Positions 1-64,000 of a stretch of 64,000 bases of DNA are shown here, in pieces. The stretch spans positions 16,184,001 through 16,248,000 of the forward strand of contig CM097885.1 of assembly GCA_044892525.1 (NCBI GenBank), read 5' to 3'. The translations under genes were made by a program, and so were the position numbers. The notes beneath the pieces were generated by a model. The model had not been told where the DNA came from. It worked only from the letters and a program-made list of their open reading frames with translations, and ran no database searches. This DNA is from Schmidtea polychroa (taxonomy: Eukaryota). How positions within the stretch are numbered: position 1 is the first letter of the stretch; each line of letters starts with the position of its first letter.

Positions 1-940
1 TAATTTAACATTATGCCATTGTCGCATCTAATGCTTTACTGATCCATCTCAGCCATGTAGAGGAGCCATTGAAAGCTTGGTCACACCGCGTGCCAATACT
101 CATGCTCATTGCGGAAAACCCAGTCAAATCGCCTTCATTGCCCTCATAAACATTACACAAATGCACTCAGTCTGGGACACATTTCTCGCTATCCGTTCTG
201 AGTAAGCATCCGTTTTGTACAGCTCCTTTCATGCATGCCATCCGATATGTCAGTGTAGGATCTTGTCTGTGTACAGGTTTCCAACCCTTCAAATTGAGGA
301 TCTAGAAAAGATAAAATCAAATTCCCTCAACTCGTCATTAATTCATATTCATACACAAGGTAACACCATAGGTAATACTTAGCTAAATATTCTATGCGTA
401 TGATTCTTCCTTTCCTAATATTGGCGTTTGTAGGCTACGGAATAAGTGATATGCAATTATATTTGTGTCATTGTTGATATAACCTGTGGCCTCCCATTCT
501 CTCCATTTATCATGTCAGTTAGTGTCAAATACTTTATTCTGCAATGGCATAAAATCCTTCATTCAATAAACAAATATTGAAGACTAAATAAAATAAGCGT
601 TTCCAAAGCATTTATCACACGGGGCATGGATATAGATGAATGCAACTGACGCCCTGTGACTATTCCATCAACTTTTACACATTCGCTATTGTAGGAAGAA
701 CTCTTGATAGAAACCCCTAATAAGTCACGCCACAATGTATCAATGCGTTCGATGACACAACAAAGAACAATGAAAGATGACCACGGCTACTGCGGAATGA
801 CATCAGAATGGTCCAGACAATTTGGTGTCCATTAATTGGAATAATATTAAAAAATAAAAAACAAATGTTTGATTTGTTGCTGAATCTGCTGTGACAAAAT
901 TCTGTGCCATATTTATGTACATGTATCAAAACATACACCC

Positions 941-996
941 TCCAGCACATACACAATCGCATGCACCAGCACATGCACCAGCACATGCACCAGCAC
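941..996. repeat. short tandem repeat, 12-bp unit (ACATGCACCAGC), about 4 copies
   Basis: Repeat visible directly; it explains the CWCM repeats in the spurious ORF 717-1022. Confidence 0.8.
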
Positions 997-1620
997 AGTG
1001 AACTACAATTTGATAGAATCAATTAAAATTAAGTGTCAATTAGGCATTGCATTGATCACAGATTTCATAAAATTATACAAAAATTGGTTACAATTTAATT
1101 TTTTTATTGTGTTAAATCTAATCCAATTTATCAGCATTGCTTTGTGCATTTGACATTTTATCATTGCACCCTTGTAACAAAAAAATGTGAAAATGTCAAT
1201 ATGGGGCTCACAGGAACCTTGTACACATCAGAAAATGTGAGACAAATATTTGTAACCATAACGAGATCATTAGATCAATATATTAACATTTTATGAAAAA
1301 TATTTATTTTTATATTTTGATATATTTTAATTTGTATTTGCCCTTAAAAATGTTAAAATTTTACATTTCGTTATCAAATTATAATTTAAATAATTTTGTA
1401 ATATTTAAAATAAATGAGAAAAAAATTAACATTAATAATATTTCGAATTACTCTAAAGGCTAAAATACAATAATTATAAAATGTTTGTTTATCTACATCA
1501 AAATACAAATTATAAATATTGAAATTGTCAACGTCAGCGGAATAATTAATATAATAAGTATGATTTATGAATGTTGTAAAATGTTGAAATATTTTGATAA
1601 TTTTGTTAATTTTAGATAAA

Positions 1621-3033
1621 ATGTTTGCAAGCGTATGGGAACTAATGAAGAGGAATAAATTTGAATTTGATAATGAAATCAGCAGTGAATTGATATGCAG
1701 AATTTGCAACAGTTTAATGATAAAAGCTTGCCAAGCTCCTTGCGGTTGTGGCTTTTGTTCTGATTGCATTGAACATTATTTGGATGGAAGAAATAAATTC
1801 TGTCCAGGAGCAGCAAAACATTGTGAAAAGAAAATGATCAATTTCAAAAAAGATGTTTCTGAAGATCATGCAGCCAATTTAAGGATTTCAGAAGTGACAG
1901 TAAGATGCCCAGTGCAAAATTGTCAATTCAAAGATGAATTAGAGGTGATGGAGAGCCACATGAGAACATGCAACAAGCAAACAATAAAATGTCCATTCAA
2001 TAGAATCGGATGCGAAATGAATGAGAACATTGAAGGCCATAGCAAATTATTGATTGATCAGATCAGTAATATATGCAATGAGATGAAAGCAATGCGAGAC
2101 GAGAATGTGACATTGCGTAATGAAATTATCAATATCAATGTAAAATTTTATTTGTAATTAATTTTATTTATATTTGTGATTGTAGGTGAAACAGGGCAAT
2201 ATTGAAAGGAAAGAGGCGGAGAACAGAGATGAAATAGAAGAATTGAATGAGGAAATGGTGGTATTGAAGAATGAGAATCGCTCATTGAGAATGGAGATGG
2301 AGACAAATATTGGATCAATCAATCAAGTTTGATTATTGATTTGATTTACTATTGATTTGTTATTGATGCAAAGCAGGTCCGACAGCAAATTGAGGCGATT
2401 GAATCAAAATTCCAACAGCAAATTGATGACATGAAAGAGAAATGCGAGCAGCGGTTGCAACAGGTCAGACTGCAAATTGAGGCGATTGAGTCGCCTCAAA
2501 GGAGAGAAATAATTCATTTGGCATTTATAATAATTATCTTGATGCTCATGGCAGCTCAGATATGGCAGATTGAAACAAAATTAGCAAATGAAAAATATAT
2601 AAATTATGGATTTTTTGAATGGCAAATCGATAAATTTTCACAACAAAAAAGAAATGAATATATTTACAGCGAGGCATTTTATTCCGGGCCAATCGGTTAC
2701 AAAATGTGCATGGCGGTGTACATTGAGGTTGATTGGGTTTGGCCTGGTTTCTGTTTGATGCGTGGGGCAAATGATGAGCAATTGGATTGGCCGTTCAATC
2801 AATCCGTGACAATCGATGTGATCGATCCAGCAAATGGCAACATTTATATGAGCAAGTCAATGAAATATTCAGATTTGCCTGATGCAGCCGGATGGAGGAA
2901 ACCGTCAAATGACAGAAATGATTTAATTGGCTTTTATAATTATCGTACTGATACCAGCTCAATCTATCAATTAGCAGCCAAAAGTGATAAATTGCTGCTC
3001 AGGTGCAGAATTGAAAAATTCTTACAAATTTAA
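1621..3033 (+). CDS. TRAF-family adaptor/E3 ligase (RING - TRAF zinc finger - coiled coil - MATH); exons 1621-2139, 2186-2326, 2377-3033
   Basis: RING CRIC...CGCGFCSDC...CP, zinc finger CPVQNC...HMRTC, MATH motifs WQIDKFS, YSEAFYSGPIGYKMC, LMRGANDEQLDWPF. Phase-0 GT-AG introns 2140-2185 and 2327-2376 join one open frame of about 438 aa. AATAAA follows the stop. Confidence 0.88.
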
Positions 3034-4794
3034 AAAAACATTTCAATAAAGAATTTATTTTGGGTTTTGATTTGTTTTATTGTTTCCCTTTTTTATTATA
3101 TTTTTATTATATTTATTATATGAGATTATTATTGTGGTAATTATTGTCATTCTCGCCTTCCATCCGATATCATCATCACGTGGCGGAGCGCTCACAGCAA
3201 ATTGCCAATCGCAATATCAACATCAATTATATAATTAATTAAAAGCAATTTATTAAATCAAAAACATTTAATATAAATTAATTTGAATAATTATTATAAT
3301 TAAATTAATAATTAATTTGAAAGAAATGAAATTAAAATTCACCCGAATATAAGCGCTGACAAATTGCTTCAACAAATAAAACGCTCCTATGACGAGTGGA
3401 ACCGACGAGAAAACCGCCGCTGATGTTATATGAGTTTTGGAGAAATTATTGCTGTATTGAATGGCAGTAAAATGCACCTAAATGCAATACTAACACTGCG
3501 TTATATCAAATTGATAAATGCCTTAACATTTCGCCAGCTATTTGTGAGGCATTTAAACGAAAATCCGCAACAACAATACTGATCAAATGTTCGAAAATTG
3601 CTTTCACATCTGTTTTGATAAGTTTACCAAATTGGAGCTGTCGATTCAATGAGGGCAATCAATGCTTTCTTAACTCTATAACATTCTGTTACGAATTCTT
3701 TTTATTAATTAAACGAATTACTTTATTTAATCTTTCATAAAATTTTGATCTCTTAAGGTTTCGAGTCAGATTTACTAATAATATTATTGTTAATATAATA
3801 ATAATAATAATTGCATTTCTAATAATTGCCTTTCTAATCCTTTTTAAGAGCTAGTGACCTGATTTAATATTAAATAATGTAAGATTTCATAAATTTATTC
3901 ACTTTTTCATTCGCTAAATTTTCAAATACAATATTATTAAAACAAAAAAGATTTCATGTAAATTAATATTAAAATTCACAAATTTGATAATTTGAATGAA
4001 TTTTACTTATTAACAAACAACGAAATTTATCTTGAATTCTTGAAATTATAAGAAAAAGGGGATCATTTAGGAAATTTATAAATTAGCTTTTAAAGTGAAG
4101 TTGAGTCCAATACGTAATCTACATCAATACCTTGGGAGTAGATGGTTACGATCCCGCTAACTCACATACCTTCCCCCTCGGGGGAAAAAACTTTTTTTTG
4201 AAAAAAGTAGGTCAACTCAAAAATTTTTAATTTTTTTAAATTTTTTATAATTTTTTAAGATTTTCAACGGTTTTTTATAATTTTTAAAGATTTTCAACAA
4301 TTTTCAAGAGTTTTTCTCGAAAATTTTATATTTTTCTCAGAAATTTTATATTTTTCTATGGTTTTTCTCAGAAATTTAATAAATTTTTACAATTTTCAAG
4401 GTATCTACATAAATATTTTCAGAGTTTTTATGTAGGTCAACTCAAAATACTTCGAAAAATTTTGAAAATAAAGTAGGTCAAAAATATTTGGGGTAGAAAA
4501 ACTGACTTTATGCGTGCATGTGTGTAATGGGTAATAATTAAGGGATCATTCAGCAACTTTTAGGAATCGAAAATTTTTATAATATATTTTCAATAATTAG
4601 TCTAACTCAAAGTAGGTCAAATATATATATCGGGGGTAGAAAAAACTGATTTTATGCGTGTATGTGTGTAATGGGCAATAAATAATATAATTCAACAACT
4701 TTTAAGAATTGAAAATTTTTAAAAGTAATGAATACCTCATTTTAAAAAACGAGCGCGGTGATTATTATTATTATTATTATTATTACCCTATTAC

Positions 4795-4826
<32 letters not shown>

Positions 4827-4977
4827 CTTCGAGTTTATCTGACAAGATATTTTGACCCCCTACGGGTATTGCTCATTAATATTTTGCATTATTTTGTGTT
4901 TTGTGTTTTGCATTAATATTACAATTTCATCTTTAATAAAGTGAACAACAAATATGATTAAATACATTTATTAAACT

Positions 4978-5232
4978 TCAAATTTTTTTATACAACAACC
5001 AAGCTAAACAATGTTGACCGCATGTTTGAGTTAATGGATTTTGAAACATAGTTTTATTATACACAATAGGTTTTCCCATTGTTTGTAGTTTTGATATCAT
5101 CAAAGCCGGATAATAGAAACCCATAGGATCAAACACGAATATATTACCAGGTTTCATATATATAGCTATCCAATGTTCTCCACCAAGATGAGACGATTGA
5201 GTATTGACGACTATGGCTTGATTATTGCTCAA
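4978..5232 (-). pseudogene. adenain-like cysteine protease (Polinton A), 5' end disrupted
   Basis: GEHWIA (His), FDPMG (Asp), FQNPLTQTCGQHC (Gln/Cys); no proper ATG in frame. Confidence 0.85.
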
Positions 5233-5327
5233 ATAAGGAATTTTATCGAGAGGAAATACTCCTACAAATTCATTTCCTAATATTTGTTTTCTAGTTTGAT
5301 TAACCTGAACAGAACTACTTTAATAAA

Positions 5328-6105
<778 letters not shown>

Positions 6106-6278
6106 ACTGTACGCAAGCTGGTCTGATAATCACTTCTGGATTTCCTTTTTCGAATTTGGAACTCTTTTCTTTAATTTTGAGACTTCACCGAAACCGGCTT
6201 CGTCTTCGGGGTTCGTCCAAATCTTCTCCATTACAACAAGAAGATTTAATATTAAATTTAATGTCGGGTAATGAAGGA

Positions 6279-6770
6279 TTAGCGCCCATTGTTTATGATC
6301 TGCTTCCTATTATTCCACGTAATCAATGCACCGATAAATCCCCCTTGTTGTTTATATATAATTTTTCTCATTTGTTGACGATTTTTATTATTTACTAATG
6401 ATAGCAAAGGTCTCCTATGTTTACTCAATAATTGCTTTTTAGATTTTCTGATTTTAATCTTGCCTTTGACTACTTTAAGTATAATATCGAGTAAATCATC
6501 GACAACATAATTTGGAAATGATTGCAAAATACTGTTTCTTTTCATACTTGGTGCCTTTAACAATGTATTAAAAAACGGGAAACTCCGATGATTTTTAACA
6601 ACTTTTACTTTCTTAGTGGTTTTACTTTTAGGTTTAGGTTTAGGATTTTTCGAAATAAGATTCATTGCAGGAAAATTTTCTGTAATAAGTTCTTTTTTAA
6701 ATGGAGTATAACTAGTTGTTGGTGGAACTTTTGGTTGTTTTTCACCTGATATCCTTGTTTTTGAAAACAT
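6279..6770 (-). CDS. basic core protein, adenovirus pX-like at the C-terminus (probably frameshifted near its end)
   Basis: Lys/Arg-rich, ending QQGGFIGALI, which resembles the GG-F/I-hydrophobic segment of pX-like Polinton core proteins; lies between ATPase and integrase. Confidence 0.6.
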   Translation of the reverse strand: MFSKTRISGEKQPKVPPTTSYTPFKKELITENFPAMNLISKNPKPKPKSKTTKKVKVVKNHRSFPFFNTLLKAPSMKRNSILQSFPNYVVDDLLDIILKVVKGKIKIRKSKKQLLSKHRRPLLSLVNNKNRQQMRKIIYKQQGGFIGALITWNNRKQIINNGR

Positions 6771-6771
6771 G

Positions 6772-7412
6772 ATTTATATGTTTTGAACTTTGTTTTGAAC
6801 TTTGTTTATAAACCATGGCACCTTTTGGGTTGAAAATATCTGTTTTTACCCGTATATCATCAGGACATTGTTGTGTGAAATCGAGAAATATATACCCATG
6901 CGGTATTTTCGTAGCATCTTGAAATGCATTGATAAGAAAATTACGGTTATTAGGGTATGCCTTTCGTCCAAGAAAATCAATGACAGTTGCATCTCTAGGA
7001 TTCTTGACTATTGTACATTTAAATTACGTGTTCGATGTGCACCACCTTGATGAAATAGATTTTGTGTTATGAAGATAACTGTTACACCAACATGTCTGCT
7101 GATTTTTGTGAATAAATTATTGAAATCCTTTTCTTTATTAGCTTCCTGATATAAATCATCGATAATGATGACATCACCTTTCTTTAATCGATTTGACCAG
7201 TTTTTATCAAATCCCTTTACTATTTTCATGTTTTTCAACTTACAAAAATTATCTTGAGCCAATCCATGTTCTTCATCAGCGCCCCTATGCCAATAAATCT
7301 TATTGAATTTTGATTTGAATAAATCTGATTTTAGCAATTTGCAAACAAATAATGTTTTACCGCTACCGCTTGGGCCAACGATTTGGTATACTGCATCATT
7401 TCTTAATTCCAT
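6772..7412 (-). pseudogene. A32/FtsK-like packaging ATPase of Polinton A (small deletion/frameshift near 7005)
   Basis: Walker A GPSGSGKT, Walker B IIIDD, SRH..VIFITQNLF; continues in another frame as KNPRDATVIDFLGRKAYP...HGYIFLDF. Confidence 0.9.
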
Positions 7413-7421
7413 TTCAAGTTT

Positions 7422-7536
<115 letters not shown>

Positions 7537-7575
7537 TATATTATACAATTTAATGAACTGTTATTAAATGATATA

Positions 7576-8018
7576 CACTTAATTCTGTTTTTACGCGAAC
7601 TTTTTTTACGCGAATTTGATTTAACGCGATTCAAAAAAATTATTTCGTTCTGTTTTTACGCGATTTGATTTGATTTAACGCGATTTAAAAATATGTTTAA
7701 TGATATATTTTGCCACTTTTTGTTTTACTAAAATGATTTTTTTGTGATTTTTTTGTTAAATAATGAATTTTTTTTGTTAAATTAAAATTTTTTTTCGTTT
7801 GTCGTTATTTTATTCAACAATATATAATTAAATAAATAAAAAGTGTATAAAACACGTAAAAACCATGAATTTGTATACTTTAATCACATTATTTTAGTTG
7901 ATTTTGGAAATGAAGAACCAATCCTCTACTTTCATATGGACACCATATCTTTTTTTACGCGATGTTTTTACGCGTATTTTCGGGGAACGTATCTATCGCG
8001 TAAAAACAGAATTAGGTG
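7576..8018. mobile_element. Tc1/mariner/pogo-type MITE
   Basis: 23-bp TIR CAC(T/C)TAATTCTGTTTTTACGCGA, TA TSD (7574-7575 / 8019-8020), internal TTTTACGCGA sub-repeats, no coding capacity. Confidence 0.9.
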
Positions 8019-8051
8019 TATAAAGATTAAAATTTCATAGATTATTTAATA

Positions 8052-8489
8052 ATGCTATCAAATATAAATTATCGAGGAGATTTTGATGTTTCGAAAATGA
8101 AGTTCCCTTCCGGAAAACCACAGCAAATTGTCGATAGAAGCGGAAAATACCCGATAATATTTTTCAAGACAGGTAAATGTAGAATCATGGGATGTAAGGA
8201 ACCCTTGGATAATAATAAATTACAATATCGAATCAATAATATTAAAATCCAATCAATTACAGTTACTATGGATATAGGACATAGTATCAACCTATATATT
8301 ATGTCGAAAAAATGTGATTGTATGTTTGAACCGGAATTGTTTCCGGCACTAATACTAATAAAATATAACCCTATATGTGTCAATGTGTTTGCTAGTGGAA
8401 AGGTTGTCATACTTGGGTTGAGAAATTTGGAGTATAGGGAATTTGTTAACAATGTTCGAAATGAGATAATTTCATTGGTCAATTTCTAA
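8052..8489 (+). CDS. TATA-box-binding-protein (TBP)-like protein carried by Polinton A
   Basis: Two TBP repeats: LSNINYRGDF...IIFFKTGKCRIMGCK and IKIQSITVTMDIGHSINL...FEPELFPAL...VNVFASGKVVILG (cf. eukaryotic YEPELFPGL...IFVSGKVVLTG). Intronless and open. Confidence 0.88.
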   Translation: MLSNINYRGDFDVSKMKFPSGKPQQIVDRSGKYPIIFFKTGKCRIMGCKEPLDNNKLQYRINNIKIQSITVTMDIGHSINLYIMSKKCDCMFEPELFPALILIKYNPICVNVFASGKVVILGLRNLEYREFVNNVRNEIISLVNF

Positions 8490-8549
8490 TTGGTTAATGT
8501 TTGTTTTAAACAATATGTTTTCTGTTTAGAAATCATTTATTCAACAAAA

Positions 8550-8942
8550 ATGTACAACATACAAAGTTCCGCAATCAACTCAATGAAAGAGCATGCAAAT
8601 TATGGTAATTTCAAATTTTTATTATTACATTAATATATATATCAATCAATTATCCTGCAAAGATTATGCTTCTATTATCCACAAATGTATGATATACTGA
8701 AAGATCGAGATGCTGCAATAATTCGAGATTTAATTTACAACCAAACAAGAATTTAGATATTTGATATTATTAATACCTTTCTCTGGGATGTAAAGATCGG
8801 AAGAACTATGAAAGAAATGGAACCAGAATACCCCTGCTTTATTGGATGCAGTTGTTGTAATTTCCGATACCAAAGATATGTTGAATGGTCTTTGGTAAAG
8901 ACTCTTCGAAATTACCATTTCAGTCGAATTGTCTCAAAATAA
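8550..8942 (+). pseudogene. degraded unknown ORF of Polinton A
   Basis: Frame LCFYYPQMYDILKDRD...*IFDIINTFLWD...CFIGCSCCNFRYQRYVEWSL with one internal stop; AATAAA at the end. Confidence 0.35.
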
Positions 8943-9165
8943 ATCTTTATGTTTAATTATTTATTGTTTTGTCTTGTTTTGTAGTAAATAGTAATAAAAC
9001 TAGTACATATGATAATAAATTATATATAAAATAAAACATCTGACAATGCAATATCAATGCATTTGAATACAATTAAAACAAAGACATGCTATAATCTGAT
9101 TGGTTGATAGAGATCTGTCATATGTATAAAAACCCTGGACCATTTCATTTAAATCACTATTCACG

Positions 9166-9585
9166 ATGACCAAGAAAATATCAAGCATCGGAAAACCAAA
9201 GGTTGTTGAAGAACTTGTACAACCTTTTCAAATGTTCCACAACTACAAAATGTATTTTTTAAAAGAAGAAATCAATATGAAATTGGTGTCACCGATCAAG
9301 CTAATTCCGACTAAATTCCAATTCTTAAACGGGACGCTTTCAATGATAGATATTAAATCTATTGATGAGGTTTTCAAAAGGTTGAATTCAAATCTATCAT
9401 GTAATCAACATGCCTGGTTCAATAATCGATATGCAAGATTTTATGATGCCTTTGATGAAATCAGCTTCAAAGAAAACGAAAATTGGTATATAACAATTGC
9501 AATCCAAGGATATAAAGTTGATAATAATGATATGTATTCTCCGATTTGGAAAATTATATCTGCTAGACGTTCACAAATATTTTAA
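9166..9585 (+). CDS. hypothetical Polinton protein, possibly an OB-fold ssDNA-binding protein
   Basis: Open 139-aa ORF with TATAAAA at 9125 and AATAAA at the stop; the C-terminal ITIAIQGYKV...PIWKII loosely recalls viral SSBs (weak). Confidence 0.55.
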   Translation: MTKKISSIGKPKVVEELVQPFQMFHNYKMYFLKEEINMKLVSPIKLIPTKFQFLNGTLSMIDIKSIDEVFKRLNSNLSCNQHAWFNNRYARFYDAFDEISFKENENWYITIAIQGYKVDNNDMYSPIWKIISARRSQIF

Positions 9586-9734
9586 TAAATGTTGATATAT
9601 TTAATAAATGTATTTAATCATATTTGTTGTTCACTTTATTAATGTTGAAATTACAATATTAATGCAAAACACATGCAAACTTTAACAAAGACAATGTATA
9701 AACAAACTTTTATTATAGTTTTAAATTGTTAATA

Positions 9735-10084
9735 ATGACTGTAGGAAAAGGTTAATATGATTAATTAATTTTCGAATTATTTATTGTTTAGAATATATAA
9801 TCAACTTCTTGTTGGAAAAACTATCAGAAATAAGTGGTGTAAAAATCGATGACATATTAAATGTTTCTAACATATTAAATATATCAGAGAGTGAAGATTC
9901 TGGATTTGATGAAACTAATGAAGAAATTGATGATCCTAAAGAGATATTTATGGATTATATCGATCATATAAGTGAAAATATTATGAAGCGCGATGATAAT
10001 GTATGCAATAATTTTCTAGATTGTATAGATAATAATGTTATGAACTGTGGAGATGAAGATTGCGAACGTGTTAATAAATGTTAA
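9735..10084 (+). CDS. small acidic protein, two exons (9735-9750, 9792-10084)
   Basis: TATAAA at 9697, ATG at 9735; a 41-nt GT-AG intron (9751-9791) restores the frame to give MTVGKEYIINFLLEKLSEISG... Confidence 0.6.
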
Positions 10085-10312
10085 AAATTAGTTATTTAAG
10101 TTAATATTAAGCATATACATTTGTGTTAAACAAGGAATGTGCAATACAAGTGCATGGTTAACAAAGACATGACTAACAATTTGAATGTGCGTGTAAAATA
10201 ATAATAATAATAATTGAGTTGACCTACTTTTTTCAAAAAAAATTTTTTTTCTCCCCGGGGAGGGGGGGGGGGTGTATGTGAGTTAGCGGGCTCGTAACCA
10301 TCTACTCTTTGG

Positions 10313-10970
10313 GTGAAAAGTGACGGTTATGGGATTAAGGGAGGTCATTTATAAATTTTATAAATTATAATGTTAAATTAAACGTAAGTTGAGCATACAT
10401 AATAAAGTAATTTACATTAGCGAAGTTGGTACTTGATTGATGGTCATATTACTTGAGGGGGTCATAAATAATATTATAATTTTAGAATCCAAAATTTAAG
10501 TTAGACATTTATAAGTAAACAATTTACATTATTACATTTAGGATGAAAATAGTAGTGGTAGCACTTTAGAGGGTCATAAATAAAATTTGTAAATTATTAC
10601 AAATCCAATACGTAAAATTCATCAATACCTTGTGGTGATAAGTGACGGTTATGTGGTTTAAGGAGGGTCATTTATAAAATTTATAAATTATAATCTTAAA
10701 TTAAACGTAAGTTGAACATAAAGTAATTTACATTAGCGAAGTTGGTACTTGATTGATGGTCATATTACTTGAGGGGGGTCATAAATAATATTATAATTTT
10801 AAAATCCAAAATTTAAGTAAACAATTTACATTAATACATTTAAGAAGAGATTAGTAGTGGCGTCACTTTAGGGGGTCAAAAATAAAATTTGTAAATTAAT
10901 ATTTTGATTCTTAAATGCAAGCTGAATAAATATATAGATAATCTATATTAGTGAAATTCTTAATAAGTAG
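10313..10970. repeat. AT-rich tandem repeat, unit about 320 bp (2 copies); target of Polinton A
   Basis: AAGTGACGGTTATG...GGTCATTTATAAA...GAAGTTGGTACTTGATTGATGGTCA occurs at about 10318 and 10640; a related copy is at 54604-54900. Confidence 0.85.
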
Positions 10971-10973
10971 ATG

Positions 10974-12124
10974 ACTCCTAGCACTACACGAAGCAATCAA
11001 ACACTTCCAACATTTACTCGAAGGACGAAACTTAAAAATATTCACAGATCACGAACCGCTACATAACGCAATCGAAATGACGAATCCCTCACCAAAGCAG
11101 TTTAGACAAATCAACTTCATTTTACAATTCAACTGCACAATAAACTACGTAGCGGGAAAATCAAACATAGCAGTTGACGCTCTATCAAGAAACGAAAGTG
11201 ACATAAACTCCCTGGAATTCGAAGAGATAATCGAATTGGATCAAATTAAATCCAAACAACACTTAACAATTAACAAACTCCCCAATAAACACAGTTTGTA
11301 ACTACAAAAACTCATCGGAGTATTGCACGACGTCTCCAAAGAAAGCAACAAACGAATATTACTCCCGGAGGAATTTCACGAAAATTGCATCGAAAAAATA
11401 CACAAGATTAATCACTCGGGAAACAAAGTAACATTCGAACTAACACACAACAATTATATATGTCCAAACATGCGTGAAGACATCAAAAACTACGCCAAGA
11501 GTTGTCACAGCTGCCAATTAAACAAAACAACAGAAAACTCAAACCTCAAAAAGTAAACTTCCCAAGCAGCGAAGTCTTCGAAACAATACACACAGATATG
11601 GTAAGACCACTAACACCGACGATAACAACAAATACCTGCTGACAATTATAGACAGGAAATCCAACTAGTTTGAAGTAATCCCAATAAAAGAAATCACCGC
11701 AAAAAATATATGTGAAATGATCGCATTTAATTGAATAGATCGTTATGGTCAACCGAAAACAATCATAACCGATCAAGGCCGACAGTTCGAATCAGAAATG
11801 TTCAAAATACTCTACAACAAATACAACATCGAAAGGAACCGAACAACAGCTAAGAACCCACAATTAAACGGAAAAATCGAACGGTTCCACAGAACATTAA
11901 AAGAAAACAAAAGAACAAAAGCCAATGATCAAAATTGGTTAAATCATCTACCCACAATACTAATCGAAATGAGAAATTTTCGAAACTCAATAGATAATGA
12001 AAGTACAGCATACAAGGTTTGCGGAAAAGCAACAAATCTACCATCACTCAAAAACAAAACAGCAGATAACACAGAACCAAACAAACAAACAACTAACAAT
12101 AACAACGGAAATAAGAAATAAACC
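10974..12124 (+). pseudogene. Gypsy pol fragment (RNase H - integrase), A/C-rich family
   Basis: LLALHEAIKHF...IFTDH, GKSNIAVDALSR, HHCC zinc finger, TDQGRQFES, NGKIERFHRTLK; several stops and frameshifts. Confidence 0.9.
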
Positions 12125-13183
12125 TTTTGGGTTTTAGATTAATTCAAGTCGGTTCTCTCTGACTCCCAGTGTTCTTTAAATCAAAACAATGAACGACCCA
12201 ACGTATATTGAAACAACAGGTTCACAATTTATTATCACCACTTTACAATTACTAATCGAAGTTTTACACGATTCTCCGCTCGGCGTTGATGCTTTGCAAA
12301 CAAATAATATTCACCTTTTAGTCCTTTAGATTCTCTTGACTCACGTTTTCCTCGGTTTCTGTTTGGTTTGATTCCTTTTCACCTTTCCGTATTCTTAATT
12401 CTATTTCTTCTTTTCCCTACTTTCCCTAATTCGTTTACCAACTTTTCCTACGCTCTGATTCTTCGAACCCTAGCTGAGGCAAAATGCCGATTTTCTCTGA
12501 TTTTCCCTTTGCTTACTCCTCGAAATCAGGATGACAAATGGTTATTGCCGAGCCAATCTTTCGTTTGACATTTGCTCCTATATATTTGCTTCGGCTGTCA
12601 CCCATAATGGTCCAACGAATCCAGATAATTAATGGCCCTACCGGTTTTCCTACGCGCGCTATCTTCTCCTTACTCTTTTCCCATTAATCATTGTGTCAAG
12701 CTAATGGGCCCAAATCTTCCTTCTGTTTGCTTTTCTTCTTGTTTACCCAGCTCGGGTTTCCTTTATCTCTCGGGTTCTCCATTGGCTCGGGTTTCCCATT
12801 AGCTCGGGTTTTCCATTAGCCAATTAATTAATTAATTAACGTTTTCTGTTTTCATACATTTGAATGTTTTTCGACCCTTCCTAACCATTTTCTGATAAAT
12901 CCCTAACCATCATCTTGATGACCATTAGCTAATCTATACCTGTCCCGTTTTTCCCATTCGATTTCGATGATTTTTCCATATATTGATTTTTCTCGGATTT
13001 CCGGATTCTTGCCTTTCGTAATTGCTTTTGGCATTTTCTAATACTCTTTCCATCACACTTTCCTTTACTATTGATTCTGTGCGCGATCCCGCTTTTATTT
13101 GTCTTTTTTCTTCGCTTACTTTCTATTTGAATTATTATCCTAAATTTTATTTAAATTTTAATTTTAATTTACAAACCTCAACA
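12125..13183 (-). repeat. 3' LTR of element D (about 1059 bp)
   Basis: Matches 43951-44821; begins TGTTGAG on the minus strand immediately after the polypurine tract. Confidence 0.92.
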
Positions 13184-13200
13184 TATCTCCCCCCTTAAAA
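13184..13200 (-). promoter_or_regulatory. polypurine tract of element D
   Basis: Minus strand reads TTTTAAGGGGGGAGATA then TGTTG. Confidence 0.85.
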
Positions 13201-14775
13201 AAAATTTTTCGTCCTTTTTTTTTGCTGTGATTATGTCCTTGGACGTAGTTTTACATACATTTAAATATTATTAGATTGTACTTTATACTTTTCTAGTTTT
13301 TTAATTATTAAATATTTTTAGGAAGAAATCTTTTACTTATTTAACGAAAATTGGATTTCTATAAATCTAAATATTGATTTATTATTTTATTATTTTATTT
13401 GAGGGATTGTCCATTAAAATAGACATCAATATTTGACAAATCTTTACAGAACTGTTTGTGAGATACATTATGGAGTGAAAGATAATTAATTTCATTAAGG
13501 GGCAATCCCATGATGCGGAAAAGGGCTGGGCTATGGCTTCTTTAAAAATCTACTAGTTCTTTTTTTTATTAACTGAGCTGCTGTTTTTTGGAACGTCAGA
13601 ATTCCTATTATGGGTCTAAGAGTAGGAATTTTAAGAAGAAATCCATATTGGTTATACAGCCTGAAAATGGTCAAACAGCTTTTTTTGCAGCTTTCTACTC
13701 TATATTCTTCATGTGATATAAATTAGAAATGTGACTTTCTCTTTCAAAAATGAACTGCTTTATTAAAAAATAGTTCAGGAAATGACTCCTTAATTTTGTT
13801 ATGTCTTAAAAATTTTATAAGAAATTCTGAAGTAGCTACTGTATATGTTCTTGTATTTTCTCCAGTAATTACCATATAATGGAGGTTGCTTATTTGCGAA
13901 TTAACTTCCATTGAACATCCTAATTCAATCAATATGATGCGCATAATTATAATTGGTTAAAAACGCTATTCAATTAAATATGCACTTTCGATCGCACAAA
14001 TGCTTCCTAGAATTAATTAAAATGTATTACTATAATACTTTGCCCTAAACGCACTGGATTTCGTTTTGCCATTGAATCTCCTTAGAATTTACTAAATGCT
14101 ACTGAGTGTTAATTATCCCATGAAATTTCTCCGTTTACTATTTTATTAAAATGACTTGAAAATAATTAAAATTTATAATTGAATAATTAAAAATTTAAAT
14201 CAAATTTCAAAATATATATTCATTCATTTTTATTTTTAAATTATATCATGAGGATTTTTCAATATTATTTTATCTAAATAATTAATTAGTTTACTCCAAA
14301 AAGCAACGATAGTAGATAAGAACCATTAATATTCATTTTTGCCTGCCAAAAAATTAATGGAAAATTTGAATACCAGATTGTGTTATGAAGGCCACAGTTT
14401 CAATCCGAATATAACATCAAGGCATGATAAACATAAACACACTAGTCACAGTTTATTCGATGCTACTGTAGTCTTACAGTAATTGCTGATTGGGTGTAAC
14501 TAAGTTTGTAGGGAGAACGAATCTAATGATTTGATTTTAGAATTGCTTTTTGAGGAAATGAATAAGCAAACAAATAACAAGCTAATACCAGCAAATGATA
14601 ATAGAACAGTTACTTTTCGAAATCTGACCAATGAAATCCAGCTCAAAATTGAAAATCGATCATATGATTTGTTGAATGAATTATTGTCATTACTACGAAG
14701 ATGAAAAATTCAGCATGACAGCCACTTCTGTCTTATTGTAAATTTCCTATCCCAGTAGGTGTGTCGCCTCTACTC

Positions 14776-15110
14776 AAGGGAAAACTATATAATCGTGGAT
14801 TTTATTGAAACAAACAAACTTTTATCAGTTTAGTCAAATGAATTATTATCACTATCAAGTGAAATTAAAAAAATCTTTGAAAAACGCCAACAGAATATAC
14901 GTAAAAGGCATTCATCAAAAATTCCATAACTCTAATTTGAAAAGGGAAAACTATATAATCGTGGATTTTATTGAAACAAACAAACTTTTATCAGTTTAGT
15001 CAAGTGAATTATTATCACTATGAAGTGAAATTAAAAAAATTTTTTGAAAAACGCCAACAGAATATACGTAAAAGGCATTCATCAAAAATTCCATAACTCT
15101 AATTTGAAAA
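14776..15110. repeat. tandem duplication, unit about 166 bp
   Basis: AAGGGAAAACTATATAATCGTGG...CTAATTTGAAA at 14776 and 14942, near identical. Confidence 0.92.
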
Positions 15111-15372
15111 TGGTATTTTCTACAAATAATGATTAATTAATTTTCCATGATGTGACAAGGAATCAATGATAGCACTAGTGGAGAAATCGTTTCAAGAGCT
15201 CAATTGATTGGTTAAATAATTATCTGAATTTTACATAAATTTTTCATTTTGAATTTTAAAAGTCTAATGAATTTTTTTAAAAAAACTAAAACTTGATATT
15301 TATAAAATATTGCTTAGGTGGAAGTATTGTTAACATTGAATTAACTCGAAATGATCTAATGTAAGTTTTGTT

Positions 15373-15629
15373 AGTAGATGGATTGGTCACCGCGAGAACA
15401 AAGACATTTTTACCCCCCCCCCCCGGCCGGAAAAAAATTTTTAAAAATTTTTTTCAAGGTCAAATTGAAAACAAAGACATATGACTCATCAAGGTCATTG
15501 AAACAAAGACCATGACTCATCCGATGACTCATTAAGGTCATTCTCAAGGTCGTATGACTCATCAAGGCCATATTATTATTTTTAAAAATATTATTATTTC
15601 TAATGTCTTTGTTCTCGCGGTGACCTACT
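15373..15629. mobile_element. 257-bp Polinton-terminus-derived mini-element
   Basis: Starts AGTAGATGG like Polinton A; 24-bp perfect inverted repeat GGTCACCGCGAGAACAAAGACATT; ends CTACT; no clear TSD. Confidence 0.6.
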
Positions 15630-15967
15630 ATTTGGCCTGCCAAAAGTTATCGTTCCCATCAACTTATTTCATCGATCGATAGCTTACTTTAAAGCTTGGT
15701 GCAAGACCTTTCGAATGAGCTATTGTTGTCATCACCATCTTCAATATTGACAAAGTTATTAACATTTTCCCAAGACCATTTTCAAAGTCATTTGACAATT
15801 TTATTATTATTTTTTAAAATATTATTTTTTCAAGGTCATATTTTAAAATTAAATTTTACAGAGTTTCCGCCAACAAAAATTAGTAAACGATAGCTCATTT
15901 TAAAGCCCAATTCAAGACTTTTCGTATGAGCCATATATCTCGTTATTAACATTATTATTTCTAAAGA

Positions 15968-16085
<118 letters not shown>

Positions 16086-17729
16086 ATTATTATTATTATT
16101 TTGAGTATTAATCTATATACTCCGAGTTTATCCGACAAAATATTTTGTCCCCCTATGGGTAATGCTCAAAAGGGTACTGCTCACGCTCAACAACTCACAA
16201 GGGTATTATTAAACAAATCAACAAAACATACATTTATTTAAACAATAAAATAATGTAAAATTAACAAAGGTAAACTAAATATTGATGTACTAGTATTCGC
16301 AGCAATATTGTTTGAAATTGGTAACGTTGAATTGATTTTCAGATATTCTATTGATCCCTTGATTGTTTGAAGTTCTCTTAATAATAATTCGATCTTTTTT
16401 AACAAATAATCATGCTTCTTATCAATATTGAAGATGGTGATGACAACAATAGCTCATTCAAAAGGTCTCGCACCAAGCTTCAAAATAAGCTATCGACCGA
16501 TGAAATAAGTTGATGGGAACGATAACTTTTCGCAAGTTATATTCAAATTATTCACGAATTTCTGATATCTATGATCATCCATTTCTCACTAAATTACCTA
16601 AGAATTTTTAACTAATGTACGTATGCCTTAATTAATATACCCTTGCGACATATTGAATATGACCAGTACCCTTACGACAAATACACATAGGGGGACAGAA
16701 TATTTTGTCGGATAAATTCAGACTACATATATATATAAAAACTTACAATATGCTATGGTTTTTATTGATTAATTTGTTGTATATTGCATTGATACATCAA
16801 AATGTCAGATTATATTTATAAATTAACTAAAAAATACACAAAAATACTATATTACCTAAGAATTCTGTTATGTTTCAAGTTAAATAATTGGTATGATTAT
16901 CAACTATATAAAAATTGTTATGAATCCAAGAATATTTTAATTAAATGGTACAACCAAAAACATGGATTTCTAACTAAATTGGTAAATTTATCTGGAAATA
17001 TTTTACTTAAGAAATTCCTATATTTAAAATAACCTTTCACTAAATTGCCTAAAAATTTGCTATATGGTATTGTTAAACAAAATAATAATAAAATTAAAAA
17101 TAATAATATTATGTCAGGGCCTGAAAAAATAATATAATTGTATGACTAATAAATTTGCAATACAAGTGCATAATTAACAAAGACTTTGCAATAAATGGGT
17201 ATGATTAACAAATACACTAGAAATATTATCTTTGCATTTTGTCGAAGATGATTATGGCAGTAAAATCAGAGGAGAGTCAATGGACAGAAGAAAAGCATCA
17301 TTATGATTTATAATAATTGTAAACATAATTGTATATATAATTGTAAATTTCCATTTATAAATAACACTATTTTAAAAATTAATACAAATATTAAAACAAA
17401 ATGAATATGTTTTAATCAAAAAGTAGTGCAATAAAACAATAAATTTATAAAAACAAATTAAAACATTTATTTACGAAACAATAATAACCAATACTACTGT
17501 AACACATAATTTCAACTTTAAAATATTGGTTTTCTTCTTTTCCAGCATCTTCATGGTTCTTGCGAAGATCTTTTTCCCATTTTGATGAACTCATGGGTAT
17601 CCCTTCATCATATCTTCAACATTTGGTAGTTGCGCCCAATATATTTAATTACCAAGATGATTCATATTATTTGATAATTTTTCCCGTCATAATCCATTAC
17701 CATAATTCATTTCATATAATATTGAGAAC

Positions 17730-18056
17730 TTACATATATATAGTATGATATTCATTAATCTGTGCTGAACAAGCTTGGCAATTGTGAACATTCTTCTCGT
17801 GACACTTAGAACAAACAATTACGTGACCACACGGTAAATACAAAACCGAAACTTGATTTTCCTTACAAATTGAACAAGTTAAATACCTTTTCTTAACATC
17901 GTTCAGTTTTTCCGTTAGCTTATTTTCAATCAAATCAGCTTTTGCTATCCATTCATAAATCAATCAACTATATCCCGGTTTCAACCTTAAATACATGCAA
18001 CTCCAAAAGTATTCATTCAGTGAATGGTTGTTTACCACTGTTTTTTCTAAATACAT
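17730..18056 (-). pseudogene. IAP/MDM2-type C-terminal RING finger protein with one in-frame stop
   Basis: CSICKENQVSVLYLPCGHVIVCSKC...CQAC...IYM; upstream ATG at 18056 is in frame, with TGA at 17964-17966; no BIR domain visible. Confidence 0.75.
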
Positions 18057-18124
18057 TAAATAACTAGATAACTTTAAAATGCATTTATCATAATTAAATA
18101 AATCAATCAAATATTCAATAGAGG

Positions 18125-20960
<2,836 letters not shown>

Positions 20961-21404
20961 AGTGAACAGTACCATTTTGTTTTGTTGAGCGTGAGCAGTA
21001 CCCTTTTCGTTTGCGGGAACTCTGTAAATTTTAATTTTAAAATATGACATTGAGAAAAAAACAAATGACCTTGAGAAAAAACAAATGACCTTGAAAATGA
21101 TCTTGGGAAAATGGTAATAACTTTGCCAATATTAAAGATGGTGATGTCAACAATAGCTCATTCTAAAGTTTTTGCACCAGGCTGTTATAATAAGCTATCG
21201 GTCGATGAAATAAGTTGATGGGAACGATAACTTTTAATCTATTCGTTAAGTCTCCTACCGCACCGACCGACTCATAATATCACTTTGTTTACTCCCCATG
21301 ATAAGCACTAGCGGTGTCACCAATTGTCGGTATTCCACTTTTATCTTTCCGCCTGATAAAATATCTGCGATGAACATTAATATTCCTAATATCTAGATGA
21401 ATAT

Positions 21405-21575
21405 TTAATTATCCTGCGGTTTTTGACGTAGCCGGTACTGATAGGCTCTATAATTAATAACCCTGTGGTTTCTTAACGTAGCCTGTACTGATGAGCTTTC
21501 TAATTAATTACCCTGTGGTTTGTTAACGTAGCCTGTAAGCGTCCTATATAAGTTTCTGCTTTAGCACTTATCATT
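21405..21575 (+). promoter_or_regulatory. putative promoter: three ~50-bp tandem repeats, TATA box and initiator
   Basis: CCTG(C/T)GGTT...ACGTAGCC(G/T)GTA three times, TATATAAG at 21545, TCATT at 21571, followed by GTAAG...TTTTAG intron-like segments. Confidence 0.55.
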
Positions 21576-22925
21576 AGTTTTGTCTTACCAATCTTCAAGT
21601 AAGCCTTTTATATTTTATTTCTTTTTCATATTTTTTTTGATTTTTAGTAACACCATCCCTCAAATAATATGGACGTAAGTGATTGCTTATTTTTTTTTAT
21701 TTATTGTGATTTTTTACCATGCTGTCCTCAACTATTAGTAATGCGTTCCCTCATAGCAACCGAACATTTGCAATCGCTGTCCAGGGTAGCCAAACCACGG
21801 TGATTGCAAGTGCTCGTGTTGCTTATTAAATTAACTTATTTACTTTTTAATTTTAGTTTATTAATTTGTTTATGTAACTACCTATACTACACTCATGTTT
21901 CGGGCATATATTTTGATTTTTTTTGTATTCATAATAAAAGCAAACCTCTAATTACAACTACTCGTATTTGCTAATGATTGCGCTTGCATTTTCCTAACAA
22001 TTTTAGCCGTATTTATACTTATTTATTTATTACGTAATTCTTAAAAATCAATTACTTCTCTGCACTAACTATTTAGCGAGGGCGCCATGGTACGGAATTT
22101 TACATAGCATTTATTTCATTTTTTTTTCAACCCTTACTATTTTAGGCTGTCACAGAACCTAAGTTTGAACATCTCGATGTTATGGAATGGTTATTTGACT
22201 GATATACTAACAGGTTTTTTAATTTCTTTTTCAGGGTCCCTTTACTACCGCGTCGAAAGGGATTGAAACGTACCTTTGCCTGTGTGGATACAGGCAGTAG
22301 GCTCGAAAGACGCCCGCCTTGCAATGTACACAAGGAATGGGACTGCGGCATCCAAAGTCCCGATCTGCTGGACTCCGATGATGAATAGGACTTTGTGAAT
22401 AAATGTTCAGCATGCATTTGTTTTTATTTTCTGGACAGTATATCTATTGGGGTATCCGATCTACCTCTCTTAATTTATGCTAGAAAGGGTGGGGTAATTG
22501 TGTCCCTCTTCGTGATTAGTCTTTGTTCCTACTACTATGAAATTATTCCTTACCTACTAATATTAAATGGTTATAATTTTGTTCTCTCGCCCCAGTAGGT
22601 TACCCATGGCTATTCAATTATGCTAATTCATTAATTACTAATCAGCCATTTAATGTTATTTATTTCTAGTATTTATTTAAGGTAGTCATTTATTTATTTC
22701 CAACATTTATTTAAGTTATTCGTTTTCTATTTGCTCGTTTTACTTTGTTTATTTTTATCTATTATTTATTTATTCAATTTATCACTTTACTAATTATTTA
22801 TTTATATCAATTTGTTAATTGTTTATTCATTTGATTATTTATTTGTTAATTTACTTATATTTATTTAAACTAATTTTTTTTCGAGGACGAAAATACACAA
22901 ACAGGGTCCGTTAAAATAATTTATT

Positions 22926-23171
22926 TTAGTCTAATTGATTTATCTCACCCTCATCCTCCGATTCTTCTATTTCTTCTACACTCATCCGAAACATCGGGAA
23001 ATCGGCTTCGTGTAGAAACAATAAGATTTCCATACGATCCAACCGCCTTTTCAGACGGAAGTTTTCTTCCTCCAAATCTGTTATTCTGCCCTGCTTACTA
23101 CAAAACTTCTGCTTCAGTTCTTGCGTATTTGTTTTGCACTCTTTGCATGACATCTCCGAGGCTTCTTGCAT
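22926..23171 (-). CDS. small coiled-coil/acidic ORF in the 3' region of element D (possibly a terminal exon)
   Basis: ITDLEEENFRLKRRLDRMEILL heptads; TTTCAG acceptor just upstream. Confidence 0.35.
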   Translation of the reverse strand: MQEASEMSCKECKTNTQELKQKFCSKQGRITDLEEENFRLKRRLDRMEILLFLHEADFPMFRMSVEEIEESEDEGEINQLD

Positions 23172-23352
23172 TTTCTGAAATTAAATGATAGTTATTTTTT
23201 TGTATCATTATTTATTCGCAAAGCATCAACACCTTGCTTTGAATCCTATCAAACAAATTACACAGTTCATCCTATAGTACTTATAAAACATGCACATTGT
23301 CGATATAATGCAATATATTTTTGTACACTATTTATAGCATGCAGATCACAAT

Positions 23353-24904
23353 TTATAGTCTTGTTTCATAATATGAATATGATGGTGGTTGAAGGATAGT
23401 TAGTTGTCTCTCTTTTACACATATCAAGATGGTGATGGTTATGAATGTTATTGATAAGATGAGAAAACCTGTTATCAAAATGTAAATGAGATATTCACAA
23501 TAGTTGACTGTCAAGTCCGAATTTGTCATCATTAGTTTATTTAAGTTAGGTTTTGTCGTCTCTTGGGTTGGCAATTGGAAAGGTGATGTGGTTGTATATG
23601 ATTTTCGTTTCGATTCATTGATTGTCTTGACTTCCACGAAAACTGTTTGCCATCTGCCTGGTTCGGTTATCCATCGCTGATATTTAACTGTTAATTCCCA
23701 TGCCGTCTCTAAATCAGAAGTGTAAAGTGTAAAAAAATGATTACCGGCATCTAATATAGTCAGGGTTTTTTGTTTGTAGATAATAACGACTCTTTCATCA
23801 TTTCCTGATTTTCAATATATCGTTACCGGTCCATTTCCAACACTCAGGGTTATACGATTTGACTCGTCTCTGAGATAGATAGACTGGGTCTCACTCTTAA
23901 ATCGTGACCATTGGTTTCTCAATACCGTTCCATTTTCGAGGCATATGTTCTCGTAGTAGTTTGCATTAATTGAATAACTTTGATTCATTTTCAATTTTTC
24001 ATAGCGGACAAATGATTTTTGCGTGTTAAGGGTGTCGACATTTAACCCTTGAAATGTGATTCGCACTTTCACCAAGTCCACTGGCTTCCAATATATATTG
24101 ATTCCATTTATCTCTGTTTCTATTTCGATCAAGTTTCGCATTTATTTTGTGTGCACTTCTATCGGAATTTGCGTGTACCACTTTGACATGTTCTGTCTCA
24201 ACAGCCATTGGTATTTGAAATTTGGCTTTAACTTTCGTACAGCAAATATATCTTTATCATAATTCAGTTCTACCACTGGTGCCATATTGTCTAGTAAATT
24301 AATAATCTCTATTTGGTCTGCGATCTCGCATTTACAGCTCCACACAATATTTGTTAGAGTGGAATATATATGTATTTTCTCCATTCCTTGGATTTTGTTT
24401 ACCGCATATGGCAAGTCAATCCTTTTGCCGCTCGCGACTGTTACAAACATCAGCATTATTGCTACATATAATATCTTATTGATGTAGCTGACTGGTGTTG
24501 GATTTTTCGTGAATTTCTGTTTCAATTTTGTTTGACCCGTTACTTTATTCTGCTTGGATCTTAAGGGGTATCTAGATTCATCTTCCTCTGGCACTAATTT
24601 ACATCGATTTGCATGCACAATCATCGGGTTAGCCTTTTTACTCCTGAATGGTAATAACTTCAAATTGGTTTTGGTGGTGTCGCACACTTTGTAGGGTCCT
24701 TTAAATGGTCTTTGCAATTTAGGCGATAAACCTTTGAGAGGTTCCGGTCTGTTAAGATATACTAGATCTCCAATCTTTATGCCATGCGCATGTGCTTTTT
24801 TATCGTAGGTTTCTTTATATTTCTCCTGGTTGTGCTTTATTGTCAAACCGGCTTTAGTCCATACTGACTGCATTTTTTCTTGCATCATTGCTTTATAATC
24901 GGGT
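23353..24904 (-). pseudogene. integrase C-terminus (GPY/F) of element D continuing in frame into a signal peptide, ectodomain and TM segment
   Basis: IKIGDLVYL...KLQRPFKGPYKV, then ILYVAIMLMFVTVASG. ORFs 24142-24960, 23812-24141 and 23353-23637 share one frame. TM YLIYILITGFLILSITFITITILICV; tail PPSYSYYETRL. Confidence 0.75.
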
Positions 24905-24910
24905 ATCTCC

Positions 24911-25217
24911 AGTAGTGTGTATCTATCCCTAACGACCACAAGCCTCCCAACTGTTTTCATGTTTTATACCTATTTTTTCCCGTTTTATACCTATTTTTCC
25001 CTCATAAACGTAAAAAAAAACACTTAAAACCTTAAAAACCTATATCTTTTAATTTCTTTATTCCGAAGACATTTTGCTTTCAAAATAAAAACTTAAAAAA
25101 CAACAAAAATATTAAAAAAACAACACAAAATGTTAATAAAACAGGGAAAAAAAATACTGATAAAACTATGAAAAACGTTTGTCGGCTTGCGGTCGTTAGG
25201 GATAGATACACACTACT
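24911..25217. repeat. left TIR of C, itself bounded by inverted repeats
   Basis: AGTAGTGTGTATCTATCCCTAACGACC...GGTCGTTAGGGATAGATACACACTACT. Confidence 0.93.
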
Positions 25218-25220
25218 TGC

Positions 25221-25370
25221 AGGTCGCCAGTTTATCAAGTCGCCAGTTTATCAAGTCGCCAGTTTATCAAGTCGATAGTTTGTCAAGTCGATGATGCAAT
25301 CGCTGCGGTCTTGGCAAGTCGACAGCTTGGTAAGTCGACAGCTTGGCAGGTCGATAGCTTGGCAAGCTGC
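25221..25370. repeat. 16-bp tandem repeats (AAGTCGCCAGTTTATC and variants) upstream of pPolB
   Basis: About 8 degenerate units visible. Confidence 0.85.
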
Positions 25371-25526
25371 TAGAATATAAATATAAAAAAAATAAAAAAA
25401 AAATAAAAATAAAAATAAAAAAATAAAAAAAATAAAAATAAAAAAAAATAAAAATAAAAATAAAAATAAATATATAAAAATTTAAAATTTAAAAACAACG
25501 TATCCAGTAAAAAATTTTTTCTAAAA

Positions 25527-28500
25527 ATGAATTGTAATATTTGCAATAAAGTTTTTAAAAATAAAACAGGATTAATTTCTCACTATAAATCGAAAGCTCA
25601 CTTACTAAAAGAAAATAATCTTAATGACACAAATTCAAAAGTTTGTACTAAATGTAAAGGAAGATTTCTACATTCTGGATATAATAAACATTTTGAAAAT
25701 TGTATCGGGAAAAATAGAGAAATATTTACATGTCCTCATTGTAACTTTTCAACAAAACTAAATTTCTATTATTTAAGACATTTAAAAGAATGTAAAAATA
25801 AAAAACAAAGTTCTGACGTTGAAGAATGTCATTCAGAAGGAGAACCTGATCATGTTGAAAGAGAAAAATACAACTGGGATGATTTTAATCATATAGATGA
25901 ATTTCAATTAAAAATTAATGGACCTGCAACCCCTGGAGAATATATAAGGAGAAATAAAAAAAATAATAAAAATTCTTTCACTGAAGCTTTAAAAAATTAT
26001 AAACCAACAAGGTATAATGTTATAAAATATAAAATTACAATCAAAGCAAAATATTGGAGAGGACCAGAAGAAAAGACAACTCCTTTAGATGTTGAAATTG
26101 GAATACCTTTTAAATATTTATTTTCAACTAGAGGATTTAATAAAAGCATCAAAGAAATAATTCAAGCAGTAGAAGCAAAACAAGAATAGGTTGAAAATGA
26201 ATTAGGAGATTCAAACTTAGTATTCAACTCTTTCCAAACTTTAGTGATTGATTATTGGAGAGGATTACCACCTAATCCTAAATCTTATATTCAAACACCC
26301 TTTAGATCTAGGGTTGTTATAAATGTACAGAATAAGGATAACAAATGTTTCATGTGGTCAATACTTGCACATTTACATCCTCAAGAATCAAACCCTCAAA
26401 GAGTTTCAAAATACAAACAATATGAAAATGAATTAATATTTCCCAAGGGATTCACACACCCAATGAAACTAGAAGACATTCCAGAATTTGAAAAACTAAA
26501 TAATCTTAAACTTAATATTTATGAACATGTTAAAGGATGGGGACATAGAAGGAAAGATATTATTCCAATTTATATTTCTGATAGTGATAGCACGAGGGAG
26601 ATATATCTTTTAATCTTGGAAGAAGAAAATAATCAACATTTTATTTTAATAAAAAACTTTCAAGCTTTTACATCACCAGAGAATCCAACTTGTGGAGGAG
26701 GAACATGTAAAAGATGTCTTCATTATTCAACAACTAAAAACTCTATGATTAAACATACAAGAATTTGTGAAAAAGATGATCCAGCTTTAATTAGAATGCC
26801 TAATAACCCCAAGATGCATTTTAAAAACTTTTCAAATTTATTACAAACATTAGGAGTTGTCTATGGAGACTTTGAATGTATAAATCGCGAACAAGATATA
26901 ATTATACAATATTTAAAAATAATAGAAAAATATAAACTCATGGATGAATGGAAAGCCTCTAAACAGAAGGAGAAACCAACAAGGATGAAAGCCTTTCTAA
27001 GAAAAAAGAATAAACCCAATAGTATCAAACAAGCTAAACAATTACCATCTGCTTATAAACTATTATTTAAAAGTAATTATCCTGAACTCATAAAATCTAG
27101 AGAATATTCATTTAGAGGAACTTCTTCAGAAGAGGTTCTAGATCACTTTACTAAAAGTATAAATAGCTTAGAACACGAAATATTTAAAGTATAAAAACAA
27201 GCTATCCTCAAAATATTTCAGAACAACAACAGGAAGAATATGAAAACGCTTCAAATTGTTGGATGTGTAAACAACCCTTTGAGGAACTCTCTCTCTCTCT
27301 GAAAGTCATTCTGATATTAGATCTCTAACTATTGACCAAATAGAAGCAGAAGAAACAAGATTATTTCATGAAGGACAAGATAATGCAAAAGTTATAGATC
27401 ATGATCATTTAAAAAGTGAAAATAATTATCGAGGAGCAGCTCATAGAAATTGCAATCTTAATTGTCATACTCCCAAATTTGTACCTGTTATATTTCATAA
27501 TCTTTTTGGTTATGACATACATCTATTTATTAAACATTTAGCAGCAAATGCTAAAAACTCTTTCAAAGTTATCGGCTTAACAAAGGAAAAATATAAATCA
27601 GTAGAATATGGAAAATTAAAATTTATAGACTCGTTAAGCTTTCTCCAAATGTCTTTAGATGCAGTGGCAAAAACAATGAAACCAGAATATTTTAAAATCA
27701 CTCGAGAATTCTTGGAAAAAAATAATATTCCTCTAGAAGAATATCCTACATGTTTAGCAAAAGGAATATATCCATATGATTATATGAATTCATTTGAAAG
27801 ATATAATGAAACAAGTCTTCCTAACCAAGAAACATTCTTTTCACAACTTCAACAATATCATATTACAGATCAAGAATATTCTCGAGCAAATAAAATGTGG
27901 GAATTATTTGACTGTAAAACTTTAGGAGAATATACTGACATGTACCTATCCTTGGATGTTTATATTCTAGCAGATTGCTTTGAAGAATTTACAAACTCTT
28001 TTGTTCTTAAACCCTACAATTATATAACAGCACCCTCTTTAGCTTGGGATACTTTATTATATACCATTTGGACTTCAGATCTTCCAGAATCTGATAAAAT
28101 TATAGATCTTTTAACCGACCAAGATATGTTTAATCAAATTAAAGCAAACATTAGAGGAGGACTCTCTTCAGTAATGGGTAATCGAGAAATAAAAGCTAGA
28201 AATGCAATAACTACTAGTAGAATACTTTCTAAACATCCTGAGGCACATATACAACTTAATAGTGAGGAACTAAAAGAAGTATTAGAAGGAATGAAAAATC
28301 CTCTATTTATACTTTATATAGATGCAACAGCTTTATATTCAGGAATTATGACTCAATATTTACCAATGGGTGATTTCATTGAGATGGAACCAACAGACGA
28401 TCTTATAAAAGAAATACTTTCAACCCCGAAAGATTCTCCAATAGGATACTTTGTAGAATGTGACCTTGACTATCCTGATGATATAAAATCAGGAACAAGA

Positions 28501-29560
28501 CATTTCCCTTTAGCTCCTATAAGAAGAAAGATTGATATCAACGAACTTTCTGAATGGCAAATCTCACAAGATAAACCTCCAACAATGAAACTTCTTTACT
28601 GCAGTAGAACTAAAGAATTATGAGAAAACATATAATAAACCAATATTTATTGGCTTTGCAATTTTAGAACTTTCAAAATTACAAATGTATGAAACATATT
28701 ATAACATCTTACAACCTATATATGGATCGAATATAGCAATGCATGCAATGGATACAGATTCAATGTTTTTAACAATAAGAACTCACGATTTACAAAGTGA
28801 TATCTCTGAAAATCCTATACTTTCAAATTTAATAAATTCATCTGGAGAATTATTTTCGTTTAAAGATGAAAAACCTTTTACTCCTATAGAAAATGGAATA
28901 TTTATTCGTGCTAAACAATATTCATATGAAACATTTACAAATCCTAAATTTGAAGAACATACATTTATATTTAAAACCCCAGAAACAGAAGAAAGCATTA
29001 CACATAGATATCCTATATTCCCTAAAGGACATGACGGACAGGGAGAAAAACCTGTAAAGGATAACAGATGTAAAGGAATTCAGAGATGTGTAGCAAAGAA
29101 TCTTTCTCATCAAGATTATATAGATACATTGAATCCAAATCATAAAGATAAAATTGATGAAATACATCAACTTAAAAGTGAAAAGCATGATATTTACTTG
29201 ATAGAATCCCAAAAAGTATCATTATCAAATTATGATGACAAAAGATTCATACTAAGTGATTTAAAGACAACTCTTCCTATAGGAAATAATTTAATACCGA
29301 TAATAAAAAATCTTGATAGATTGAATCAGTTATATGGTACAAAGATTACTGATCTTGATATTTATAATGTTGAAATCATTTATCCTGAGAGAATTGAGAA
29401 ACCTTTATATTCTCAAGTTTTTAATCCTATATGTTTAGAACTTAAATATTTTAATACTGATCCTGAATATATAAAAGGTCTAAGTGATAAAGAATTTAAA
29501 GATCATAAAGAGGTTCTAAAAACTAATTTCGAAAAGTTAACATCAGATTCTATCAAATGA
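25527..29560 (+). pseudogene. protein-primed family B DNA polymerase (N-terminal zinc fingers, endonuclease VII-like insert), inactivated
   Basis: VINVQNKDNKCFMWSILA, ExoI YGDFEC, DHDH...RGAAHRNCNL, FHNLFGYD, KGIYPYDYM, IRGGLS, motif A YIDATALY, motif C MDTDS, KVSLSNYDDKRFI. Stops at 26187 and 27192, frameshift near the (CT)n at 27290, and a deletion near 28610 that removes motif B. Confidence 0.95.
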
Positions 29561-29634
29561 TTTTTTTCTTTTAAAAATGTCAACAATTAATTTAAGAGTG
29601 ACAACATCAACCTTTTGAAGGGCAATAAATTTTT

Positions 29635-30256
29635 TTATGTATGATTCTTTAGCCACTTCTCTCGTTTAATTTTGTTAGAATATTCATTAGTTATAACATT
29701 AGCACTTTTTAATCTATTAATATTATTTTTAATATCTTGTATTATTTGATTTGATTTCATTATTTCATCATCAGTTAAGATTCCATCTTCCAAAGCTTTT
29801 AATTGAAATAAAAATAATTTAGAGATTCTTAATTCTATTGATAAACAAACTTCACGATATAAACTTTTCTTTTTAGAAGTATAAGATAATGAAACTATTT
29901 CAGTCAAGAAACCATCAGCTACAGAAATACTTCCAAGTATTACAGGTGCTATTGTTAAAACTGGTAAAGTTATAGGTAAAATAACTGTTAATATTGCAGA
30001 TGTAAATCCTAAAGAATAAGCTATAATTTTTAAAACTGTATTCCCTTTATTCCATCTATTTTTAACCTTTTTATAATGCTTTAATAAATCTTGTAAATGT
30101 AAGGTTTCTGATTTAAATTCTTTTACTCTCATAATTTCAAGTTCTGTGGGAGCCGAGGCCTTGGAAGAATAATATCCTGATGATCTCAATTCTGGAGGGA
30201 GCTCTGGATAAATTTTTTTCTTCTCTTACTTCTTCCATCTTTTGGACTTTGTCCAT
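29635..30256 (-). CDS. Polinton membrane protein (GasderminX-like); probable frameshift in the A-run near 30215
   Basis: Hydrophobic hairpin IIAYSLGFTSAILTVILPITLPVLTIAPVILG and C-terminal KALEDGILTDDE; IYPELP and ASAP in frame upstream; ATG at 30256 is in another frame. Confidence 0.6.
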
Positions 30257-30264
30257 TTTAATAA

Positions 30265-31275
30265 TTAAAAAAATAAGACTTTATTCTTCTGAGCACCATC
30301 TGTCACCAATACTCGGATATCAAAAGAAACTCTTGTTGAGAGGATATCTTTATACAATTCTCTCAATGCTTTACGAACTTCATCAACATCAACCTTTTTT
30401 TCATAAAATATTAAACCTATATATTGTACAAGTGTGCTTTTAAAAATAATATTCTTACTTTTAACTTTATGTAGTCCATGTGAATGAGTATTAACATACC
30501 AATCTCCGTGTGGTAAATCATAACTAGTCATTATAACATCACCCTTTTCAAGCTTACTATTATAATCACATTTCACAAACCATTTCATTCTTTCATTATC
30601 ATCATCAAACAAAAAGAAATAAGGATCAATAATCTTTACAACCATAAAAACACCCCATTCTTTACTGTTTGTTGTTATTAAACTTGGTTCTATAAAATGT
30701 TTATATGTATGGGGTAATAATGTTTTATTCTGTTCTAATTCAGCAGCTCTTTTTCTAATACTATGTGTGGTGTTAATGTGTGTTCCATGAGACTCTAAAT
30801 TTGAAATTCTTTTATTAAATGATGTAATCATCTCATTTATTATATTATATATTGTATTAAATTTAGTATTCATAATTTGTTTATCTTTAGAATTTAATAT
30901 GCTAGTATTTAACTTTACAACTTGTTCAGTTAACAGACTTTGTAACTTGTCAAATTTATCATTAAATCGTTGTTCGATATTATTAAGCTTTGATTCCATT
31001 GAATCCATTTTTGTTGTTAATGAACTTTCAATTCTTGTTGTTGTTAAATCAGTATATTTTTTAACACCATCAACATATTTTTTATTAACTGCATCAGCTT
31101 CATCAGTTGGAAAAGATAATTCTTTTATCTTGTGTCCATTTAAAATTAAATCACCCTTCATTGAATCACCTCTTTCATTAATATATTTATTTTCTGTTAA
31201 AGTTAATATTTCTTCTGTATTAAACCCTGTTTTTATTGTTCCACCACCTCTATTACATGGAATATAAGAACTCAT
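30265..31275 (-). CDS. fibre/spike-like protein with coiled coil
   Basis: GDSMKGDLILNGHKIKEL..PTDEADAVNKKYVD tail-fibre-type motif, long heptad region, position next to the penton gene. Confidence 0.6.
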   Translation of the reverse strand: MSSYIPCNRGGGTIKTGFNTEEILTLTENKYINERGDSMKGDLILNGHKIKELSFPTDEADAVNKKYVDGVKKYTDLTTTRIESSLTTKMDSMESKLNNIEQRFNDKFDKLQSLLTEQVVKLNTSILNSKDKQIMNTKFNTIYNIINEMITSFNKRISNLESHGTHINTTHSIRKRAAELEQNKTLLPHTYKHFIEPSLITTNSKEWGVFMVVKIIDPYFFLFDDDNERMKWFVKCDYNSKLEKGDVIMTSYDLPHGDWYVNTHSHGLHKVKSKNIIFKSTLVQYIGLIFYEKKVDVDEVRKALRELYKDILSTRVSFDIRVLVTDGAQKNKVLFF

Positions 31276-31299
31276 TTATTAATAATTTAAAATGAATCT

Positions 31300-32058
31300 T
31301 CAAACCTGTTTCAAATGTAAATACATTGAAATCTCGTCTCCATTAAAATCAATCAATTCTCCTTCTTGATTAAGAATTTTAAAATTAATATCCATTATAT
31401 ATTTTCTACATAAAGGTAAATAATTTGGAGGATTCATTCTTTCAACTATTTTATATCCCATAGGAACTGTGTTTGAGGGAAAGGAATATAAAACATTTGT
31501 TTGTTTACCATTATTATAAGAACCTGTTATACAATCACAATGAATATTTATTGTGTTTGTATTTATTATTTTTATAATATGTTCTGATGTTATAATAGAT
31601 TCTTTCTCAACTTTAGGTATGTTATAATGACTCTGTGTAAATCCTAAAATTGTTCTAAAGAAACTATTATTTTGAAACCTAATTCCTATATTCTTTAAAG
31701 TCATTATACATTTTGAAGTTGGTAAATCCATTTTAATTTTAATGATTCCATTTGTTTTTTTAGAAAGTATATTATTTAAATCTTTTATCTCATAAGCCCC
31801 GGGTTCTATTATTATTATAATGTTATCCTCGAATTTTGGGGGGCTTACATAACTAAATGTGTTATTATCTTTAGTTATATTAAAAATAGTATTATAAGCA
31901 CAAAACCATAATAGACCTAATTCATAATTTAAATTTTGATCTAATTTTATTGAATCTTGAAAGTTTATAGTAAAGTCTGATTCTTTTGAATTTATAGATA
32001 AAGTTCTTGAATATTTATCTGACATTATGTTTACCATTTTTTTTAAATTATCTTCCAT
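31300..32058 (-). CDS. minor capsid protein (penton, single jelly roll)
   Basis: NTIFNITKDNNTF, IEPGAYEIKDLN, INIHCDCITGSY, YLPL, NQEGELIDFNGDEISMYLHLK, typical of Polinton minor capsid proteins. Confidence 0.85.
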   Translation of the reverse strand: MEDNLKKMVNIMSDKYSRTLSINSKESDFTINFQDSIKLDQNLNYELGLLWFCAYNTIFNITKDNNTFSYVSPPKFEDNIIIIIEPGAYEIKDLNNILSKKTNGIIKIKMDLPTSKCIMTLKNIGIRFQNNSFFRTILGFTQSHYNIPKVEKESIITSEHIIKIINTNTINIHCDCITGSYNNGKQTNVLYSFPSNTVPMGYKIVERMNPPNYLPLCRKYIMDINFKILNQEGELIDFNGDEISMYLHLKQV

Positions 32059-32061
32059 TTC

Positions 32062-32496
32062 TTATAGTAGAGATTTTAAATCATTATAAATTTCTTGGAT
32101 TAAGGAAGTGAAACCTTCTCCTTTGAATTTATTCAATCTATACAAAACATATAAGCTTATAATACCACATATTTTAGTATTATTAGGTTGAACTTGTAAA
32201 GAATTAAAAGTATAGTCCTTCGACAGATAGTCTTCAACTTCTTTAGTAGGTTTAATCCCAAAAGAATCAAAGTATATAGATTTATTATATATAAAAACCC
32301 AATGAGATCCTTTTTCATTTGAATTTTGATAATTTATAATGATATTCTTTGGAGTGTCTTCTTTCAGACTCGACAATTCATCATTCATTAATATTTTTAT
32401 TTTTAAATTTAAATAATCTGCATAATCTTTTAAATCAAAATTTGTTTTTGTATTTATTCCAAATGTTTTTAAAAAATCTAATATTGAAGGAGTCAT
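32062..32496 (-). CDS. adenain-like cysteine maturation protease
   Basis: GSHWV, YFDSFG, QVQPNNTKICG. Confidence 0.92.
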   Translation of the reverse strand: MTPSILDFLKTFGINTKTNFDLKDYADYLNLKIKILMNDELSSLKEDTPKNIIINYQNSNEKGSHWVFIYNKSIYFDSFGIKPTKEVEDYLSKDYTFNSLQVQPNNTKICGIISLYVLYRLNKFKGEGFTSLIQEIYNDLKSLL

Positions 32497-32518
32497 TTTA
32501 TATTTTATAACTTCGTAT

Positions 32519-33316
32519 TTATAACTTCGTATATTTATTAAATTTATCTTTTGAAATTATTCCTTGTTTTAATAATTCTTTAGAAATCTTTAAAATATCA
32601 GAATCTAAATTATTATGTCCTGCTTTTTTAGCTGCTAATAGTTTTCTTAATTCAATAAAAAGATTGATTGGGTTTATCTCCTTACCCTTTCCCTGGCCCT
32701 GACCCTGGCCCTCTCCTTCTGTGACAATATAACCCCTTTCATTTTTATTTAAATATTTCTTTAAATCTTGAATATGTTTTGCTTTAGCACTACCATGTAC
32801 TAATTCTATTAAATTTAAATATTTTTTAATTTCTAGAAGATCAACATTCTCTGAGGGATATCCACAAACTAATCCATAAAAATCATCTGTAAATTCAAAA
32901 TCTAGGTGTTTAGTATTATAAACATTTTGTGAATGAATACGTGATTTATTTTCTGAATTTAAATATAACAGAAAGTCATGTTTATTAATTGTTATTATTT
33001 GATATCCTTCAACATTAATATTAAATGTAGGTTTAATTGTTTTACTTAAACTCACATTAATTTTAGGATCAAGTATAAGAGGTTTTATATTTAAATCTTC
33101 CAACCATGGTAATTCTTTTAAATCTTGTTTACCTTCCAACTCTTTAAATTTTAAAACTTCTAACTCTTTTATGGCTTTAATTGTTGGTCCTTGTTGTTGT
33201 TGGATTACCTCATTTAATATTATAGATTCAGCGTGTTGAGTTGTATCTTTTTTATTATATTTATCTTGTTCTGATTGTAATTTTTTTAAAAGTGCTAATC
33301 TTTCTTCATATACCAT
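32519..33316 (-). CDS. conserved Polinton/adintovirus hypothetical protein
   Basis: Open 265 aa; the C-terminal LRKLLAAKKAGHN...ELLKQGII motif is recurrent in Polinton core genes. Confidence 0.65.
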   Translation of the reverse strand: MVYEERLALLKKLQSEQDKYNKKDTTQHAESIILNEVIQQQQGPTIKAIKELEVLKFKELEGKQDLKELPWLEDLNIKPLILDPKINVSLSKTIKPTFNINVEGYQIITINKHDFLLYLNSENKSRIHSQNVYNTKHLDFEFTDDFYGLVCGYPSENVDLLEIKKYLNLIELVHGSAKAKHIQDLKKYLNKNERGYIVTEGEGQGQGQGKGKEINPINLFIELRKLLAAKKAGHNNLDSDILKISKELLKQGIISKDKFNKYTKL

Positions 33317-33338
33317 TTTAATGGTATTAAAAATGGTA

Positions 33339-33854
33339 TCATTTTGGTAAAGGATCCGTTGGAAAGGGTTTCAAGTATAAACCTTTACCATTTTTAATTT
33401 TACAAAGACATCCATTTTTTAAAGATTTACATATTTTTTTTAAATTATCTTTATCTTTTGAAGATAAAGATTCAGATGTAGAAATTTGATTTTTTAAAAA
33501 ATCATTTAAACCACGACCTTTATAAGGATCAAGATAAAGACCTTTCCCTCCCTTCATTTTCTCGATTTCAGTTTGTAGTTTTTCTTTTTCTAGGTCTGTC
33601 TTTTGAGATTCTTTAGCTTTTTGAACTGTAGTTGCAATTCCTCCAGCTATTCCAGCAGCACCTGATAGTCCGGCAATGATTGCAGGTATTAAAGCAGCTA
33701 ATGGAAGAATACCTCCGGATTTGGAGGAACTCCCTATATGTTCTTTAACTTGTTCTTTTACATGTTTTCCAATAAAATATTTCTTACCATCAATTACAAC
33801 TGATTTATTTTTATTTGAATTTATTAATTCTTGTAAAGATTCTTCAGTTGTCAT
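33339..33854 (-). CDS. core protein with an adenovirus pX/mu-like segment
   Basis: SGGILPLAALIPAIIAGLSGAAGIAGGIA resembles pX RGGILPLLIPLIAAAIGAVPGIA; repeated GKGLYL motifs. Confidence 0.7.
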   Translation of the reverse strand: MTTEESLQELINSNKNKSVVIDGKKYFIGKHVKEQVKEHIGSSSKSGGILPLAALIPAIIAGLSGAAGIAGGIATTVQKAKESQKTDLEKEKLQTEIEKMKGGKGLYLDPYKGRGLNDFLKNQISTSESLSSKDKDNLKKICKSLKNGCLCKIKNGKGLYLKPFPTDPLPK

Positions 33855-33870
33855 TTTATAATAAATAAAA

Positions 33871-34650
33871 ATGGATACTTGGAAACCAATTTTAAATAGA
33901 CATAAATCTAAATTTAATAATAAAGTATTTCCTGATAATTTTAGATGCTTAATTATTGGATCTTCTGGATGTGGAAAAAATGTTCTTCTTATGAGAATGT
34001 TATTAGAAGATGGTTTTTTGGATTATAATAATTTAATCTTTTATTCTACAACCATTAACCAACCGGAATTACAACTTTTGAAATGTGGATTTGAAAATAA
34101 ATTAACTAAAAAAGCTATAATTGATATTTTTAAAAATCAACATACATATCCCGAAGAGGTTTTTCATCCTTGTGATATGGTTGATTGGTACAAGGAAAAG
34201 ATTTTAGAATCAGATATTAGTAATAAAAATGATTATATAGGGGATGGAATCCAGATCTTATTCTCTAATAAACCTGAAGATGTTTTACATTGTGATTTAC
34301 TTCCTAAAGATAAAAAGAATCTAGTTATATTTGATGATGTTGTTAACATGAAAAATCAAGAGATTCAAAAGAGTTACTTTACACGAGGTAGACATAATAA
34401 TTGTAATGTTATTTATATATCTCAAACATATTATGCTTTAGATAAAAACTCTATAAGAAATAATTCTAATTGTTTTATATTTTTTAAATTAGACAAGCGT
34501 GATAAGAATATGATTTATAATGATTTATTTTCAAATGTTGAACCTGATAAGAATATCTTTGATATGTTTGTTGATAATCATTGGAAAGAAAAATATAATT
34601 ATATTTATTTGGATAGAGAAGAAGCTGAAATATGGAAAAGTTTGTTTTAG
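33871..34650 (+). CDS. A32/FtsK-like packaging ATPase
   Basis: IIGSSGCGKN, LVIFDD, TRGRHNNCNVIYISQTYY, IRNNSN. Confidence 0.93.
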   Translation: MDTWKPILNRHKSKFNNKVFPDNFRCLIIGSSGCGKNVLLMRMLLEDGFLDYNNLIFYSTTINQPELQLLKCGFENKLTKKAIIDIFKNQHTYPEEVFHPCDMVDWYKEKILESDISNKNDYIGDGIQILFSNKPEDVLHCDLLPKDKKNLVIFDDVVNMKNQEIQKSYFTRGRHNNCNVIYISQTYYALDKNSIRNNSNCFIFFKLDKRDKNMIYNDLFSNVEPDKNIFDMFVDNHWKEKYNYIYLDREEAEIWKSLF

Positions 34651-34661
34651 GGCTTGTCGAC

Positions 34662-36056
34662 TTAAAAATCTGTTTTCTGTAGTTCATTATTATAAAATCT
34701 ACCTAATATTTTTTCATTATTTAAATCGATGATACCATATGTTATTGGAGTTGTATGATGTATTTTATTTATAATAAAAATTTCATTTGTCCATTTTGCT
34801 GTGAATCCTTTTTCAAATTTATTTTTATATTTAAATATTCTTACGCGGTCACCAATTTTAAATTTTGGTTTTATAGGGGTTGTATCAACAATAACATCAT
34901 TTTCAATATTTACCACTTTAACTGTTTCAGGATTCAAGGAAGCATTTAAAGGTGTTGATTTTATAGAACTATGTACATCATTATTATATTCATTTACAAT
35001 CTTTTGTAACAATTCATTGTTCCATTTTTGTTTTCCAATAGCAGTAAAATATTTCCACATTTTATTTTTTAATGTTCTATTTAATCTTTCAACCACAACT
35101 GCTTTTCCTTCGTTTTCTGTTGAATATAATTTAATATCATTTTCATTTAAAAACTTTGTAAAAACTTTGTTATAAAATTCTGTTCCTTTATCACACCATA
35201 AATATTTTGGAATTCTTTGATATTCTTCAAATATATTTTCAAATGCTTCTGTAATTGAATATCCTGTTTTATTTTCTAAACACCTTGCAAAAGCAAATCT
35301 TGTATATAAATCTATTACTGTTAAAATTATTTTATATTTTTCAGGGTCTGATGATTTGGGCATAAAGACTAAATCAGCAGACCATGTTTGATCTTTTTCA
35401 TGTACTTGAACTTTTAAATATTTTTTATTTTTTCTAAATTCATGGTGTAATTCGTTGGCATATTTTATTTCTGATTCTGTTGGGGTTTGTAAGGGTTTAT
35501 TCTCAAAGAGTTGATTCTCAAGGGATCTTTCAACGTCTGCTTGTTCAATAATCCTTTTATTAGCAACATCTTTTGCTTTTCTAGGAAGTCCTGCTCCTAT
35601 GAAAATCTTACCTTTCATGGCTAATTTAACTAGAGCTCTTTGAATCTTTTCCTTGCTTGATGGATTTTGGATACTATTTAAATCATGTATTAAATTCACA
35701 TCAGCAACATGTCTATCTCTAAGATCTTCTGAGTTGTATGCAATATCATGTTTTAAAGCTGCTTGATCAATTCTATTTATTGGTTCTTCTCCTTGTTTAG
35801 GATTATTATTTTCATCTAATCTAATATCTAATCTTGTTCCTGGTCCAGTATAGTTGTGATGGAATAAATGTCTTTCACCTGGATATTTTTCAGTAGTAAA
35901 GGGTTTTAATAATGTTGATGTTGTTTTTAAAGATTGAAGATCACCTCCGGCTGCTAGTTTAGATCCAAGTATATGTTTTTTAGTTTTAACATGAGAGGCT
36001 TTGTGATGTCTTGTAACTTGACAATGACAAGTTTCACATGTCCAATATTTACTCAT
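34662..36056 (-). CDS. zinc finger - parvovirus-type PLA2 - rve integrase fusion
   Basis: Likely start MSKYWTCETC; NYTGPGT, DQAALKHDIAY, RHVAD; WSADL, CDKGTEFYN, VERLNRTLK; C-terminal PKFKIGDRVRI...GRFYNNEL; one open frame. Confidence 0.92.
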   Translation of the reverse strand: MSKYWTCETCHCQVTRHHKASHVKTKKHILGSKLAAGGDLQSLKTTSTLLKPFTTEKYPGERHLFHHNYTGPGTRLDIRLDENNNPKQGEEPINRIDQAALKHDIAYNSEDLRDRHVADVNLIHDLNSIQNPSSKEKIQRALVKLAMKGKIFIGAGLPRKAKDVANKRIIEQADVERSLENQLFENKPLQTPTESEIKYANELHHEFRKNKKYLKVQVHEKDQTWSADLVFMPKSSDPEKYKIILTVIDLYTRFAFARCLENKTGYSITEAFENIFEEYQRIPKYLWCDKGTEFYNKVFTKFLNENDIKLYSTENEGKAVVVERLNRTLKNKMWKYFTAIGKQKWNNELLQKIVNEYNNDVHSSIKSTPLNASLNPETVKVVNIENDVIVDTTPIKPKFKIGDRVRIFKYKNKFEKGFTAKWTNEIFIINKIHHTTPITYGIIDLNNEKILGRFYNNELQKTDF

Positions 36057-36069
36057 TTTAAAAAGTTTT

Positions 36070-37368
36070 TTATGAAGAAGAATCACCTCGTACATTTTCA
36101 ATAATTGAAATCTTTCCACCATATAATTTCATTTCTATTTTCTTTTCTTCTAATATTAATGTATATACTTTAGCTTTAAAATTAGAATCCTTTGTTATAT
36201 GAAGTGTAACATCAACATTATTTATGGCTAGGCGATCATCTTGGTCTGAAACATTTATACAAAATATAGAATATAAATTTTTGAAATCTTCTAAACTTAA
36301 TTGCGGTTCAACTTTGAAATCATAACATGTTTCAATATAATTTAGATATGGGAATATGTTTTCATTATTTTCAATATTAAATTCCATTCTATTTATTGGA
36401 TAATAAGAACTATTTAATTGAATTTGGATTGTTTTTAAATTATCATCTCCAATCTTTTGAATAAACAAGTTGTTATTTTTTTGAAATGATGGATCTGTTT
36501 CTTTGAATCCAATCAAGATATATCTTGGTCGGTATGCTAAATTTGCTACCTTTATAGAATATGTTGAACCCTCTGTCATACTAAATTCACTACAGATTCG
36601 ATTTAAATAATTTACATTTATAGATTTGTTGGAATTTAATCTTTCAAGGAGTTTGATTTCAGAATGTGGATTTAATGTCCATTCAGGTATATGCAATTCA
36701 AGTGTTGATAATTTTAATTTAGCTTTTGTATCTGCAGCTCCATAGAACAATCTTTTATCACCTTCTAGTCTATTACAGATGAGTTCTATAAAAACATTAT
36801 GGAGCACCCGGTTATAGTTTTGAAGGAATCCGAACAAGTGTTTTAATTCAAAATAACCTTCAAATTTTTTCAACTTATAAAGTTCAACTCTTTTATAGTA
36901 AGCATAATTTATATCTAAACCATCTTTATCTAAATCCCCTTTATTAACATCAGGAATCCAACCTGTTAATTCACCATATTCGTTTTTATAATCACAACCA
37001 GTTAAAATAAAATTTAACATTGTAGAATATACTCCTGGATGCAAAACAGTTTCAATTTCTGATGATCCTAGTTTTAATCTCATGTTGGAGAATAAATTTG
37101 GAAAGAAATTATTTTCTAGGGTTATATCTTTGTTTGCTTCAATTTCTAATTCAATTTTATAATATAATTTGGCATTACAAATATCTATTGGGTTTGATGT
37201 TTGAAGAGATTGAAAAACTATATCACCCCTACGATTTAAGTTTGCAATAGATCCTGAAGTTAGCGAGATTTTTAAAATATCATTTTTCTTGATTTCATGA
37301 GTAAATTCTTTATTATAATCAAGATTTAATTTATTTTTTTCTTGAATTTTAAGATTTATATTATTCAT
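36070..37368 (-). CDS. major capsid protein (double jelly roll)
   Basis: 432 aa; FPNLFSNMRLKLGSSEIE, LKHLFGFLQNY, RPRYILIGF, LNSSYYP, YSIFCINVS; genomic context. Confidence 0.88.
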   Translation of the reverse strand: MNNINLKIQEKNKLNLDYNKEFTHEIKKNDILKISLTSGSIANLNRRGDIVFQSLQTSNPIDICNAKLYYKIELEIEANKDITLENNFFPNLFSNMRLKLGSSEIETVLHPGVYSTMLNFILTGCDYKNEYGELTGWIPDVNKGDLDKDGLDINYAYYKRVELYKLKKFEGYFELKHLFGFLQNYNRVLHNVFIELICNRLEGDKRLFYGAADTKAKLKLSTLELHIPEWTLNPHSEIKLLERLNSNKSINVNYLNRICSEFSMTEGSTYSIKVANLAYRPRYILIGFKETDPSFQKNNNLFIQKIGDDNLKTIQIQLNSSYYPINRMEFNIENNENIFPYLNYIETCYDFKVEPQLSLEDFKNLYSIFCINVSDQDDRLAINNVDVTLHITKDSNFKAKVYTLILEEKKIEMKLYGGKISIIENVRGDSSS

Positions 37369-37403
37369 TTTTATAATAAAAATTTAAAAAATGATAAAAA
37401 TCC

Positions 37404-37488
37404 GAACTCCGATAGCGAAGTGGGCTAGACTGGCACAGTGGTTCAAATGGATAGCGGTTCAAATCCTAACTACGGTTAGTTTTTTTTT
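37404..37488 (+). ncRNA. putative Pol III small RNA gene, copy 1 (tRNA-derived)
   Basis: A box TAGCGAAGTGG (37413), B box GGTTCAAATCC (37456), hairpin CTAAC-TACG-GTTAG, then T9. Confidence 0.6.
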
Positions 37489-37636
37489 AACATAAAATAA
37501 TATTAAAAATTTGAAAATAATATTGAAAATGGTGTGGGTATCTTAGATTTATATTTTATTTTATTTATTTTTATTTTATTTTATTTATTTTATTTTTTTT
37601 TTTATTAATTAAAAATTTAAAAAATGACAAAAATCC

Positions 37637-37735
37637 GAACTCCGATAGCGCAGTGGGAATAGACTGGCACAGTGGTTCAAATGCTAGCGGTTCAAATGCT
37701 AGCGGTTCAAATCACGTCTGAGGTTAGTTTTTTTT
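37637..37735 (+). ncRNA. putative Pol III small RNA gene, copy 2 (tRNA-Trp-like ends)
   Basis: A box TAGCGCAGTGG (37646), three GGTTCAAAT boxes, 3' GTTCAAATCACGTCTGAGGTTA, then T8. Confidence 0.6.
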
Positions 37736-38374
37736 CAACATAAAATAATATTAAAAATTTGAAAATAATATTGAAAATAATTTTTGAAAATAAATATTAA
37801 AAAAATATATAGTGTGGGTATCTTAGGAAATAAATCTTGTTTATTTTATTTATTTATTTATTAATTAATTAATTTTTAAACATAAATATGAAAAAAAAAA
37901 TATTGAAACGGGTGATGGTGGCGAACCGGTAATTATCGCCACCAGTCTTTCGAACACCCCCGGATCGATTCTATAATGTGCACATTTATTTCTTGGTTGT
38001 TTTCGGACCTCTTTCGGATTCGCTTTCGAATTCATTTGTACTTTCGAGCAGCACACTTAAAACGCCGATGAAATCGACTTCGTGAGCGAGAAGCGAATAA
38101 TAAAGTGTGCTGCTATTATCGAATTGATTCTGATATGTAAGTCTGGCCAGCTTGTATATTGGAAGAGATTTGATAAACGAAAGAGGTTAAAATAAAAAAA
38201 AAAAAAAATGATCCGGATCAAAAAAAACTGTTGAGAGGACAGTGAAAAAAAAAAAAAAATACCACTGTCCTCTCAGAGCAGTTTTACTATTTTCATAAAA
38301 TTTTTTATTCTTCAAGATTAAGATTTATAAAATTATAAATTAGTCAAATAGCAACTTGCTAGTTGACATCCTCA

Positions 38375-38659
38375 AGTAGTGTGTTTATATCCCTAACGAC
38401 CGCAAGCCGACAAACGTTTTTCATAGTTTTATCAGTATTTTTTTCCCCGTTTTATTAATATTTTTGTTGTTTTTTTAATATTTTTGTTGTTTTTTTTAAG
38501 TCTTTATTTTGAAACCAAAATGTCTTCAGAATAAAGAAATTAAAAGATATAGGTTTTTAGGGGTTTTAAGTGTTTTTTTTACGTTAATGGGGGAAAAATA
38601 GGTATAAAACATGAAAACAGTGGGAGGCTTGTGGTCGTCAGGGATATAAACACACTACT
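38375..38659. repeat. right TIR of C, itself bounded by inverted repeats
   Basis: AGTAGTGTGTTTATATCCCTAACGACC...GGTCGTCAGGGATATAAACACACTACT. Confidence 0.93.
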
Positions 38660-38665
38660 ATCTCC

Positions 38666-41600
38666 ATATATTGTGAAATTGGTGGTTGGAATTTGAGATC
38701 AATCGGCATATTATTTTTCCTTAACCCTGCAGAGCGCGAGCTAAAAAAGTAATGATTGTTGTAAAGACTGTTGTCTAAAATTATAATGATTTAATAATGT
38801 ATTAATGATTTTGGTCGAAATTAAAGTAAAGCTGAAATGAATCAGGTACAGAATGTTCTGAATTGATGCTACGCCTCAAAAAATGTTTTACGCAAAATAG
38901 ATCGTCTGGGTCTGTGAGACCCAACGCGCCCTCTGGAGGGTTAAATACATCAAGTAAAAAAGGGTCTCACCTGTACTTGGGTTTACTGCATTTCTGTAGG
39001 CAAATAGACACGGCTTTATGAAGTCGTTCCAATCTTTCTGTTTCCGGTTCACATATGATGAGATCATATTTATCAGTGTCCCATTAAATCGTTCCACTAA
39101 TCCATCAGTTTGTGGATGGTATGGTGACGTATTCAATTTCCAAATTCCAAATAGGTCTGTGATTGATTTGAACATCTCGCTTTGAAAGTTCTTTCCTTGA
39201 TCAGTTAACAATTTCTTTGGAGTGTCATAGCGAAATATTATGTTTTCCACAAATATTCTAGCAATCGTGTCTGCTTTTGGTTTGGAATAGCGTATGCTTC
39301 TGGCCATTTAGTAAAATAGTCGCAAAAAACAACAATGTATTTGTTTCCTTTTTGTTGTTTCCTGTAATGGTCCCAGAATATCCATTGCCGTCATCTACAT
39401 CGGTGCTGCGGGTACTGGCATCGGTTTTAATGGTACTTTAATCTTTTTACCAGTATTTCTGTGGGTGATGCATACTTTGCAACTGTTACACCAATTTTTC
39501 CTGTCTTGTTCCATTGTTGGCCAAAAGTATTTCAATTTTAATCTTGATAGCGTCTTGCGCATTGACAAATGACCTCCCAACGCTCCTTCATGATACTGCA
39601 TCAGTAAAGCGTCTCTGTGCTTGGCTGGTATAATAATTAATGCTTCCCCATTTTTCCAACATTTAAGTATTCCATTATGAATTACATATTTGCTGTTTGC
39701 ATCTGTGAGTCGTTTCCAGTCTTGTTCTTTTCTTATTTTGACCGCTTGTTCCATAAATTGTTTTAATTCACTATCGTTTTCCTGATCATTTTGAAGTTCA
39801 GACATATCATTAACAGCTTTGATTGCAGCGAATATAATGCCTTCCAATTTTTCAGGTGTCCCTTCACTATCATTTTCTGGGATTCTTGACATTGCATCTG
39901 CATTCGCGTTAGCTTTACCTGCCCGATATTTAATCTCAAAGTCGTATTCTAGCAGGGCAATCGACCATCGTATTAACTTCCTGGCTGAATCTCTGTGTTT
40001 CATTAACCACTGTAATGGATTATGATCTGTATAAACAGTTAATTTTCTGCCCAATTAATATTGTCTAAAAGTAGTAATTCCATATACTAACGCTAACGTT
40101 TCCTTTTCAATAGTTGAGTAGTTTTTCTCGTGAGGTCTCAATGATCTGCTTGCATATGCTATTACGTGGTCCTTTTCACCTTCAAAGTTTTGTCCCAACA
40201 CCGCACCCAATGCAACGTTGCTTGCATCCGTCATCAAGATAAATTGTTTTGTAAAATCTGGACATCTTAATATAGGAGTTGTTACTAATTTCTTTTTTAA
40301 TGTATTGAAAGCGTTTTGTTGCATTTGTCCCCAAATAAATTTATTGTTTTTCTTTAGTAACGTATTCAATGGTTGTGCGATATGAGAGAAATCTTTTATA
40401 AATTTTTTGTAATAGCTAGCCAAACCTAAAAATTGCCTAACCTCATCAGCATCTTTTGTTACTGGGTACTCTTCCATTTTTTTGATGTTATCTGGATTAG
40501 TTTGTAACCCTCGCCGTGATATTATATATGTCCGACATAAATCACTTCTGCTTTGCCCCATTCACATTTCGATGGTTTGATTTTTAATTTTGCACTTTTG
40601 AGCCGTTTAAATACAGTTTCTACATCTTTCAGGTGTTCTTCAAAATCATTTGAAAATATTATTATATCGTCGATATACACCAATGCATGTCGAATACCTC
40701 GTAACACATAATTCATTCCTCGTTGGAATGTAGCTGGGGCTCCTGTTAATCCAAATGGTAACACATTGAACTCATATAGTCCTTTGCCATCCGTAAACGC
40801 CGTCTTCCCTCTATCTTCCTCTTTTACTCTAAATTGATTGTACCCTTTGTTTAAATCAATAACTGTGAAATATCGTGCCTCTCCCATTTGATCGAACATT
40901 TCTTGGGATACCGGAATTGGATAAGTGTCTTTCCTCGTAACTTGATTTAGCTTCCGATAATCTACGCAAAATCGTAAGTCTCCATCTTTTTTCTTAACTA
41001 TCACTATTGATGAGGAGAATGGTGACGCACTATCTCGAATTATTCCAAATTCCTTCATTGCTGTAATCTGTCTATCACTTTCATCTTGATGAACGTAGGG
41101 GATTCTGTATGGCTTTATTTTTATTGGAGTTTCGTCTAATAACGGTATTTCATGCTTAATTACATTGGTTAAACCCAAATCATATTCGTGTTTGGCAAAG
41201 ATATCTCGGTATTTTCTCAACAGTTTTGTGAATTCCTTTTTCTGTATCTCATTTAAATCATTGCTTACCACTTCAGGCTCCTTATACACCTTGACGTTTC
41301 TTGGTATTTTACAATTTGTTTCAATAGACATTTTTGATAATTTTCCCAATTTTGTTTTTGGTGTAACTGAACCGGTTTCTTACTGCTGTTCGTTATATGG
41401 GCTGGTACTATCTGATTTTCCACTTTGACAATTTCTTCACATATCGGTAGATCATATTTTTCGACTAGCGTTTGATTTGGTTCGAATATAAAATCACCAT
41501 TATCCACACTCATGGTATTTGCACAATATACCATGTCCGATTGTGGTGGTATTGTCAATGTCTGATTCACAAACACCTCACCTGTGAATTATTTCTCCTG

Positions 41601-41925
41601 TTTCTCCTGCTATCAAATTACCTGTCTTTAAATCAAGTGAGACTCCGTCCAGCTGCTCTAATATATCCATGCCGATCAGACATCGTACTGGACTTCCTTT
41701 CATTATGAGCGCATCGTGCGCTATTATTCGATCTCCAATATGGAATATGACGTTAAGTTGTCCAATTATGTTTAACTCATTTTTTGATAATGACCTCACG
41801 ATTTCGTCGGTAGGCTTTATTCGCATTTTCTCCTTCGCGTTTAATACATTTTCCGATATTATTGTGTGACTAGATCCCGAATCGACTAAAGCTTCCACTT
41901 TATGTTTGTTCATTTGTATAAATAT
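38666..41925 (-). pseudogene. pol of element D (protease, RT, RNase H, integrase core)
   Basis: ALVDSGS; LRFCVDYRKLN, LPFGLTGAPATFQR, YIDDII; TDAS, YASRSL, NYSTIEKE, YTDH; HHCC, TDQGKNF, YHPQTDGLVERFN; several stops and frameshifts. Confidence 0.95.
38725..38940. mobile_element. piggyBac-type MITE (216 bp) inside the Gypsy integrase
   Basis: TTAA TSD on both sides, CCCT(G/C)CAGAG termini; removal restores FYLMYL-RKNNMPIDLKF. Confidence 0.9.
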
Positions 41926-43240
41926 TCAGGGTTGCTTTCCTCTTTTTGTTAATGTCATCATTGAGTAGTTGCATGGTAAGCCTAACATATTTTTTCTCTC
42001 GATCTCTGCGCTAGAAGGCTCGATTCTCTCTTCTACCATTCTTTCACATTGTAATGCGATATTTTCCACTGGTTTCATCTCTCGTAACCGATCAACTGGA
42101 TACACTGGTGCTGGTTGCATAAATGATTTTGGTATACACAATTTTGTAAACGTGTCTACGCTACTCGCATTCAACAGTGGTTCTTTTAAGATTTGATAGG
42201 TTCTTAACGCTTCTTTATTCATTCCACTTAGTTCTTGATTGTCAACATATAACGGTGCACTATCACCTTCGTTGTCATTGTCATTATTCTCGTCCCTTGA
42301 AGGGGTAGTAATAGCGTAGCTCACCTTTTTCTTCTTTAATATTCGCGCCTTGAGTATCTTCAATTCCTGATATTGATGATGAGTAATGAAGAATCTAGCC
42401 AATAATGGTATGCAACCAATTACTAGTTTCCACGACCAACCTGTGATCGCGTATAGCCTGTGTGTTGACAGGACCTGCGATATTATTACTTTGATTACAA
42501 CACATATTACATAAATTCCAATCAATCCGGCACACGCTTGTCCGATGAACATAAACTTTCGCCAGATCTTTTTCATTGTATTATACGTTGCTTTCTTGTA
42601 ATGATCTGGAGTTAACAAATACTCGTAATTTACCTTCCCACTTCCGCTTGGGAGAATTGTATCTACCATTTCCATTATTACTCTTTATTTCTTTGATAGA
42701 AATAGCAAGTTTCTGCGAGCTTCCTCAATGTCTTCGCTCGAGTAAATTCCACTTTGCGACAATCTTTCTAACGACGTAAAATTTACCAGATATTGTAATT
42801 CTGTCAATTCTAAGTTTTCCGGTGTCTTTACTTCTCGATGATCTGGTAATGAGATCCAAGATTCTGGTGTTAGTCTGTATAATGGTGCCAACAATCTATT
42901 ACACTGTAATACTTTCGGTTTCACGTCCTCTTCCAGTAAGATTCGTGTTACAGGCTCCATAAATCGCAACTTTCCATTTAAATTTACTGGTAACTCGTTG
43001 GTACATTGGTCGTACTTTGTCAGTTTGACTGGTACCGCTTTACATTTATAGCTATATAGTGCTTCACCGAAAATTCTGGCAAACACCCCATTTTCTGTAA
43101 TTAACATTGGTGCTACTAAGTTAGGATTGGTTATAGCCATTGCCATCCGATTTCGGAGTATTTCTTTGTTGAGATTGCAATCATTTATAATAACTTCTCG
43201 GTACACATTTTCAACGGTATTTTGACCAAAGTGAAATGGC
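41926..43240 (-). pseudogene. C-terminal half of a chuvirus-like (class III-type) envelope glycoprotein, in frame between gag and protease
   Basis: GEALYSYKC..VPV, CTNELPV, FMEPVTRIL, GIYSSEDIE..R..LLF, and WRKFMFIGQACAGLIGIYVI TM; same frame as gag and protease. Confidence 0.7.
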
Positions 43241-43713
43241 TTGGCCATATCTGCTTGGACTGGTTTGACTTCAAAGGCTTTATCTGCTAAATTGGTCAGA
43301 TGATAAGCAAACTCACTGACCGATTCATCTGGACCTTGAACTCGATTATAAAACTTCTGTCGCATGATTCTTTTGATATCTCCACCAACCAGTTTCAGTG
43401 CCATTGCATCCTTCAATTTGGTCCAATCATTGCTGACATTCCGTTTGTCGACTTGCTGTCAGGCTTCTCTTGCCGCACCCTTCAGATAGAGTGGGAATCT
43501 CTGAACCATAATGGCTTGTGTCCATCCGTATGCTGAAGCATACATATAATAATCTCCCATGAAATCTGCAAATTCAACAAGGTCTCCTCCATATTGATTG
43601 ACGGGTAATTTCTGACAACTTGCGAAATCAATCATCTCTCTATTGAGAGGCATAACAGCATTATCATTTGCCATTTGGACTTGTTTCTGACTTCTGAGGT
43701 TGTATCGGTTCAC
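43241..43713 (-). pseudogene. gag N-terminal (capsid) region of element D
   Basis: RYNLRS, PLYLKGAAREA*, RVQGPDESVSEFAYHLTNLADKAF (retrotransposon gag motif). Confidence 0.8.
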
Positions 43714-43925
43714 TTTGAGCTAAACTTCAAACGTTGAACAATAATTTAAATTTACTTTTCAACTTCTTTTAAATCTCCCAATAATAGCCTTTAATAATCT
43801 CGTTAGCACTACTTTTCACAAATTTTCACTACTTTCAATGATTTTCAGCCGACTTTCAATCACGTCTGTAGTAATTTTCCAATATTTTACTTTTTCACTA
43901 ATTTTTAATACACCGCCGACTTTCT

Positions 43926-43943
43926 ATCACGTCGGGCTCACCA
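43926..43943 (-). promoter_or_regulatory. primer-binding site complementary to tRNA-Trp
   Basis: TGGTGAGCCCGACGTGAT versus the animal tRNA-Trp 3' end ATCACGTCGGGGTCACCA (one mismatch); 7 nt from the LTR. Confidence 0.85.
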
Positions 43944-43950
43944 GAATAAA

Positions 43951-44821
43951 TGTTGGGTTTTAGATTAATTCAAGTAGGTTCTCTCTGACTCCTAGTGTTC
44001 TTTAAATCAAAACAATGAACGACCCAACGTATATTGAAACAACAGGTTCACAATTTATTATCACCACTTTACAATTACTAATCGAAGTTTTACACGATTC
44101 TCCGCTCGGCGTTTATGCTTTGCAAACAAATAATATTCACCTTTTAGTCCTTTAGATTCTCTTGACTCACGTTTTCCTCGGTTTCTGTTTGGTTTGATTT
44201 CTTTTCACCTTTCCGTATACTTAATTCTATTTCTTCTTTTCCCTACTTTCCCAAATTCATTTACCAACTTTTCCTACGCTCTGATTCTTCGAACCCTAGC
44301 TAAGGCAAAATGCCGATTTTCTCTGATTTTCCCTTTGCTTATATACTCCTCGAAATCAGGATGACAAATGGTTATTGCCGAGCAAATCTTTCGTTTGACA
44401 TTTGCTCCTACGTATTTGCTTCGGCTGTCACCCATAATGGTCCAACGAATCCAGATAATTAATGGCCCTACCGGTCTTCCTACGCGCGCTATCTTCTCCT
44501 TACTCTTTTCCCATTAATCATTGTGTCAAGCTAATGGGCCCAAATCTTCATTCTGTTTGCTTTTCTTCTTGTTTACCCAGCTCGGGTTTCCTTTATCTCT
44601 CGGGTTCTCCATTGGCTCGGGTTTCCCATTAGCCAATTAATTAATTAATTAACGTTTTCTGTTTTCATACATTTGAATGTTTTTCGACCCTTCCTAACCA
44701 TTTTCTGATAAATCCCTAACCATCATCTTGTTGACCATTAGCTAATCTATACCTGTCCCGTTTTTCCCATTCGATTTCGATGATTTTTCCATTTATTGAT
44801 TTTTCTCGGATTTCCGGATTC
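43951..44821 (-). repeat. 5' LTR of element D, outer ~175 bp missing
   Basis: Colinear with 12125-13008, with scattered substitutions and two small indels. Confidence 0.92.
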
Positions 44822-45099
44822 CACCAGAATCCACCAGAAAACAAAACACAAACATAAACGAAAACACAACCAATTCACAAAAACATAACATTTAACACCA
44901 AAACCTCAAGCAAACTATTTTGTTCATATAACTAATTTTATTTTAATAATACTTGTGATTTCGTTGTATTACTGTCTAGATTTTATTTTGTCTACTCATA
45001 ATCATAAAATCAATACACAACACGCACCCCGATTGTCCCGCCACATTTTTAACCGTGATTCTAACGGGCTCTCCAGATTTCCTTACACATACACACTCA

Positions 45100-47420
45100 C
45101 TAACACGAATATAATAACAAACATAGAATATAATGCACTGAAACCTTCATCTTTAATATAATAACTGGTATAATAATGGCTATAATAGGGATGATCATTG
45201 CCAACGGTAGACAACCCAAATACATTAGGTATTCATCATCATCTACTTGCCTACCATGGACCATTATCAGGTATATACCTGTAGTTTTATCGGTAGCAAT
45301 CACATCTCTCCTCAATATTCTGACTTTGATATAACAGTTATAAATCATTGTTAATGGTTCTTTTCCAACCATTCGCACATCCAGATTAATGTTGCCTTGT
45401 TTGTTGAGCTGACTTTGAAATGTTTTCTCATTTCTCCACATCAATGCTTCGATTTGCGTCTGAAATGGGCTTGTTTCTTTTACCACTGGTAGTATAAGTG
45501 GAATTATTGCTACAAACAAATCTACTGGTATTCATAATACTAACATCCAGTCTAGTATTTCCTTTATGGTTTCTACATCTCGTGGAGAATTTTGTAATTC
45601 TAAGCTTTGTCGCTGGGTTAATTGTTGAGTTTCCTCCAATCTCTCAATTTCCATCTAAGTGATCAAGAATATACTGTCTTGATATATTACCGCCACTGGC
45701 TTCGGTTCTCTCTTTGCTGTGAGCTTCGTCATTCTACCGAGGAGTATCCCGTTCTGTAGAAGTGTTTGGTTTGCTTCTAGTTTTATTCCACATAAGAACA
45801 AGTCATATCCTTGATGCTTAATACTTGTCAATGTCTCTGTTAATTTATCTGCTTGACATCTTACATTTATATCGAGAATTTTTTATCCTGGGGGAGTTTT
45901 ATATTGAGCTGAGAAATTTGGAGATCTCACGCATGCTCCATTATTTCTCCTAATTTCCTTAGGATTTTATATGTGTCGTTATGATACATTGGATCATCTT
46001 CAATCTGCGATATCAGCTTCACTAATGTATCAATTTCATGAATTTTAATTTCTGTTTCTCCCAATTTTTTCAATTGTTTGGCTTACTTCTACTGGTATCA
46101 TATCTGGAATCCACCAGTTTTAAACATTTTGTTAGGGTATCTGGCCGTTCTTTTACCTTTCCTTTCCATGGCAAAGTTATGTCAAACTCTCTTAGTATGC
46201 TGGCCTTACTAGGTTCATTATCGGAATTATCCTCTGATTCCGTTTCCTCAAGGTCCTCTCTAACGGAGTCTTTTTTTCTAAGAGATTTTACTTTGTCCCT
46301 TCCAACTTCTATCATAAAGATGGTACTTTCCTTGTCTGTCAAAATCTAGAAACATATTCTTTTCTTCGATTTCCATTTACAGTTGTTGCAAATAAATTGA
46401 CCCCTAATACTGGTTAACCATAAATGTCGTCTTGGGCTTTTTCACATTACCCCTATCTGTATTTTTATTGAAATGGCTTGTGTTACCACTCTGATTATGA
46501 GGACATGACCTCATCATATGTCCAAATTTCTCGCATCCGTGACATTTATTTTTCCTGATGAATTTACATCATCCCGTTTAATCGTACCAAAATGGTTGAT
46601 GTTCTGAGGAATTCATGTCCTTGTTGAGCTGACTTCGAATTGTTTTCTCATTTCTCCTCATCAATGCTTCGATTTTCGTCTGAAATGGGCTTGTTTCTTT
46701 TACCACTGGTAGTATAAGTGGACTTATTGCTACCAACAAATCTACTGGTATTTGTAATACTAACATCCAGTCTAGTATTTCCTTTATGGTTTCTACATCT
46801 CGTGGAGAATTTTGTAATTCTAAGCTTTGTCGCTGGGTTAATTGTTGAGTTTCCTCCAATCTCTCAATTTCCATCTAAATGATCAAGAATATACTGTCTT
46901 GATATATTACCGCCACTGGCTTCGGTGCTCTCTTTGCTGTGAGTTTCGTCACTCTACCGAGGAGTATCCCGTTCTGTAGAAGTGTTTGGTTTGCTTATAG
47001 TTTTATTCCACATAAGAACAAGTCATATCCTTGATGCTTATTACTTGTCAATGTATCTGGTAATTTATCTGCTCGACATCTTACATTATCCTCTGATTCC
47101 GTTTCCTCAAGGTCCTCTCTAACGGAGTCCTATTTTCGAAGAGCTTTTACTTCGTCCCTTCCAACTTCTACCATAAAGATTATACTTTCCTGGGTGGTCA
47201 ATCTAGCCAACCTATTCTTTTCTTCTTGAATTTCCATTTACAGTTGTTGCCAACAATTCTTTTGGCTTTACCCATGTGATTTTTGAACCAAATGCTCTTT
47301 CAGCAATTAATGATAACTGGTGTGCAAATTCTCCCACATGTTCGTTGGCATTCTGTTACCGATGATAAAATTGTTGTCTAAAATTCTTCCTGCATCTCCG
47401 GGCAATATTCGACTAGTCAT
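45100..47420 (-). pseudogene. rearranged, internally duplicated retroelement (gag-like) debris
   Basis: QNANEHVGEFAHQL gag motif near 47330; 45400-45870 is repeated at 46620-47090, and 46230-46390 at 47085-47250. Confidence 0.55.
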
Positions 47421-47566
47421 TTTATGGTTGAATATCATTGTTATATGTTATCTGTAATATAATGCAAAATTAAAAATTGTAATCAGTAATATCTTCCTTC
47501 TCTCTCATAATTCTATTTAATTAAAGTAAAAATAAAGAAAATATTTTTCATATTTATTCATTAGAG

Positions 47567-47625
47567 CAGTGGTTTTCAACCCGGGAAGCGCGGCCTATGG
47601 CTAGGGGAGGCGCCAAAACTTTTGA
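47567..47625 (+). mobile_element. hAT-like transposon terminus (single end)
   Basis: CAGTGGTTTTCAACC start typical of Charlie-type hAT TIRs; no partner end found. Confidence 0.45.
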
Positions 47626-48009
47626 GTAAAAAAATGATTTTCATACTATAGTATCTACAAATAAATAAAACTTCATATTGTAACGAAACTGTAAAAATTC
47701 AGTAAATGAATACTTAATTTTATTTTTATTATATTTCTATACAGACATTTAATTCGTATATTAAAATTATCCGAAGAAAAAGATTTTAAAATTGGCGCCT
47801 TTGCAACGCTCTGTTGCGGTAATGCTCAAAACGCCCGCTAGTTGCAAGAAATAATAACCTCAAATTTATACGTCACTCGTCGCAAAAGTGTCAACTGAAG
47901 CGAATTGGCGGGTTGTGTTATTGTTATTATCGTGATTTCTTTCTGAAATAATTGTTTGTATATTCTCATATTTATATTTATTTATTATTTATTTTAAATT
48001 ATATCAATA

Positions 48010-50270
48010 AAATATTTTTGAGAATGCTTTTTGGTTTGGGTATTTGTGATTCTTTATCGATTGTTTTTATCTTGTTTTCGTTTTCATCTTATAAGTTTGG
48101 TAGGTTTGTATTGTGTCCAAAAACTGATTGACTAGGACTTTTATTGTTTAAGCATGAAGGATTGTTTTGTAATCCTATTAGTATTTCTGGCAATTTTTCT
48201 AACCAGTTTTTGATATTGTTCGTTTTTGTTCTGATAGCTTGTTTTATTGATCGGTTTAATCTCTCCACCTTTCCATTTGATTGTGGAATGTATGCTGTTA
48301 TTCTGAATTTGTTGATGTCATATTTGTTGCAAAGTCTTTTGAAAATGTCGGATTCGAACTGTCTACCCTGATCGCTGATTATTGTCTTTGGGCAGCCATA
48401 CCGTGCGAACCAGTTTAGTTCTAATTCACTGCATATTTTTGCTGATGATATTTCCTTTATGGGTATGGCTTCGAACCAATTTTTTTCGGTCTTTTATAGT
48501 TAATAAATGCTTGTGTTTATTATTTGGAGGTAGAGGATCGACTATGTAGATATGTATCGTCTCGAACGGTTCAGAACTTGGGAATTCTACAATTGTTGTT
48601 TTGAATTGTTTTGTTGTTATTTTATTCTTTTGACACGGTGGGCAATTTTAAACGAACGTTTTTACGTCCTTTATCATATAAAGCCAAACAACTTTGGTAT
48701 GCAGAAGTTCGTATGTGGCTTTGTTTCCCGGGTGGTAGATGTTGTAATATTTCTGGAGGTATTGATCGCGCAGTTCTGCTGGTACTATAATCCTTTTGTT
48801 GTTGTCGTTTGAAGTGTCGTACCATATGTCGTCTATTTCTTCCAATTGGAGTGGATTCAACTTAGGCATTTCGATTAGTGTTTCTTTTTGTTTAGTTTTT
48901 AAATTTTCTAACTCTATGATGGATGGTATGTTAAGTGCATTGATGTCGGTTTTTATTCTTGATAAATTTTGGGATTGTTAAATCTGTAAATGATGTCATT
49001 TATTATTGGAATTGGGTATTTGTCGGCTGCTGTGATATTTTTTAGTGCTCTGTAGTCTCCACAGGCTCGCCATTCGCCATTTGCCTTTTCTTTAAGCATG
49101 ATAGCTGATGACCAGTTTAGAGTTTGAGTGTTTGACGATTTGGTTTTCAAGTAGTTCGTCGAATATTTTCTTAGTTATTTCGAGATTATATTTGTCTAAT
49201 TGTCTGACTTTTGCATGGACTGGGTTTTCGTTGCTAATTATTATATGTTCGGTTATGCATTTTGTGTTATTGTTTGCCTATAGTTTATTAGTTATATTTG
49301 GTACATTTTGTATCAGTTTTGCGATTTCATTAGGTATATGCCAGTTTGTTTCTGTTTTAATTGTTTTTGTTTCACCGTGTTGGGCTGTTATTACTCCGAT
49401 GTCACAATTGATTTGTTTCTTGGATTGTTTATTTTTGTTGTATATGTTGTTTGAATTGTTTGGTAAGAACTTTCCATTCTTGCAGTCGACTAGTAGATCG
49501 AAGTTTGAGAGGAAATATGCTCCTTAAATGGCTTGTTTGACTTCAGCGATAGTGAATTGCCAATTGTGTTGTGTGTTGTTCATGGTGATTTTAATGTTTT
49601 GTTTCCCGAACGTTTTGATTGGGCTGCCCTTTGCTGCACACAAATTCGTGGTTTCTGTTTTTGTATTTTTATGTAAGTAATTCGGTATTAATGAAATTAT
49701 TGAACCTGAATCAACAAGAAAATTAAGGCCATTGCTATGCTCCGTGAATGTTTGGCTGTCACCAATTGTCGGTGCTATCATTGGTGACTTTATATGTTTC
49801 CCGACTCTTCTTTGTCGAAGGAGCAAGGTTTGTTGTATTTATTAGGCTTAATTTTAAATTTATTGTGGTAGTAACAATAGTTTTGGTTTGTGCGTTAATT
49901 TGTGTTAATTTGGCGAATTCTAGCCATTTTTGTGGGGTCCCGTTTTCGTCTGAAAAAAAGTTTGGGATGTTTGCCTTAGGGTTAAGTATTGTGTTTACCG
50001 CGGATGAATTGTCGGGGTTGTAGTAATAATTGCTGCTTTCTTGAGTTGTGTGTGTGTGTGTGTTTGCTGTGTGTGAATTAGGGTTGTAATGATAGTTTAT
50101 GTTTTCTGGTGTATGAGTGTTTTCGTAAATGTTGGGTATCTATGTAGTATTTATCGGTTTTGTTTGATTGGTTACCATTTATTGTTTTGTTGTTGTATTT
50201 AAAAATTATAATTGTTTATCTGAAGGGTATGGCCTACTGTGTTCGGCCAACAGTGTCACTAGCCATTATA
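48010..50270 (-). pseudogene. deleted Gypsy element (protease, RT start, integrase), A/C-rich family
   Basis: FLVDSGS, GEWRACGDYRALK...DKYPIP, SDQGRQFES, PQSNGKVERLNRSIK. Confidence 0.88.
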
Positions 50271-50375
50271 GTTCTATAATAACTATACTCAAAGGTTTCG
50301 TGATTGAAAGAACAAATGCCGAATGCGTGTGTGTTATTGTTGTTTTATCTTCTGACACCAATTATGTTGTGATTT

Positions 50376-51330
50376 AATATATATAATAAATAATATAATA
50401 ATATAATATATAATAAATAATAATATAATATAATATATAATAAAATATATAATATATAATAAAATAATATAAGAAATATCAAATATCTTAATATCATTTA
50501 AAATGTAATTAAAAAGTTAAAATTATAAATATTTTTTTTTATATATTTCTTATATTATTTTAATTGTGTTATTTAAATTTTAACATTTTTTTAATTTAAA
50601 TTTTAAAATAAATTAAAATATAATGTAAGAAATATATAAATAAATTAAATTTCAAAGACATTTGTTTAAAAAAATTTAAAAAATTTAAATTTTATTTTTT
50701 AATTAAATTTTAAATAATATTTAGATTTTAGATATTTCCTTTATTAATTTATTTTATTTTATAATTTAAATTTTTAAAAGTTATAAAATTTTTTTAAAAT
50801 ACAATTTTTTTAAAATTTAAATTACAAAATAACATAAGAAATATCTAATTAAATTACAAAATAAAAAAAAATATAAGAAATATTAAAATTTTAATATCAT
50901 TTAAAATGTAATTAAAAAATTAAAATTATAAAATTATTTTTAGATATTTCTTACAATATTATTTCTTATATTATTATTTAAATTTTAAGAATTTTTTTTA
51001 ATTTAAATTATAAAATAAATTAAAAAATAATGTAAGAAATTATTTTAGAAATATTTCAAAGACATTTATTTAAAAAAAACTTTTTAAAATTTAAATTACA
51101 AAATAAAATAAAAAATAATATAAGAAATATCTAAAATTTTAATATCATTTAAAATGTAATTAAAAAATTAAAATTATAAAAAAATTTTTTTAAATATTTG
51201 TCATATTATTCGAAATTTTAACAATTGTTAAATTTAAATTACAAATAATAAAAATATTTAATTTAAATATGTAATTTAAAAATTAAAATTATAATTAATC
51301 AATTAATATAAAATACAAAATAAATTAAGT
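50376..51330. repeat. extremely AT-rich degenerate satellite
   Basis: Recurring TAAGAAATATC and AATATCATTTAAAATGTAATTAAAAA blocks. Confidence 0.8.
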
Positions 51331-52312
51331 TTTTCCCTATAGTTCCAAAATTTATAGATAATGATCAAATTCACATGAAAAAGGTGGTGCTGAAAATTCG
51401 TGAATATCAAAAAAACATTGATATATATACTGATTCATAGTCAAGCCTTTCTAATAAATACAATATTACTTTTAAAAACTTGTTTTATATAGAATTTATT
51501 TTAATTTATTTTTAAAATATTATTTGATATAAAATAATAGTTTTTTGAATTTGCGGTGAAATATCGATTTGTCTGTAATCTACGAAATTGGAATCGATTG
51601 GCACTAATTTTGATCAAACATAAAAACATATTATATGCCTATACATCACATATACACAATATATAGTCAAGAAATTGAAATTGACAAGGCTTATCGTATG
51701 GTCGAAAATGTTTTCATTTGTATTAAATATATTATTCGCAGCAAAAGGCTTTAATTATCATTTATCATTAAAGTATCACTTTATACTATATAGTCAAGAA
51801 ATGCAAGTATCGATATACCAATGTGTTGGATTCAAATATTACGTTTCTTGATCCATCATAGAGAAAAAGACAATTTACGTGAAAATATCCCACTTAAACA
51901 AGCCATAAATTGATATTAAGAATAATAAATTTAAAAAATAAATATTCATGACAGTTACGAATAAGACCAAATATATAAATTGTTTATATAAATTTAATTA
52001 AAAAACAAATCTGCTTTCTCTCATTTAATAAAACAACAGCACTGATCAATAAAATTGTATCAATTCTTTTTAACAACAAGTTAGACACTAATTTTCGTTT
52101 AATAATGCTTGAATTTCTTGAGCATTTGCAAATGTTTATTAAATTCTGCTCTTCACCAATTATCACCATATATGTCAAGCTCGGAGATTTTGTTTACTAA
52201 TTAAATTGATTAGTGTATTTCAGTTAATTAATTAGTCTGTATTTCTTTAGTAACATTGCCTAGATTTACCTCATTGATTAAAAACCATTGTATTTGTGTT
52301 CATCTTTTCACT

Positions 52313-52375
52313 CAGTGGCGTAGCTAGGGTATGTGCCGCCCGGGGCGATGCTTAAAATTGCCGCCCCCTCCCCCC
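52313..52375 (+). mobile_element. hAT-like transposon terminus (single end)
   Basis: CAGTGGCGTAGCTAGG...GCCGCCCGGGGC...GCCGCCCC. Confidence 0.45.
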
Positions 52376-54478
52376 TGTACATTTTTTAAAATAAAAACTT
52401 TCCGAAACAGTCGCCAAATTTTGCCTCCCTTTCCAAATACGCTACATACCCTTCACATATACATATTATTTATTCTTGTATGAAATATTTTTTTCTTATT
52501 TAAACAAAGTGTTTTATAATACATTAAAACATATAATAAATTAAGCATTGTCAAATTATCATTATATTTAATTTTTAAATAATACAATAGAATGCAATAT
52601 ATCAAATAGTATAAAACAAGACAAAATTAACATATCATTACAGAGTAAAAAACATAATAAATATCTTATTATGTAATATTTTTATTTTTTTGCTAAACCA
52701 TATATTTACATTATACTCTATGAGCTATATATTTAACTTTTATATTAAAAAGAATATTTCAATTTCTCAAAAAATATAACATTTACTAATATTGTATTCA
52801 TTATTAATATTTTCTAATATTTAAGAAACTACAAAATTAAAAGAATAATTGTTATCAGACAGGTTTTAGTGCTTTCCTGTTAGTTGTTATTTTTTTATTA
52901 ATTTATTTTTAGTTTGATCTCTAATTATTATTTATTTAACAACTTTAGCTTATTAGCTAATTACATGAATATTCTATATATAATACTTTATGCTAAATTA
53001 CACTTAATTTTTTAAATGAACACTAGTCGAGTTTTTCTTTACCAATGGTGGGTTTTTACTTCTCTTGTAAATTTATCTATGTTTTCAATTTGTACTATTT
53101 TATCCGGTAATTTATTATATATTTCTACTCCTTTGTAAATTATCCCTCCTCAAGTACAATATTTACTTTTACAGCCTTTTTTGCTTTTTCAAGTTTTTTA
53201 TTATTTCTTTTATTATCTATTATCTTTTTTATTATCTATTTTCTAAGTTATTATTATCTTTTTTATAATCTTTTTTTTAAGTTTTTTATTATTTCTAGTA
53301 TTATAATTATGTAAATCTATACCTCTATTTAAGTACTTATTAAAATAATACAGAAGTAATTCTTTATCTAATTTATACATAAATGCAATAACATTCACTT
53401 TTATATCATCGTTTATACTACACCATTATAATTTATTAATACAAAATATCTGAAGAAGTACAAGGTGATTAATTCAATTTTTAATTTTTGTATAAGGCAG
53501 GTTCGAGTGATTCATTTTAAGTTTACAAATAAACAAATGGATTTTTATGATTTTTTCAATTATGGTGTTTATTTGTAATTGTGTTATTTTTATAATTTCA
53601 TAACCTCATTTTAACAACCTTGAATTGTAAAATTTATTTGTAATTTCGAACATCCAAAAAAACATGTATTGTGTTTGTATATAAATAAATACAATGATGC
53701 ATTAAAACGTACTTCATATTAACCAAAGAATTATGCAGAATTCCTACACAATAATCATATATGATGCGTATAATTATGTAATATGAAGAGCAATCAAATA
53801 CCCAATTATAATTATATCATGATTAACACGCAAACAATTGCACTAGACTAAATGAACTATTGAAATGTAATGGCTAACTCTTAATAATACATACTAAAAC
53901 TTTATGCTTTTGAACATGATCCAGAGTATTTCAATAGAAATGATGTGCCTATACTAAATGTCTAAAGATTTATTGTTATCATCATGATTTTTTGGACAAA
54001 TTGTTTATAGAATTACATTTATTTTCAATTATTTACACTTTATCGTTAATCAAGTTTGAATTTTAGACCTTTTCTTATGATTCGCCATTCACTACTGATC
54101 GTCTCGATGATGAGGCCACTAAGACCCTTTACACTTACAATTCCAATTATGGATTGATAGAAAGTAAGCAGTATTCATATAGAATTCACCTTTGAAATGC
54201 TTACAAATTGTTCATTTTATCCACCACTTAACTATTTGTAACCGTATTATCGTCATTTTATTATCAATTAGCTCTCTTCATTCTGATCATTTGCGTAATA
54301 ATCAGATGACATAATTCAATAGATATATTTTGTACTTCTCCACTTATAAATACAATTTAGGTTTATTGATTGTCTGAGAACCATGATTTATAGATATTTA
54401 TTTCATTACGTCACAATTTTACTAATGTTCCAATAATTATAATATTGTTAATATTACTGCTAATATAGTTAATATTTA

Positions 54479-54605
<127 letters not shown>

Positions 54606-54903
54606 ATTATAATCTTAAATTAAACGTAAGTTGAGCATACTTAATAAAGTAATTTACATTGGTACTTGATTGATGGTCAAATTACTTGAGGGGGTCATAA
54701 ATAAATTATAATTTTAAAATCCAAAATTTAAGTTAGAAATTTATAAATAAGCAACTTACATTAATACATTTTAGATGAGATTAGTAGTGGTGGCACTTTA
54801 GGGGGGTCAAAAATAAAATTTGTAAATTAATATTTTGATTCTCAAATACAAGATGAATAAATATATAGATGATCTATATAAGTGAAATTCTTAATAAGTA
54901 GAT

Positions 54904-55740
54904 GACTCCTAGTAATACACGAAGCAATAAAACACTTCCAACATTTACTCGAAGGACGAAACTTAAAAATATTCACAGATCACGAACCGCTACCTAACGC
55001 AATCGAAATGAAGAATCCCTCACCAAGGCAAATTAGACAAATCAACTTTATTTTACAATTCAACTGCACAATAAACTACGTAGCGGGAAAATCAAACATA
55101 GCAGCTGTCGCTCTATCAAGAAACGAAAGTGACATAAACTCCCTGGAATTCGAAGAGATAATAGCACGACGTCTCTAACGAAAGCAACAAACGAATATTA
55201 CTTCAGGAGGAATTCTGCGAAAACTGCATCGAGAAGATGCACAAGATTAATCATTCAGGAAACAAAGTAACATTCGAACTAATACACAACAATTATATAT
55301 GGCCTAACATGCGGAAAGACATCAAAAAATACGTCAAGATCTCTCACAGCTGTCAATTAAACAAAACAACAAAAAAACTCAAACCTCTAAAAGTAAACTT
55401 CCCAAGCAGCGAAGTCTTCTAAACAATACACACAGATATGGTAAGACCACTACCACCAAACGACAACTACAAATACCTGCTGACAATTATAGACAGGAAA
55501 TTCAACTGGTTCGACGTCATCCCAATAAAAGAAATCACCGCAAAAAATATATGTGAAATGATCGAATTAAATTGGATAGCTCGTTATGGTCAACCGAAAA
55601 CAATTATAACCGATCAAGGCAGACAGTTCGAATCAGAAATGTTCAAAATACTCTGCAACAAATACAACATCAAAAGGAACCGAACAACAGCTAACAACCC
55701 ACAATCAAACGGAAAAAAGAACGGTTCCACAGAACATGAA
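54904..55740 (+). pseudogene. Gypsy RNase H/integrase fragment, paralogue of 10974-11900
   Basis: Near-identical sequence, with the same upstream junction. Confidence 0.9.
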
Positions 55741-55744
55741 AAGA

Positions 55745-57165
55745 AAGCATATATAGCAAAGAAATTTTGCCTTCTGGGTCAGGTAGTTTAAGAGTGAATT
55801 GTATATTAGTGCTAGTGGAGTTTGCATGTGCCAAGATTATATTGAGAGGTACCGCGGAGACTATGAAAATGTCATTAATGTATCTTTTCCACATCAGGAT
55901 TTTATCTCCAAAAAATAATCTAATATTAGATTCTATATAATGCATGTAGAAAATGGCTAAAATCGGCGAAACGTTGTTACCCTTGGCTAGACCATGAATT
56001 TGTTTGAACGGTTTTCCTTTAATTAATACAATTTGACAATTTCTATGAAATCTTGTTCAGATAAGTCGGCAAAAACAGTTTCTGGTTTGAAGGTTTCGAA
56101 GAAAGAAGATGCAACTGTGAAGACGTTGTTCTCTCCAGTGAGAGGGATGGATCGATAAAGATTTGAAACATCAAGAGATCCCCAAAAGTATTGTTGCTCT
56201 AATGATGTTGAAAGAGATAGGTTTGTAATTTCTGCAACAAATTGGTTTGTGTTTTTAAGATGACAGGGGATAAAATTTATTAGATTTTTAAGGATTTCAG
56301 CAAGAATCCTTGAAAGAGTTGTGAATGGCGTGTCAACAACACATACAAAAGGTCTATCATTTATAGGATCTTTGTGATCTTTGAGCAATATTGTCATGGT
56401 ACTATGTAAAGGTTCACTGCAATTGCATTTTGTAAGTAAATTTCTGATTTCGAGGTTAGTCTGTTTGTTAGCAATGACAGCAAGTTTCTTATTAAATGCG
56501 ATCTGCGAGGAGGATGGTAAGATCATTTTGTTTATTGCGGTATAATTGGCGAGATGTTCGTTGAAGAGTGATTCAATAATGATCTAAGTTAAGCGCCATA
56601 AGTCATTTTGTCTTATCTGAGGGCAGAATTGTTAAATCTTTAAGGTTTATAAGTGTTTGTATATTACGAGTGAGAGATTTTTGTGTCGAGAGTTGCTCTT
56701 TTATGAGATAAGCCTGTTTCTTGACAATTTTCCTAATGTCATTTTCCATACTGATAATGTTCTCATCAATGTCATTTGGAAGGTCCGGAATGTTGCCGTA
56801 TGTTCTACGATTTGGATTGAGAAGATGATTATATTTTTCAGCGATGTTCGAAGATTCTGAATGAGATTCGGTTATTGATTTTTTTTGTTTTTAGATGTAA
56901 TCCAACTTGTCTTCTTAGACTTTCAAAAGTAGCATTAGTTATAATTTCAGTTTTGTTAATATCTTTCAGGTTTGGTGTTGGCACGAAAGCTGGTCCCTTA
57001 ATAAGAAGATTTTCTTGTGCTTTGGTGAAAATGTAGTCGGATTTGTTTATAAAAGGTTGTGTTGTTTCTAAGACCTTGGTGTTGTTAGATGTTTTTTGAA
57101 TAAGCTTATTATTTTTATACACCAACTGGCATTTGATTATCATCAAATGGGCATTGATTTGCATA
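55745..57165 (-). pseudogene. Penelope-like retroelement reverse transcriptase, truncated
   Basis: LLIKGPAFVPTP, KDHK....RP, SLDVSNLYRSIP, QIHGLAKGNNVSPILAIFYM, WKRYINDIF. Confidence 0.85.
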
Positions 57166-57439
57166 TTTAATAATATAAATATTAACTTACCTATAATAAA
57201 TGTGTGTGTGTCATAGCCAGAAGGGCCATTGAATTAGCTAGGTGACATTCAATTAGCTCTTACACTATAGAAAGATAGAAAAAATCGCTGTTGGAAGAAA
57301 AATAAATAAATACATACAAACACGGTTCTATAATAAAAAATACACACTATAGGACATTGATTTATCATGCGGACATTCGATTAGCGAAAAACTTTCCATT
57401 TAAAATTAATTAATTATAAAAAAATATACAAGAATATGT

Positions 57440-57800
57440 CAGAAACTTCATCAGAATCGTCTATTTCATTTCAAGAAATACATAGATGAATGCTCTTCAA
57501 TAGATGGACGAACAAGAGCTTCGGTAGATCACGAGTAGACAATAGAATTTATAACAATATACCAACAAATCGAGGTCTCAATTTTCAAAGATGAGCTAAT
57601 CCATTTACAATAATATATCTTCATTGACTATTCAAATAGAAAAATTGCCATATAATCCATTTTTGAACCCCATCGAAAGTGTTGAGCAAAATTAAAAATG
57701 GGGTAAGGACTAAAGTTTCTTCGGTTGATGGATTTTCCAGACACATTTACCTTCAATGAATGATTTACTGCAATATTCCAAGCAGTTAACGAGGAACTAT
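57440..57800 (+). pseudogene. degenerate Tc1/IS630-type DDE transposase fragment
   Basis: LPYNPFLNPIE...SKIK near 57645-57700. Confidence 0.4.
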
Positions 57801-58059
57801 GAAAACCAGATCATAATAATTTCAAAAATCATATTAATAATCATATTAAAGATTCTTCCATAAATTCTTGATATTTTAATAAAACTATGAAAAATTTAAT
57901 GTATATATTATAATAAATAAATAAATATCTTACTTCTTTATTCATTATTTTAACAAAAATTCTTAAAATTAACTAAAATCCAGAACAAAGCTTATTTGAC
58001 AAAGCTAAATGAATGTCTCATTTATGATAATTAAATGCGCTTTGGTGTATGACTTAGGT

Positions 58060-58089
58060 GGCCGAGCAACGCCGGGTAGCCCAGCTAGT
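58060..58089 (+). mobile_element. Helitron 3' terminus
   Basis: GC-rich CCGAGCAACGCCGG hairpin about 10 nt before CTAG|T. Confidence 0.6.
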
Positions 58090-59399
58090 CACACTATGAA
58101 TAAGCAATTTATGATGACTGAATTAATGACATTGATTTGTTTTGACTTTATCTCATATAAGCATCAATTTATTATAGAGTTATTCAGTAAAATATAATGG
58201 AATATGAAATTTCTGTATACAAGGAATATAAATACGAGGAGAAACCGGGTAGTAAAAAATAAATAAAAATTATTAATTTGTTTTACTTCACTCATTGTAA
58301 CAGATTAACATTTAGCTTTTTAATAAATAATAAATTTTTTATTTTAATGTTAGTGAAACAGGTTCAGTACAATATAGTAAACAATAATGTAAAGATCGGA
58401 AAATTTTTAAGCGAAGTTTTGAGAATTAATATTTTGTCATTTGTTTTTAATTATTATTAATAACTGAAAATAGACTTTTCCATTTGTTTAATATTTTCTA
58501 ATTATTTTCTTTATTTTTACTTTGTTTATATTTTTATTTTTATATTTCCAAAAATTTCCTAATTAAATAACATTTAAATAAGTTACATAATACACATTAT
58601 TTGTTGATTTTCCAACAATTTTCCATTGTTAATAAAAACGTATGAGAAAATATTAAATTTATTTTTTAACTAATTATATTAAATTAATTGTTGAAAAAGT
58701 TAAAAAATAAACGAAAACCATTAAAATTAAACAAATTTATATTAAATTAAAATGAATTTGATTGGGCAATTTAACTAAACATACCACGCAACGTCTCTCA
58801 GCGTTTGGGCAACGGATACCGCGGAAATAGCAAGATGTCCATAGAGGTAAATACACAAGGACAAGTAGAACAAAACCAAAACAATTAATTAAAATTTTTG
58901 AATGGGGTCAGCGTCAGAGAAAAATTAGGATTTAAAACGGTGGCTTTCAAAATGTGGACTGCGAGATCGATTGAGGATATGGAAGATTTAGGAAACCTGG
59001 GCAAGTTTGCATTTTAGAATTACATATCTTTATGAAGTCTTATAACAATGAAAGACAGATCAAAAGAAAATTTACGATGCATTCCAGAAATAAACGCAAG
59101 AAAACCTTTTCCAGCCCCTTTAAAATCACTCATTAAAATTTATTGATTTTTACTTGATTAATATATAATATAACTTTCTTGATTCCTTCATGTCCTTTTA
59201 TTAGAGACCTCAAAGAAAATATATTTTAGAATTTGAGATCACAGATAAAATAGCCTAGGAACCTGCTGATACAAAGGATTTATTGGCATTGAAGTAACAT
59301 AAAAATAAAAATTATTCATCAAACATGTTTTCAAGAATAGATGTTTATTTAAGGTTGAGGCCTTCATTAAATATGGAAAATATAAAAACATGAAACGAA

Positions 59400-59790
59400 A
59401 AATGTTTTTGGTCTTTTTGAGAAGGCCAAAAAGTCATAACCATACAATATGATCATATATTTCTGCTGACAAGTATCAAGTACAAAGGCGAAACCCCATT
59501 AAAAGGCAATATTATGACTTTCAATGACATTGGTAATTTTGAAATACAATTTATCATTTCTACTATCCTTTTCTTCGGTAATGGAGATCTCTTCAAACTG
59601 ACCATCAAGGTCCAGCAATTCCTGAGGGGGTGCAGCATAATTCGGTACATCATCTATTATAATAGCAAACGATTCAATTAATAAAAATATATTTACCTAT
59701 TTCTATAGCATAGTTGTAGTGGACTATTTCTGGCATTGTGACAAATTCTATGTTGAAATTCAATTCTTTGAGTTCCAATTTTAATAGGTC
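59400..59790 (-). pseudogene. unidentified spliced gene fragment
   Basis: CCCCCAG acceptor and a ~42-nt GTAAAT...TAG intron join EIVHYNYAIEI to DDVPNYAAPPQELLDLDG; stops present. Confidence 0.3.
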
Positions 59791-60050
59791 CTGGGGGATA
59801 AATAAAAAAACAAAATATCAGTTATTATTATTATTATTATGAGGAAGTTGAAAGATTCGTAAAGATTAATTAGAAATTTTGTTAAAATTTAAAATGTATT
59901 TTTATTGAAAAATATTTTAAAAAGAACGAAATTTATAATTTTTAAAAAATATTTTTATCAAAGAATATTTTAAGAAAAACTGAAATTTGTTTAAATAACA
60001 AAAATAAGAACAGGCAAGTTTTTGAGTATGTCATTTATTAAATAAAATTT

Positions 60051-60745
60051 ATGGAATTATTTAGGGATTTGAAAACGGATGAGAATCCTAATATGGTGGC
60101 AGCGGTAAACACCGACGCGATAACCGAAAGATTATTGCCAAAGGTGTTCTGTCAAGGTGATGACTTGGAGAAATTCATAAGAAGATCCGAAATTTATTTC
60201 GATGCTAAAGGCATCAATAAAAAAGAACAGGAAAGATTGACTGCATGCATGATCGACGAGGATCTATTGGAGAAATATGCGAAGACAGTTAAAAAAGCAG
60301 AAGGATTTCAAGCCAGGTTACGAATGGCATTTATTTACGAAAGAGACGTAATGAAGGATATGGAAAGTTTATTGAATTATAAAAGAGGCGAAGAGATTGA
60401 AACATATTTTTAAAAAGTGGAGGATTGTTTGAGAATAAAGAATTCACCAAAGAGAAAATAACAGAAAAGATGTTGATAGTATGTACTGAGAATAAAGAAT
60501 TTTAGAAAGAAGTAATATTGCGGAAGGTAAAAAGCACAGAGGAGATAAAGGAAACATTAATTCTGATGGATAAAGTGAACAGGCAGAGAGATCAGATCAA
60601 CGCTATGAAAAGTTATGCAAGAGTGGTCTATCAGGATCCACAGAGAAGAGGGCAGTACAAGCAGAAAGATGAAAGAGAAGAAGTCAGGCGACGAGAAGAG
60701 CCAGAGTGCTGGCTATGCCACAAAATAGGCCACACGAAAATAGAA
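60051..60745 (+). pseudogene. Gypsy-type gag remnant with zinc knuckle
   Basis: CWLCHKIGHTKIEC (CX2CX4HX4C); stops and frameshifts. Confidence 0.65.
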
Positions 60746-61560
60746 TGTTTGATGAAATTATTGAATTAAGAATAATGAAAATAAAAGTTACTCGAACTTT
60801 CATATCCGATCGAGCTATTACATTAGGAGAACAAAATAATATTGATATCAAAGCTTCCGGCTGGTGGATTGACGGTTTCATGAAAAGAATGGGACTGTCA
60901 CTTAGAAGAACAACCAACTGTACGAATTTATCAGATGATACGTTAATTTCCCTTGCCATTGATTATATGGGTTTTTAAGAGCTACGATCCCTAATGTTGA
61001 CTTGTCGAAAACATTGTTAATGGATGAAATAGTTGTTTATTTCGAAGATAATAGGACCCATTCAGTTGATTTAAAAGGACGAAGACACTTAATAATGAAA
61101 TCAACAGGGTTTTATTCCGTGCGAATAACAGTAATTGTGTCAGTTTGGGCTAATGGAAGAAAAGCTGTTAAAAAGTGGTAAAAAAGGTAAAAAATTCTTT
61201 TGGAAATATTAATTCGATCACCAATATTTATAGAGTTACATAAGAAAAATGGATAAATCAAGATTTAATAATCGCATGGATAAATTTAATGTTTCCAATG
61301 TTTTCTAGTCAAGAAAAATGTATGGTATGGGCTTCTTGCCATGCTCATATATCAGAACGTATAAAAGAGAACTGCAGAAAAAGAAATATGAAACATGTGG
61401 TAATACCAGGCGGATTAACCGCCTATTTACAAGCAGGAGATACTGGGATTTTTAAAGAATTTAAAGACTGAATTTCCAGTTTTATTAATATTTGGAAAAA
61501 CTCAGAGGAAATAGAATACACAAGACGTGGAAATCCCAAGTCTCCTTCAGTTCGAGGTGG
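60746..61560 (+). pseudogene. pogo/Tigger-type (CENP-B HTH + DDE_1) transposase remnant
   Basis: KASGWWIDGFMKRMGLSLRRTT, MDE, VIPGGLTAYLQAGDTGIFKEFK. Confidence 0.85.
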
Positions 61561-61860
61561 CAATGAAAAAAAGAAACCAAGATCCATGTAGAATACGCCA
61601 GATGTAATGACCTATCGGAATCAGCCTATTTCATCTGCCATCATCTCATCCTTCACAAATAACTTAGCTACACAACTAAACACAAACAAAATTGATACTC
61701 AATTTGCCTTAAATGAAATGGAAAACATTAATGGTAACATTAATCCATAAAGATATCATTTGCCTAAAAAGCTGATGTAATTCATAAAAAATTAAAATCT
61801 GACTGCAAACTTTTATCTGTTAAAAGATTTAAATTTAAAATAAAACCTAAAGAGGAGATA

Positions 61861-63300
61861 ATGAAATTATTAAGTGATCACGAACTGAGTCATGGAGCAA
61901 ACTCTAGGATGCATATTGCAATAATGAACACGGCTTACCGTATCTTTGCATCCATAATAAATAAGCGTATATTAGAATGGATAAAAGGTAATTTGGTTAC
62001 TCCTAATCAAAACGCAATTGGAGCACCTGACGGATGTGCTGAGCATAATATGATAAAGATTATTCCATAAGAAACAACAAAGACATTCACATAATATAGC
62101 TGGATATTCAAGACGCCTTCGGATCCATCAAACATGACCTCATATGGCACACTTTAACAGAAATGAATCTTATTGACAAAACCATAAATCTAATAAAAAT
62201 AGGTATAATGGCGTAAAGACTTTCTTTGAATGTGAAGGAGAAAAATCATCTTCAGTACCTTTTATAAAGGGGGTTAAACAAGGTTGCCCCATATCTATGA
62301 CTATGTTCTGCTTGGCAATTGATTTTATACTAAATTAATCCTAAAAATATCCATTTCATTTCCCTGGACATAAAATCAGCATATAAGCTTACGCAGGCGA
62401 TATCGTACCAGTATATGACTCATATATATTACAATTGAAAAAGCACTGGCACAAACAGTTAGCCTTGCACCAGAAGTAAATTTAAATTTTAAACCATCAA
62501 AATCAGGATATTTCTCCTTAATAAAAACGGCTGGAATATTTATAGATATTTAGGAGCCGATTTATCTGATAAACATATACATAATATAGACGGAAGGCTA
62601 GAACAAGCACTCATAGACACTATGAAGATCTGCCAATCACACCCAGCACAGAAAATCTCAGCCTATCAAATCTTTATAAACTCACATCTAATGTTCACCT
62701 TCCGCAATTGTGAAATAAATCATTCGATACTCGATTCAATAAGTAAGAAAGCAGTAATGGGTTTCGACCAAAATTTAGAGCAGTGATTAGAGAAGTATTG
62801 CTAGATAAAATATCACAACTGAACTATAGATGAATACCTTATTCAGAGCATTATACATCCAACACGCTCCTTAAACTCGAATGACAGGTTTCAGGAAACT
62901 AGTAATATCAGAACTAACACAAGCGAGAGGAAAAACAATTGCGAAGCAGCACTCTCCTGGCTAAATGGTGATTTATCGATCAGGCTCTTAATAAAATATG
63001 CAAATCTATTAAAATTATAGAAATTCAAAGTATTATACAGCTAGGAATAAAGCATCGTGAGAACTGTAAATACTGCTTCATAGACAATCTCCACCAGATA
63101 TCTGAAGAACTTCATAATAAAATAGCTCTAATAAATTCAGAGAAATGGCACAGAAATATATAGCCAAAGCTATTAGCGAAAGCAGATAATTTGACAGACT
63201 CGCAGTTTTTATTCCTAATTTATGCTAGAAACAATTTATTGAAACTTAATAATTCCCCGCATACACCCGTTTGCACTGAATAAGCTCATCTGTAATATGG
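61861..63300 (+). pseudogene. non-LTR retrotransposon RT remnant (R2/R4/NeSL-like)
   Basis: IAIMNTAYRIFASI, PNQ, GCAEHN, LDIQDAFGSIKH, GVKQGCPIS, AYAGD. Confidence 0.8.
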
Positions 63301-63364
63301 GTTGGTGTGTACAATCCATTATATTCCAGATGCGTCATAATTTGTGATGTATTTCAGATGGAAT

Positions 63365-63480
63365 TGTTGGGTTTTAGGTAATATAATTCGGTAACCTCTG
63401 ACTCCTCGTGTCCTTTTAATCAAAACAATAAACTACCCAACCTATATTTGAATCACAAAAATATATTCTCTTAACAATAA
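63365..63480. repeat. diverged fragment of an LTR related to element D
   Basis: TGTTGGGTTTTAG...CTCTGACTCC...AATCAAAACAAT...CCCAAC resembles 43951-44040. Confidence 0.6.
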
Positions 63481-63497
63481 ACAATCAATAATCAAAG

Positions 63498-63699
63498 TAA
63501 GAACTTTTTCCGATTTCACCACTGATTATTTTTCCATTGAATTTATTAAAAAGAGAGCTTCAAGACTATAAATCAGTAATATATCGATGTTTTATGAAAT
63601 TCACTTGAAAAAGGCAGTGCAGAAAATTCGTGAAGCTCTCTTTATAATAAATTCAATGGAAAAAATAATAAGTGGTGAAATTGGAAAAAAAAGTTCTTA
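63498..63699. repeat. ~65-bp imperfect inverted repeat pair (MITE-like)
   Basis: 63498-63562 is the reverse complement of 63631-63699. Confidence 0.7.
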
Positions 63700-64000
63700 T
63701 AATACATGTTTAAGGATCTTATGCTTGATTTCTCTGAAACCTTCAGAATATGTAAATACTAAAGCGTATTTTTTCACTTTCCGAACTTGACAACATAATA
63801 ACTTCAACATCAATAAGATCATTACCTTCAGACAAACCGATACAAGGATCATGAGTATTCAATATCCATTTATTAACGGTCTCTTTTGTCAAGAAAAGAT
63901 TTAGGATATCCATTTTTTAGAAGCAGCACAACCAAATAATTTACACTTTTTACTGAATTGATAAACGTGGATGATAAAAACCATCCCCGAAATTCTAATC

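Follow-up and report, generated by a model that had tools for sequence, protein, structure and literature searches.

Cellular TATA-binding protein (TBP) has four DNA-kinking phenylalanines, two per repeat, contacts TFIIB through the EPELFP motif of its C-terminal stirrup, and presents, in the helices of its first repeat, the convex surface used by TAF1, NC2, and Mot1. Some viruses bring TBPs or TBP mimics of their own: those of the giant viruses work in cytoplasmic factories with an RNA polymerase that the virus itself encodes, and the late-gene TBP mimics of the herpesviruses (EBV BcRF1, HCMV UL87, and the KSHV ORF24 family) replace the host TBP on viral promoters. Little is understood of how Mavericks/Polintons regulate the expression of their genes inside the host nucleus; the searchable literature characterizes these elements through their genes for replication and for the virion.

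A TBP-like gene in Polinton-related viruses has been labelled before, according to the available passages of the adintovirus paper, in which the legend of Figure 5 gives the label "TBP" to a gene of MELD (midsize eukaryotic linear dsDNA) viruses with an adintovirus-like PolB (Starrett et al. 2021, PMC8502044; preprint 10.1101/697771). The element described here shares with these MELD/adintovirus-like viruses the PolB, the rve integrase, the ATPase, and the adenain-type protease, and a TBP-like gene is common to both, a likeness by gene label only, as in those passages the label stands without analysis of TBP structure, conservation, or position (PMC8502044). TBP and TATA are absent from the supplementary text of that paper as far as the one file searched extends. 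In the full-text literature on Polintons/Mavericks with mention of TBP or TATA, a search whose scope was text other than subscription journals and figures, only the adintovirus paper and its preprint were relevant. Neither term is mentioned in PMC11161782, PMC11131425, PMC10328495, 10.64898/2026.06.19.733378, 10.64898/2026.10.13.758929, or 10.1101/2025.04.19.649669, and the single text match in PMC12220804 was discarded, being an author's name.

A minimal TBP in the window

The window, the whole stretch of DNA analysed here, comprises 64,000 nucleotides from Schmidtea polychroa. As the original prediction had claimed, it holds at 8052-8489 on the forward strand an intact ORF that runs from an ATG start through 145 codons to a stop without interruption. 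The product, hereafter mini-TBP, is a true homologue of TBP whose second repeat is complete and whose first repeat has no helices. It matches the Pfam TBP profile PF00352 with an E-value of 2.8e-15 and 56.3 bits (cut-off 22.9; 57.4 bits for a family copy), and a PDB sequence search with the window protein matched 35 TBP chains (E 1.5e-12 to 1e-7). A profile built from 48 family members reached 35 PDB TBPs with E-values of 1e-21 to 1e-13, the second repeats always being top-scoring. Taken alone against Pfam TBP, the N-terminal half of the window copy had no match, and the same half of three relatives gave sub-threshold scores of 13.8-20.2 bits; the N- and C-terminal halves of mini-TBP nevertheless align with each other (E 0.005). 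An antisense ORF at 8069-8482 (137 aa) was considered as a real gene and rejected, since it has no homology support and the TBP match is in the sense frame.

The AF2 model of mini-TBP reaches a pLDDT of 95.8 and a pTM of 0.84, a confidence that derives from an alignment of 48 sequences and from what the network has learned about TBP. When the model was compared with the PDB by Foldseek, all 44 matches with E<=0.001 were TBP cores, in alignments that span ~170 columns and the whole length of mini-TBP (TMq 0.66-0.78); this confirms the TBP fold and, together with the alignment of the two halves, the presence of both TBP repeats. The saddle fold of TBP is kept in mini-TBP: its C-terminal repeat is entire, and its N-terminal repeat is reduced to the beta-strands. 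The full S1-H1-S2-S3-S4-S5-H2 topology is found in repeat 2 and not in repeat 1, DSSP assigns no helix of at least four residues to residues 1-60 of the model, and in the alignment with the host's own TBPs repeat 1 lacks ~11 residues at helix H1 and 13 at H2, which is where the shortening claimed for the first repeat lies.

F38, F97, and F113, which together with the EPELFP motif we take to be the kink phenylalanines and the TFIIB stirrup, are invariant in the 48 family members. The fourth kink position is I26 in the MAFFT alignment or K22 in the BLAST alignment and is variable within the family, so the count of three intercalating phenylalanines kept out of four is correct. The stirrup itself reads FEPELFPAL, in line with the claim of a TFIIB-contacting EPEL motif; E93, E95, and F97 are invariant in the 48 sequences, P94 and P98 are each kept in at least 90% of them, and P94, P98, A99, and L100 vary hardly at all. 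Given the shorter N-terminal stirrup and the loss of one kink phenylalanine, TATA recognition could be altered or lost.

With cellular TBP (PF00352) and the TRF/TBPL proteins, mini-TBP has in common a homologous sequence, the saddle fold, the FxSGK strand motif in both repeats, and a C-terminal repeat that is complete and has both its phenylalanines and the EPELFP stirrup. It differs from them in its size (145 aa against a ~180-aa core), in having no N-terminal tail, in the loss from repeat 1 of H1 and H2 (~24 residues) and of one kink phenylalanine, and in being encoded by a mobile element. In a viral structure library, the model had its best matches, 26 with E<=0.001 (E 1.4e-8 to 9e-4), exclusively among proteins of large DNA viruses; those with names include an asfarvirus-like B263R homologue and proteins of giant viruses that are annotated as TBP or TFIID. 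A virus-encoded TBP fold is thus shared with the Nucleocytoviricota (Heterosigma akashiwo virus, Terrestrivirus, Marseillevirus, and the asfarvirus B263R group); however, their TBPs have 186-842 aa and only 9-20% identity to mini-TBP and, unlike the giant viruses, the Maverick encodes no RNA polymerase. Herpesvirus fold matches were weak (ranid herpesvirus ORF75, E 0.001; U58, E 0.005; BcRF1, E 0.011). In role, mini-TBP may be likened to the TBP-like factors that beta- and gamma-herpesviruses use for their late genes, as a nuclear DNA virus's own TBP-like factor. This would be an analogy and no demonstration of relatedness; those proteins have 440-1005 aa and no detectable sequence similarity to it.

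The same residues could be read in the opposite sense, as those of a decoy, which was the alternative offered with the original prediction. Mini-TBP would then bind TFIIB or Brf through its C-terminal stirrup, or occupy host TATA boxes, and with its helix-less repeat 1 would form no productive complex, so that host Pol II/Pol III would be damped or a host factor titrated. An invariant EPELFP stirrup, the loss of the convex helices of repeat 1, and the absence of one kink phenylalanine are all compatible with such a shut-off. We nonetheless regard it as unlikely, as the DNA-facing strands of both repeats are as conserved as the stirrup, which a pure protein decoy would not require, and as an element maintained in the germline in very many copies would pay dearly for a general shut-off. 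The two halves of the protein are similarly conserved, with 32% of the positions in the N half and 36% in the C half conserved at 70% or more.

The element and its family

The claim that the ORF lies inside terminal inverted repeats (TIRs) is upheld by the limits of the surrounding element, element A, at 4137-10306, both ends of which read AGTAGATGGTTACGA.CCCGCTAACTCACATAC in inverted orientation and whose flanks, CTTGGG (4131-4136) and CTTTGG (10307-10312), are alike at 5/6 positions. Element A, 6,170 bp long, is non-autonomous and derives from a Maverick/Polinton family by internal deletion. Aligned with a full-length family copy, it skips from family position -5184 to -2150, and its homology ends at about +2100. 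The genome contains a sister copy of this layout, with 92-96% identity, and the right end of that copy is an inverted copy of its left end over 625 bp. In the window, an outer inverted repeat of 64 nt (left arm 4174-4237, partner 10197-10260, 83% complementary) and an inner one of 74 nt (left arm 4902-4975, partner 9600-9673, 95% complementary) were found.

The protease, integrase, and ATPase genes of the window copy are broken, as had been noticed from the sequence. On the reverse strand, a fragment of an adenovirus-type cysteine protease at 4978-5316 (Pfam Peptidase_C5, E 4.3e-6, 27 bits, cut-off 21.3) covers only positions 12-58 of the 179 in the profile and maps to family positions -5567 to -5184. 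It is followed on the same strand by an integrase remnant left by the internal deletion (5354-5784), recognized by DNA homology to family positions -2150 to -1720 and falling inside the family's 396-aa rve and chromo ORF, and by a broken A32-like packaging ATPase (7008-7412, with Pfam RNA_helicase and Pox_A32 matches), of which tblastn recovers only residues 1-134 of 208 in one frame, in two pieces with 95% identity. The region between the ATPase and the TBP gene is occupied by a ~567-bp insertion (7449-8015) that starts in a (TA)n run, with (TA)n palindromes at 7415-7551; it is missing from all 29 other copies compared, in which ~7444-7449 joins ~8015-8016 directly. Downstream of mini-TBP on the forward strand lies a decayed p99 homologue (8679-8975, approximate limits derived from family +627 to +923), with residues 1-95 of 99 recovered by tblastn at 59% identity with one stop. 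Another neighbor on that strand, a 139-aa homologue of the family ORF p136 (9166-9585, 86-88% identical to the family protein), is also intact in the window copy.

The full family element measures ~19.5 kb from end to end, with TIR alignments of ~1.0-1.15 kb at 84-98% identity, termini that read AGTAGATGG..., and 6-bp target duplications, GACATT and CTTTAT, in two copies. Its PolB is a 1327-aa ORF with the motifs YADFES, NLRGYD, YIDINNLYG, KLYNNSLYG, and AGDTDS, whose language-model features match PF03175 DNA_pol_B_2 clusters at 0.97-0.98; for this ORF, Pfam gave only a weak Endonuclease_7 match and the PDB sequence search had no match. The 396-aa integrase matches rve (E 1.5e-5, 25.6 bits, below the curated cut-off of 32.6), rve_3 (E 0.0023), and Chromo (E 3.3e-4), the last two likewise below curated thresholds though all three are significant, while the ATPase (Pox_A32, 30.2 bits, cut-off 22.8) and the protease (Peptidase_C5, 26.8 bits, cut-off 21.3) exceed theirs. 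The ORFs p407 and p355 occupy the places expected of capsid genes, which in Mavericks/Polintons encode a double jelly-roll major capsid protein and a penton protein, and are conserved in metagenome relatives; p99, p136, p174, p355, and p407 had no match in Pfam. By its length, which falls within the 15-20 kb usual for them, and by its TIRs, target duplications, PolB, integrase, ATPase, and protease, the element that carries mini-TBP belongs to the Mavericks/Polintons and is adintovirus-like.

Conservation in the genome and in environmental DNA

Mini-TBP has a fixed place in the family element, adjoining the packaging ATPase, and its ORF is constant across copies, being open in 150/150 scored genomic copies drawn from 4182 first-look candidates. 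A second subfamily carries a 170-aa version of the TBP (178 bits against the family protein) beside an ATPase and an integrase that score 457 and 673 bits, respectively, and many further TBP-domain ORFs of 163-219 codons occur in the genome (one 5-kb piece was sampled). Relatives are also found in environmental DNA. One search gave 109 of them, with 101-232 aa, and another 107 sequence clusters at E<=1e-10; about 100 clusters consist of relatives of 145-160 aa. Matching metagenome stretches numbered 180, of which 80 were kept. In 13 of the 15 metagenome loci of at least 5 kb, the relative stands beside homologues of Polinton hallmark genes, and all five loci of at least 11 kb carry PolB, p407, p355, the integrase, and the ATPase. 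A scan of IMG/VR gave one distant relative only, with 27% identity. Mini-TBP is a regular gene of one Maverick/Polinton lineage; the original prediction did not know TBP as a standard Polinton gene, but within the present lineage the gene is standard and not the oddity of one element. It can also serve as a marker for this lineage in genomes and metagenomes.

The dN/dS ratios between mini-TBP copies were 0.07-0.40 in 11 pairs, and Fisher tests on four pairs gave p-values of 1e-6, 1e-6, 1.5e-4, and 0.036. These figures indicate purifying selection on mini-TBP and do not bear out neutral evolution. In a tree of mini-TBPs, canonical TBPs, and host paralogues, 49 mini-TBPs are split from 27 canonical TBPs and the three host paralogues with an SH-aLRT of 99 on both sides, which places mini-TBP and the host paralogues on opposite sides of the split. 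These data, with the ORF open in all scored copies and the synteny with Polinton genes, contradict a one-off host retrocopy, the alternative against which the original prediction was to be weighed.

A broader version of that alternative is that the ORF is a passenger, a captured and functionless fragment of a host TBP that is open only through the youth of the copies. Its neighbors are indeed nearly as intact: among 30 loci, p174 and the ATPase are intact in 27-28, p99 and p136 in 26-27, and the TBP ORF in all 30. Since the neighbors of younger copies are intact too, the openness of the ORF in the window copy is weak evidence when taken alone. However, a passenger agrees neither with dN/dS ratios of 0.07-0.40 nor with relatives that, at 40-65% identity, retain its length, its motifs, and its place among homologues of those same Polinton genes; the split from the host paralogues is deep, and the best match of mini-TBP to a host TBP-like ORF has an E-value of only 1.6e-9. 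This reading is already contradicted by the data on selection and synteny, and we consider it extremely improbable.

Promoters and proposed function

A TATA box (TATAAAG, 8019-8025, forward strand) lies 33 nt 5' of the mini-TBP ATG and is aligned with the TATATAAAG of the family copies. In the family element, TATAWAWR is found 34, 41, 37, and 36 nt 5' of TBP, p136, p103, and p165, respectively, that is, at four of 12 genes, a number that none of 20,000 random placements reached. Of 46 metagenomic TBP genes, 18 are preceded by the motif at a distance of 25-50 nt, where chance would put it in 2.2% (p 2e-18). Boxes at a fixed distance from the element's own genes fit a positive use of mini-TBP better than they fit the decoy, although the host TBP alone could serve them. 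The virion and replication genes of the opposite strand (from the ATPase to p407) have no TATA box within 30-45 nt, and if mini-TBP drives them, some motif other than the TATA box would be needed. The genome has a G+C content of 25-35%, in which TATA boxes are common and a fixed spacing is not.

We infer that the likeliest function of mini-TBP is that of an element-encoded basal transcription factor. Under the mechanism that we propose, the host machinery would transcribe the mini-TBP gene early from its TATA promoter, and the protein would then occupy the TATA-like boxes of the element, including those that three further right-arm genes have at the same distance. Its conserved EPELFP stirrup would recruit TFIIB or a TFIIB-like factor and, having no repeat-1 helices, it would escape the host regulators. 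As the helices contacted by regulators are absent and TFIIB would be recruited, transcription of the element is proposed to be independent of TFIID. That the ORF encodes a virus-type minimal TBP, a regular gene of its lineage, that acts by this mechanism on the element's promoters is an explanation to which we lean with some reserve. Among the sequencing runs listed for the element, none is recorded as RNA, and several small ones are only presumed to be. A bolder version, which we put forward tentatively and hold to be rather doubtful, is that of an animal-associated Maverick/Polinton lineage with a regulator-proof minimal TBP that forms its own TFIID-independent pre-initiation complex on TATA promoters of fixed distance. 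If true, no smaller viral stand-in for a general transcription factor would be known, and the very high copy number of these elements might find its explanation here.

A conserved and selected TBP encoded by the element points to a dedicated transcription step and suggests that Mavericks bring part of their own gene-switching machinery. Because its helix-less half-saddle has been kept across ~100 clusters, mini-TBP also offers a natural test of which parts TBP can do without.

A role outside transcription is suggested by the position of the gene, which always has the packaging ATPase on one side and a probable single-stranded-DNA-binding protein (SSB) on the other. Mini-TBP might be an architectural protein for replication, packaging, or integration, its saddle bending the origin, the packaging site, or the integrase synapse, and small DNA-bending proteins do help protein-primed replication elsewhere, as p6 does in phage phi29. 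Nevertheless, the termini of the element are G+C-rich (AGTAGATGGATTGGGCACCGCTGG...) and have no TATA-like box, and a DNA bender would have no obvious use for a strictly conserved EPELFP stirrup of the TFIIB type, which makes this role, to our judgment, quite improbable. The neighboring p136 is, from its predicted structure (AF2 model, pLDDT 89.8), probably an OB-fold SSB: in fold it comes closest to viral SSBs (Foldseek E 0.01; VIA Z 6.9-7.6), and an Atlas search with it gave no usable match. It looks like a replication protein and not like a partner in transcription, which counts against the basal transcription factor that we favor. Homologues of p136 adjoin the TBP gene in 21 metagenome ORFs.

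Fold and conserved residues of the mini-TBP

The ORF at window 8052-8489 (+) starts with ATG and runs uninterrupted for 145 codons, and its product scores 56.3 bits (E 2.8e-15) with the Pfam TBP repeat, whose curated cut-off is 22.9, and matches 35 TBP sequences of the PDB (E 1.5e-12 to 1e-7). The AlphaFold2 model, for which an alignment of 48 relatives served as input, has a mean pLDDT of 95.8 and a pTM of 0.84, and all 44 Foldseek matches in the PDB at E<=0.001 were TBP cores (archaea, yeast, plants and man), aligned over about 170 columns with a TMq of 0.66-0.78, in accordance with the TBP fold of the original prediction. The shortening of the first repeat proposed there is also borne out: residues 1-60 are modelled as strands only (2-10, 25-28, 35-38 and 42-48), residues 61-145 form the complete layout of strand, helix, four strands and helix, and, compared with the host TBP genes, repeat 1 lacks about 11 residues at H1 and 13 at H2. 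The N and C halves align with each other at E 0.005 and are about equally conserved across the family. As expected from the three phenylalanines and the EPEL stirrup first noticed, F38, F97 and F113 do not vary across the family, nor do E93 and E95 of FEPELFPAL, and the fourth phenylalanine position is occupied by I26 (MAFFT) or K22 (BLAST). We take these phenylalanine positions to be the ones by which TBP kinks DNA, and FEPELFPAL to be the C-terminal stirrup that contacts TFIIB. The family profile matched archaeal TBPs of the PDB best (80 and 79 bits), followed by a microsporidian TBP (74 bits) and, below it, those of plants, yeast and man (63-68 bits), and the better match in these PDB TBPs was always to repeat 2 of the target. 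In the model the saddle shape of TBP is kept, the TFIIB-type stirrup is complete and the first half has no helices.

Separation from host TBPs

Besides the canonical TBP gene, the source genome (loci L124-L133) has four or more other loci with a TBP domain; in three of them one frame, 215, 212 and 166 codons long respectively, stays open across both repeats, and one of them reads ELELFPAL, as a TBP-related factor might. Against the host TBP and its paralogues, the mini-TBP scored no better than E 1.6e-9. In a maximum-likelihood tree (82 rows, 151 columns, quick search, unrooted), 49 mini-TBPs and three long-branched rows previously grouped as canonical were split from 27 canonical-type proteins and three host paralogues, with an SH-aLRT of 99 on both sides. 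The canonical rows, which are nameless, comprised 28 hand-picked two-stretch matches of the exhaustive search and 2 from the word-indexed search; host loci L124-L126, whose frames are exon fragments, and giant-virus TBPs were left out. Because the tree is unrooted, it shows the separateness of the mini-TBPs and not their origin, and judged by its sequence the mini-TBP is not a host copy.

The full-length family and the window copy

The search of the source genome (781 Mb, 1012 contigs) gave 4182 first-look candidates, and all 150 mini-TBP places that were scored are open frames with 89-100% identity, so the ORF is constant among the scored copies. Mutual comparison of three copies, each with 15 kb per side, set the limits of the unit at about -14,700 to +4,800 from the mini-TBP ORF start, roughly 19.5 kb, with terminal inverted repeats that align over about 1.0-1.15 kb, termini reading AGTAGATGGATTGGGCACC... 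and 6-bp target duplications (GACATT, CTTTAT). Strand one carries, in order, a RING-finger ORF, a 1327-aa ORF, a Peptidase_C5 protease (26.8 bits against a cut-off of 21.3), p407, p127, p355, an integrase (rve plus chromo, E 1.5e-5, under the curated cut-off), p174 and an A32-type ATPase (30.2 bits against 22.8). Divergent from the ATPase, the other strand carries the TBP ORF, p99, p136, p93 and p165, and p103, between the last two, is back on strand one. The 1327-aa ORF was unrecognised in Pfam and PDB sequence searches; it bears polymerase and exonuclease motifs, has a likeness of 0.97-0.98 to PF03175-carrying clusters of the protein atlas, and is, on these features, a family B polymerase. 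The family is a Maverick/Polinton of adintovirus type. The RING-finger ORF (108 aa; L037:1235-1558 among the family copies; zf-C3HC4_3, E 5.7e-10) lies just within the left TIR, is a component of the full-length element and has a weak homologue in one metagenome relative. Part of a planarian-genome preprint describes Maverick elements as expanded in flatworms.

Element A, at 4137-10306, has a family terminus at each end, flanked by CTTGGG and CTTTGG, and is a 6.2-kb internal-deletion derivative: homology to the family breaks off at -5184 in the protease region, resumes at -2150, where the integrase gene ends, and stops near +2100. The identical layout recurs, at 92-96% identity, in a sister copy on another contig, and therefore the short form itself has moved. 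Of the copies compared, only the window copy has, between the start of the ATPase and the promoter of the TBP gene, an insertion of about 567 bp (7449-8015), which begins in a (TA)n palindromic run (7415-7551) and may be a small transposon or a microsatellite expansion. The observation that the ORF stays open while its neighbours are broken holds for this copy, in which the ATPase keeps residues 1-134 of 208 in one piece and p99 has a stop, but it is not special to the TBP gene, as p136 (9166-9585) is intact here and, in 30 loci chosen by TBP score, most neighbours are intact as well (p174 in 27, ATPase in 28, p99 in 26 and p136 in 27).

Selection and subfamilies

The 30 TBP ORFs compared (14 distinct sequences) share a length of 435 nt, and Nei-Gojobori dN/dS ranged from 0.07 to 0.40 in 11 pairs, not the neutral evolution that would have spoken against the original prediction. 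The window copy differs from the main family by 19 synonymous and 15 non-synonymous changes (Fisher p 1e-6) and from its sister copy by 9 and 15 (p 0.036); over the TBP ORF its DNA has 92% identity with the main family (34 of 435 nt differ), and the flanking alignments are at 77-85%. By these comparisons the gene is under purifying selection, and we find it scarcely credible that the mini-TBP is a functionless passenger.

A second Maverick subfamily, sampled once (L134; G000:C1:149213228-149218227), strongly resembles the first family in ATPase (457 bits), p174 (335 bits) and integrase (673 bits), and has a diverged TBP (178 bits, 170 aa, with an acidic tail) and a diverged right arm. This suggests that arms are exchanged between elements as modules, with a TBP gene retained each time. 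Many further TBP-domain ORFs of 163-219 codons are present in the source genome.

Relatives in other data

The word-indexed search returned 109 relatives of 101-232 aa (most 144-165 aa) at 32-88% identity, all with a precomputed TBP domain and some auto-named TBP by JGI. The exhaustive search returned 968 proteins at E<=0.001, 107 of them at E<=1e-10; the latter mostly align in one full-length stretch, whereas canonical TBPs align in two. The motifs NINY(K/R)G, P.Q, F.SGKCRIMGCK, IQSITV, FEPELFPAL and NP.CVNVF.SGK recur in the alignment. IMG/VR gave a single distant match and nothing closer.

JGI metagenomes held 180 stretches encoding relatives, and the ORFs of the best 80 of these were queried with the element proteins. 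Matching ORFs were found for ATPase (27), p136 (21), integrase (18), p355 (15), p174 (15), p407 (11), protease (9), PolB (8) and p127 (6), and none in these 80 loci for p99, p93, p103 or p165. In the same set, a Polinton hallmark other than p136 was present on 2/19 contigs below 1.5 kb, 10/25 of 1.5-3 kb, 13/21 of 3-5 kb and 13/15 of at least 5 kb, and the five loci of 11 kb or more each have PolB, p407, p355, integrase and ATPase. The TBP gene adjoins the ATPase there too, but with both in the same orientation.

Promoters, the neighbour p136 and proposed function

In family copies the mini-TBP ATG is preceded, 34 nt upstream, by a TATATAAAG box, which is conserved in the sister copy; that of the window copy is TATAAAG (8019-8025), 33 nt upstream. 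The two strands of the 10-kb anatomy locus contain 16 TATAWAWR sites in total, and four of 12 genes (TBP, p136, p103 and p165) have one 34-41 nt upstream, a number never reached in 20,000 random placements of 12 starts (mean 0.15 genes); the six genes from ATPase to p407 all lack one in that range. Among 46 metagenome TBP genes (of 82 matching ORFs; anchored by the N-terminal motif, with at least 80 nt of upstream sequence), 18 have TATAWAWR 25-50 nt upstream against a background expectation of 2.2% (p 2e-18). Given the fixed distance of these boxes, the mini-TBP gene is predicted to be transcribed from its TATA box as a unit whose leader is very short, a layout common to the other right-arm genes.

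The conserved neighbour p136 (about 110-140 aa; window 9166-9585 (+) and locus L038:6356-6763) has no Pfam family. Its model (pLDDT 89.8) comes closest to viral single-stranded-DNA-binding proteins (SSBs): the best Foldseek match is the phage Enc34 SSB (E 0.01), and VIA returned ASFV CP312R (Z 7.6), a phage-related DUF2815 protein (7.3), Enc34 SSB (7.1), T7 gp2.5 (6.9) and baculovirus LEF-3 (5.7), values below 8 being middling by the tool's own note. Going by the model, p136 is probably an OB-fold SSB of the element for protein-primed replication, and thus a protein of replication, not a partner in transcription, which suggests that the right arm is an "early" arm. We regard it as quite improbable that the mini-TBP itself assists replication, packaging or integration by bending DNA.

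Comparison of copies and relatives presents the mini-TBP gene as selectively maintained, syntenic across the lineage and equipped with its own TATA promoter. We favour, with moderate confidence, a protein that would bind TATA-like DNA on the element and recruit TFIIB, and whose repeat 1, devoid of the convex helices used by host regulators, would give the element its own start-up of transcription. A transcription factor and a TFIIB decoy had both been proposed at first; a decoy or shut-off factor seems to us unlikely, and the remaining probability falls to functions outside those named here.

Giant viruses are well known to encode TBP homologues, and these were the best matches to the mini-TBP in the viral structure library; all are larger (186-842 aa). 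Functional TBP mimics are also known in herpesviruses, whose proteins matched weakly in the same library. For Polinton-type viruses, a TBP gene is mentioned in Starrett et al. 2021 (PMC8502044) and in a legend of its preprint (10.1101/697771); the passages and section consulted of the former hold no discussion of it, and the searched full-text literature on Polintons, Mavericks and related endogenous viruses no other mention. We therefore rate the conserved, minimal, lineage-wide Polinton TBP as seen in print once and not studied.

Other features of the window

A second Maverick fragment (15373-20960) has the main-family terminus AGTAGATGGATTGGTCAC (one mismatch) at 15373. TIR-type sequence occupies 15799-16426 and 17731-18145 and has its partner, in inverted orientation, at 20607-20926, set among long (AAT)n and 9-mer repeat arrays. 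On its right, element A borders directly on LTR retrotransposon fragments (10400-13010; RT_RNaseH, Integrase_H2C2, DDE/rve), which recur at 43953-44821 and 54635-55717 (84-98% identity). Just to the left of element A, a host-type gene in two open frames (1588-3033, +) encodes a RING finger and a TRAF-type zinc finger followed by a MATH/TRAF domain (E 6.9e-18), and resembles members of the TRAF family. Another large element may lie between the arms of a 245-nt inverted repeat (24975-25219 and 38373-38617; 85% complementary), which are separated by 13.2 kb, and 31709-38325 resembles the flanking DNA of one fetched family copy.

Follow-up and report, generated by a model that had tools for sequence, protein, structure and literature searches.

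tRNA-like units at the ends of Polintons in Schmidtea polychroa look like selected Pol III promoter cassettes rather than VA-like RNA genes

One locus of Schmidtea polychroa bears on how integrated Polintons stay active and on whether they have non-coding counter-defences, as their adenovirus relatives do. A preliminary description of this locus proposed that two tandem, tRNA-Trp-derived Pol III genes beside the capsid gene of an adintovirus might be analogues of adenoviral VA RNAs. We analysed the window, meaning the whole 64,000-nucleotide stretch at positions 16,184,001 to 16,248,000 of contig CM097885.1, together with related copies elsewhere in this AT-rich, 781-Mb animal genome. The units, here called unit C, look like selected Pol III promoter cassettes and not like VA-like RNAs, because their boxes and spacing are kept while the remaining sequence is as variable as synonymous sites and shows no more folding than shuffles do. 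The relevant features, in window positions, are:

24911..38659, no strand assigned: Polinton/Maverick (adintovirus-like) element of 13.75 kb, between two copies of a 6-bp duplication, ATCTCC
36070..37368, minus strand: major capsid protein gene (double jelly roll; PF21738, E 2e-27)
37404..37488, plus strand: unit C copy 1, predicted RNA about 80 nt; A box 37413-37423, A-like motif 37431, inner B box 37440, B box 37456-37465, T9 37480-37488
37489..37546, plus strand, with a second copy at 37736-37826: AT-rich repeat behind each unit, nearly invariant among copies
37637..37735, plus strand: unit C copy 2; A box 37646-37656, B boxes 37674, 37689 and 37704, T8 37728-37735
37905..38190, plus strand: cassette F, a candidate structured Pol III RNA; imperfect A box 37919, B box 37962, T4 38000, folded domain 38006-38188 (183 nt), then an A-rich run
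38228..38281, no strand assigned: hairpin H, with an A-rich loop; folding z -9.95
38375..38659, no strand assigned: terminal cassette, with a mate at 24911 to about 25219 and inverted AGTAGTG/CACTACT ends

The element was inserted into a Ty3/gypsy retrotransposon. Terminal inverted repeats and a 6-bp target duplication, by which Polintons and adintoviruses are recognised, are both present, 6 bp being the length of Polinton target duplications. Domain matches within the element include an rve integrase (PF00665), a packaging ATPase (A32; PF04665) and a PLA2-like domain, with the integrase and the PLA2-like domain sharing one ORF (34662-36122). The protein-primed family B polymerase, which is split over three ORFs in the window copy, gave no Pfam or PDB match by sequence; it was assigned by an Atlas feature match of 0.98 to clusters in which 56% of members carry PF03175. 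An adenain-like protease was likewise assigned by a feature match of 0.97, with PF00770 on 11-62% of cluster members. This gene set agrees with the adintovirus gene list as given in excerpts of PMC8502044. The interrupted retrotransposon (38888-43404 plus 23812-24960) carries a Monjiviricetes-type fusion glycoprotein gene, in pieces. Judging from the terminal cassettes, it is as if Polinton ends were exchangeable mini-elements or fold-back termini. Their inner sequence varies by subfamily (the window; L041, L065, L112, L127), and just inside the left one, where other subfamilies have a Pol III module, lie short tandem repeats containing CAAGTCG (25218-25375).

The duplicated unit of the preliminary description is real: two tandem copies, 233-248 bp apart, lie upstream of the capsid gene and divergent from it, starting 36 bp from the capsid ATG at 37368, with the first A box 45 bp from the start of the gene. 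The A box of each copy (37413 and 37646) and the long T runs (T9 in copy 1, T8 in copy 2) are also as described there. All five occurrences of the B-box-like motif GGTTCAAAT in the window fall inside the two units (two and three, respectively), with 1.48 expected for the whole window, and a 24-mer common to both copies has two exact occurrences and appeared in none of 100 shuffles. Copy 1, in which the A-to-B spacing is 44, is the sole match in the window to a combined A-B-T4 pattern that was absent from 2000 shuffles of the 1-kb end; this pattern misses copy 2 because of its spacing and cassette F because of its A box. Other details held for the window and less well for its relatives. The count of two or three B boxes was accurate, but the third is private to the window copy (1/29 sister copies), so the typical unit C has 76 nt and two B boxes. 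Also private to it are a 15-nt duplication at the B box of copy 2 (37689) and, in the A box of copy 1, a change from C to A (1/29 sister copies). Unit lengths range from 76 to 91 nt. The proposed second A box exists as the motif TGGCACAGTGG at 37431 and 37665, but fits TRGCNNAGTGG in just 27/56 distinct units versus 53/56 for the first. Similarly, copy 1 does end in a 5-bp stem with a UACG loop, but this hairpin is not conserved: among 65 units, 9 have the UACG loop, a different loop tops the same stem in 13, and no such hairpin is present in 43.

The units are part of the virus-like element and not a dispersed host SINE, an alternative that the preliminary description had itself raised, with all 50 sampled unit matches lying in Polinton ends. 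These 50 are samples out of at least 1515 exact genomic matches to a 23-base core of unit C (the start of the capsid gene has 894): 30 tandem-pair loci, every one of which runs on into the capsid gene, and 20 core matches taken from the start of sequence C1 of the genome, often found at both ends of a Polinton and inside a repeat of about 1 kb. To avoid selecting on the unit itself, we also anchored on the capsid gene, which gave 69 loci (30 by protein and 39 by the first 28 bases of the gene, including the window copy and one duplicated pair). A unit-C segment is present in 60 of these 69 loci, in outward orientation, and inward-facing units were found in none of them. The module is, however, neither essential nor a strict two-sided bracket, since it is missing beside the capsid gene in 4/30 protein-anchored copies (capsids 91-92% identical; three read by eye) and since the window's subfamily has no unit at its other end (8/8 ends, from 12 stretches of which 4 did not reach that end). 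The tandem duplication of unit C is a subfamily trait. That it compensates for the missing unit at the other end is compatible with the end survey, and this idea was set aside.

Among viral contigs, no relative was detected by capsid protein or by unit pattern, and metagenomes yielded one distant Polinton locus, without an element end, in which the 5 kb upstream of the capsid gene hold other genes and no unit. Searches of the host genome with proteins of two relatives returned this family alone. Unit C is short, with one B box and a spacing of 29, in a diverged Polinton within the genome (L053 and L066-L067; 36-55% identity over pieces of the polymerase), and L129 and L137 have forms that are similarly short. 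Two opposed copies of a far more distant polymerase (24-29% identical; L062-L063, C1:78.5-89.7 kb) were also seen, pointing to another Polinton group.

Conservation was examined in 67 distinct unit-C segments, picked by requiring a T run and one TTCAAAT, with a variant counted as recurrent when present in three rows or more. Recurrent variants occur in 1/21 box columns (the R of TRGC) versus 23/46 other unit columns (Fisher p 0.0003, a value that overstates independence because the copies are related and recombining). For G/C columns alone the counts are 0/11 in the boxes and 14/23 elsewhere; as a yardstick, 9/12 four-fold G/C sites in the capsid gene are variable. The A-to-B spacing is 43-45 in 51/56 distinct units, compared with 44 in the tRNA-Trp and initiator tRNA-Met of the host. 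With an A box, a B box at tRNA spacing and a T-run terminator, the units have the layout of a type 2 Pol III gene. Conservation extends to the inner B box (1/9 columns vary), which is too near the A box for a tRNA layout; the second A-like motif varies in 5/9 columns. Conservation is not confined to Pol III signals, since the AT-rich flank behind the unit is equally invariant (0/25 columns vary).

Folding gives a different picture from that expected of VA-like RNAs. Compared with shuffles, the units have a mean z of -0.31, with 2/56 below -2; the window copies score 0.23 and -1.49, and the typical copy 2 scores 0.22. Complementarity between leader and trailer exceeds that of letter shuffles (0/500). 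Selection on an acceptor-like terminal stem was considered and rejected, there being no leader-trailer covariation and no advantage of native over re-dealt pairs (p 0.58). Taken together with the conserved boxes, these comparisons suggest that selection on unit C appears to act on DNA signals and not on RNA shape. Rfam returned no family match over 36800-39000 at E up to 10, a span that includes the units and cassette F.

We compared the units with five host tRNA isotypes (Trp, Cys, Lys, Arg and initiator Met). Trp is the best match for 35/56 unit variants, most strongly for the ACGTC trailer type to which the window belongs (z 3.1; other types 0.9-2.5). The typical copy 2 reaches z 3.3 against tRNA-Trp, yet host isotypes reach z 2-7 among themselves in most pairs. 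The G form of the unit-C A box is identical to that of initiator Met. The tRNA-Trp sequence quoted in the preliminary description, GTTCAAATC, does not hold for this host, whose tRNA-Trp instead reads GTTCGAATC. No cloverleaf with a CCA anticodon is present in unit C (ARAGORN reported 0 tRNA genes there, and Rfam gave no tRNA match). From these similarities a tRNA origin of unit C is likely, and a Trp origin is plausible. A Cys origin, considered because of a GACTG(G)CA motif, was rejected, with Cys best for 2/56 variants and a negative mean z. Host tRNA genes also occur in very long single-isotype tandem arrays (C4:55.02 Mb, C1:269.25 Mb, C1:79.33 Mb and C4:76.66 Mb), and genome-wide pattern matches number 835 for Trp, 1016 for Cys and 1253 for initiator Met.

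Further out lies cassette F, a third outward cassette that the preliminary description missed. Its A box has a C where tRNA genes carry a purine, and its B box, GGATCGATTC, is of the GGATCGA type found in host initiator tRNA-Met, at an A-to-B spacing of 44. Across 45 distinct copies the spacing is 44-45 in every one, and the free position of the B box varies while the next C is kept in all 45. The region 37900-38200 folds with a z of -4.17, and the domain has a closing stem and two hairpins, one long and with a variable insert, the other of 25 pairs; the 5′ head showed no pairing signal. When the structure derived from the window copy alone was applied to the other copies, recurrent variants kept pairing in 9 cases and broke it in 2, compared with 10 and 16 for rare variants (p 0.03). 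Support for this pairing is moderate, because one-sided G-U swaps dominate and 2/61 pairs are altered on both sides. Pair rules do not discriminate between the strands (9 kept and 2 broken on either), although their energies differ (-63.7 versus -44.6 kcal/mol). F has 2927 exact matches and is present in 35/39 loci anchored on the capsid start. In a sample of 20 of these matches, chosen for having no listed neighbour, 19 adjoin Polinton genes and the remaining one is a bare end fragment. Compared with a TMER, cassette F has the boxed head at constant spacing and the 25-pair hairpin, but an invariant T4 lies between the head and the folded domain. This T4 may terminate transcription, since T4 runs also follow host Trp and Cys genes. 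Even so, F is a better candidate than unit C for a VA- or TMER-like RNA. In hairpin H, which lies beyond F and was likewise missed by the preliminary description, one stem pair is A-T in 32, G-C in 17 and otherwise in 2 of 51 copies.

Many sister copies carry additional tRNA-like units, A and B, that differ from C and have the same orientation. Unit B has 1263 exact matches, keeps a T arm, is closest to host tRNA-Cys (Cys best for 6/7) and scored as a tRNA in one of two scanned copies (32.4 bits, cut-off 29). A tRNA-Asp motif, looked for because of a possible Asp origin of unit A, matched nothing in the genome. In many sister copies, though not in the window copy, a small ORF lies between the capsid gene and unit C (L065 at about 2450-2680, minus strand; L041, L115, L121); it faces outward, and its product is basic/acidic and helical-looking.

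What, then, might such units do? It is known that tRNA genes and B boxes serve as chromatin barriers. We propose, with a probability of roughly 45%, that the degenerate tRNA-like cassettes work in cis by giving TFIIIC/TFIIIB and Pol III a place to dock, any RNA of about 80 nt being an unstructured by-product. This reading corresponds to the second option of the preliminary description, TFIIIC sites. Host TFIIIC would bind the stacked B boxes, two per unit with one to three units per end, and TFIIIB would sit just upstream, which in the window's subfamily is over the divergent capsid start 45 bp away. Pol III would then transcribe outward and stop at the T run, leaving short RNAs as by-products. 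The bound complex may hold the end open once a copy has integrated and buffer it against silencing, the open end spanning the divergent capsid promoter on one side and on the other cassette F, which would be an RNA whose structure matters. A docking role is suggested because only the A box, the B boxes, their spacing and the T run are conserved within the units; the shared orientation of units A and B and the lack of inward units agree with it. Less easily accommodated is that the A box, the spacing and the long terminator are kept at all, which suggests real transcription, because bare TFIIIC sites need none. Leader-trailer complementarity, the invariant flank and the absence of the module from some copies also weigh against it.

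Other explanations have to be set against docking in cis. Sequence and fold would matter little if the units were genes for abundant short Pol III RNAs whose effect in trans came from their mass and their generic Pol III ends, for instance when La, tRNA-processing or small-RNA proteins become loaded with them. Such a role would suit the complete set of promoter and terminator signals, the T8-9 run being stronger than the T4 that follows host Trp and Cys genes, as well as the number of exact core copies, and in excerpts of PMC8223928 the tRNA-like part of the MHV68 TMERs alone rescues pathogenesis. However, neither structure nor sequence is kept outside the boxes, the redundant inner B box suits DNA binding better than RNA, and some copies lack the units, so we regard action in trans as unlikely. 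Less likely again is a passive origin, in which the terminal repeat once captured tRNA or SINE pieces and has carried their relics along, with boxes that seem conserved through homogenisation of the ends. Homogenisation would not spare the boxes alone when neighbouring columns vary at about the synonymous rate, nor does it fit the B box of F, where the free position varies next to a constant C. Capture would nevertheless explain why unit number and type differ among copies and why the distant metagenome Polinton has none along the 5 kb upstream of the capsid gene, and Helenus is proposed to have arisen when a SINE inserted into a terminal repeat (excerpts of PMC10886601). Capture is also favoured by a tandem array outside the module (L180, 1294-1583 and 2556-2845), in which sequence that is 81% alike to unit B and its flanks has decayed boxes.

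The original proposal of VA-RNA analogues, in which the two units would be folded decoys that block a dsRNA sensor or Dicer, now seems very improbable. PKR is generally not known from invertebrates, and the tandem arrangement is a subfamily trait. The units are half the length of a VA RNA, form no stable stems, vary outside the boxes and match no VA family in Rfam. There are points of resemblance: a tandem pair with type 2 promoters lies beside the late genes of an adenovirus-related element, and VA RNA I and II, possibly tRNA-derived themselves, have internal A/B boxes and T4 terminators and lie in tandem near late genes (excerpts of PMC7589676). A VA RNA, however, has about 160 nt with terminal, central and apical stems, and here F alone has a comparable folded body.

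Other known systems show similar partial likenesses. The MHV68 TMERs are clustered tRNA-like Pol III units in a DNA virus (excerpts of PMC8223928), and F resembles them in placing a head before a long hairpin; but units C have no cloverleaf or hairpins before the terminator and do not preserve the second A-like motif as an A box, and in F the head is not a cloverleaf and the T4 precedes the folded domain. TRIMp3 elements (Helenus, Cassandra and Ajax) carry a tRNA- or 5S-derived Pol III promoter, which is not a functional tRNA, in a mobile element's terminal repeat (PMC10886601, in excerpt). That promoter makes the transposition RNA of an LTR element, whereas Polintons are DNA-based and their units face outward and end in terminators. 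Polinton-like and MELD viruses have tRNA-related sequence within Polinton-related genomes (PMC12220804 and PMC8502044, both in excerpt), but as scanner-detectable tRNA genes read as translation aids, while units C are invisible to ARAGORN and Rfam. The units are members of none of these classes (VA RNAs, TMERs, TRIMp3 or tRNA genes of polinton-like viruses). The mechanism that we propose for them is the B-box-dependent cis role of barriers formed by tRNA genes or extra TFIIIC sites and of B2/Alu SINE boundaries, with the difference that the candidate barrier would be carried by a mobile element for its own protection. A keyword search of open main texts returned, among its best matches, no description of Pol III cassettes in animal Polintons.

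A more ambitious possibility, which we hold to be doubtful, is that animal Polintons and adintoviruses share a terminal Pol III module in which captured tRNA promoters hold the end open while a structured F RNA, of about 280 nt or confined to the 183-nt domain, acts like VA RNAs or TMERs against small-RNA silencing; such a module would help to explain the very high copy number. With well over a thousand ends in the family, the conserved cassettes and the candidate folded RNA, which keep a fixed position, offer a direct handle both on a barrier that a mobile element may carry for itself and on a VA/TMER-like RNA. The case made here is one of comparative sequence analysis, and it would also bear on the origin of VA-type genes from tRNA genes.

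Follow-up and report, generated by a model that had tools for sequence, protein, structure and literature searches.

The minus strand of a 64,000-nucleotide stretch of contig CM097885.1 of Schmidtea polychroa (here called the window, with positions counted from its first letter) carries the remains of a Ty3/gypsy retrotransposon in which a chuvirus-type glycoprotein lies between gag and pol. In our assessment the element is quite probably a defunct genomic copy belonging to a known group, the GAG-ENV-POL Ty3/gypsy elements, with a polyprotein that would deliver two envelope proteins, the glycoprotein ahead of the protease and a second membrane protein behind the integrase. The original prediction had proposed, from this stretch, a Gypsy lineage whose genes follow the order gag-env-pol and whose env is a glycoprotein of chuvirus type; this lineage is borne out by the single reading frame in the window, a longer copy in sequencing run X13, intact relatives and a Ty3-like reverse transcriptase (RT). 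That the lineage is enveloped, as was also proposed, is suggested by the sequence.

Between 43719 and 41578 the minus strand forms one frame, and its translation meets stops ahead of the protease only at 43459-43461, 42685-42687 and 41926-41928. Read through with X at the stops, the frame gives Pfam matches in the order gag (Retrotrans_gag, E 8.7e-7), fusion glycoprotein (Monjiviricetes_fusion PF24664, E 2.1e-56, profile positions 324-627 of 653) and protease (gag-asp_proteas, E 4.6e-8). The gag (43239..43674, with the stop at 43459-43461) comprises the N-terminal capsid part only and is 40% identical to the start of the open reading frame (ORF) at the metagenome locus L002 (E 6e-26). It is followed by a fusion protein of the chuvirus/herpes-gB type (class III; 42289..43237, with the stop at 42685-42687), of which only the C-terminal half remains in this copy. 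This half is cysteine-patterned, carries a membrane anchor and is 47% identical to the relatives P0002 and L003. A cytoplasmic linker of about 120 residues (41926..42288), which terminates in the stop at 41926-41928 and is open in P0002, P0005, P0007, L002 and L003, leads to an aspartic protease (41581..41925; PF13975, E 1.6e-9). Thus the predicted succession of gag, cysteine-patterned ectodomain and protease in one frame broken by point stops holds. Of the transmembrane segments claimed with it, hydropathy recovers one clearly (42537-42481), and a second hydrophobic stretch stays below threshold.

A lack of glycoprotein similarity had been named as the result that would speak against the prediction, and the strong match to PF24664 leaves it standing. 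The comparison with gB that had been suggested points the same way: in the PDB the family profile retrieved herpesvirus gB alone (31/31 matches at E<=10), each of them weakly (best E 0.025). A profile of the whole polyprotein retrieved proteases only, among the 60 PDB matches listed. The glycoprotein does lie within 41926..43713, where it had been placed, and the element reaches much farther along the minus strand, at least to 23353.

The junction between gag and glycoprotein, suspected from the outset of being an internal deletion near 43240, is confirmed as such by other copies. Four of 24 listed sequencing runs (X1, X2, X9 and X13) were compared with positions 38661-44830. An X13 contig of 9,098 letters is collinear with the window over 38661-43815, from gag to integrase, at about 97% identity, and between 43237 and 43239 it holds 3,616 letters that the window lacks; X1, X2 and X9 show loose ends at 43237. 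Since the collinear X13 copy holds these extra letters at 43238, the window copy must have undergone an in-frame deletion of about 3.6 kb (junction 43237..43239, minus strand), whose net length is a multiple of three. The deleted part comprised the remainder of gag, a spacer, the signal peptide and the first half of the glycoprotein, and the matching interval measures 730-1,370 residues in P0011, L002, P0002 and L003. Among the differences listed, the run contigs depart from the window at the glycoprotein-internal stop and at the pol frameshifts.

The abruptness of this junction and the heavy rearrangement of the window copy might suggest that the glycoprotein is a late insertion between gag and protease, or a recombination scar, peculiar to this copy. 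We give this virtually no probability, as it is refuted by the X13 contig, a collinear longer copy, and by intact relatives, in which the order is preserved at 26-48% identity; moreover, depth across the glycoprotein part is similar in magnitude to that across pol in 4/4 runs, and the order has been published (PMC13524379). Copies lacking the glycoprotein segment had been the second kind of result held to count against the prediction; the X13 copy carries the segment, and the claim stands.

The relatives show the arrangement in undamaged form. P0002 (2,099 aa) is one ORF composed of gag, spacer, signal segment, full glycoprotein and two proteases. At the metagenome loci L002 and L003, a single ORF of 3,184 and 3,703 codons, respectively, extends from gag past the integrase, in the order gag, signal peptide, class III glycoprotein, anchor, protease(s), RT, RNase H, integrase and a second set of signal, ectodomain and anchor. 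L001 resembles them but is cut at its start, and L004 and L005 are short fragments. Glycoprotein and protease share one ORF in 11/14 proteins scanned, which were taken from the 150 best representatives, and 5 of those 11 extend into RT; glycoprotein followed by protease in one ORF was also seen in P0002, L001, L002 and L003. The signal peptide that had been expected after gag was found, together with a full glycoprotein ectodomain, in P0002, P0005, P0007 and L001-L003; both are deleted in the window copy. A tree was built from the part of the glycoprotein that survives in the window, with 30 of 60 stand-alone rows kept and hits shorter than 240 columns left out; in it, the window groups with all 19 polyprotein-embedded sequences against the 30 stand-alone ones (support 98/93). 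A metagenome scan with a single glycoprotein was negative for all 164 stretches, and a scan of viral contigs for all 25.

Several peculiarities of these relatives deserve mention. Protease domains are multiplied in P0002, P0005, P0010 and P0155; P0155 has up to seven protease-matched stretches, and some protease domains of the clade follow the integrase. P0006 shows a weak Bcl-2 match just ahead of the glycoprotein. P0007 is filed under a Flavobacteriaceae metagenome-assembled genome, probably as animal DNA in the bin.

The pol region of the window copy (38660..41580, minus strand) encodes RT, RNase H and the zinc finger and core of the integrase, with several frameshifts and one stop. Pfam recognised RVT_1 (2.4e-34), RT_RNaseH_2 (2.7e-33) and Integrase_H2C2 (3.9e-18), and the best PDB match of the RT is Ty3 RT (E 3e-49). 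The PR-RT-RH-IN order is thus present with a Ty3-like RT. A BEL/Pao backbone of the Anakin kind was rejected, since RT and protease match the Ty3/gypsy type in Pfam and PDB.

Of the 5′ LTR, only the 3′ part is left (43951..44821, minus strand), with 850/865 aligned bases identical to a copy at 12127-13008. Its upstream part has been replaced by a fragment of another element, and in X1, X9 and X13 loose ends at 44821 continue like the other LTR copy. An 18-mer resembling a primer-binding site (43926..43943, minus strand) starts with TGG, 7 nt beyond the LTR end. The second LTR copy (13184-12127, within a minus-strand feature at 12127..13197) lies after a polypurine tract and is 98% identical to the partial 5′ LTR. 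It is probably the 3′ LTR of the element, from whose 3′ region near 21240 it is separated by about 8 kb of unrelated repeats. Troyka, as far as characterised in the text of PMC12440569, was set aside because the LTR copy in the window starts with TG. Directly upstream of the 5′ LTR (45205-47391, minus strand) lies a remnant of a different element from this clade, with a gag piece, two copies of the gag-env spacer domain and a 467-nt internal duplication. At a distance, the plus strand at 1588-3033 holds pieces of a TRAF-like gene (RING, zinc finger, MATH) that are not separated by any long intron.

Two insertions disrupt the integrase gene. The first, of 220 nt with TTAA ends (38721..38940), is not present in the copies of X1, X9 and X13, which show the joint 38720-38941. 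The second is a Polinton/Maverick (24911..38659) with 312-nt inverted ends and an identical 6-bp duplication on both sides, and it contains genes for a jelly-roll capsid, an integrase and an A32 ATPase. This Polinton is near-complete in its own right, with a perfect target duplication, a phospholipase A2-like domain in its integrase and probable pieces of a polymerase. Because its two ends share one 6-bp duplication, the DNA from 24910 downwards belongs to the same Gypsy element. Across the Polinton the frame resumes with the C-terminal domain of the integrase (24493..24910, minus strand), whose identity to the corresponding integrase part of P0005, P0007 and L001-L003 is 43-54%. Owing to its stops, frameshifts, deletion and insertions, the window copy has no uninterrupted ORFs of the kind by which intact copies are recognised in PMC13524379; it is a decayed, dead copy and not an intact member of the GAG-ENV-POL gB-type errantiviruses.

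Immediately behind the integrase, and in frame with it, the window encodes a putative second membrane protein (23353..24492, minus strand), interrupted by stops at 24142-24144 and 23812-23814. It begins with a signal-peptide-like segment (24492-24436), through which L001 aligns up to 24427. Behind it come about 310 residues of ectodomain and stalk, in which four glycosylation sequons occur, and then a membrane anchor (23481-23425) with a short tail. With this extension the element measures 9,968 nt. Seven of the eight relatives that reach the end of the integrase (P0005, P0007, P0063, P0155, L001, L002 and L003) show a signal segment and an ectodomain at this place, with a clear anchor in six of the seven, P0155 having been judged by eye. 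The eighth, P0156, a cluster-mate of P0155 available as protein sequence only, stops near the integrase C-terminus and has no extension. The relatives with a post-integrase protein are not all independent, but they are distributed over five or more separate branches of that tree of glycoproteins. As the X13 contig reaches only about 420 letters beyond the Polinton site and ends short of the ectodomain, no second copy of the window's own family was seen with this part.

Some further features of the region were noted. The tail of the second protein contains a PPxY motif (23365-23385, minus strand), a budding signal in other viruses, which is not conserved in the relatives read. A Y-x-L-R motif occurs before the gag start (43700, minus strand) and once more immediately ahead of the second signal segment (24570, minus strand), where most relatives have it as well; it is reminiscent of the nucleosome-binding motif of foamy viruses. 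L001 possesses a third signal-ectodomain-anchor unit between two protease domains (4754-5320), detected by a profile of the other repeats (E 1.2e-7), and in P0155 a short pair of signal and anchor occupies a comparable position.

The nature of the second ectodomain is best seen in L003, where it is built of repeats. The model of repeat 2, predicted from a five-row alignment, has seven strands (pLDDT 79), its best match is a fibronectin type III (FN3) domain (Z 10.5, rmsd 2.7, 86 residues), and nearly all of the best 50 matches listed are FN3. The repeat alignment likewise retrieved FN3 proteins from the PDB (6/6, best E 0.18). Language-model features point to FN3 for P0007 (0.91) and P0005 (0.89), weakly so by the tool's own caveat. 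A single-sequence model of the P0007 ectodomain reached a pLDDT of 35, and Foldseek against viral models returned no match at E<=0.001. Thus, structure prediction establishes the FN3 fold for one relative, in the L003 repeat, whereas for the second protein of the window it is position and topology, read from the sequence, that are established and not the fold.

Four sequence tests on the window ectodomain were all non-significant: a profile HMM gave E 0.25 against the repeats of the relatives (0.046 in one of five leave-out runs), BLAST found no match to them at E<=1, hhalign scored no better than with shuffled sequences, and the one FN3-like motif, chosen after looking, is also given by 279/5,000 shuffles. 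Near-length homologues of the post-integrase region numbered 0 among 2,180 candidates, and Pfam had no match to the ectodomain. These results would fit a slot that has been refilled repeatedly by unrelated membrane proteins, so that the window protein shares with the FN3 proteins of the relatives only position and topology. We regard this as rather unlikely. The tests are weak because the relatives' repeats barely find each other: a profile missed two of five held-out elements and placed a third level with noise. Furthermore, the length of the window ectodomain corresponds to about three repeats, and the motif sits at the expected place. Nonetheless, the ectodomains of L002 and P0063 have no FN3-like motif, so the post-integrase proteins may be of several origins. 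A search for near-length homologues of the P0007 region recovered only P0007 itself among 3,237 candidates.

Elements of this kind are known. Chary and Hayashi (eLife 2026, PMC13524379) describe gB-type errantiviruses of Nematoda, Bryozoa and Platyhelminthes arranged GAG-ENV-POL and list nine flatworm elements, six of them from Schmidtea mediterranea. The gag-env-pol order, contrasted in the original prediction with the normal place of env 3′ of pol, had therefore already been published for HSV/gB-type Ty3/gypsy elements, and the window element is a further, decayed member. Chuvirus-type glycoproteins, described in the original prediction as known mainly from Bel/Pao, are not confined to that group, as the same paper reports the chuvirus-like glycoprotein of BEL/Pao elements also beside gypsy pol. 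As far as described there, the 'C1a' elements of S. mediterranea resemble the window element in Ty3/gypsy pol, a gB/chuvirus-type env between gag and pol, LTRs and many copies. By eye, P0002, P0004, P0005 and P0010 share domain I-II motifs with the S. mediterranea entries, whereas the window copy lacks domains I-II.

Other systems are similar in part. PMC13524379 credits nematode env-before-pol elements to Sacco et al. 2022 (doi 10.1099/jgv.0.001739); according to its citing sentences, these non-canonical nematode endogenous retroviruses share with our element the Gypsy (metavirus) affiliation and an env before pol. The Anakin elements (Dezordi et al. 2020, PMC7642597; 2023, PMC10084718) carry the same glycoprotein family on an LTR retroelement, but as described in these papers they have a BEL/Pao backbone and occur in insects, in contrast to the Ty3-like RT of the window. 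LTR elements of bdelloid rotifers (Rodriguez et al. 2017, PMC5408684) are described as carrying small transmembrane ORFs downstream of pol, together with DEDD exonucleases. Exonuclease ORFs of the latter type follow the polyprotein in L001 (10617-12104) and L003 (12085-13470) as well; none was found in the window. In the rotifer elements ORF3 is separate and, in the text of that paper, there is no gB-type env before pol and no match to 'fibronectin' or 'in-frame'.

A second membrane protein after the integrase was not found in the literature searched. The text of PMC13524379 has no match to 'polyprotein', 'fused', 'single ORF' or 'fibronectin' and does not mention a second post-integrase membrane protein, and its structural supplement has no match to 'fibronectin'; its figures and sequence files, like the Sacco paper, may show such a protein. 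Two of the Schmidtea elements in PMC13524379 would be about 8.8 kb long on the assumption that the published spans include 3 kb of flank on either side. As this equals the length of the window element without the extension, some flatworm members may lack the extension or have it unannotated. To judge from the sequences at hand, it is plausible that an element whose one polyprotein ends, behind the integrase, in a second and receptor-like membrane protein constitutes an undescribed variant.

How such a polyprotein might work can be proposed from its layout. One long ORF has an internal signal segment and an anchor on either side of the Pol enzymes. Flavivirus and alphavirus polyproteins are threaded through membranes, and by analogy, and from the way membrane proteins are ordinarily made, the present one may be threaded through that of the endoplasmic reticulum. 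Gag would stay cytosolic, and the first signal would send the glycoprotein into the lumen. The anchor of the glycoprotein would then bring the chain back to the cytosol, where the Pol enzymes could fold, and the second signal would send the last ectodomain into the lumen. Pol would thereby be tethered at both ends until freed by the protease of the element. Such threading would work only if the chain crosses the membrane an odd number of times behind the glycoprotein; one such span is indicated by hydropathy in the window and in most relatives. By this route Gag, Pol and the two surface proteins could be made together at one membrane or budding site. The window copy has lost its 3.6 kb in frame and has acquired the stops, the frameshifts, a MITE and the Polinton.

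The second protein may assist the gB-type fusogen by attaching to cells or binding a receptor, with particles passing between host cells, a role by analogy to which we assign a probability close to even, though short of it. We favour it because herpes gB needs partner glycoproteins and the entry route of gB-type errantiviruses is called unknown (PMC13524379). A complex prediction for the glycoprotein and FN3 ectodomains of L003, made without alignments, scored zero and bears neither way.

The post-integrase protein might also be unrelated to entry and be a captured accessory of receptor-like kind that serves as an immune or cytokine-receptor decoy, or act only as a membrane tether by which Pol is packaged, an explanation we hold to be less probable than not by a clear step but worth weighing. 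Its ectodomains diverge far faster than the glycoprotein (22% identity between L001 and L003, none to the window), and FN3 domains are typical of cytokine receptors. In addition, the clade collects other cargo, such as the exonuclease ORFs of L001 and L003, ankyrin and zinc-finger domains in P0155 and the third signal-ectodomain-anchor unit of L001. However, unlike this other cargo, the second protein has kept position and topology in the five or more branches in which it occurs, and fast change would equally be expected of a receptor-binding protein.

Returning to the attachment role, we tentatively extend it to a Gypsy clade whose virions bear two envelope proteins cut from one multi-spanning polyprotein, a gB-type fusogen and a fast-evolving FN3 attachment protein; this fuller version has appreciably less than an even chance of being correct. 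Entry divided between a fusion and an attachment protein is known from herpes- and paramyxoviruses. For annotation, the arrangement means that a terminal membrane protein can be overlooked when 'pol' is described by its enzyme domains. For the gB-type errantiviruses, a conserved second surface protein in the same polyprotein would be a concrete candidate for the missing entry partner left open in PMC13524379. If this is true, these elements would represent retroelements with a divided entry system in the style of herpes- and paramyxoviruses and a membrane-threaded polyprotein like that of flaviviruses.
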